Positions 1-64,000 of a stretch of DNA of 64,000 nt are shown in pieces. A program made the position numbers and the translations under genes. The notes beneath the pieces were generated by a model that worked only from the letters and a program-made list of their open reading frames with translations, was not told the origin of the DNA and did no database searches. Position 1 is the stretch's first letter. Each line of letters starts with the position of its first letter. This DNA comes from Selaginella moellendorffii (taxonomy: Eukaryota > Plantae > Lycopodiophyta): positions 2,034,107 through 2,098,106 of the forward strand of contig NW_003314276.1 in the NCBI RefSeq assembly GCF_000143415.4, in the 5' to 3' direction.

Positions 1-463
1 GACTGTTTTCTTCTGTGTCAACAACCTCTAAAATCGCAACTCCAATATCATCCCAGCCCAATTCTTGATTAGCAACCGCATCTCTTGGATCGACAACTGT
101 GGCTAAGCCCTCAGCTACCACCTCCCCCTCGGGGTTGTTTAGAAACACCTTCGCCTGAATCCATGTAGCACGGTTCTTAAGATCCACGGAGGGAACATGC
201 GTCGCACTTGCGCTGTCCCCAACATCTGCTTTCTTTTGAAGATTTTTCAAGGCAACAACAACATTTACCCCGACGACCATCTCTCCTCGTTCAATAGCGA
301 CCACATTCCCATCGAAGACAGTCTCTACTGATACAGCAGCATTGCCTTCCCCAAGCCTTTGACAGTGTATAACAAAGTTCCGATCCATAGACACAAGGGT
401 CCCTTTTGCAACTCTCTTCCCACCATTCAAAATGTAAATCATTTCCCCAACCCTGAAGGCCAT
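1..463 (-). CDS. 5' part of transposase, copy 1 (runs off window)
   Basis: Near-identical to 52012-52474 (MAFRVGE..YILNGGKRVAKG...); ATG at 463. Confidence 0.85.
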   Translation of the reverse strand, partial: MAFRVGEMIYILNGGKRVAKGTLVSMDRNFVIHCQRLGEGNAAVSVETVFDGNVVAIERGEMVVGVNVVVALKNLQKKADVGDSASATHVPSVDLKNRATWIQAKVFLNNPEGEVVAEGLATVVDPRDAVANQELGWDDIGVAILEVVDTEENS

Positions 464-1750
464 TCTAAAAGTGCAGAAAAGAAGTTAAGACCATACAAAA
501 AATGATTGGAGAATGGCCTAAATCATAACATACCAAACAACCTCAAGGCCACATGCCATTATTCAAACATGCTATTGACACCCACGTGAAATTTCGCATT
601 CACAAAATTGGCATGAGGCCTCATGCCATCTTGATATACACACAGCTGCAAGCAAGTAAAAACATACATGACAATACGCTAGCCATGAAATTGCAAGGGC
701 CCAAGATGGCATGTGGCCTCATGCCATTTCTAAATGTGGTCCTAAGCCATTCCATGGTGAACATACCAGGAAGCACAAGTGCCGAATATCAAGAGGAAGC
801 GGTAGCCACACCAAAGACAGTGCCGCTCACAACACCGCAAGTACTCGTAGTGCCGCTCGCAACACTGCAACTGCTCGTAGCGCCGCTCGCACAAACTGCC
901 ACTCGCATAAATTGCCGCTCGCAATGGTGCTCGCAATGCCGCAACCGCTCGTAGACGCATAAACCACAGCCCACAACGCCGCTTACACAAGCAGCGCTCA
1001 CTGCGCTCAGCGGAACCAAAAACACGGCGCACAAAAATGATAGACCTAGGAATGAGTTCGAGAATTCAAAAATAACACACGCTTGAACGTCACATCAAAT
1101 CCTCTGACAAACCAGATTTTATGATTCCTCTGACAAATTTCAAACTGAGTAGCTTCTAGACTTTGCTGTCGGAGGTTGAACTTTGTCACATCATGTCCTT
1201 GCCTCGATTCAGCTGTGCCATGTCAGTGATTCGAACTTTGCCATGCCATGTCAGCAATCCGCGCCAAGATTATTCGCCGTGTAAAGGAATAATTATGCTG
1301 TGTGTGTACGTCCATTTATGGCAATATAAGGCCACACGCCATTCAAAGAATAATGCTAGTCGAGCATTTTTTGGTGCATTTTTGGGTTCAAAATTGCATG
1401 AGCCCACACGCTATAAAGTTTACCTGTACCAAAAATAAAAACAGCTTTATTTATTTGGGAATTTAAGTGGTTGAGGCATTTTTAAACTTACAAACACATG
1501 CCTTACTTACATTCCTTTGGTTGCTTAAAATTCAAAAATATTATAAACTTTTTTTTTTGCATTTTCAATGTTTTCAATTATGGTTTTTGATTTTCGCAGG
1601 ACCAGCCTAGTAATTTATTTGCATCCCGTCATGTTTATAGCTAGCTTTCATTTGTCCCCTTCGCTAGCCTGAGATACATTTGCTCGGCATCTGCCTCTTA
1701 CAGCATTTGCCCAGAAAGGGCATCTTTCTTCACGCAGCATTTGCCACATG

Positions 1751-1776
1751 TTTAGGGTTTAGGGTTTAGGGTTTAG
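1751..1776 (+). repeat. Interstitial plant telomeric repeat (TTTAGGG)3+TTTAG / telo-box cluster
   Basis: tttagggtttagggtttagggtttag read directly; lies between the two divergent transposon genes. Confidence 0.9.
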
Positions 1777-2805
1777 CAATTCAGTAGCTTGATAAACATG
1801 CAAATACAGAACTTGATGCAAAATCCTTTGATATGTCACAATGCCCCTAGGACCATAAACACATTTCAATAGAGAGGGTCCATTCATTTCATAACTCCTT
1901 ACATAGATCTTGGTGAAACCAGAGTTAGTGAAGTTAGTTTCTTGTGATCCCGCATCTGATTGTGATGTTCCTTTGCAGTGTCGATGGAAAGGTCAATGCA
2001 CACCAAATTGTAAAATCTTGGAGCAAAATAACGGTCGGATCTATGGCAAATGCCCCTGAAACATTGTAAGGCTCGTGTGGTCTCATGTGGTGTCCGATCG
2101 AGATGCTTCTTTGCAGGGTCATCAAGAAGGACATTGTATACCATTCTTTATTTAGCTGAACATCTGGCATTTTTGGAAATACAAGATGCTTTGGAATATC
2201 CAATCATGCATAGTATAAATATAGCGAGGGTATTAAATAATATCCCAATCATGATCTTTCTTTTGGATTTCGCATGCATGCAGTCCAAGGAATGATGACG
2301 TTGCGGATTTCTTTTGGATTTCACGTGCATGCATGCGCGCGGCGATCCAGAAATTAATGGTGGCGCCCAAGTCCGAGGAATGATGACGTTGCGGGATTAC
2401 CAACCGTCGTGACATTTCGCGCGTGTGAGGTTAGGTTTTGCATCGTACTCACGCTCGCACACTCGCGCTCGCATCGCGCTCCCACTCGCGATCACGCTCA
2501 CATTCGCGCTCATCTACCTTCTCTACAGGTTTCTCGTGTGCATCGACGTCCACTTGCGCTTGCATCACACTCGCGCTCGTGTGCATCGGCGTCCACTTCA
2601 AGACACACCCAATTTGTAACTTCGCCGCCAACTCCGCCGCCCACTCCGCCACCCACACACAGCCCACTTGGCGTCCCGGGAGATTTCAGCGCCACTCTCC
2701 AACTGTAAGTGGCAGAGTAGCCTTGCTGCTACGATCCGCTGCACACACAGTGCACATTCGCCAGCGAGTCCGGCCTCGATTGTCACGGCCTTCATTCGGC
2801 TTCAA

Positions 2806-5800
2806 ATGGTAAGTCTTTTAGGCCAAGTAGAAAATGGCATGAGGCCACATGCCATTCAGTAGCAACATTGGCATGCACCGATTGGGCTTTCGAGTGCAGT
2901 CTGGTTATAAATGGCGTGTAGCCTCACGCCATCTTAGGATGCAGCCTCAAGACATCTGATGCAGTGGTGAATGGCGTGTGGCCTCACGTTATTTCCAGCT
3001 GCTAGCTTTTCATCTGTCAGCTCTAATTGTTGTGCATTTCTGAACAGGCGAAGAATTGCGTTCTTCTTCCAGCCACTGTCAATGTGGATGCAAAGAAGGG
3101 GGAGGAGCTCACCAGTTGGACTTTCGGGATGGAAGGCGAGGATCTGATGCTGTACAACACAGATGGTGGGAGAAAAGAATGCATGGGGATCCTCATCCAA
3201 GTGACAGACACTCCATGCAGTTCCATGCAAGAATATGGATTGGCACTTGTGGTAGAGACAGCGTCCGCCTTCAAGATCCACCTTGCACATCCTAGCGGCT
3301 TCTCGGAGCGGGGCAGCGGCTATGAGGAATTCCTAGAGGGAGCTAGGGAGAGGTTGTCCAGGAGGCCCACAATTTCAAAGACGCTGCGGGTCTATGAAGA
3401 TCACATGGAATCCACGGACCTCACCTACGGCGATGTTCAAAAACTATATTCCAACATTGAGCCGTTGAGAGTGCCTCCAGTTCGCGAAGCGAAGGGGAAG
3501 GGGGTCGATCTGGAAACTACCGCGAAGCAGAAAAGGGTGGTCAAGCTCAAGCCGACGTCCGACTCTCCTGCTCCAAAAAAGAAACTACTCGGTGATGCCA
3601 TTGCCTCGGGTTCGAACACTACACCCACCAAAAAGAAGAGCCGCAAAGAGCAGAAAGAGCAAGAAGAGGCAGCAAAAATTGTCGCAGATAATAGTACTTG
3701 TTACTATTCCAACAAAGTATATACAATCGACGTGAGCCGTATCGACATCCAAAGCAAATACAACCACAGGCTAGTATCTGATGAGTGGGTGGAGAAACTG
3801 AAGCAGAAGATGCTGGCAAGTCCAGTAACACCCGACATCGCAGACGTGATCCCCTACTACCGAACAATGAAGGGCGAGACGAAGTTTCCAGACTTGATCA
3901 ATAGGAAGGTGTTGGACGATCAGAACATCCGGTTCTATGCCGTCTCCGGGCAGCATTCTAGCTTGGCGATGCAACAGATAGTTGTGGATATTATGGTGGG
4001 CGAGGAGGTGAAGAAAGTCTTCAAGACAAGAGTTGTCCACCTGATAAAAGGCAACTCGCCCCTCCGATCTATCATATACATCTCCCACGCGCAGAATGTC
4101 AAGCAAAAAACGTGCTACAAATTGGGTCTGCACGAGACATTGGCACGAACACGGAAGCTCTGGGTTCAACTGAAGAAGCCACAAAAACCAGGACAAGGAC
4201 GTGCACTAGCAACTAGCGCCTGGCAGATAAGCCTCGTTGCATGTGGCATAGCATGTGGCCTCACGCCATTTCCATTGCAGGAATTCTCGAGTCTTCTCTC
4301 GAAAACACTGGGGGTCAATGACACACTCAGCATCCATAACATTCTACTCGCGACAAAAGTTGTTTTTGACAAATGGGTAGATGTGCTGAGGAGGTACCAT
4401 GACAGGGAGTTGCTAAACTCAATGGGTGTGGAGGACGGCCAGAAGCCCAATGATTTGAAGCTCAACGCCTTGCGTTTCTCGCGGTCTCTAGACGACGACG
4501 ACCTTCTGACAGTGGCTAATGCTCTTCTACGTGGTGAGGTAATCTTCAACAAGACCAAAATGACTCCCGGCCATATTGTGACATACGAGGACTTGTGCAC
4601 GACTCTGAGAGCTCGTGCGCTATTGAAGGATTGGATCTTCGAGCAAGTGGCTGTGGAGAGGGTGAGCATCGACACCACGCAAGAGATGATGGAAGAGCTG
4701 GAGTTGTCAAATGAAGACATCGACGAGTACGTGAAGGGGGCCCCCAAGTTCATCGATCTGCTGCGGGATGCCACAAAAAGTAAAGCTGAGAAGTTGGATC
4801 AGTATCCAAATTTCATTAAGAGGGATGTCGACCGCCGGCTTCAGAAACAGCTCGACCCCGCAGCAGAGGCCTATCGAGAACCTTACCGGGTATACGTGAA
4901 TTCGGATGAGGATCAAAGGTGGAGGAGCATCGTTTCCCGCGGAGATGAGTAGGTTAAGAACATCTTTTGTGTGATGGACTTCACAAACGAGGAGATCACT
5001 CATGCAGACGAAGTCAGCTCCATCATTGACTTAATGGTGGGACTTGCGGAGGTGGAATCTTCAGTCCACTATATGATCTACGATTCCGAATCCTATCACA
5101 AGTTCTGGAAGGCCTTGAACGAGGTGAAGGCTCAGTTGAAAGGCAAAGAGATGCGGGAGATCCATGGGATAATGGCTAAGAAGAAGATACCGACGAATGT
5201 CCGCATCTTCACACTCGCCCTTGTTATTGGTCCTGCAGCAGAGTGGGACTGGAGTGACTTCCCAGCTTCGTTCAACAAGGCCGATCGAATTGATCTGAGG
5301 GAGGTCAATTTACCCGTGCCTGAGGAACTGAAGACGGCTATGGAGCTTTCGAATCCAAAGAAAGCTCTAGGTGCAGCATGGGAAATGCTCAGCTGGGTCT
5401 TCAATGCAATAGTGGGTGACTCCAAGGGCAAATGCGTTGTCGAGTACAACTGCGGCGGACTATTCTTTCGAGTCGCACTACTCAAGGGTGTCCCGTGTGT
5501 TGCGGTGACAAACTCCATTGAAGAGGTGACTTCAATGGAGCATATAATTACAGTTGCCAAAGAAAAACAGTATCTTCTCCGCGAACCTTGTGAGTACGCA
5601 CTTTAAGTTTAAACACTATCTCACAAGCTCTGTATGCAGGAGCGTGGCCACCCCCAGATGCTGAAACGGCGTTAACAGCTACTGATGTTAGGCCGAGCTC
5701 ACAACTTGCACAAAGTAAGGTCACGTGAGGCCTCACGTCATTTTGATTATAGATCGTTGTGAATATTCAGACACGAGGACTGAAAAGCGCACTGGTGGCG

Positions 5801-8414
5801 CGTTGAAGAAGGACAAATAGACAAGCAATAGGAAAAAAGGAGGTACAAATTATATTTGCAATGGCGTGTGGTCTCATGCCATTCCTTGCAGGAGACACTT
5901 CTTCAAAGGCAAAACAGGCAAGCACCAGCCAAGCTCAAACTGACAGTGGTCATAAAAAGCGAAAGCACGTTGGACAGTCGTCGGGATCATAGGCATTTGA
6001 TTCAAAAAGGAAGAAGGGCAATGAAAAGATGATAGGTAATGCCTCGCAGTTATGGCGTGTGTGCTCATGCCATTCATTGCAGATCAAGGGCTGAGTGAAA
6101 GGAGCCAGTCACCACCTCCTGACTCAGATTCCTATGGCGGACTCCCCTTCCCCAATCTCAATGGAGAGGTACAATGGATGAGGGATGCTTTTCAAGTCAG
6201 GGCCACGTTTTTCTCATCTCATCGTCTTCGAAGGGTGCAAGAACGTGCAGAAACCATGTTAAGACAGTCGGGTGAGGATACGGTCCTAGGTCAAGCACTA
6301 AAACAGGCTATGGATGTCTTGTATTTTGAGATGGAGACTCGGCCAGATGATTTTCCCAAGATGGTCCTGGAAAAACAAGCCATCCAGCCTGAGCAGCCTA
6401 TGGAAGAAATGCAGGAGGGGGATGAGGAGCCAGAGAAAGATAATGAGCAGGAAGAGCAGAAGGACGAAGAGGAGGACAAAGAAGAGGAGGACGAAGAAGA
6501 GGAGGACGAAGAAGAGGAGGACAAAGAGGACTTGGATGGTCCTCACAATGGTGACGATCACAATAACGACGATGACGATGATGATGACGATGGCCAGCCT
6601 GAGGTGGCCAAAGAGCAGCGTAGGAAGGTCATACAAGACAAACCATCAGGTAAATAATAGTACATCCATTCCTAACCTTTTACCATTTCTAACATTGTCC
6701 ATATAGATCGCAGAAGAAATGGTAAGTAGAAATTATTCAGTTGAATTAAGATACAAACTCTAGCCTTTAGTGTCGAGGAAGGATAGTGCCAAGCAAGGGT
6801 CGAAACGTATGTTCAATCCTTCAGAATCAGCAGTGCGCCCAAGTGATATCGGTCCTAGTTCCTCAATAGCAGTTGATGGTAAATACAGTATAATCGATTC
6901 AATGTGCTAATGAGTTTGTTTTTAGTAGCCAGTAGGGAGGATACCATCTCAATCGAAGGGAGATATTTGGACATGCATATGGATCTGCCAATAGACTCTA
7001 CTTGCCTGCAAGAGTCATCAGAGTTGGTGGAGGCTACTATCCATATCAACGCCAAGCAAGCTGACCACGCTCCACTTGATGCTGCCCATACCACTGAGTC
7101 AATCTTGTCCACGTATCCAACTGACGGTGACCAGGCGCCATTGGACCCGCATGAGACCGCCCCAGCCACCGAGCTGGTCGTATCCTCATTTCCAACGTGT
7201 GCCCAATCGTCTGACTACGCGCCGTTGGAACCTCCCTACACTGCCCCTGCTGCCTGTTTGGTCATGTCCACTTTGCCAATGGAGGCACCAGCTGAAATGG
7301 CGTGTGATCACACGCCATCGGAACCACCCCATGCCACTGTTGAGCCAGTTGTACCAGAGTCTACAGCTGAAATGGCATGTGCCCACACGCCATCGGATGC
7401 GATTGACCCCACATTGCAGAGGAGAGTATTTCCACCCTTCACGTTTCCTCGACCAAAACCCTCTAAACGACCATCGGGAGCACCATTCGCTAATATTGTA
7501 GATGGTAAAATTGACTTGTACCATTTTTTATGCTAACGCATTTCATTTCAGAGTCACGGCGAAAGTACTGTATCGTTTTTTATCTGAACGGTGTCCTTTT
7601 CTCCCATGAGCGTGGCTCGTCCTCGAATGTCACTGCACCCTCCAAAGCCTGCGGTCGCAAGTTGGTCAAAAGAGACAGATTCACATTAATCACACGGGAG
7701 AAACTGCGGGATCTAATAATGACCATGCGACACTTAAAACAGAGGGCCGGGTTCAATTTGCAATTGGGAGTTTGGACATCCATGATGTGCCACAATGCAT
7801 TAACGTTGCTACAGATGATGCACGATCAAACGTGAGTAATATTACCATTTGACTTTCTCCTAACGCAGGAGGATTGCTTGACTATGGTCCATGTGAGGGG
7901 TAGCAAGCCCATCTTCGTCAAGCCAGAGGCTGTAGTGATGAACCGGATTGCTAGGTCAAGTGAAATCCTCATCATCGATGACTTGCCGATTAAAACTGCA
8001 GCGAACACGCACACATATGCAGTGCACCCCATCTCTTGCAGTATGGAAACTAGGGAGAAGAAACCGTATGTTCTGGGGGACTTTGCAAAACGGCTTGAAG
8101 CGATGGTGATAGAGAACCGGCCAGTCCAGGAGGTGGCTGCAGAAATCAACCAAATGGCAGATGGAACGGTATATCAGAAGCCATTTGATCGGACAGACAC
8201 CAGTCATCATTTATGGCATGTATATTGTCTAGCTAAGCACTATCCGCATCTCCATAATCTGCTCAACCGGATGGGTTCTTCGACCACTGAACATGAGCGT
8301 GGACGTATTAGAGAAGAGATGGCATTACTATTGGGTCTAAATCCTGATAGTGTGGAGAGTGATGAAATTCCAAGATTATTGTATAGGCGTTGGAGGCAAA
8401 AAATAACAGTCTGA
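2806..8414 (+). pseudogene. Transposon accessory gene, copy 1: ParB-like + MTase-like + acidic linker + FCP1/NIF phosphatase (multi-exon, disrupted)
   Basis: ATG|GTAAGT at 2806-2814. Exons 3048-4226, 4281-5589, 5640-5714, 5771-5842, 5892-6035, 6083-6649, 6707-6721, 6771-6878, 6926-7504, 7552-8414 splice in phase (4911 nt). Lesions: donor GT>AT at 4227; stops at 4950, 5818, 5988, 7833; DLNG>YLNG. Small 5' exons uncertain. Confidence 0.75.
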
Positions 8415-8832
8415 GATGGCATGTATTTATTTAAAAATGTAACTTATTATGGCATGGGGTTCCATGCCATTGTATTAATATTAAAAGACAATTCTTTGAG
8501 AGGATTTGCATTATACTAGAAGTGTTACAGCATGTTATTGGAAGTCTACGAAGTTGTTTTATTAATAAGGGGAAAGTAAAAATTGAATGGGGACTTGGGC
8601 TCCACCTAGACTCGGAGCAACTGAGCCAATATTAAAAGGATGGAAAGAAATTGGACAACGATAACAAGGAGAAGAGAGAGGTGAAGCAATGGCAGGGGGA
8701 GGAGAAGTGATTGAGTAGACATTTCCTTGTTTAAAATAAAATGGCATGTGCCTCAATGCAGTTGAATTTTGTTATATTTATATACTATATAAAGGTTTGG
8801 AAACCTTATGTTACAAGTGGGATAATGACAAT

Positions 8833-8854
8833 TCCCACTTTAACGAAATAGAGC
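8833..8854. repeat. Right terminal inverted repeat, copy 1
   Basis: Identical to 61465-61486; reverse complement of 47779-47800. Confidence 0.9.
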
Positions 8855-10087
8855 TTTTGCTTAGTTGCGTCGTAGTTGTCAAGTTCTACAACTCATTGCT
8901 GGTGCTTCCCATCATTATCTGGGTCACCACACTCGAACTGCATGCTCTGCAGCTTAGGCTATGCCATTCCCATTTCTATTGGGATTCCTTTGGCAAGGGG
9001 TTCTCATGAACCCACTAACATAGCCTCAAGGTATCACACCTTGGCACATTTGGTGTCTCCACACCATCGGCTCCACGAGCTTACCTCTATGACACTTCTC
9101 CTTTGTGTCTAAGTCTTTGTCAAGACCAATACCACTCTTTCTCATGCCAACCATCCGTTAGCACTGCACCATAGAGGTCACACACAACTTTGTGTCAAAG
9201 TTGTTTTCTTTTTTGGGAACACCTTTCCCACAACTTTAGCATGGCACATTTTGCCATCGATGAGATACCCTCTGTTCTCATCCTTGGATCCTATGATCCC
9301 CCCCCCCATCCTTCGTGGGGTACAACACACCTCAGTCCAAATGCTTCCATCAGTCCTTTTAGGACCATCCCCTGACTCTACTTGAGTCATCCAACAGTTT
9401 TGGACTTGGTTAATCCACAGACCCGTAAGGTCCTACTTGTAAGGCACTAACTCACTGGAATACACTTCTTGCATTCCTGTCCTACTCAAAAGGACTATTT
9501 TCACAAGTGTTACTCTGACACTTGATTTTGTTATTTGGGGGCAACTTAGGACTATTTGTCCATGTGATGAGAATACCAACTCATCTCTAAGTACACCCCC
9601 CAACTCCTTGGGTTGTTCCAGCATTTATTAAAGGTAGCCCCAGCTACCATTGCAAGGACTTGAGTCCTCTTTCGTATTTGACCTCCCACAGTCATTACCT
9701 CTGGTCTCACATTCATGAGCACCAACCTTAACTATATGAGGATAATCTTGTGACTCCTTTATTGTTTTGGAATCTACATCTTTCCCGTGATCCCAACTAT
9801 AGTTGTTTATCACAACTACGTTAGCCCATTTGCTGCGTCAAATGCTCATTTGGATCACATCCTCAGCTCTCTGAGGAGACCTTATACTGTTCCCAAGATC
9901 CCAAAGTCGTTCCATTATTGGCCCTTTTCTATCCACCACATTGTGCCCAAGTTCACGCATGAACTTGAGTGGAGAGCCATGTCCTCTCGACATGCTACTC
10001 CTCAAGGATAGGCCCACTCCTAGGACCTTCCGATGCTAACATCAATGGTGATATACTTGAGCACCAATAAAAGTTGGACTAAGGAAC

Positions 10088-10100
10088 AGCTCCGATACCA
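10088..10100 (-). promoter_or_regulatory. Primer-binding site (tRNA-iMet type)
   Basis: Minus strand TGGTATCGGAGCT, 3 nt from the LTR; one mismatch to the canonical TGGTATCAGAGC. Confidence 0.85.
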
Positions 10101-10103
10101 AAT

Positions 10104-11809
10104 TGTAGGCGACTAATTTTTCCATTCTACTTTAATCACTTAACCACACCTCCAACCGCATGGAGGAGTCTCACTCACAACCTCCATAAGTCCTATTTCA
10201 GACTTAGGCTTGCTAGCCCCGAGAATGGCATCCCCGCCACTCAACCTATGCACTTGATCCAAGTGCTCCACGTGTCCGATCCCATGACCGACACCCCAAG
10301 GTACCATCGACATATCAGCCCCTTACGCTAAAGCCATGCCCCTTTACCTTGGTCACACCGGTGGACTAACACCACCTGCATCACAGTCTTATCTCTCAAG
10401 GACTGGGCCATCCGTCCATGAGTGATCATTCCAGATCCACTCCTTAGCATCCTTAGGATGCCCACAGATATGGGGAGTAGCCTTCCCCAATATCCCTTTT
10501 CCGGTCTTCACCAAGTCCCTTTCTGCCCATGGCCGTGTTCGCCAACACTACCATTGGATCGAGGCCCACAGGCCCGACCATTAAGTCCCACAGTCCTCTG
10601 GGACTTCCTCACCACTCGACTGTATCCTTGGTCACTACACCAAAGGACTACTCCTCCTCCTTTCCACAGTCTAGGCCTTTGGGACAACATTTCGGAACAC
10701 CGTGGCCCTACGTGGGCCTCATAGGTACTCTCCTCGCCTTTTGCCTTTGGGTGCTCTAGCCATGGGCTTAGAGCGAGGTTCCGTTGAGCCACACCAGGTA
10801 TCCAAGTAAGTAGTGCCACCCACACTTGGACTGGGAGTATCGGGCAGTTGATCTCCCAGGGGAACTAGAGCTGGCTCTTGAACACTTCACCAATCTCCCC
10901 GCTTGTCGGTTTGTGTTCACTCTAGTCTTGGACTTCCCAGTGGGCAGCTCATCACCCAACACTGGGTCCGGCCTTCCTGGGCCAAACTGGCCTTTCCTGG
11001 CCAAACTGGCTCCACTGCAGTCCTCCCCCTACTATACTTTTGGAGCTCACCAAACCCCCCAGGGTCTGGGAGACGAACGCTTTGGGCTTTCACCCTCTCA
11101 GGCTCGAACTCGGACTTGGCTTCGGACTCGGACTCAGACTCGGATTTGGACTCGGACTCGGACTCGGCCTCGGCCTCGGTCTCGGTCTCGGTCCCGATCT
11201 CGGTCTCGGTCTCGGTCCCGGTCTTGGTCTTGGTCCCGGTCTCGACTTCGGACTCCATCTCGGGTCCATCTTGGACTCCATCTCGGACTCCATCTCGGGT
11301 CCATCTCGGGTCCATCTTGGACTCCATCTCAGACTCCATCTCGGGTCCTTCTCGGACTCCATCTCGGACTCCATCTCGGGTCTATCTCGGGTCCATCTCG
11401 AGTCCATCTCGAGTCCATCTCGAACTCCATCTCGAACTCCATCTCAGACTCCATCTCGGGTCCATCTCGAACTCCATCTCGAACTCCATCTCGGACTCCA
11501 TCTCGGGTCCATCTCGGACTCCATCTCGGGGTCCTTCTCGGACTCCACTTTGGACTCCAACTCGGGTCCATCTCGGACACTTCCACGTGTCATGTGTTGG
11601 TCCTTTTGAGTCCCTTTTTGGAGCCTCGCTTATTGCTCTCTTTGTGCTTGTTTCTCAAGCACTTTGTTGGGAGTTCCACTCCCGCTCTCGACCTTTCAAG
11701 GCGGAGCTTTTAGTACGAACGTGTTACGCTTGTTTGGCTTTCGCTTCGGCCACTACCACGTGGTGCCCCTCCGGCTCCACTTTGGGGCCTAGGGATTTTG
11801 TGTCTCACA
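10104..11809 (-). repeat. LTR family A (~1.7 kb) with internal GACTCG/GGTCTC/GACTCCATCTCG tandem arrays
   Basis: TGTAGGCGAC...GTGTCTCACA; direct repeat of 43674-45358 and 63173-64000. Confidence 0.9.
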
Positions 11810-12459
11810 CAATGGTTTGAGCGCAATGACTTGTGGGGATTGGAGTGTTCTTCCGGATGTCTTTAAATGCACATTCGAACATGGCAACAATTATGATGAT
11901 GCCTTCCAACAATTGCATTATCTTCGTCAAGGGCCATTTGAGTTGGTAATGGAATTTGGCGTTTGTTTCCAAAGCCTTTTGCTTCGTGCGGAGTCAAATA
12001 TATTAAAGCGGATCAAGCTAGAAATGTTGTGGCTAATACTTCATCAAGATGTTGTCAAACTTGTGCATGCACTTGTTCTAGCCACCCTTAACAATGCTCT
12101 TCGCTTTGCACAACATTATAAGATGTCACCTCTTTCACTTCTCACTGCATGTCCTTCAATTCCACTTCATGTGGATAATGGTTCTATTCCAATGGAGGTT
12201 GATACTAATGTTGCTTGAGTCCAAGGACAAGGGCAAGAACGTGGTCATGGCTATGATATTCATTGTTAAGTGTGTGATGAAGTTGGTCACATTTATCAGT
12301 GTTGTCAGTGTTTTCCAGATTGGCGGCCACCATTTCTTGGGTGGAAACCTTGGCGTCAACAATGTTTTGTTGGTGCTGCTGTAGTGGAAGGTTTAGATAC
12401 TGAGATGCATCCAAGAAATGAGGAGTCACACGAATAACAAAGGGACCTTGCGCAAGTAT
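11810..12459 (+). mobile_element. Family B retrotransposon gag remnant (downstream half of the copy interrupted by family A)
   Basis: Homologous to the reverse complement of ~20290-20930; PMEVD motif and degenerate zinc knuckle; resumes exactly where 43673 stops. Confidence 0.75.
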
Positions 12460-12856
12460 TGGGGCGGCGTGAGCGTGAAAGACCATAGCTTACCTCGACA
12501 ATAGAAAAATCCAAGCGAGAAGTTTATAACCTAACCCTTGACTTAGAAAATAAAGAGGTAGGCTTTGTGAAAAAAAAAAAGTAGACTCAAGAGCTCGTGA
12601 CGCTGTGGATTGTCAAACTTAAACTGGGATATACAAATATTTCAAAAAGAACATCTTTAATTTGATGGCAACTCCTTTCTAGGCTCAATCCTGGTGAATA
12701 AAACATTTTTACTCATTTTTTCAAACCTTTGGAAACTTAACACTCATTGAATGTGAGTCAACAGCAATAGTGCAACATCCATCTATAGCTTCCCCAAAGG
12801 TCAACACTAGTAAAATTAGTGAAAATGCCTGGAAGGATCCAATAATCAAACATATT

Positions 12857-26632: not shown

Positions 26633-26634
<2 letters not shown>

Positions 26635-26677
<43 letters not shown>
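26635..26677. repeat. (CT)n microsatellite upstream of C2H2 gene
   Basis: Read directly; the paralogous tract at 38333-38395 is longer. Confidence 0.95.
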
Positions 26678-26680
<3 letters not shown>

Positions 26681-26857
26681 TGGTTAAAAATTAGAGGCGA
26701 ACAAAAATTCTTCTCTATGATCGACTGCATGGTTTGATCTCTCTTCCTTGCGAAATTCCAAAGCTTTGCTGCCGTTAGCTTGAAGGGGAGGAAAAAACAA
26801 GAAAAAAAATGGTCACAAAATGGTCACCTTTGGACTAAAGGGAGCCCCTGAATTTTT

Positions 26858-27480
26858 TCACTGCTGCTGCTCCGTGGATCCATCGTTGTGGGAAGAATCA
26901 GAGTTTCCACCACCGCTGCCACCGTTTCTACAGGGAGCTACCCCTCGCTGCCGCTGCTTGTAGCTGGCTTTGAAGATTGCCTGGCAGAACCACTTGGTTC
27001 GATCATCCAGCTCCATCCCCGGGCTCTCCACCATCTTCTTCTTCTGCTTCTCCAGCTCATGGATCACTGGGTTTGGAGCGTTTCCATCCGAATCCTTGGC
27101 TAACTCCTGGCAAGTAAAGCCAGAAGTTCACAGAAGAACTTTCAACCAAGAAAGAACACTAACCTGGCTCTTGTGTATCAAGCTCTCGAGGCTCTTGAGC
27201 TTGCGGTGAGGCCACTGGGGGATCCCAAACTCGCAGCACCGCTTCTTGAGCACAGTGCGGCTGACTTTGAGCTCCTTGGACGCCTGAGTGATCAGCATGG
27301 TGAAGTAGCGGGAGAGATCTTCGAGGCTTATGTCCATCATCCTCTTGGTTGGGCCAAGGAAGCCACTGCATGTCACCTTGTTGCTCACATCAACCAGGTC
27401 GTTTGCTCCATCGCGTTACCATTGCCACCATCGCCACCACCCTCGTTTCGGTTGAATCCAATTGAGCCTCCCGACATCAT
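26858..27480 (-). CDS. RWP-RK transcription factor, RKD type, copy 1 (partial/degenerate; RWP>QWP)
   Basis: ISLEDLSRYFTM.ITQASKELKV..TVLKKRC.EFGIPQWPHRKLKSL; after a GT-AG intron, RKD C-terminal ELEKQKKK..ESPGMELDDRTK.FCQAIFKASYK. Start uncertain. Confidence 0.75.
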
Positions 27481-28579
27481 AATCAACCAATTCCCAAGTT
27501 GCAATTGCAAATACTTCTTTTAACATTAAATTTTGAAATTTTTTCATCCTTTGTATAGGATGTTAAACTTTGGATTCATCATAATGTTTAAACATAAGGT
27601 GAAAAAAATAGACATTGGTATTGTATTAACTTAATATAAATATATACTTAAACAATTAGTATAAATTATTGTGATAACACAAAACCTCTGCCACAAAAAT
27701 TAGATGGTGGTAACAGATTTAAATATTACTTAAATTACTAATTTTATTCAAATATTATTAATAAAACTGTATGCAACTAAAACCTTAATAGAATATTCTT
27801 CAGTGTGTCAAAATATTCTTGTCCACTCCCTTGGCTTACTATTTACTAGCTCCTTGTATTAACAAATCATTTTATATAGAGCATAATCCTTGATGGTGAT
27901 AGCTATTTGAAAGAGCTGCCATTTTAAATTTCTTTTTAAACACTACTAAACAATATATACCAAGTTGGAATAGGACATTTTATAGTTTCATCAGTAATAA
28001 AGCATAAATAAATTGGTGAGGTATTAGAATTCTATATAATGGTGGTATAAACAAAGTTTTAATTAGCTGAGAGAGGAGTTACCTTTTCCATTGGGAAATA
28101 AGTTTACATGAATGCACAGAGAAATGTATTCAAGTTAAACACCATGATGTGCACAAGTGAGTTTTCACATACTTGCTCCACAAGTATTAACAACAAATCT
28201 TATTGAAATTTATCATATGATATGGTTATAAAAAATAAATTGCTCTAAATATTTATTTTAATATGAAATATGTTACAATGACTTGGTTATCTTTATGCTA
28301 TAGTAGTGTAAGCCATCAATTTTTCCTTTCCAATTTGCCAGCTTACCTCGTTTATCCAACCAATACCGCCTTCGTCTTAATTAAATTCCTTCGCCAAAGT
28401 TTTCACTTATTGTACCAGCTTTTACTTGGTCCTACTTAGTTTCAGCTACTCATTGCACAAGCAACGGAGCGCTAGGCATCCATCCACAAATTCCCAATCT
28501 CTCTCAATCCCCTTCCCTGGGTTAAACTAGACTTAAGGTTCGGCTACATTCCTTGCAGGCACAAGCAGCCAAGCACACC

Positions 28580-31500
28580 AAACATTTCAACCGCTATATA
28601 TGCACAATTTCTAGAGGATCGGTTTGCTGGATGTCATGCCTAACTTCATAAACTTGTGGTCCAACTTGCTATAACACCCAATATGGTCCTTTCCACTGAG
28701 CAAGGAGCCCCTTAGATAAATCATGTACCATAAGATAGAGAAAACAGAGTAACATTAAGTCATCCACTTTGTACTTTGCAAATGGACGATGATGGGAGTT
28801 GTAACGCCGTTGTTTTCCCACTTGTACATGGCCTAAGTGTTCGGCAGACTCTGCTCAGACAAGTAGAAGAATGCTCATCAAATACTAATCCCACAATTTA
28901 GCATTGGCAGCTTGTGACAATCGCGAAAGGTAAACCCAGCTTCATTAGTAATATTGAACCATGACCATACAGGAGTTTATATAGTGAAGCACTAACAGAA
29001 CTCTGCACCCCTATAACATATGCATATTAAAGAGATGGCAAATAACCATCCCAATCCAAATGCTGAAAGTTCATATACTTCGCGATCATTCCTTTGAATG
29101 TCCAAACGAGCCGTTCTACCAAACCGTCTAACTATGGATGATAAGCATTCGTGAAAGTGTGGCATATCCCTAATCTAGACGTCAAAACATGAAATGCCTC
29201 AACTATAAATGTAGGACTATTATCTGAAAGAATTCACTCCGAACAAGAATGCTAGAACACCACTCGATTGAGGAAGAAGTATCCAGCAGTTGTAGAGGCA
29301 CTAGCCAAAACACCAACTTCCACCCAATGAGTGAAATAGTCAGAAGCAATAATAACATATTCATTACCAACAGCCGACTGTGGAAAAGGTCCCATAAGAT
29401 TAAATGCCACCAACTCAAATAGACGGGAAACTACAATTGACTCCAACCATCCATCCGCGGCATGAGGGGGAGTATTATGAGCTTGGCACCAAATGCAACT
29501 ATGCACATACCGGATAATATCACATCGCATCTTTGGCTAATAGAAAAACTTGCGTAACTTCTCAGTCATATGACGATGTCCTATAGAACAGGAAAATCAT
29601 GGTAGGCATGGAGAAACCGTTGAATAAAGATAGAAGGCACCACTAGCCGTAAATGATCATCAATATCCATCCCCACAAAATAAAAAAGGCCGTTTTCAAA
29701 GCAATATTAAGAATATAAGGCAATATAAGGCGTCTTCAAGGTGATATTGAGAATGTCTCAAAGGATAGTTGACAGGTAACTTTTTATACCCAAAGTCGCA
29801 TTTGTGACAGCCGATCAACTACTACAACACAAAAACAGTTGGAGGAATTGAAAAAGGGAAGAGCAAAATAACACGGAAACATAGAAGGAAGTAATAGGGC
29901 AACAAAAGTAATGGACGTAGAGGTAGAAGCAAAGGGAGAAAAAGGTATGGAAGTGAGAGGAATGGATGAAATATAAGAAAGTATAAGACAAAAGGGAGAA
30001 GCCTTAAAGTCATATTTGGCATGATTGCATTGCAACCAATCCATACCAAAGATGAGGTCAAAAGCTTGACTTGACACCACCCGCAATGACTGCAACCCAA
30101 ACTCGAGATCACCTACATACACAATTAGGTCCACCTCATCCCGTGCACATGCATATATATAACTGTTGCTATAAAGAATGAAAATTGGCTCCATCGCATA
30201 GCACAAGTGTAGACGGCAACATGTGGCATTAAGTCGAGCAATAGAAGACAGAGAGAATAATAGGAGACCACTTGTTATAAAAATAAGCTTGGAAAGTAAA
30301 CACTGGATGAACTGGTGCCAAATGAACCCTATGATGATACTCCTGAAAGAAATATGGAAGGGTCACTAACTTATTTGCGCAAGGTCCTTTTATTATTAAT
30401 TATGTGACTCCTCATTTCCCGGATGCATCTCAGTATCCAAACCTTCCACTACAGTAGCACCAACAAAACATTGTTGATGCCAAGGTCTCCACCCAAGAAA
30501 TGGTGGCTGCCAATCTGGAAAACACTGACAACACTGATAAGTGTGACCAACTTCATCACATGCTCAACAACAAATATCATGGCCATGACCATGTCCTTGC
30601 CCTTGTCCTTGGACTTAAGCAACAGTAGCATCAACCTCAATTGGAACATGACCATTATTCACATGAAGTGAAGTTGAAGGACATGCAGTGAGAAGTGAAA
30701 GAGGTGACATCTTATAATGTTGTGCAAAGTGAAGAGCATCATCAAGGGTGGCTAGAGCAAGTGCATGCACAAGTCCGACAACATCTTGACGAAGTATTGG
30801 CCACAACATTCCTAGCTTGATCCGCTTTAATATATTTGACCCCGCACGAAGCAAAAGGCTTCGGAAACAAACGCCAAATTCCATTACTAACTTAGATGGC
30901 CCTTGACAAAGATGATGCAATTGTTAGAAGGCATCATCATAATTATTGCCATGTTCGAATGTGCATTTGAAGACATCTGGAAGAACATTCCAATTCCCAC
31001 GAGTGGTTGCCCTCAGACCATTGTACCATTGCAATGCCGTCCCTTGGAGACATGTGGGAAACTCACGCAAATGTCAAACATCATCCCAGAAATGATATGT
31101 GGCAATTATTGTGAAATGATCGAACCAATAGTACACATTATCCCAAAGATTCCCACAAAAGAACTCTGGCCGAACACGAATATTGGCACCAAAGGTAGGA
31201 GGAGCTATACCACGTGCCATGAATGCCACCATCAATTGAGTTTGGTTATCCAATCACAATCGCATAGCATCAAACAATTGCACCAATTGCTGCTCCAGAG
31301 TCAACGGAGGAGACTGTTAATCTACCATAAAGATGAATGAAAATAAAAAAGCAAAAGAAGATAAATGAAAAAAATAGCTAAAAGGAAAGGGAGATCTGAA
31401 CAATGCAAAAACTAAATCGAAACAAAAATCCTAAAAAAGGAAAGAACAAAAGAAAGTAAATGGAAAAAGTTAAATCTAAACAATACAAAAATTTAAACTA

Positions 31501-31734
31501 TAATCCCAAATCTAAACACTCTTCAAGGACAATCAAAGGTGCTCTTTATCTCTACCAATATGAGTGCATAGAATATGGAAAGAGAATATAGAAAATATAT
31601 ATCTCAATTATCCCAAAAACTATAATTTATATACAGGAGCGAGTGGTCCAAATTGAAACTAATCTGACAGCTACTAAAATCCCATTACGCTAATATTAGT
31701 ATATGGCATTGTAGTTATACACTTGGACCTTACA
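28580..31734 (-). mobile_element. Family B retrotransposon, copy 2 (3' end truncated)
   Basis: Direct repeat of ~18500-21648; LTR 31561-31734 (TGAGTG...CTTACA). Confidence 0.75.
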
Positions 31735-32039
31735 TTCTGTAAATTAGGTGACAAGGCAAAACCTCTATTAATTAGGAAATATTGCTACTCATATTTAAAT
31801 TTTTTTTAAATTACTATTTTTTAAAAATGCCTCTTTAATAAAAATATTGCCACTAAAACATTAAGAAAATATTCTTTAGTGTACTAGTATATTTTAAAGC
31901 TTTATTCTTAATGACTCCTTTTGTTGACCTGTCTCTCTCTATTAGCAGATTGTACATCACCTAGCAAGCTTTTAATGATTAGTTTCTTTGAATTGATCAA
32001 GAGTGCCCAATATCTCTATTTGTTTGTTCAGGGGCTATG

Positions 32040-33184
32040 TGTCGCGAATGTGACTTCGGGTATCGAAAGTTATCTGTCAGCTAGTCCTTTCGGATATTCT
32101 TACCTTACTGCCACGATGGCAGGAGGTCAGTATTGCTGGACCCGTTATCAGTCTCCGCCTAAGCTAGTTGAGAAACTGGTCCTCGCGTGTGCACTTGACC
32201 AGATGGGCATAAGGACGGAATTCCTAAGTGCTATTAGTCAAGCATACTTGACCTGGTTAGAGAAACTCATTCATTGACTTGCACTTGCTAGTGTTGGGAA
32301 CCCCCGCAATATTGAGATTGGTCCCTCAATATCGCTAGATGATAGCTTACCGTGTCTGCCAAACACCCTCGCTATCATGCCCTTTGTGTTAGTCTCATTT
32401 TGGTCCCAAATGCTATTTATGGAAAGTGTCCAGATTTGCTCATTTGGCATATCTGCAGAATGTAGAGATTGTCCTGAACACAATGGTGTTCGTCCGGTGC
32501 CCAAATTCGCAATCTAGGGACATTCCATATTTAGTAAGTTTCGAGCTTGTCCCAAAGACTAACTCCTGATACTAAAGGAGGCTTGGGGTGAAAGCCCAAA
32601 GCGTGTGTTCCTCAAGGGGGGGGGGGGCTGTGGGGGGTTCCAAATGTATAGTAGGGATAGTGGGTAGGTCGGGCATGGCCGACCAACCTGAGGCATAGTC
32701 TAGCTTCTGCTTGCGTGCCTGTCCTTGTTCTGCGTCCGGCTTGGGTCTAAGCCCAAGTTCCATTCCATGCTAGCTGGTGGAGTACCCATGTCCTCGCATT
32801 AGGCCATCGGTATGCCGAAATAGCGCCAGACTCCGTTTGGCTCTGTTTTGCGTGCTAGTCCTGGCATTGGGATGCTGGTTGCTCCAGGACTGTTCCAAAT
32901 TGCTCCGGGCTCCCATCCCTTCGCTCCTTGGGCTTCATGCTCGGGAGTTGCTCCGTGGTTCGGTTCTGTCACTCCTCGGCTCCATGCTTGGGAGTTTGGC
33001 ACCGTTCCTTCGTTCAGTGGCCCAAGGCCCTGAACCTCGGGTTCCTGTGGACACGTGGCATGGACACGTGGTATGTGACACGTGGCATCTGTCACGTGGC
33101 ACAAAGAGGGTTTAGGTTCCGCTTTGTGGTGTTATCCTATGGTAAATCACCATAGGATAAAGGGTCAAAACCACGTGTGCTACA
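32040..33184. mobile_element. Solo LTR (family C, 1145 bp) with CTATG TSD
   Basis: CTATG|TGTCGCGA...GTGCTACA|CTATG; the empty site is visible in the inverted paralog at ~42640-42665. Confidence 0.9.
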
Positions 33185-33882
33185 CTATGAGATACCAAAA
33201 GCAAATGCACTTAAACTTTGAAAGAATGTGAAGATGATGTTTCCAATTTTGAAATTTTGTAAGAAAGAAAAGTTGCTCATTTTAAAAGACTTTTAGCTCT
33301 ACAATTATGTAGCTAAATATGCTTACTAGCAAACCAAAATACCAAATAATATCAGTGTTACTAAAAACTATAATAATAATACATACTATAGTAATAATAT
33401 TCACTAGAGGAGGAGGAACAAAGCTAGTGTTTTGCTTTGCACTGTTATTCAAGAGGATGAGTAAAGCAATTGGTAAAACCAACACAATATAAATCAAATT
33501 GGTATGATCTGGAACAGCTTTGCAAGGAGTAGAAACCTTCCAAACCTCATCTCTTAAAAAGCTCTTGAAATGCCAGGATGAGTACTAGAATTGGAATTTT
33601 GGGATCGACACAAGCATCTCCAAATATGTTCGATAATTGGATTGTTCCAGGCGTTTTGACCGATTTTACTCTGGAGGAGCTGTGGATCAATATCAATGTT
33701 GCACCGTGAGAATATCAAAACAGCAATGAATAGATATTTATCTTGTGTTTCTTTTTCCCGCGTTCAAGTCTGACAATCCACAGCGTCACCAGCTACTCGT
33801 TAAAACCAAAAGTAGTCAAGGGTTAGGTTAGAATCTTTCTCGCTTGGATTTTTCTATTGTCGAAGCTCTCGTCAGGTAAGCT

Positions 33883-34680
33883 ATGGTCTCTCGCGCTCAC
33901 GCCGCCCCGACGCTTGCCCGCCGAGCTCCAGCGCCCTGGCATGGCGGCCATCACCGACCTTCACACCCGCGACCTCCAGCTCTAGCTCCAGCACATCGAG
34001 CAGACCACCATGGACACCATCCTCGAGGAGGCCACGAGCCAGCACCAGCTTTAGCTCCAGTTCTTCAAGGTGACGCTCCAGTTCGAGCCCCAGCGCCAGC
34101 TGCTTTCGTTCACCCTGCTCGCGGCCACCCTGCTCATCTAGCTCCAGCGCCTGCTATCCTTGATCATGCTCGCCACCACCATCCAGCTCCAGCAGCAGCA
34201 GTGTACCATCATCATCACGGTGATGGAGCTCCTCTGGTTGTTCACCACCATCACCATGGTCACCACCATGGTCACCACCATGGAGGACGCCACAACCACC
34301 ACCACCACCACCACCACCACAACCACCACCACCACCACCATCGTCGCGACGGTCACGACGCAGCAGTGGCCACACCAACACCCGCAGCAGTAGTTACAGT
34401 GGTTCGGAGGACGCCATGGTCGCTGCTCCAGCTTCTTCTCTGGGTTTTGGTTGCGATCTTGGTGCTGCTCGCGTGCTTTTTGCTCGTGCGATGGATGTTA
34501 TCTCGAAGGAAGCAGTGCAGTAATGCTATCTTTCAGGATCCCAGGTGGCAGATCGAAGTTGTAGTGGACGATCCTCCAACTGAGAAGAAACAGCTGGAAG
34601 CTCACACTCGTGGTTCGCACAGCAATGGCACTCTGGGATTCTCCTCTAAGTGTCCTGCCAACACTGGCAGTGACGCGTAA
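33883..34680 (+). CDS. His/Pro/Ala-rich single-pass membrane protein (265 aa), copy 2
   Basis: Paralog of 22404-23231 with a shorter His tract. Confidence 0.6.
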   Translation: MVSRAHAAPTLARRAPAPWHGGHHRPSHPRPPALAPAHRADHHGHHPRGGHEPAPALAPVLQGDAPVRAPAPAAFVHPARGHPAHLAPAPAILDHARHHHPAPAAAVYHHHHGDGAPLVVHHHHHGHHHGHHHGGRHNHHHHHHHHNHHHHHHRRDGHDAAVATPTPAAVVTVVRRTPWSLLQLLLWVLVAILVLLACFLLVRWMLSRRKQCSNAIFQDPRWQIEVVVDDPPTEKKQLEAHTRGSHSNGTLGFSSKCPANTGSDA

Positions 34681-35219
34681 GTCAGCTATGTTGCATGCGT
34701 TGTCACATGGAAGATTGTGTACAAACAATCTTCAAGGAGATGAAGTTGCAGAGCAAGAAGACAGCAGGCTCTTGCTCACGGACGGTGAAGATCACATACA
34801 AGGGTCGACTGGTGGAAGTCACCAGACTTGGAAGTTATTCCACAGCTGGCTGGGAAAATGGACTGGGTTTCCACAGAGCAAGAACCTACCAAGTTTCAAT
34901 TTGACTGAGCTATCCTCTAGAGTGACGGGGGAGCAGCCTCCAAAGGCCAGAGAAGTTGCTTGAGACGAAAGGTTTGAGAAAAGGTAACGTACTACTTTTG
35001 CTCTCTGTTCTTGCAGGCGCTCAAATCTCAACTTCGATGAGAAGAAGCAGTGCAGGGCATAGCAGCCAGATAAGTTTCTCCAGAGTCAAGAGCATCATAA
35101 GCCGGGAATCAAGCAAGTGCAATTGTGAAAGTATGGTCGAAGTCTACACTGCGGCTTGCAACACAGGTTGTTCAACAGGATGGGACGAAGAACAGGATAG
35201 GTTGGGCTACCTCGCAAAT

Positions 35220-35605
35220 TGTGAATACAAAGCCGATGCATTCGTCGCAAGCAGCCTCGTGGACATGTGGAAGCATCAGAAGTGTTGAGGAGGACAAATA
35301 AACATGACGTTGGTTGCCTGGAACACGATCATCATGGGACATGCACGTCTTCTATCAGATGCAACGAGAAGCTGGCCTGCCTCCAAACGCTGAGACTTTG
35401 TATGGAGCAGCAAAACATCATTTCCTGGGATATGCCGAGAACAACCTTTGCTCTTGAGCGCTACGAGCAAACCGGCAGCCAAACGCTCAGACATTTCATG
35501 GTGGCGCTCAAGGCACGCAGCGACTTAGCAGAGAAGAGGCTCCACTCGCAGATCCAGGAGAGAAATCTGGACGGAATCCACTACTCACGTGCTCGCTCAG
35601 TGTAG
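35220..35605 (+). pseudogene. PPR fragment, copy 2
   Basis: Paralog of 23770-24160. Confidence 0.65.
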
Positions 35606-37106
35606 AGACATGCCTGCCATTCGAGAAGTTTTCCGCCCCAAGTTCAGAAGTACTCTGGTGTCACTGTCACGATGACACACTTCTTCTTGCACTACTCATT
35701 TGGAGTAACTGGAGAGTGCCCTATGAAGCATGATGGTCATAGGTATTATAATTTTTCACTAGTTCATAGCTTTTTTGTTTTGTTTTATAGCCTTCACAAG
35801 GTATTTAGTTTACGTGATTCTTAGGCCAAGATGGTCGAGCTAGTTAGAAGTCCCTATCTTTAAGCTGTTTTGAGGAAACTGAAGCTTGGCAATGAAAAGC
35901 TGTGGAGGCTTTGAAGTTTATCTCCTTACACATCTTCTTTTGACTTTTTCAACAATGACATGTTATTTCAGGGATGGGAATGGATATACAATTTTATTGT
36001 GGAGAGGGTATTAGGAGGTGTTACTCATGTTGCCTTGGAAGGAATATGCTTTAATTCCGAAGAACTTAGTCAAAATGAGAGAAAAGCTTTTCTCAGGAGC
36101 TTGTTGGTAAACTTTGTGAGGAAAGGGTGTGATGCAAGGTTGATGGAGCCATCAATCAAACCCAAACAACCTGAAAACAAGCAAAAGGATCTTAGCTAGC
36201 ACACCATGGTGAAGAGATAAAAATATTTGAGAAAATACTTATCTCATAAATAATTTTCTTGGTTTACTTGATAGTAGTAATAATTTAATTGAGCAATATT
36301 GACAAACATATTTATAATTTATAAATCAAGATTATATCAATAGTGGAATAGAAAAGAATATACTAGAAGGAAATTTTATAAATTATAAACATGTTCACAA
36401 ATTATAAAGAAAAGATTAATCTAAGTGAACAACAACCATTAAATAGTAGAATATCCAAGCGTCTTCAAGTTTGCTTAAGCAAACCAATTATAGATCTATG
36501 GTGTTTGGTCACTTAAACTTACACAAGCTTATTCACAAACCTATTTCATTAACTTGTGTACTCATGAATATATAGAACTTTTTTTCCCAAACTTATATCA
36601 TTAAACTGATAAAAAAAACATGGGACTTACGTTTTTCCAATGTTTTGTTGTAGATTAGATGTTATATTCTTCTTTCAACCATGCCCTATACAAATATACA
36701 AACTTCATAATTACAATTCAACTTCTTTAAATCTTTCCTGATTTCATATTAGTGGAAGAGAAACAACAAACATATGAAGATTATAAATGCTTGGTCAAAG
36801 AAAGCAAAGACAATATATTCAAAGGCAATATAGTTAAAAAGTAAATATGAATATCAATCAACAATACCATAATCACAAGTATATAGTTTTCAGTTAAGAA
36901 AGTGATATTGTAAATGGGAGAATTCATAATGGAGATTATACGTAAATTGGTCGTGTAAGAAGAAGCTATTTAAATTCTAGAAAATGTTTAAGAAATAATC
37001 TTATAATTTGTTTAAGCTGTTTTATATTTAGGCGAATTTAAATATTATTATGAGTAGAAGTTGAAGAACCCTAAAAGGTTGGCAAGAGGTTTTACAGAAA
37101 TTAAAG

Positions 37107-38212
37107 TTACACAAAGCATTTTAGACCGCAAGGGCCGGTCGCAAAAACCCGGTGGCAGTTCAGGCACTTAAAACCTCCAGTCAACCCCTTGTCAACGCAC
37201 ACCACCTCGTCCTCCTCGTCAACGCGGTCAGCAATAATGTCAACGGGCACGTTGACCACGCCTGGATCGCCGTTGCTGGGGGGCAACTTGGGCAAGGCGT
37301 CCTCGATCTTGGTGCTGATGATCTTGCTCTTGCGCGACATCTTCCTCACGCAGTGGTGGGCGGCCAGTGCTGTGCTCGATTCAAACGCGAGCTTACAACG
37401 GGAGCACTCGACAACCGCCGCTCCCCCAGTCGATTCAAGACGGCAACCATCCCCTTTACGAGATCCCTCCGCCACAGTGGCGTCGGCGCCGCCGCCAGTC
37501 GGATCAAGGGCCCGGGAGGAGCACTTGATCCTAATCTTCAATGGTTGCCACTGCGGCAATGGATCGTCATGGATCACAACCTGGAAGAATTCTCCTCCCC
37601 CTCTTCCTCCATGGCCACCTTCTCGACCATCAAAGCTCCCAACTTTTTCTTCTTTTCCTCCTCCTCCCTGGCCCAGTGCCGGAGATAGACTTGCTCCAGG
37701 CTCGTGTCGCTCTCGTAGTCGGGCTCCTCGATCACCTCCTTGATTTTGATCTTCGCGGGGCTGCGCGGAGCGATAGTGGCGGCGGCCCTCGCGATCCGCG
37801 ACTCCGGATGGCATCGCATGTGTCCCGACAGCCCTTTGATCGATACGAACTCCTTGCCACACTCCGGGCACTCGTGATCCTTGCCCTTGCTGCTCAGCTT
37901 CTTCTTCTTGATCTGCTCCTCCGCAAACTTGAGGTTCTTCTTAGGATTTGCCCTCAGCGCATACAACCCATTGCATCCCCCGGCCCGCTGGACGTCGTCG
38001 CCGGAGCTCCGATCGTCATCCTCGCTGTGATCGAGGTCTTGGAACAAGCTCTCCTCGACCAGGCAGTGCCGGAGCTGGGGATAGGCCTTCTTCCGCTTGG
38101 TGCTCCTCACCAGATCCTTTTCATGACGATCCTCACCCACCTGTCCATTCTGCTGCTGCTGCTGCTCATACTCATGCTCTTGCTGCACGATCTTCCTCTT
38201 CGCCGATCTCAT
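37107..38212 (-). pseudogene. ZAT-like C2H2 zinc-finger gene, copy 2 (1-nt frameshift near 37582)
   Basis: ORFs 37574-38245 and 37107-37871 join if one base present in copy 1 is restored. Confidence 0.75.
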
Positions 38213-38329
38213 AGCTAGCCACCGATTGATTGATCGATCGCGCAAGAAAAAACCGAAAACCCTTTCCTCTTACAACGAATTAGGGCACACTTCCTTTTTC
38301 CCGCCACAGCCAACTTGAATGAAAAGGTA

Positions 38330-38398
<69 letters not shown>

Positions 38399-38571
38399 TG
38401 GTTAAAAATTAGAGGCGAACAAAAATTCTTCTCTATGATCGACTGCATGGTTTGATCTCTCTTGCGAAATTCCAAAGCTTTGCTGCTGTTAGCTTGAAGG
38501 GGAGGAAAAAACAAGAAAAAAAATGGTCACAAAATGGTCACCTTTGGACTAAAGGGAGCCCCTGAATTTTT

Positions 38572-39217
38572 TCACTGCTGCTGCTCCGTGGATCCATCGT
38601 TGTGGGAAGAATCAGAGTTTCCACCACCGCTGCCACCGTTTCTACAGGGAGCTACCGCTCGCCACTGCTGCTTGTAGCTGGCTTTGAAGATTGCCTGGCA
38701 GAACCGCTTGGTTCAATCGTCCAGCTCCATCCCCGGGCTCTCCTCCATCTTCTTCTTCTGCTTCTCCAGCTCGTGAACCGCATGGATCACCGGGTTTGGA
38801 GCGTTTCCATCCGAATCCTTGGCTAACTCCTGGCAAGTAAAGCCAGAAGTTCACAGAAGAACTTTCAACCAAGAACAAGGAAAGAACACTAACCTGGCTC
38901 TTGTGTATCAAGCTCTCGAGGCTCTTGAGCTTGCGGTGAGGCCACCGGGGGATCCCAAACTCGCAGCACCGCTTCTTGAGCACGGTGCAGCTGACTTTGA
39001 GCTCCTTGGATGCCTGAGTGATCGGCATGGTGAAGTAGCGGGAGAGATCTTCGAGGCTTATGTCCATCATCCTCTCGGTTGGGCCGAGGAAGCCACTGCA
39101 TGTCACCTTGTTGCTCATATTGCAAACGGTGACTATAGCACCTGTATTGGTGTTACCATTGCCACTATTGCCACCACCCTTGTTTCGGTTGAATCCAATT
39201 GAGCCTCCTAACATCAT
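38572..39217 (-). pseudogene. RKD-type RWP-RK gene, copy 2 (premature TGA in exon 2)
   Basis: Intact GIPRWPHRKLKSL; exon 2 reads ELDD*TKR where copy 1 has ELDDRTK. Confidence 0.75.
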
Positions 39218-40269
39218 AATCAACCAATTCCCAAGTTACAATTGCAAATATTTATTTTAACATTAAAATTTGAAAGTTTTTCATCCTTTGCATAGGATGC
39301 TAAACTTTGGATTCATCATAATGTTTAAACATAAGGTGAAAAAAATAGACATTGGTATTGTATTAACTTAATATAAATATACTTAAACAATTAGTATAAA
39401 TACTAATTATTAAATATTGTGATAACACAAAACCTCTCCCACAAAAATTAGACGGTGGTACTTTCAAACAGATGTAAATATTACTTAAATTACATTTTAT
39501 TTAAATACCTTATTAATAAAACTGTTTGCAACTAAAACCTTAATAGAATATTCTTCAGTGTGTCAAAATATTCTTGTCCACTCCCTTGCTCACTATTTAC
39601 TAGCTCCTTGTATTAGCAAATCATTTTATATAGAGCATAATCCTTGATGGTGATAGCTATTTGAAAGAAATGCCATTTTAAATTTCTTTTTAAACACTAC
39701 TAAACAATATATACCAAGTTGGAATAGGACACCAACATTTTATAGTTTCATGAGTAATGAAGCATAAATAAATTGATGAGGTTTTAGAATTCTATATAAT
39801 GGTGGTATAAACAAAGTTTTAATTAGCTGAGAGAGGAGTTACTTTTTCCATTTTGCTTGAGCAAACGTGTAGCGGTATTGAATATATTTAAATATGCTTA
39901 GATTCCATTCCACCAATCTAATAGTTGTTTTTCATTTAGATTAATCTTTTTATTTGTAATTTATAAACTTTCCTAAACACTTTCTAGTATATTCTTCTTT
40001 ATTCTACTATTGATATGGAATAATATTAATCTTGACTTATAAATTATAAATATGTTTATAACTATTGATCAACTCCTGCAAATTAATTAAGAGATAAGTA
40101 TTGTCTCTCATATTTTTTATCCTTCACCATAGTGTGCCAGCTAAGATCCTTTCGTGTCTTTTCAGGCACCATCTTTGTTTGGGTTTCATGGACGGCTCCA
40201 TCAACCTTGCATCACACTCTTTCCTTGCAAAGTTTACCAACCTCCTGAGAAAAGCTTTTCTCTCATTGA

Positions 40270-40630
40270 GCAAGCATGCTGAGTAGTGGATTCCATTCAG
40301 ATTTCTCTCCCAGATCTGCAAGTGGAGCCTCTTCTCTGCTAAGTCGCCGTGTGCCCTGAGCACCACCGTGAAAGTCTGAGCATTTGCCTGCTGGCTTGCT
40401 CATAGCACTCAAGGGCGAAGGTTGTTCTCAGCATATCCCAGGAAACAATGTTTTGCTACCCCATGCAAAGTCTCGGCGTTTGGAGGCAAGCCAACTTCTC
40501 GTTGCATCTGATCGAAGATGTGCATGTCCCATGTTGATCGTGTTCCAGGCAACCAACGTCATGTTTATTTGTCCTCCTCAACACTTCTGATGCTTCCACA
40601 TGTCCACGAGGCTGCTTGAGACGAATGCAT
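40270..40630 (-). pseudogene. PPR fragment, copy 3 (inverted)
   Basis: Reverse-complement paralog of 23770-24160. Confidence 0.6.
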
Positions 40631-41178
40631 CGGCTTTGTATTCACAATTTGCGAGGTAGACCAACCTATCCTGTTCTTCGTCCCATCCTGTTGAACAACC
40701 TGTGTTGCAAGCCGCAGTGTAGACTTCAACCATACTTTCACAATTGCACTTGCTTGATTCCCGGCTTATGATGCTCTTGACTGAGAAACTTATCTGGCTG
40801 CTATGCCCTGCACTGCTTCTTCTCATTGAAGTTGAGATTTGAGCGCCTGCAAGAACAGAGAGCAAAAGTAGTACGTTACCTTTTCTCAAAACCTTTCGTC
40901 TCAAGCAACTTCTCTGGCCTTTGGAGGCTGCTCCCCCGTCACTCTAGAGGATAGCTCAGTCAATTGAAACTTGGTAGGCTCTTGCTCTATTTTCCAGTCC
41001 ATTTTCCGAGCCAGCTGTGCAATAACTTCGAAGTCTGGTGACTTCCACCAGTCGACCCTTGTATGTGATCTTCACCGTCCGTGAGCAAGAGCCTGCTGTC
41101 TTCTTGCTCTGAAACTTCATCTCCTTGAAGATTGTTTGTACACAATCTTCCATGTGACAACGCATGCACTGTGCTGAC

Positions 41179-41955
41179 TTACGCGTCACTGCCAGCGTTG
41201 GCAGGACACTTTGAGGAGAATCCCAGAGTGCCATTGCTGTGCGAACCACGAGTGTGAGCTTCCAGCTGTTTCTTCTCAGTCAGAGAATCGTCCACCACAA
41301 CTTCGATCTGCCACCCGGGATCCTGAAAGATCGCATTACTGCGCTGCTTCCTCCGAGAGAACATCCATCGCACGAGCAAAAAGCATGCAAGCAGCACCAA
41401 GATCGCAACCAAAACCCAGAGAAGAAGCTGGAGCAGCGACCACGGCGTCCTCCGAACCACTGTAACTACTGCTGCGGGTGTTGGTGTGGCCACTGCTGCG
41501 TCGTGACCCTCGTGACGATGGTGGTGGTGGTGGTGGTGGTGGTTGTGGCGTCCTCCATGGTGGTGACCATGGTGGTGATCATGGTGATGGTGGTGAACAA
41601 CCAGAGGAGCTCCATCACCGTGATGATGATGGTACACTGCTGCTGCTGGAGCTGGATGGTGGTGGCGAGCATGATCAAGGATAGCAGGCGCTGGAGCTAG
41701 ATGAGCAGGGTGGCCGCGAGCAGGGTGAACGAAAGCAGCTGGCGCTGGGGCTCGAACTGGAGCGTCACCTTGAAGAACTGGAGCTAAAGCTGGCGCTGGC
41801 TCGTGGCCTCCTCGAGGATGGTGTCCATGGTGGTCTGCTCGATGTGCTGGAGCTAGAGCTGGAGGTCGCGGGTGTGAAGGTCGGTGATGGCCGCCATGCC
41901 AGGGCGCTGGAGCTCGGCGGGCAAGCGTTGGGGCGGCGTGAGCGCGAGAGACCAT
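41179..41955 (-). CDS. His/Pro/Ala-rich single-pass membrane protein (258 aa), copy 3 (inverted)
   Basis: Reverse-complement paralog; ORF intact. Confidence 0.6.
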   Translation of the reverse strand: MVSRAHAAPTLARRAPAPWHGGHHRPSHPRPPALAPAHRADHHGHHPRGGHEPAPALAPVLQGDAPVRAPAPAAFVHPARGHPAHLAPAPAILDHARHHHPAPAAAVYHHHHGDGAPLVVHHHHHDHHHGHHHGGRHNHHHHHHHHRHEGHDAAVATPTPAAVVTVVRRTPWSLLQLLLWVLVAILVLLACFLLVRWMFSRRKQRSNAIFQDPGWQIEVVVDDSLTEKKQLEAHTRGSHSNGTLGFSSKCPANAGSDA

Positions 41956-42952
41956 AGCTTACCTGACGAGAGCTTCGACAATAGAAAAATCCAAGCGAGA
42001 AAGATTATAACCTAACCCTTGACTACTTTTGGTTTTAACGAGTAGCTGGTGACGCTGTGGATTGTCAGACTTGAATGCGGGAAAAAGAAACACAAGATAA
42101 ATATCTATCCATTGCTGTTTTGATATTCTCACGGTGCAACATTGATATTGATCCACAGCTCCTCCAGAGTAAAATCGGTCAAAACGCCTGGAACGATCCA
42201 ACAATCGAACATATTTGGAGATGCTTGTGTCGATCCCAAAAATCCAATTCTAGTACTCATCCTGGCATTTCAAGAGCTTTTTAAGAGATGAGGTTTGGAA
42301 GGTTTCTACTCCTTGCAAAGCTGTTCCAGATCATACCAATTTGATTTATATTGTGTTGGTTTTACCAATTGCTTTACTCATCCTCTTGAATAACAGTGCA
42401 AAGCAAAACACTAGCCTTGTTCCTCCTCCTCTAGTGAATATTATTACTATAGTATGTATTATTATTATAGTTTTTAGTAACACTAATATTATTTGGTATT
42501 TTGGTTTGCTAGTAAACATATTTAGCTACATAATTGTAGAGCTAAAAGTCTTTTAAAATGAGCAACTTTTCTTTCTTACAAAATTCAAAATTGGAAACAT
42601 CATCTTCACATTCTTTCAAAGTTTAAGCGCATTTGCTTTTGGTATCTCATAGCCCCTGAACAAACAAATAGAGATATTGTGAACTCTTGATCAATTCAAA
42701 GAAACTAATCATTAAAAGCTTACTAGGTGATGTACAATCTGCTAATAGAGAGAGCCAGGTCAACAAAAGGAGTCATTAAGAATAAAGCTTTAAAATATAC
42801 TAGTAGACTAAAGAATATTTTCTTAATGTTTTAGTGGCAATATTTTTATTAAAGAGGCATTTTTAAAAAATAGTAATTTAAAAAATATTTAAATATGAGT
42901 GGCAATATTTTCTAATTAATAGAGGTTTTGCCTTGTCACCTAATTTACAGAA

Positions 42953-43673
42953 TGTAAGGTCCAAGTGTATAGCTACAATACCATATACTAATATTAGCGT
43001 AATGGGATTTTAGTAGTTGTCGGATTGGTTTTAATTTGAACCACTCGCTCCTATATATAAACTATGGTTTTTGGGATAATTGAGATATATATTTTCTATA
43101 TTCCCTTTCCATATTCTATACATTCATATTGGTAGAGTTAAAGAGCACCTTTAATTGTCCTTGAGGAGTGCTTGGATTTAGGATTATAGTTTAAATTTAA
43201 CTTTTATATTGTTTAGATTTAACTTTTTCCATTTCCTTTCTTTTGTTCTTTCCTTTATCAGGATTTTGGTTTAGATTTAGCTTTTGCATTGTTCAGATCT
43301 CCCTTTCCTTCTAGCTATTTTTTTCATTTATCTTCTTTTGCTCTTTTATTTTCATTCATCTTTATGGTAAATCAATAGTCTCCTCCTTTGACTTTGGAGT
43401 AGCAATTGGTGCAATTGTTTGATGCTATGTGATTGTGATTGGATAACCAAACTCAATTGATGGCGGCATTCATGGCACATGGTATAGCTCCTTTTACCCT
43501 TGGTGCCAATTTTCGCGTTCGGCCGAAGTTCTTTCGTGGGAATCTTTGGGATGATGTGTTTTATTAGTTCAATCATTTCACAGTGATTGCCACATATCAT
43601 TCTTGGGATGATGTTTGACGTTTGTGTAAGTTTCCCACATGTTTCCAAGGGACGGCATTGCAGTGGTACAATG
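42953..43673 (+). mobile_element. Family B copy 3: 5' LTR (42953-43126) and start of internal region, interrupted by family A
   Basis: TGTAAGGTCC...CATTCA, then TAT TGGTAGAG (PBS-like); ends in CAATG directly before LTR A. Confidence 0.8.
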
Positions 43674-45358
43674 TGTAGGCGACTAATTTTTCCATTCTAC
43701 TTTAGTCACTTAACCACACCTCCAACCGCATGGAGGAGTCTCACTCACAACCTCCATAAGTCCTATTTCATACTTGGGCTTGCTAGCCCTGAGAATGGCA
43801 TCCCCGCCACTCAACCTATGCACTTGATCCAAGTGCTCCACGTGTCTGATCCCATGACCGACACCCCAAGGTACCATCGACATATCAGCCCCTTATGCTA
43901 AGGCCATGCCCCTTTACCTTGGTCACACCAGTGGACTAACACCACCTGCATCACAGTCCCATCTCTCAAGGACTGGGCCATTCGTCCATGAGTGATCATT
44001 CCAGATCCAGTCCTTAGCATCCTTAGGATGCCCACAAACATGGGGAATAGCCTTCCCCAATATCCCTTTTCCGGTCTTCACCAAGTCCCTTTCTGCCCAT
44101 GGCCGTGTTCGCCAACACTGCCACTGGATCGAGGCCCACAGGCCCGACCATTAAGTCCCACAGTCCTCTAGGACTTCCTCACCACTCGACTGTATCCTTG
44201 GTCATTACACCAGAGGACTACTCCTCCTCCTTTCCACAGTCTGGGCCTTTGGGACAACATTTCGGAACACCGTGGCCCTACACGGGCCTTATGGGTACTC
44301 TCCTCACCTTTTGCCTTTGGGTGCTCTAGCCATGGGCTTAGAGCGAGGTTCCGTTGAGCCACACCAGGTATCCAAGTAGGTAGTGCCACCCACACTTGGA
44401 CTGGGAGTATCGGCCAGTCGATCTCCCGGGGGAACTAGAGCCGGCTGTTGAACACTTCACCAAGCTACCCTGCTTGTCGATTTGTGTTCACTCTAGTCTT
44501 GGACTTCCCAGTGGGCAGCTCATCACCCAACACTGGGTCCAGCCTTCCTAGGCCAAACTGGCCTTTCCTGGCCAAATTGGCTCCACTGCAGTCCTCCCCC
44601 TACTATACTTTTGGAGCTCACCAAACCCCCCAGGGTTTGGGAGACGAATGCTTTGGGCGTTCACCCTCTCAGGCTCGAACTCGGACTCGGCCTCGGACTC
44701 GGACTCGGACTCGGACTCGGACTCGGATTCGGATTCGGACTCGGACTCGGCCTCGGCCTCAGTCTCGGTCTCGGTCCCGATCTCGGTCTCGGTCTCGGTC
44801 CCGATCTCGGTCTCGGTCTCGGTCCCGGTCTCGGTCTTGGTCCCGGTCTCGACTTCGGACTCCATCTCGGGTCCATCTTGGACTCCATCTCGGACTCTAT
44901 CTCGGGTCCATCTCGGGTCCATCTCGGACTCCATCTCGGACTCCATCTCGGGTCTTTCTCGGACTCCATCTTGGACTCCATCTCGGGTCCATCTCGGGTC
45001 CATCTTGAGTCCATCTCGAACTCCATCTCGGACTCCATCTCGGACTCCATCTCGGGTCCATCTCGGACTCCATCTCGGGGTCCTTCTCGGACTCCACTTC
45101 GGACTCCAACTCGGGTCCATCTCGGACACTTCCATGTGTCATGTGTTGGTCCTTTTGAGTCCCTTTTTGGAGCCTCGCTTATTGCTCTCTTTGTGTTTGT
45201 TTCTCGAGCACTTTGTTGGGAGTTCCACTCCCGCTCTCGACCTTTCAAGGCGGAGCTTTTAGTACAAATGTGTTACGCTTGTTTGGCTTTCGCTTCAGCC
45301 ACTACCACGTGGCGCCCCTCCAGCTCCACTTTGGGGCCTAGGGATTTTGTGTCTCACA
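43674..45358 (-). repeat. 3' LTR of family A
   Basis: TGTAGGCGAC...GTGTCTCACA preceded by CAATG (43669-43673). Confidence 0.9.
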
Positions 45359-45371
45359 ACTCCACCACCCA
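45359..45371 (-). promoter_or_regulatory. Polypurine tract
   Basis: Minus strand TGGGTGGTGGAGT immediately before the LTR's TG. Confidence 0.7.
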
Positions 45372-48300
45372 TAGACGAAGTTCGATGTCCTCATCGAACG
45401 GTAAACCATTTTATAAAGTAACACCCGCATGTGTTACCATTTCCATCCTTGGCACCTAGCCAATATTTGTCAATGGTTTGACGTTGAAGGCTCACCATGC
45501 CTTCACCATATTCGTCAATGGTTTGTCACCAAAGGCTCACCATGCCTTGCCTATCCTCTAAGGAGGGTAGTCTCTCCAACTTAGAGACTGATTGGACCAC
45601 ATGTCGTGGTTCTCTCCTTTTATTGGTTTAATTCTCGCTAAACCTCTTAGAGACCCTTCTCTAAGTCAATCCCACTACTCCTTCTCGAGTAGTCTCAATT
45701 TCCATCTATGGAACGTTTGCACCTTGGAACTTTTTACTCTTTGCCTTCTGGAAGTCAATTTCCTAGGTGTCTCCAACACCTTGCTTTGCACTTTTTGTGC
45801 AACTCCACTTCCCCATCTTAGGAAGTTCTTTACTTGAGGGCACCATCATCCTCTCTTCTATTTCGTGCCACATTGGGCACTAAGTTCCATTTATCATACT
45901 TTGTGCTAGGGCTGTCCATGGCCCTATCATTTGGCTACCTTACCGCTCCCTCCTTTAGAGCTTCCACTTTCGCCAAATCGGAGCAATTCAGAATCCATCC
46001 TTGGAAACACACTTCCTTTCCCGCAATTTGTTAGCGTCCAACACATTAGTGTTCCTCGCCTAACTTTGCCACTTGGATTCCTTCCAAGGGATTCCACGGC
46101 CCTATCTTGGCCACTCATCTTTTGCTCCTATCCGTTGATTGTTGCACCAAGCAACATCGAATCTCTACCTCCCTCCTTGAGGTATTCTTTTGATTCCATA
46201 GCAAAGGCTCTGCTTTGCCAAGACTAGGGTGTTCACCCCTAGTAAGTCTCTTTTAGCATCTTCTGCTGTAGGCTCTATCCACGGCCCAACTTTGTGACCC
46301 TCCCATGAGTCTCTTTAGAGACTACTTTCCTTGGACACACTATGCTATCGCAATGACATAGCTCATTTCCCTAAGGTGCTTTCCCCACTTGGTCACCTTG
46401 ACCAAGCCACACCATCATCAATAGTTTAAATCAACACTTTGAACTAGGAACCTTATTCCTTAACCCAAACAAGGACTTTGTCCTTATTTAGCCACAAGAT
46501 CACCTAGTAATCTCACCTCGGCACCTTAACAAGTTTGCCAATAGGTACTAGGTCTTCCAGACCTTTAACTTGTTAACTACGACCCCGGGGACATCCCCCA
46601 CACTTGGCGGTGCGCCCAAGCCAGCCCTTCCGGCCAAGGGTCCATAGCAACTGAGATTGGGTGTCCCTGTCTCATTCACCACGTCCTTGGTGCCATTGGC
46701 ACCAAAGTGTTCAAGTTAGATATGCTGAGCCACACTAAGCAATCTAACCGTGCATCACGACTCTGGGGCATCCCCCGTTTGGCGGTGTGCCCAAGCCAAT
46801 CTCCTCATTGAGAGTCCATGACCACCGAAATATGAGTGTCCTCATATTCCAAACCATCACCACGCCCTAGTGATTTGGGACTCGAACCCAAGCACTAGAG
46901 GGTCGGGACTCAAACCTAACCTCCATATATGCATCTACGGATGGCATCACCCAGGATGCCTGGTGTGACTCCCCACGCCGGTGCACCAACTTATACTCAG
47001 AGCGCGCTACAAATCACAACTTAGGAACCTAGTTCCTCCACACTACCAAGTCCTCTCACTTGACAAGTCTGTGATCATGCATGGACTCTTCCATGCTTGG
47101 CCCCATGGCCCACCCTTTTTGAAGTTATCACCTTCAACTAGGGTATTTGTTCCCCTGACTTGCCAATCTCGCTTGGCAAGTCCTCCGACCACTGAGACAT
47201 GGTTTCTGCACAAGCGTGAAAGCCTTTGATCATCGACTTTCATTCAAAGCCCTCTCTTTGAACACTCGGGAACTACTTCCCTAACCTTGATAGCCTTGCC
47301 TCATGGCAAGCTTCAAGACCATGCTTCTGCTGCGCCACTCTGAATTCACGCGTTCCTTGAACCATTTACGCTTGGCCTTTCTAGGTACTAAGCTACCTAG
47401 AATCCTCTTTGGGAACCTTGAAGGAACTCTGTCCCTTAGCTTGCTAAGGCCTCCCTTTTTGCAAGCTTTCCAATTACCATATAGTCTAACATGGACAATT
47501 CCATATTTTAAACTCTCCATGGCATCACGGTTGCTAGCGGCAACACCCTCAAGCCCCCACTTGATTCTCCACTCCCAGCTGGCATAACCAACCTTGGTTA
47601 TGCCCTTCGATTCCTATGGTTCGGTTCTATCCCCTTACTTCTTGCTTTTGGCTTCACACCTTTCCTTCAATCATTCTCCTCCAGACCAGGAGGATAGCTT
47701 TGCACTTTCTATCATGCCTTAGCAAATATTCTTAGGGATGAACCTACCCGATAGCCTAGAGAGTGGTTCCTCAATCATGCTCTATTTCGTTAAAGTGGGA
47801 TTTATTCAGTAAAATGGGACTAGGTACAAATTTTCAAGTATTTGAAAATGACGTGAAATTATATGTTTTTTGTCCAGGGACTAGACATATCTGGGGCATG
47901 GTGACTAGCGCGGTGACCTTATGTCCAGACTGAGTCCATCTAGTTGTATAATAAATCTCATTGTCAAGGTGAACAAGCCGAATCTGAAGCTAAAGAAGAG
48001 CGATGGCATGCGCGCACACACTATTTGTTTGTTCATTGAGCGTGTGGTGAGCTTTCCAAGATGAACATCATTCCTATTAGCCAGACATATAACTTAATAG
48101 TGAGAACATTTAGATATTATTCAATGTTATCTTTTTCTAACGAATCTAATTGTGAAGGTGTAGCAAGAGGCATTGCTAGTCTGGAGAAGTCATTTAACTC
48201 ATTTGACCCTTAGTGTATTTTCATGAAACTAAATAACATTCATATTATTAAGGAATTTCTCTAGTACCTTTTTTTTACGACATAGAGGCTTGCATTTCTT

Positions 48301-48436
48301 TCAAAGGTGATTTAGTAAAAGGCCTGAGAGCACATGCCATTCTATTTCTCAGACCGGTATTAAGATATACTAGTGCAAAGGGAAAAAGGTATTTGGTGAT
48401 CAAGTAAATGGCATGAGGGCACATGCCATTATAAGC

Positions 48437-48796
48437 CTAAGCGCTAGTGGACACCTCCTTTTTGGTACTCTCAGCGGTACTATCATCCTTCTCCGGGTCA
48501 GTTGTTTTGCTTTGGATTGTTGTCTCTGACGTTACTGGGGCGTTCTCGATAGTTGTTAATGTTGCCGTTTGTTCAGAAAAATGATCACCTGGAGTATAGT
48601 ACGGGGAGTTTGGAAGACTTATATATTCTACATCTTCACCTATCTCCTTCTCCGTCTCCTTTTCTGCCTCACTTACAGATTTTGTGCTTGCCATGAGAAC
48701 GCTCTTCACCCTAAAATATGGAGTTCGTTGTGTTATAAAAGGAAACCAACACACACGCTGCAAGGGAATGATGGTACATAAAGCACGTAAGCCCAC
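48437..48796 (-). CDS. Small acidic/Thr-rich ORF inside the transposon (possible exon of unknown gene)
   Basis: 119-aa ORF with low-complexity E/T/S composition and an upstream TTTTAG acceptor; no recognisable domain. Confidence 0.3.
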   Translation of the reverse strand: MGLRALCTIIPLQRVCWFPFITQRTPYFRVKSVLMASTKSVSEAEKETEKEIGEDVEYISLPNSPYYTPGDHFSEQTATLTTIENAPVTSETTIQSKTTDPEKDDSTAESTKKEVSTSA

Positions 48797-49405
48797 AATA
48801 TGGGTTTATGTGCCATTAATATGGGCCACACGCCATATTATTAGATTTATGCACGTGTGATTGGTAAATGCATATGTCACATCATCTTTGTTTTACCTCA
48901 CACACTATATCAGGCCTAATGAACCATATCACATGTGCGCACATGCTATATATATGGAGAAGTATTATGCAAGGATAGAAATTCAATGCATGATTGTGGA
49001 GAGCAATGGCATGAAGCCACATGCTAAATAACATTTTAGAGAAAGAATTAAAATAAAAACATGCAAACAGTACTAAGTGGACCAAGACTTAGAAGTGCAC
49101 AATTGAATGAGGTATTTTTAATAAATACTTCACTCACCTCATATAGGAATGGCTACCACTCTCAAATGGCGTATCGCCTCATGCCATCACCTCGCAATTT
49201 GTTATAACAATCCGATAAATTTATATTCGGCTTGTTCACCTTGAACTTTAAGTAAGATTTGCTAGAACAACTAAGAATTTATACTTGTTATTTGTATCAT
49301 CTCACCTAGGAATGGCGTAAGGCCACATGCCATCACGCCTCCTCTGATTCAGATTCGGATTGTTCACCTTGAAATAAAATACATTAGAAACTTAGTAAAG
49401 GAATA

Positions 49406-52400
49406 TTAATGAATCTCACCTTGAACCCGGGTTATGAATGCTCTTGCTGCATCTCTTGCATGGTCTGGCAAGGTGATGGTGGCACTCTGCTTCCGGATCC
49501 AACCATGCACAACATTATCCACCGATATGCTCATGCTGGGATCCCTTGGATTCAGCACCCATCTCTTTTCTAGGCAATCGTTCGTATATCCGGAACTTGG
49601 CTTGAACCACTCCACAGTTACATTGAAGGAGTTAGTTTCCGCGTCCTCCTCTGCATCAGTGATGCAGCGCCCCACCCATATGATTTGTTTTTTATTACTG
49701 GGTCTGACAAGCACGACCATTCCTTTGCAGACCTGTACTGGATTGAATGCTGAATCCGGCTTCTTGTTCCTCGGCCCACAATAGTGATCCTCAACATCGT
49801 TATCTATCACTGCATTTCCAGAGGACATTGTTCCGCTACTATCTGGTGCTCTGGGTTCTGGCCAAAAGGACTCTTCCAATTCTTCATATACAACCGGCCC
49901 ATTTTGGATAGCAGATATAATCTTCTCCCAGTATTCGAGCAAAGGCTTGCACCTCTGAAAATAGGATTCTCCACCAAACACTAACCCCCTCTTCCAGAAG
50001 GCAATATGCTGTCTAATCCCGGCCACTATACTTTCCTGGTCTTTGAGTCCATCCGGGTGCATCGGCCGTGGGGAACCCTGAGGAATCATAGGTTCCCCAG
50101 TTATGGGATCTCTCTTGAAGAGTTCAATGCCGTCCACTGGCAGCCACACTGTGTCCCATTCTCTCATCTTGTACCTCATCACTGGAGCACCGTCACACAT
50201 GCTGAAATGAAACTGAAGAGGCTTGGAGTGGCCAATCAGCGTTTCGGATCCGTCCCTGATGTAGCCTCTTACAAACCCCTTAAAGTCTGGAACCTCTGTC
50301 AGAAGTGCAGCTTCAACAGTGCCTTTGATGCAATTTTGGAATTCATCGTAGAGTTGTGGGAGGGTGAGGACATTGGATCGCCGGAGAGACTCTGCCAGGT
50401 GACTGAACATGGCATCGACGTCTTCATGAGTGTGCCCAACCATGAGAAAGCCAAGTGTAACCGTTTCAAATATGCCTTTGGCAACAAGCATCGCCAAGTA
50501 CGCGAAGACGTACATGTTTTTGTTCTCACTGCCAGCATTGTCTGTTTGGAGCAAAAGATGGGGTGGAAGGCCACATCGGCCGCAAGAACTTCCTTGAGAT
50601 TCTGCTTCGTTTGGATGAGGCTGTGCATTCACCGGGCGACCAGCCTCGTCGGAATGGCATGAGGCCTCACGTGATAACCCTACAATCTGACGGCCAACAT
50701 ATTCACTGGGATGGCATGGGGCCCCACGCGATACTGCAAGCCTTTGCTCCTCCTCCAGCTGAACCCTGTATGGGGTTCGATCGACAAGGGCCTTATGCAA
50801 GGGTTGGCCGTTCAGCTCAGTCTGCGCACTTTGCAGAGACCTTAAGTGTTTTGCTAGGGACGCAATCATCATGTTTGCACCCCCGCCACCCCATAGAGGT
50901 ACAAAGAAGTTCCCATAGTTCTGGGCACCATGCCCATGAGCGATTATGCCAAACAGAGACACAGGCAGCTGCATGGATGAAGAGATTGCCTTGGGGGCAG
51001 GATTGAGTCGAGGTAAGCACGTCTTTTTCTGGTCCATTTTGTCGTGGATGATGCAGAGGTAAGAGTCAGGTCTCTCCATGGAGAGAATCCTGTTATGATA
51101 ATATGCAGTCCTGCAGCTTCTCTGCTCAATGTTGTGGTCGAGCCGCCTTCTAACCAACGTCTCTCGCTCTTGAGCGCTGCAAGAATTCTTCGACAAAGCC
51201 ATTTTGATAGCAGTGCACTCGTCACACTTTGAAAAGCTGGAGTACTTTCCTATACTCACATCCCTGAACTTGTTGCTCCACAATCTACTAAATCTAGATT
51301 GGCTCAGCTTCCTGTAGCCATTACTCTGGAGTTCCTGATTCACATATTCCAATATGGCCCCCTTGGTATACATGGAAGGGAGAACTCGTTGGGTGTCTCG
51401 TGTTCCATCTTCCAGGAGGCGGGTTTTATGTGGTTGCTGCTCGCTACATGTCTCGACAAACCTCTTGAAGATTGCCTCTCCATATACAACATGACCCCTG
51501 GTTTTGTGCGTACCGTCGTTCCCATGGACTGCCTGTTGAACCCTTTGTTCCTCGAACTCAGTTTTGATTCTGTAGAATGTGGTTCGAGGGACTCCATAAA
51601 TGATTCTCCATGCCTTCATGCAGACCAAACCCCTCTGGAAGACCATGCCCCCCACCTGATGTTCTGAAGCATCAACAGATGACCGTAATACCTCATACAC
51701 AAAATTGCGAGCTGCCTTCCAGGACAATGTCTTGTATCTTGCTCTCTCCTCTTCAATAGCATCCCAATCAGCATGTTGACAGCACCTCCTCTTGCAACAA
51801 GCAACTGTCGAGACCATTCGAACCTCCATCGCCATTTTCTGCCTTTTCGGTTCGTTGCTCAGATCCCTTTGGCTGCGCTTTAGGAAGGTGTACTTTCTTT
51901 TCCCATGAAGAGATGTTCTGTCATCAGTTGTAGTGGTGTTTGATTGTGAATCCTTCACATTCTCAAACACTAAGTGCCTCAATTTCCACCGCACAATGCT
52001 TCCAATAGTCAGACTGTTTTCTTCTATGTCAACAACCTCTAAAATCGCAACTCCAATATCATCCCAGCCCAATTCTTGATTAGCAACCGCATCTCTTGGA
52101 TCGACAACTGTGGCTAAGCCCTCAGCTACCACCTCCCCCTCGGGGTTGTTTAGAAACACTTTTGCCTGAATCCATGTAGCACGGTTCTTAAGATCCACGG
52201 AGGGAACATGCGTCGCACTTGCGCTGTCCCCAACATCTGCTTTCTTTTGAAGATTTTTCAAGGCAACAACAACATTTACCCCGACGACCATCTCTCCTCG
52301 TTCAATAGCGACCACATTCCCATCGAAGACAGTCTCTACTGATACAGCAGCATTGCCTTCCCCAAGCCTTTGACAGTGTATAACAAAGTTCCGATCCATA

Positions 52401-52474
52401 GACACAAGAGTCCCTTTTGCAACTCTCTTCCCACCATTCAAAATGTAAACCTTTTCCCCAACCCTGAAGGCCAT
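49406..52474 (-). CDS. DDE/D transposase, Sola-like catalytic core, 1022 aa
   Basis: Candidate triad IIHDKMDQ / LQTDNAGSENKN / FLMVGHTHEDVDAMFS; CDEC..H and CCxxxCC motifs; HTH-like AWRIIYGVPRTTFYRI; two N-terminal VA(K/E)G..LG..V repeats; C-terminal beta-barrel-like segment; lies between TIRs. Confidence 0.8.
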   Translation of the reverse strand: MAFRVGEKVYILNGGKRVAKGTLVSMDRNFVIHCQRLGEGNAAVSVETVFDGNVVAIERGEMVVGVNVVVALKNLQKKADVGDSASATHVPSVDLKNRATWIQAKVFLNNPEGEVVAEGLATVVDPRDAVANQELGWDDIGVAILEVVDIEENSLTIGSIVRWKLRHLVFENVKDSQSNTTTTDDRTSLHGKRKYTFLKRSQRDLSNEPKRQKMAMEVRMVSTVACCKRRCCQHADWDAIEEERARYKTLSWKAARNFVYEVLRSSVDASEHQVGGMVFQRGLVCMKAWRIIYGVPRTTFYRIKTEFEEQRVQQAVHGNDGTHKTRGHVVYGEAIFKRFVETCSEQQPHKTRLLEDGTRDTQRVLPSMYTKGAILEYVNQELQSNGYRKLSQSRFSRLWSNKFRDVSIGKYSSFSKCDECTAIKMALSKNSCSAQERETLVRRRLDHNIEQRSCRTAYYHNRILSMERPDSYLCIIHDKMDQKKTCLPRLNPAPKAISSSMQLPVSLFGIIAHGHGAQNYGNFFVPLWGGGGANMMIASLAKHLRSLQSAQTELNGQPLHKALVDRTPYRVQLEEEQRLAVSRGAPCHPSEYVGRQIVGLSREASCHSDEAGRPVNAQPHPNEAESQGSSCGRCGLPPHLLLQTDNAGSENKNMYVFAYLAMLVAKGIFETVTLGFLMVGHTHEDVDAMFSHLAESLRRSNVLTLPQLYDEFQNCIKGTVEAALLTEVPDFKGFVRGYIRDGSETLIGHSKPLQFHFSMCDGAPVMRYKMREWDTVWLPVDGIELFKRDPITGEPMIPQGSPRPMHPDGLKDQESIVAGIRQHIAFWKRGLVFGGESYFQRCKPLLEYWEKIISAIQNGPVVYEELEESFWPEPRAPDSSGTMSSGNAVIDNDVEDHYCGPRNKKPDSAFNPVQVCKGMVVLVRPSNKKQIIWVGRCITDAEEDAETNSFNVTVEWFKPSSGYTNDCLEKRWVLNPRDPSMSISVDNVVHGWIRKQSATITLPDHARDAARAFITRVQGEIH

Positions 52475-53805
52475 TCTGAAAGTGCAGAAAAGAAGTTAAG
52501 ACCATACAAAAAATGATTGGAGAATGGCCTAAATCATAACATACCAAACAACCTCAATAGCATGAGGCCACATGCCATTATTCAAACATGCTATTGACAC
52601 CCACGTGAAATTTCGCATTCACAAAATTGGCATGAGGCCTCATGCCATCTTGATATACACACAGCTGCAGGCAAGTAAAAACATACATGACAATACGCTA
52701 GCCATGAAATTGCAAGGGCCCAAGATGGTATGTGGCCTCATGCCATTTCTAAATGTGGTCCTAAGCCATTCCATAGTGAACATACCAGGAAGCACAAGTG
52801 CCGAATATCAAGAGGAAGCGGTAGCCACACAAAAGACAGTGCCGCTCGCAACACCGCAACTACTCGTAGCGCCGCTCGGAACACCGCAACTGCTCGTAGC
52901 GCCGCTCGCACAAACTGCCACTCGCATAAACTGCCGCTCGCAATGGCGCTCGCAATGCCGCAACCGCTCGTAGACGCATAAACCACAGCCCACAACGCCG
53001 CTTACACAAGCAGCGCTCACTGCGCTCAGCGGAACCAAGAACACGGCGCACAAAAATGATAGACCTAGGAATGAGTTCGAGAATTCAAAAATAACACACG
53101 CTTGAACGTCACATCAAATCCTCTGACAAACCAGATCTTATGATTCCTCTGACAAATTTCAAACTGAGTAGCTTCTAGACTTTGCTGTCGGAGGTTGAAC
53201 TTTGTCACATCATGTCCTTGCCTCGATCCAGCTGTGCCATGTCAGTGATTCGAACTTTGCCATGCCATGTCAGCGATCCGCGCCAAGATTATTCGCCGTG
53301 TAAAGGAATAATTATGCTGTGTGTGTACGTCCATTTATGGCAATATAAGGCCACACGCCATTCAAAGAATAATGCTCGACATAAGGCCACATGCCATTCA
53401 AAGAATAATGCTAGTCGAGCATTTTTTGGTGCATTTTTGGGTTCAAAATTGCATGAGCCCACACGCTATAAAGTTTACTTGTACCAAAAATAGAAACAGC
53501 TTTATTTACTTGGGAATTTAAGTGGTTGAGGCATTTTTAAACTTACAAACACATGCCCTACTTACATTCTTTTGGTTGCCTAAAATTCAAAAATATTATA
53601 AACCTTTCTTTTTGCATTTTCAATGTTTTCAATTATGGTTTTTGATTTTCGTAGGACCAGCCTAGTAATCTATTTGCATCCCGTCATGTTTATAGCTAGC
53701 TTTCGTTCGTCCCCTTTGCTAGCCTGAGATACATCTGCTCGGCATCTGCCTCTTACAGCATTTGCCCAGAAAGGGCATCTTTCTTCACGCAGCATTTGCC
53801 ACATG

Positions 53806-53838
53806 TTTAGGGTTTAGGGTTTAGGGTTTAGTGTTTAG
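53806..53838 (+). repeat. Interstitial telomeric repeat, copy 2
   Basis: (TTTAGGG)3 TTTAGTG TTTAG; one more unit than copy 1. Confidence 0.9.
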
Positions 53839-54398
53839 CAATTCAGTAGCTTGATAAACATGCAAATACAAAACTTGATGCAAAATCCTTTGATATGTCA
53901 CAATGCCCCTAGGACCATAAACACATTTCAATAGAGAGGGTCCTTTCATTTCATAACTCCTTACGTAGATCTTGGTGAAACCAGAGTTAGTGAAGTTAGT
54001 TTCTTGTGATCCCGCATCTGATTGTGATGTCCCTTTGCAGTTTCGATGGAAAGGTCAATGCACACCAAACTGTAAAATCTTGGAGCAAAATAACGGTCGG
54101 ATCTATGGCAAATGCCCCTGAAACATTGTAAGGCTCGTGTGGTCTCATGTGGTGTCCGATCGAGATGCTTCTTTGCAGGGTCATCAAGAAAGACATTGTA
54201 TACCATTCTGTAAAATCTAGTTGCGATCTAACGGTTGGATCTCCAGAAAACTCAAAAAAATCTCGCGCGTGTCAGAATATCCTAGGAATATACTCCTATG
54301 TGCCCCTGAAAATGGCATGCGGCCCCACGCCATTCAAGAGATAACGCCAGATGACGCCGAGAATTTTTTGGTGCATTTTTTGGGTTCAAAATTGCATG

Positions 54399-54506
54399 NN
54401 NNNNNNNNNNNNNNNNNNNNNNNNNNNNNNNNNNNNNNNNNNNNNNNNNNNNNNNNNNNNNNNNNNNNNNNNNNNNNNNNNNNNNNNNNNNNNNNNNNNN
54501 NNNNNN
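54399..54506. other. Assembly gap (N run)
   Basis: Ns within an internally repeated palindrome-bearing segment. Confidence 0.99.
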
Positions 54507-55440
54507 CACTGAAAGGGAATTTTTCTCCATTCAGCATTTGGCCCTGAAAATGGCATGCGCCCACACGCCATTCAAGGAATAACGCCACAAGACGCCTGGA
54601 TTTTTGGGTTTAAAATGTTTAGGGTTTTTTGGGTTTTTTCAAAATATTTTGGGTTCAACGTTTTTTGGGTTTCTTTGGTTCAAAATTGCATGAGCCCACA
54701 CGCTATAATATTGATTTGAGAGAAAAATAGAAACAGATAGAATTTCTTTATTTAGATGAACATCTGCCATTTTTGGAAATACAAGATGCTTTGGAATATC
54801 CAATCATGCATGGTATAAATATAGCGAGGGTATTAAATGATATCCCAATCATGATCTTTCTTTTGGATTTCGCGTGCATGCAGTCCGAGGAATGATGACG
54901 TTGCGGATTTCTTTTGGATTTTGCGTACTTGCATGCGCGCGGCAATCCAGAAATTAATGGTGGCGCCCAAGTCCGAGGAATGATGACATGGCGGGATTAC
55001 CAACCGTTGTGACATTTCGCGCGTGTGAGGTTAGGTTTTGCATTTTGCTTTGTACTCGCGCTCGCACACTCGCGCTCGCGCTCGCATCACACTTGCGCTC
55101 CCGCTCGCATCGCGCGATCACGCTCACTTCTCTACAGGTTTCTCGTGTGCATCGGCGTCCACTCGCGCTTGCATCACACTCGCGCTCGCATCGCGCTCGT
55201 GTGCATCGGCGTCCACTTCAAGACACACCCAGTTTGTAACTTCGCCGCCAACTCTGCCGCCCACTCCGCCACCCACACGCAGCCCACTTGGCGTCCCGGG
55301 AGATTTCAGCGCCACTCTCCAACTGTAAGTGGCAGAGTAGCCTTGCTGCTACGATCCGCTGCACACACAGTGCACATTCGCCAGCGAGTCCGGCCTCGAT
55401 TGTCACGGCCTCGATTGTCACGGCCTCCATTCGGCTTCAA

Positions 55441-58400
55441 ATGGTAAGTCTTTTAGACGAAGTAGAAAATGGCATGAGGCCACATGCCATTCAGTAGCAA
55501 CATTGGCATGCACCGATTGGGCTCTCGAGTGCAGTCCAGTTACAGATGGCGTGTAGCCTCACGCCATCTTAGGATGCAGCCTCAAGACATCTGATGCAGT
55601 GGTGAATGGCGTGTGGCCTCACGTTATTTCCAGCTGCTAGCTTTTCATCTGTCAGCTCTAATTGTTGTGCATTTCTGAACAGGCGAGGAATTGCGTTCTT
55701 CTTCCAGCCACTGTCAATGTGGATGCAGAGAAGGGGGAGGAGCTCACCAGTTGGACTTTCGGGATGGAAGGCGAGGATCTGATGCTGTACAACACAGATG
55801 GTGGGAGAAAAGAATGCATGGGGATCCTCATCCAAGTGACAGACACTCCATGCAGTTCCATGCAAGAATATGGACTGGCACTTGTGGTAGAGACAGCGTC
55901 CGCCTTCAAGATCCACCTTGCACATCCTAGCGGCTTCCCGGAGGGGGGCAGCGGCTATGAGGAATTCCTAGAGGGAGCTAGGGAGAGGTTGTCCAGGAGG
56001 CCCACAATTTCAAAGACGCTGCGGGTCTATGAAGATCACATAGAATCCACGGACCTCACCTACGGCGATGTTCAAAAACTATATTCCAACATTAAGCCGT
56101 TGAGAGTGCCTCCAGTTTGCGAAGCGAAGGGGAAGGGGGTCAATCTGGAAATTACCCCGAAGCAGAAAAGGGTGGTCAAGCTCAAGCCGACGTCCGACTC
56201 TGCTGCTCCAAAAAAGAAGCTACTCGGTGATGCCATTGCCTCGGGTTCGAACACTACACCCACCAAAAAGAAGAGCCGCAAAGAGCAGAAAGAGCAAGAA
56301 GAGGCAGCAAAAATCGTCGCAGATAATAGTACTTGTTACTATTCCAACAAAGTATATACAATCGACGTGAGCCGTATCGAGATCCAAAGCAAATACAACC
56401 ATAGGCTAGTATCTGATGAGTGGGTGGAGAAACTGAAGCAGAAGATGCTGGCAAGTCCAGTAACACCCGACATCGCAGACGTGATCCCCTACTACCGAAC
56501 AATGAAGGGCGAGACGAAGTTTCCAGACTTGATCAATAGGAAGGTGTTGGACGATCAGAACATCCGGTTCTATGCCGTCTCCGGGCAGCATTCTAGCTTG
56601 GCGATGCAACAGATAGTTGTGGATATTATGGTGGGCGAGGAGGTGAAGAAAGTCTTCAAGACAAGAGTTGTCCGCCTGATAAAAGGCAACTCGCCCCTCC
56701 GATCTATCATATACATCTCCCACGCGCAGAATGTCAAGCAAGAAACGTGCTACAAATCAGGTCTGCACGAGACATTGGCACGAACACGGAAGCTCTGGGT
56801 TCAACTGAAGAAGCCACAAAAACCAGGACAAGGACGTGCACTAGCAACTAGCGCCTGGCAGGTAAGCCTCGTTGCATGTGGCATAGCATGTGGCCTCACG
56901 CCATTTCCATTGCAGGAATTCTCGAGTCTTCTCTCGAAAACACTGGGGGTCAATGACACACTTAGCATCCATAACATTCTACTCGCGACAAAAGTTGTTT
57001 TTGACAAATGGGTAGATGTGCTAAGGAGGTACCATGACGGGGAGTTGCTAAACTCAATGGGTGTGGAGGACGGCCGGAAGCCCAATGATTTGAAGCTCAA
57101 CGCCTTGCGTTTCTCGCGGTCTCTAGACGACGACGACCTTTTGACAGTGGCTAATGCTCTTCTACGTGGTGAGGTAGTCTTCAACAAGACCAAAATGACT
57201 CCCGGCCATATTGTGACATACAAGGACTTGTGCACGACTCTGAGAGCTCGTGCGCTATTGAAGGATTGGATCTTCGAGCAAGTGGCCGTGGCGAGGGTGA
57301 GCATCGACACCACGCAAGAGATGATAGAAGAGCTGGAGTTGTCAAATGAAGACATCGACGAGTACGTGAAGGGGGCCCCCAAGTTCATCGATCTGCTGCG
57401 GGATGCCACGAAAAGTAAAGCTGAGAAGTTGGATTAGTATCCAAATTTCATTAAGAGGGATGTCGACCGCCGGCTTCAGAAACAGCTCGACCCTGCAGCA
57501 GAGGCCTATCGAGAACCTTACCGGGTATACGTGAATTCGGATGAGGATCAAAGGTGGAAGAGCATCGTTTCCCGCGGAGATGAGCAGGTCAAGAACATCT
57601 TTTGTGTGATGGACTTCACAAACGAGGAGATCACTCATGCAGACGAAGTCAGCTCCATCATTGACTTAATGGTGGGACTTGCGGAGGTGGAATCTTCAGT
57701 CCACTATATGATCTACGACTCCGAATCCTATCACAAGTTCTGGAAGGCCTTGAACGAGGTGAAGGCTCGGTTGAAAGGCAAGGAGATGCGGGAGATCCAT
57801 GGGATAATGGCTAAGAAGAAGATACCGACGAATGTCCGCATCTTCACAGTCGCCCTTGTTATTGGTCCTACAGCAGAGTGGGACTGGAGTGACTTCCCAG
57901 CTTCGTTCAACAAAGCCGATCGAATTGATCTGAGGGAGGTTAATTTACCCGTGCCTGAGGAACTGAAGACGGCTATGGAGCTTTCGAATCCAAAGAAAGC
58001 TCCAGGTGCAGCATGGGAAATGCTCAGCTGGGTCTTCAACGCAATAGCGGGTGACTCCAAGGGCAAATGCGTTGTCGAGTACAACTGCGGCGGACTATTC
58101 TTTCGAGCCGCACTACTCAAGGGTGTCCCGTGTGTTGCGGTGACAAACTCCATTGAAGAGGTGACTTCAATGGAGCATATAATTACAGTTGCCAAAGAAA
58201 AACAGTATCTTCTCTACGAACCTGGTGAGTACGCACTTTAAGTTTAAATGTTATCTCACAAGCTCTGTATGCAGGAGCGTGGCCACCCCCAGATGCTGAA
58301 ACGGCGTTAACAGCTACTGATGTTAGGCCGAGGTCACAACCTGCACAAGGTAAGGTCACGTGAGGCCTCACGCCATTTTGATTATAGATCGTTGTGAATA

Positions 58401-61046
58401 TTCAGACACGAGGACTGAAAAGTGCACTGGTGGCACGTCGAAGAAGGACAAACAGACAAGCAATAGGAAAAAAGGAGGTACAAATTATATTTGCAATGGC
58501 GTGTGGTCTCATGCCATTCCTTGCAGGAGACACTTCTTCAAAGGCAAAACAGGCAAGCACCAGCCAAGCTCAAACTGACAGTGGTCATAAAAAGCGAAAG
58601 CACGTTGGACAGTCGTCGGGATCAGAGGCGTTTGATTCGAAAAGGAAGAAGGGCAACGAAAAGATGATAGGTAATGCCTCGCGGTTATGGCGTGTGTGCT
58701 CATGCCATTCATTGCAGATCAAGGGCTGAGTGAAAGGAGCCAGTCACCACCTTCTGACTCAGATTCCTATGGCGGACTCCCCTTCCCCAATCTCAATGGA
58801 GAGGTACAATGGATGAGGGATGCTTTTCAAGTCAGGGCCACGTTTTTCTCATCTCGTCGTCTTCGAAGGGTGCAAGAACGTGCAGAAACCATGTTAAGAC
58901 AATCGGGTGAGGATACGGTCCTAGGTCACGCACTAAAACAGGCTATGGATGTCTTGTATTTTGAGATGGAGACTCGGCCAGATGATTTTTCCAAGATGGT
59001 CCTTGAAAAACAAGCAATCCAGCCTGAGCAGCCTATGGAAGAAATGCAAGAGGGGGATGAGGAGCCAGAGAAAGATAATGAGCAGGAAGAGCAGAAGGAC
59101 GAAGAGGAGGACAAAGAAGAGGAGGACGAAGAAGAGGAGGATGAAGAAGAGGAGGACGAAGAGGACTTGGATGGTCCTCACAATGGTGACGATCACAATA
59201 ACAACGATGACGATGATGACGACGATGGCCAGCCTGAGGTGGCCAAAGAGCAGCGGAGGAAGGTCATACAAGACAAACCATTAGGTAAATAATAGTACAT
59301 CCATTCCTAACCTTTTACCATTTCTAACATTGTCCATGTAGGTTGCAGAAGAAATGGTAAGTAGAGATTATTCAGTTGAATTAAGATACAAACTCTAGCC
59401 TTTAGTGTCGAGGAAGGATAGTGCCAAGCAAGGGTCAAAACGTATGTCCAATCCTTCAGAATCAGCAGTGCGCCCAAGTGATATCGGTCCTAGTTCCTCA
59501 ATAGCAGTTGATGGTAAATACAGTATAGTCGATTCAATGTGCTAATGAGTTTGCTTTTAGTAGCACGGGAGGATACCATCTCAATCGAAGGGAGATATTT
59601 GGACATGCATATGGATCCGCCAGTGGACTCTACTTGCCTGCAAGAGTCATCAGAGCTGGTGGAGGCTACTATCCATATCAACGCCAAGCAAGCTGACCAC
59701 GCTCCACTTGATGCTACCCATACCACTGAGTCAATCTTGTCCACGTATCCAACTGATGGTGACCAGGCGCCATTGGACCCACATGAGGCCGCCCCAGCCA
59801 CCGAGCCGGTCGTATCCTCATTTCCAACGTGTGCCCAATCGTCTGACTATGCGCCGTTGGAACCTCCCTACACCGCCCCTGCTGCCTGTTCGGTCATGTC
59901 CACTTTGCCAACGGAGGCACCAGCTGAAATGGCGTGTGATCACACGCCATCGGAACCACCCCATGCCACTGTTGAGCCAGTTGTACCAGAGTCTACAGCT
60001 GAAATGGCATGTGCCCACACGCCATCGGATGCGATTGACCCCACATTGCAGAGGAGAGTATTTCCGCCCTTCACGTTTCCTCGACCAAAACCCTCATAAT
60101 GACCATCGGGAGCACCATTCGCTAATATTGTAGATGGTAAAATTGACTTGTACCATTTTTTATGCTGACGCATTTCATTTCAGAGTCACGGCGAAAGTAC
60201 TGTATCGTTTTTGATCTGAACGGTGTCCTTTTCTCCCATGAGCATGGCTCATCCTTGAATGTCACTGCACCCTCCAAAGCCTGCAGTCGCAAGTTGGTCA
60301 AAAGAGACAGATTCACATTAATCACACGGGAGAAACTGCGGGATCTAATAATGACCATGCGACACTTAAAACAGAGGGCCGGGTTCAATTTGCAATTGGG
60401 AGTTTGGACATCCATGATGCGCCACAATGCATTAACATTGCTACAGATGATGCACAATCAGACGCGAGTAATATTACCATTTGACTTTCTCCTAACGCAG
60501 GAGGATTGCTTGACTATGGTCCATGTGAGGGGTAGCAAGCCCATCTTCGTCAAGGCAGAGGCTGTAGTGATGAACCGGACTGCTAGGTCAAGTGAAATCC
60601 TCATCATCGATGACTCGCCGATTAAAACTGCAGCGAACACACACACATATGTAGTGCACCCCATCTCTTGCAGTATGGAAACTAGGGAGAAGAAACCGTA
60701 TGTTCTGGGGGACCTTGCAAAACGGCTTGAAGCGATGGTGATAGAGAACCGGCCAGTCCAGGAGGTGGCTGCAGAAATCAACCAAATGGCAGATGGAACG
60801 GTATATCAGAAGCCATTTGATCGGACAGACACCAGTCATCATTTATGGCATGTATATTGTCTAGCCAAGCACTATCCGCATCTCCATAATCTGCTCAACC
60901 GGATGGGTTCTTCGACCACTGAACATGAGCGTGGACGTATTAGAGAAGAGATGGCATTACTATTGGGTTTAAATCCTGATAGTGTGGAGAGTGATGAAAT
61001 TCCAAGATTATTGTATAGGCGTTGGAGGCAAAAAATAACAGTCTGA
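55441..61046 (+). pseudogene. Transposon accessory gene, copy 2: ParB-like + MTase-like + acidic linker + FCP1/NIF phosphatase
   Basis: Main exon from 55683; introns 56862-56915, 58225-58274, 58350-58405, 58478-58526, 58671-58717 etc.; last exon 60184-61046 has IVFDLNGVL, LGVWTS, ILIIDDSPIK; stops at 57435 and 60097. Confidence 0.78.
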
Positions 61047-63156
61047 GATGGCATGTATTTATTTAAAAATGTAACTTATTATGGCATGGGGTTCCATGCC
61101 ATTGTATTAATATTAAAAGACAATTCTTTAAGAGGATTTGCATTATACTAGAAGTGTTACAGCATGTTATTGGAAGTCTACGAAGTTGTTTTATTAATAA
61201 GGGGAAAGTAAAGATTGAATGGGGACTTGGGCTCCACCTAGACTCGGAGCAACTGAGCCAATATTAAAAGGATGGAAAGAAATTGGACGACGATGACAAG
61301 GAGAAGAGAGAGGTGAAACAGTGGCAGGGGGAGGAGAAGTGATTGAGTAGACATTTCCTTGTTTAAAATAAAATGGCATGTGCCTCAATGCAGTTGAATT
61401 TTGTTATATTTATATACTATATAAAGGTTTGGAAACCTTATTTTACAAGTGGGATAATGACAATTCCCACTTTAACGAAATAGAGCTTAATCCAGGTATG
61501 CTCACCCTATAATCCCATACACCGGGATTACGTTGTTGCTTACGGGCCTTTGCATGCCCATTGCTAGCCTTGCCAAAATTCCATTTTTGGCTTTGTCCAA
61601 TTCGAGTAGACAGTCTTCTCCTGCCTCCGCCACTTTGGACATTTGGATAGCACCTACTATCCATCATTCGCTAAGGACTTAGTCCCTTGGGCCTTATCTA
61701 CTACCCTCGCGACATCAAACACCACCTCCTAGTGTTCTAGAGTGTTCGGGTGTCCCAATGACGGCTTCCTTGACAATGAGTATTTCCTTTTATGACATTG
61801 ACTTACTATATCGCAACATAAGCAACTTATCCCCCGTAAGGGTATATCCAACTTCCCTATGCCATTAAAAAGGCTTGGGTAGCTACCTTCTACCCATTTA
61901 ACCAATTATTTTGCACCTCTTGTTTAGTTGCCTCGTAATTGTCAAGTTCTACAACTCATTGCTGGTGCTTCCACACCTCCATCATTATCTGGGTCACCAC
62001 ACTCGAACTGCATGCTCTGCAGCTTAGGCTATGCCATTCCCATTTCTATTGGGATTCCTTTGGCAAGGGGTTCTTATGAACCCACCAACATAGCCTCAAG
62101 GTATCACACCTTGGCACATTTGGTGTCTCCACACCATCGGCTCCACAAGCCTACCTCTATGACACTTCTCCTTTGTGTCTAAGTCTTTGTCAAGACCAAT
62201 ACCACTCTTTCTCATGCCAACCATCCGTTAGCACTGCACCATAGAGGTCACACACAACTTTGTGTCAAAGTTGTTTTCTTTTTTGGGAACACCTTTCCCA
62301 CAACTTTAGCATGGCACATTTTGCCATCGATGAGATACCCTCTGTTCTCATCCTTGAATCCTATGATCCCCCCCCCATCCTTCGTGGGGTACAACACACC
62401 TTAGTCCAAATGCTTCCATCAGTCCTTTTAGGACCATCCCCTGACTCTACTTGAGTCATCCAGCAGTTTTGGACTTAGTTAATCCACAGACCCGTAAGGT
62501 CCTACTTGTAAGACACTAGCTCACTGGAATACACTTCTTACATTCCTGTCCTACTCAAAAGGACTATTTTCACAAGTGTTACTCTGACACTTGATTTTGT
62601 TATTTGGGGGCAACTTAGGACTATTTGTCCATGTGATGAGAATACCAACTCATCTCTAAGTACACCCCCTAACTCCTTGGGTTGTTCCAGCATTTATTAA
62701 AGGTAGCCCCGGTTACCATTGCAAGGATTTGAGTCCTCTTCCGTATTTGACCTCCCACGATCATTACCTCTGGTCTCACATTCATGAGCACCAACCTCAA
62801 CTATATGAGAATAATTTTGTGACTCCTTTACTGTTTTGGAGTCTACATCTTTCTCGTGATCCCAACTATAATTGTTTATCACAACTACGTTAGCCCATTT
62901 GCTGCGTCAAACGCTCATTTGGATCACATCCTCAGCTCTCTAAGGAGACCTTATACTGTTCCCAAGATCCCAAAGTCGTTCCATTATTGGCCCTTTTCTA
63001 TCCACCACATTATGCCCAAGTTCACGCATGAACTTGAGTGGAGAGCCATGTCCTCTCGACATGCTACTCCTCAAAGATAGGCCCACTCCTAGGACCTTCT
63101 GATGCCAACATCAATGGTGATATACTTGAGCACCAATAAAAGTTGGACTAAGGAAC

Positions 63157-63169
63157 AGCTCCGATACCA
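63157..63169 (-). promoter_or_regulatory. Primer-binding site (tRNA-iMet type), copy 2
   Basis: Minus strand TGGTATCGGAGCT. Confidence 0.85.
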
Positions 63170-63172
63170 AAT

Positions 63173-64000
63173 TGTAGGCGACTAATTTTTCCATTCTACT
63201 TTAATCACTTAATCACACCTCCAACTGCATGGAGGAGTCTCACTCACAACTTCCATAAGTCCTATTTCAGACTTGGGCTTGCTAGCCCCGAGAATGGCAT
63301 CCCCACCACTCAACCTATGCACTTGATCCAAGTGCTCCACGTGTCCGATCCCATGACCGACACCCCAAGGTACCATCGACATATCAACCCCTTACGCTAA
63401 GGCCATGCCCCTTTACCTTGGTCACACCGGTGGACTAACACCACCTGCATCACAGTCCCATCTCTCAAGGACTGGGCCATCCGTCCATGAGTGATCATTC
63501 CAGATCCACTCCTTAGCATCCTTAGGATGCCCACAAACATGGGGAATAGCCTTCCCCAATATCCCTTTTCCAGTCTTCACCAAGTCCCTTTCTGCCCATG
63601 GCCATGTTCGCCAACACTGTCACTGGATCGAGGCCCACAGGCCCGACCATTAAGTCCCACAGTCCTCTGGGACTTCCTCACCACTCGACTGTATCCTTGG
63701 TCATTACACCAGAGGACTACTCCTCCTCCTTTCCACAGTCTGGGCCTTTGGGACAACATTTCGGAACACCGTGGCCCTACGCGGGCCTCATGGGTACTCT
63801 CCTCGCCTTTTACCTTTGGGTGCTCTAGCCATGGGCTTAGAGCGAAGTTCCGTTGAGCCACACCAGGTATCCAAGTAGGTAGTGCCACCCACACTTGGAC
63901 TGGGAGTATCGGCCAGTCGATCTCCCGCCGGCTGTTGAACACTTCACCAAGCTACCCCGCTTGTCGGTTTGTGTTCACTCTAGTCTTGGACTTCCCAGTG
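63173..64000 (-). repeat. 5' LTR of family A copy 2 (partial)
   Basis: Direct repeat of the first ~830 bp of 43674-45358 and 10104-11809. Confidence 0.9.

Follow-up and report, generated by a model that had tools for sequence, protein, structure and literature searches.

A Passenger Gene with ParB-, Methylase- and NIF-Like Domains in a Sola-Like DNA Transposon of Selaginella moellendorffii

Introduction

To what does a long, interrupted reading frame with ParB-, methylase- and phosphatase-like parts belong in the genome of a lycophyte, and what might its product do? The question is raised by a window (the whole stretch of DNA analysed here) of 64,000 nucleotides from Selaginella moellendorffii, contig NW_003314276.1. 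A preliminary description had joined fragments in it into one fusion protein of ~1,640 aa, in which a DNA-binding or clamp module would carry a phosphatase to a mobile element. The best clues to the function of this gene are its neighbours, namely the transposase, the terminal inverted repeats (TIRs) with their target-site duplication (TSD), and a palindrome found throughout the element.

The Element and its Transposase

The gene is a passenger of a plant DNA transposon that is Sola-like and present in multiple copies. The window holds two copies, of which copy 1 is partial and copy 2 is a 13,712 bp element of the cut-and-paste type spanning 47777-61488 (Table 1). The 24-bp TIRs of copy 2 differ at one position, and AATC is duplicated on both sides, in agreement with the 4-bp TSD described for Sola elements (PMC12477816). 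The empty site, with 47772 joined to 61489 and four letters that fit either side, was recovered in four of four sequencing runs, and contigs from runs X4 and X6 start or come loose at position 47777.

Table 1. Features of the element in the window.
Feature	Position	Strand	Remarks
Copy 1 of element, partial	1..8856	+	left part beyond window
Left TSD, AATC	47773..47776	.	empty-site joint
Left TIR, 24 bp	47777..47800	+	perfect 22-bp core 47779-47800; one mismatch vs right TIR
Palindrome ATGGCRTGWGGCCWCAYGCCAT, 22 bp	48319..61102	.	25 dispersed copies (up to 4 mismatches)
DUF7869 (Sola-like DDD) transposase ORF, 1022 aa	49406..52474	-	intact, intronless; Pfam PF25273, E 5.8e-42
Predicted exon 1	55441..55443	+	ATG only; then 239-nt intron with three palindromes
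Predicted exon 2	55683..56861	+	N-terminal region, basic linker, ParB/Srx-fold domain (about 56322-56750; SGQHS at 56580)
Predicted exon 3	56916..58224	+	conserved helical region (about 56916-57434), N6/N4-methylase-like domain (about 57513-58212); DFTN at motif IV position, VEYNCGG at motif I
Predicted exons 4-10	58275..60136	+	58275-58349, 58406-58477, 58527-58670, 58718-59284, 59342-59356, 59406-59513, 59561-60136; low-complexity E/D/S/P-rich linker of about 520 aa
Predicted exon 11	60184..61046	+	FCP1/NIF-family HAD domain and C-terminal tail; DLNGV 60213, GVWTS 60399, IDDSP 60606
Right TIR	61465..61488	-	
Right TSD, AATC	61489..61492	.	

The transposase has a CxxC at residue 416, aspartates D478 and D645, and the sequence GHTHEDVD at 680-687. 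It is thus of the DDD type, with a CxxC before the first Asp and a GH...D motif as in Sola, and the alignment shows these features to be conserved in its homologues (ten, with 27-97% identity). Compared by eye, the layout of the motifs resembles that of the Sola2 transposases in the supplement of PMC3627910. We infer that DUF7869 corresponds to Sola; the equation is our own, and the term DUF7869 is absent from the literature searched.

Structure and Decay of the Passenger Gene

The predicted passenger gene consists of a 3-nt ATG exon followed by ten exons and nine short introns, which in copy 2 measure 54, 50, 56, 49, 47, 57, 49, 47 and 47 nt. The coding sequence of copy 2 has 4911 nt, that of copy 1 (2806-8414) has 4914 nt, and the predicted protein has about 1,636 aa. 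The fusion frame described previously could thus be rebuilt: its ten exons join in phase, with 4911 nt in copy 1 coordinates when the ATG exon is left out, and the motifs quoted for it are all in place. The start, however, needs an eleventh exon behind an intron far longer than 57 nt, and the GT-AG boundaries claimed for the 47-57-nt introns hold for all nine in copy 2 but not for copy 1, where the donor of intron 2 is AT. Splicing into one mRNA is a prediction. In its support, a RefSeq model of S. moellendorffii reads WQ|EF across the junction of intron 2, and where homologues are called as unspliced ORFs, several of these stop a few residues past it. Two runs of presumed RNA contained no splice joint, and contigs of one of them (X19) are unspliced across introns 1 and 10; since these runs may be DNA, they are no evidence either way.

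Both window copies of the passenger gene are pseudogenes. There are three internal stops in copy 2 (57435, 60097, 60100) and five in copy 1, and at all eight positions the opposite copy has a sense codon, as had been noticed before. In the DNA run X1, the best-supported differences convert the three stops of copy 2 to sense codons. The two coding sequences show 116 differences, among them 97 transitions, of which 73 fall at CG/CHG; we count this as a sign of silencing pressure on the element. A raw pN/pS of 0.45 was dropped as a sign of selection after a context-matched simulation, in which the differences fit neutral decay (44 synonymous vs 38 expected, P=0.14). The differences between the two copies therefore give no evidence of selection.

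A Palindrome Confined to the Element

The 22-bp palindrome is specific to the element. With up to 2 mismatches it has 27 matches, compared with none in 100 shuffles, and when up to 4 are allowed, none of the 38 matches falls outside the two element copies. In copy 2, 21 of 25 are non-coding (P=1.5e-5), with sites in introns 1, 2, 4, 5 and 6. On balance, we lean towards the reading that the passenger product is a catalytically blunted DNA-binding scaffold, which would dock on the palindromes of its own element and, once docked, would keep the element transcribed or transposable despite silencing by host methylation. The palindrome is then presumably bound by the passenger protein rather than by the transposase, and the anti-silencing role is likewise putative.

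In TIR elements, internal repeats classically serve as binding sites of the transposase, and the palindrome is therefore not necessarily a site of the passenger protein. The passenger may instead be a helper of transposition, acting in end-pairing, targeting or dosage control with no role in silencing, while the palindromes serve the transposase, or both proteins in transpososome assembly. This is unlikely, even though the passenger gene lies between the TIRs and divergent from the transposase, the palindromes flank both genes and occur near both element ends, and ParB homologues are described that activate partner enzymes non-catalytically, with dispensable NTP residues (PMC13229309). Five introns and the middle of the element are the wrong places for end-binding sites, the distribution resembles that of the non-coding target motifs of VANC (PMC10398659), and a helper function leaves the methylase-like and NIF domains unexplained.

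The NIF Domain and the Integrity of the Fusion

The C-terminal domain matches Pfam PF03031 (NIF) with E 7.6e-6 and 26.1 bits (cut-off 21.8), which agrees with its earlier assignment to the FCP1/NIF family. The accompanying proposal, in which the ParB module would deliver a working phosphatase of the FCP1 type and so alter the phosphorylation of the Pol II CTD or of chromatin at the element, fares less well and is improbable. In its favour, the nucleophile Asp, the T/S of motif II and the DD of motif IV are kept in copy 2, and the passenger homologue of Riccia sorocarpa (KAL3675584.1) also ends in a NIF domain (E 1.9e-5, over the cut-off). However, the DxDx(T/V) signature is broken, reading DLNGV in copy 2 and YLNGV in copy 1, and the second Asp, replaced here by Asn, is the general base in Fcp1 (PMC4436666). 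Pfam detects no BRCT domain in the passenger protein, phmmer finds no similarity to solved Fcp1 or Scp1 chains, and nothing connects the NIF domain with Pol II. The NIF match of the Riccia model begins at profile position 36 and is without motif I. Dephosphorylation of the Pol II CTD is poorly supported because the ParB Box-II Arg, the PPY motif of the methylase and this second Asp are all missing.

The Riccia protein has a ParB-like domain at 228-404, followed by N6_N4_Mtase (E 5.8e-4, under the cut-off) and NIF, which is the domain order of the window protein and corroborates the fusion. The NIF domains of the two proteins cannot be aligned pairwise (blastp E 9.9), so the NIF fusion possibly arose twice, or adjacent genes were merged by prediction in both species. 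Together with the low complexity of the linker, for which no homologue is in hand, this would fit two genes in tandem, one for a ParB-methylase and one for a NIF protein captured from the host, with the linker exons as an artefact of frame fitting. Such an arrangement is very improbable, since nine canonical introns of closely similar sizes maintain one frame in both copies, and the same order is found in one protein in Riccia. Indels among the family copies point the same way. In 12 of the 13 rows of the indel table, all five listed within exons are multiples of 3 if two insertions that adjoin each other are taken as a single event of 3 nt, compared with two of six outside exons. In-frame indels occur in exons 4, 7 and 10, and four of the five exonic ones lie in linker exons.

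The ParB/Srx and Methylase-Like Domains

The ParB/Srx fold proposed earlier is backed by the AlphaFold model (AF2 mean pLDDT 74) and by structure searches. The 30 rows listed by Foldseek all belong to the ParB/Srx superfamily or to related entries (best E 6.8e-4), and in VIA the top 8 of 18 rows are ParB/Srx, the best with Z 9.4 over 100 residues (rmsd 3.2), compared with Z 3.4 for the best clearly unrelated row. For the Riccia homologue, five of seven Atlas structure rows are ParB_N clusters, all under the naming bar. Sequence profiles (Pfam, NCBIfam, PHROGs, PADLOC) and PDB sequences are blank for this domain. The Arg of Box-II (GxxR) is replaced in all 19 aligned family rows, which read GQH[S/T]. 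This Arg is needed for NTP binding in ParB-type CTPase clamps (PMC12704722), and its loss weakens the idea of a CTP clamp in the preliminary description; from the alignment, the family-conserved R241, R328 and N350 might stand in for it. The helical region that follows is conserved in the family alignment and contains no detectable HTH or other DNA-binding domain, nor did profile comparison give a credible match. A single-sequence fold of 641 aa had a pLDDT of 34 and was unusable.

The domain guessed earlier to be methyltransferase-like is N6/N4-methylase-like by profile comparison. HHalign of the family profile against 11 N6/N4 methyltransferases (MTases) gave a probability of 80%, E 1.4e-5 and a score of 43.6, compared with at most 19.6 in 100 shuffles; the significant part covers the C-terminal 58 columns, and earlier comparisons with 3-6 rows gave no signal. 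Against a profile from which it was left out, the window domain reaches 28 bits (at most 2.2 in 200 shuffles). Eight of ten Atlas rows for the model of an S. moellendorffii homologue are N6_N4_Mtase clusters and three of ten are ParB_N-bearing clusters, with one row over the naming bar. The fold is permuted, with motif IV before motif I, as in the beta class. The catalytic [D/S/N]PP[Y/F] is absent from all six family rows, which have DFTN (the window protein), DLTH, DSAN, DLRR or DATT in its place, and motif I of the window protein lacks the FxGxG form. Such losses do not prove inactivity, since the strict [DSN]PP[YFW] pattern is present in only seven of the 11 reference MTases and absent from four. 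A still active, non-canonical 4mC or 6mA writer that marks its own element, as proposed for Ectocarpus Sola1-1, is most improbable: the fold is retained from liverwort to lycophyte, Asp is kept by inspection at the motif IV position in five of six rows, and 4mC writers of bacterial origin are known in Marchantia and rotifers, but no family member seen has PPY, and the rotifer enzyme needs SPPY for activity (PMC8885841).

Origin and Meaning of the Family

HMMER searches returned 17 hits, of which P0027, P0035 and P0040 were repeat-driven and were dropped. Word-index searches gave no longer homologue and their profile version only one hit; metagenome and viral contigs and annotated phages gave no confirmed relative, and an Rfam scan gave nothing real. 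Among the nearest Atlas structure rows for the S. moellendorffii homologue are ParB-N6_N4-MTase fusions, and we infer that the ParB-methylase core descends from such fusions in phages or prophages, a likely prokaryotic origin. Phage fusions of this kind usually keep the Box-II Arg and the catalytic motifs.

The scaffold reading can be extended, tentatively and with considerable doubt, to a widespread, undescribed passenger family of non-seed land plants. A phage-derived ParB-methylase would have become a triple pseudo-enzyme that loads on parS-like palindromes in the introns and promoters of its element and shields these palindromes from CG/CHG methylation, while the captured NIF domain would engage Pol II or chromatin proteins as a phospho-reader or substrate trap; this would be sequence-specific anti-silencing in the style of ParB/parS, independent of VANC. 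The element has clear ends and many copies, and its 22-bp palindrome is a precise candidate site, so that self-recognition by a eukaryotic ParB fold can be put to a direct test. Such self-recognition, if true, would open a second route to sequence-specific anti-silencing, one derived from prokaryotes.

Comparison with Known Systems

Passengers with ParB and methylase domains are already known from algal transposons, described in 2025 (PMC12477816). The novelty lies in the occurrence of the family in land plants, in its missing catalytic residues and in its fusion with NIF. No report of the passenger protein in land plants was found in the literature searched, although the original Sola paper, Iyer et al. 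2011 or Repbase may mention plant members. Self-binding or de-silencing by ParB-type passengers has so far only been proposed, in algae, and the window family, with its lycophyte and liverwort homologues, which include those of Selaginella, Riccia and Calypogeia, extends the design to land plants.

The closest counterpart by description is Sola1-1_Ec32 of Ectocarpus, also a large Sola element with a 4-bp TSD, AA...TT-type termini and an accessory gene on the strand opposite the transposase, whose ParB-like and N4/N6 methyltransferase domains are proposed to bind and modify the element itself (PMC12477816). It is larger (21.5 vs 13.7 kb) and has longer TIRs (282 vs 24 bp), while its accessory protein is shorter (1,104 vs about 1,636 aa; PMC12477816). 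The window element differs further in its land-plant host, its degenerate ParB and methylase motifs and its extra acidic linker and NIF domain. In the red-algal Plavaka elements, PAG2/PAG3 likewise place a ParB-like accessory protein beside inverted-repeat units, an N6-methylase accessory domain occurs in the same elements, and self-binding is proposed (bioRxiv 10.1101/2025.02.11.637652). Their transposase belongs to another superfamily, ParB is fused with a 2OG oxygenase and the methylase with SET, each in a gene of its own, and their repeats form tandem arrays next to the gene, whereas the window palindromes are dispersed and also lie in introns (bioRxiv 10.1101/2025.02.11.637652).

The phage and prophage ParB-N6_N4-MTase fusions share the succession of ParB-N and a beta-class methylase fold (PMC12704722, PMC4738411) and are without introns, linker and NIF. 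FCP1/SCP phosphatases share the PF03031 match and the first Asp, T/S and DD motifs, and differ in having DxD rather than DxN and in the BRCT domain. VANC of the VANDAL Mutator elements is a functional analogue, a factor encoded by the element itself, in whose non-coding DNA short motifs are enriched; protein and transposase are unrelated to those described here, and the activity demonstrated for VANC is predicted for the window protein (PMC10398659). According to the Bostrychia preprint, VANC is the only transposon protein for which binding and de-silencing of its own element have been demonstrated (bioRxiv 10.1101/2025.02.11.637652).

Host Element and Transposase

The accessory gene is not free-standing but belongs to a TIR element 13,712 bp long, flanked by a 4-bp TSD. 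An empty site, with 47772 joined to 61489, occurs in contigs of all four sequencing runs examined, and in one run both element ends have different flanks. The transposase ORF (1022 aa, intronless) matches DUF7869 (E 5.8e-42), and its CxxC plus D/D/GH..D layout is kept in ten homologues. These motifs, the TIRs and the 4-bp TSD are consistent with the Sola superfamily. PF26133 is present in several homologues, and the transposase N-terminus has two alike beta-rich repeats and matches Transposase_23 weakly (E 0.037). A telomere-type TTTAGGG short repeat, differing by 7 nt among copies, lies between the divergent genes. The 40-bp stretch 5' of the ATG matches many contigs that then diverge in continuation; it looks like the 3' part of large-subunit rRNA, has no match in an Rfam search, and may be a piece of rRNA captured in the 5' UTR.

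The element sits inside an LTR element, in whose ~4.1-kb internal part no pol ORF is seen, and both transposon copies are inserted in members of one LTR family. The host junction at the right end of copy 1 is ~430 bp further along than that of copy 2; copy 1 is therefore either an independent insertion or the result of an adjacent deletion after duplication.

Features of the two elements and neighbouring repeats and genes
Feature	Position	Strand	Remarks
Element with copy 2	47777-61488		
Inverted repeats	47777-47800; 61465-61488		AATC flank on both sides
Partial element with copy 1	1-8856		
Transposase ORF	52474-49406	minus	
Transposase N-terminus	52474-51950	minus	
Accessory gene, copy 1	2806-8414		
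Accessory gene, copy 2	55441-61046		
TTTAGGG repeat	53806-53832		
40-bp stretch	55322-55361		
Coding palindromes, including	59929-59950; 60004-60025; 50654-50732		first two in exon 10
LTRs, TG...CA, ~1.7 kb	43674-45358; 63173-64000 (63173 onward); 10104-11809		PBS-like site on minus strand; internal 12-bp tandem arrays; first two enclose the element
Three near-identical His/Pro-rich ORFs	22401-23231; 33880-34680; 41179-41958	minus	predicted membrane segment; direct and inverted duplications
Plant C2H2 zinc-finger gene fragment, duplicated	25750-26823; copy near 37100-38300	minus (first)	PF13912, E 2.6e-9

Palindromes and Proposed Role

A 22-bp palindrome, ATGGCRTGWGGCCWCAYGCCAT, has 27 matches with at most two mismatches, compared with 0 in 100 shuffles; allowing up to four, the window holds 38, all within the two element copies. 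Of the 25 in the copy 2 element, 21 fall in non-coding DNA (P=1.5e-5), introns 1, 2, 4, 5 and 6 included. The palindrome has GC-containing arms that overlap methylatable contexts. The other four lie inside coding sequence, so the motif has spread into exons also; both exon 10 palindromes encode a similar MAC.HTPS peptide.

The most economical reading, probable by a modest degree as a whole statement, is that an element-encoded scaffold would use its ParB/helical part to bind these palindromes and would protect or license the element, with the folds of methylase and phosphatase type acting as binding modules rather than enzymes. The anatomy is highly probable as described; the self-binding anti-silencing step is tentative. 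Palindromes confined to the elements might instead be bound by the transposase, with the accessory protein as a transposition helper; this is unlikely.

Gene Model and Decay of the Two Copies

With ten predicted introns removed, each copy reads as a single frame, 4911 nt long in copy 2 and 4914 nt in copy 1. The two gene copies differ by 2.4%. The ten-exon model of the preliminary description, a real feature with a largely right annotation, stands for nine introns of 47–57 nt, a length typical of Selaginella, but lacked a 239-nt intron 1 directly after a lone ATG. All copy 2 introns are GT-AG, whereas copy 1 has AT as its intron-2 donor. Retention of intron 2 would keep the frame; homologues argue for its removal. 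Support for the predicted model from outside the window comes from contigs of one DNA run, in which the copy 2 stop positions are mostly sense codons, from listed indels (in frame in 5/5 within exons versus 2/6 elsewhere) and from a RefSeq gene model of Selaginella moellendorffii with the same intron-2 junction.

Judged from sequence, both copies are pseudogenes because each has internal stops (three in copy 2, five in copy 1), every one a sense codon in the opposite copy, as originally noted. The coding sequences differ at 116 positions (97 transitions; 73 in a CG or CHG context). The numbers of synonymous and nonsense changes fit a neutral, context-matched simulation (P=0.14), and the raw pN/pS of 0.45 is therefore rejected as a sign of selection.

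Domains of the Accessory Protein

An E/D/S/P-rich linker of about 520 aa separates the methylase-like and NIF domains. The proposed FCP1 phosphatase holds as to family, the NIF match exceeding the Pfam cut-off, but its DxDxT signature is degenerate, reading DLNGV. Fcp1 uses the Asp lost here as its general base (PMC4436666); an active CTD phosphatase is improbable. That the parts are separate genes rather than one fusion is likewise improbable. The best outside support for the proposed single protein is the Riccia gene model KAL3675584.1 (1064 aa), in which a ParB-like part, a methylase-like part and a NIF part follow one another as in the window gene, though it is itself a prediction. Pairwise alignment of its NIF part with that of the window gave no match.

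A HMMER search returned 17 proteins, 14 of them credible; in alignment the credible ones form a family whose P, A, F, GQH, R, N and R residues do not vary. Named homologues come from S. moellendorffii, Riccia sorocarpa and Calypogeia fissa; like the TTTAGGG repeats and the CG/CHG decay, they indicate a non-seed land plant. The alignment-guided structure model (pLDDT 74) matches Noc, ParB, PadC, KorB, sulfiredoxin, SbnI and SerK. The best match (Z 9.4, 100 residues, rmsd 3.2) is middling by itself, yet the top eight rows belong to a single superfamily, ParB/Srx, and this modelling bears out the ParB-like fold. The Box-II Arg, needed for NTP binding by ParB-fold proteins (PMC12704722), is Ser or Thr in every row of the alignment. 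For P0041, the ParB-like protein of a liverwort, the nearest Atlas feature clusters consist of fungal DUF3723 proteins (score 0.87, a lead only), hinting that DUF3723 is a fungal branch of the same ParB-like passengers.

Exon 3 encodes first a conserved helical region and then the methylase-like domain. A thinner family profile had given no methylase match in HHalign; the present one matches N6/N4 methylases (80%, E 1.4e-5, far over shuffles), and the Atlas model of the Selaginella homologue also points to methylases, with phage and bacterial ParB-methylase fusions among its matches, in agreement with the domain as first described. The PPY motif is absent from every family member examined; an active non-canonical methylase is very improbable.

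Relation to Known Systems

A non-exhaustive literature search, with the original Sola description and Repbase outside its scope, found no land-plant report of this protein. Transposon passengers of the ParB and methylase kind have been known since 2025, and the window copies are dead. VANC, the anti-silencing proteins of VANDAL Mutator elements, are the proven functional analogue (PMC10398659). In phages, ParB-methylase fusions are common (PMC12704722), and the ParB of a phage does not need its NTP residues to be able to activate a DNA-modifying partner (PMC13229309). In Plavaka elements of red algae, a ParB-oxygenase gene adjoins inverted-repeat arrays (bioRxiv 2025.02.11.637652). Ectocarpus Sola1-1_Ec32 has an opposite-strand gene for a 1104-aa ParB-like and N4/N6-methylase protein, whose suggested role is to bind and modify the element that carries it (PMC12477816). 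ParB-like and methylase-type parts occur in both the Ectocarpus and window genes, whereas the NIF fusion belongs to the window family. The novelty lies in a land-plant family in which three catalytic signatures appear to be lost, in a candidate binding site embedded in introns, and in a NIF fusion common to the window gene and a liverwort gene model.
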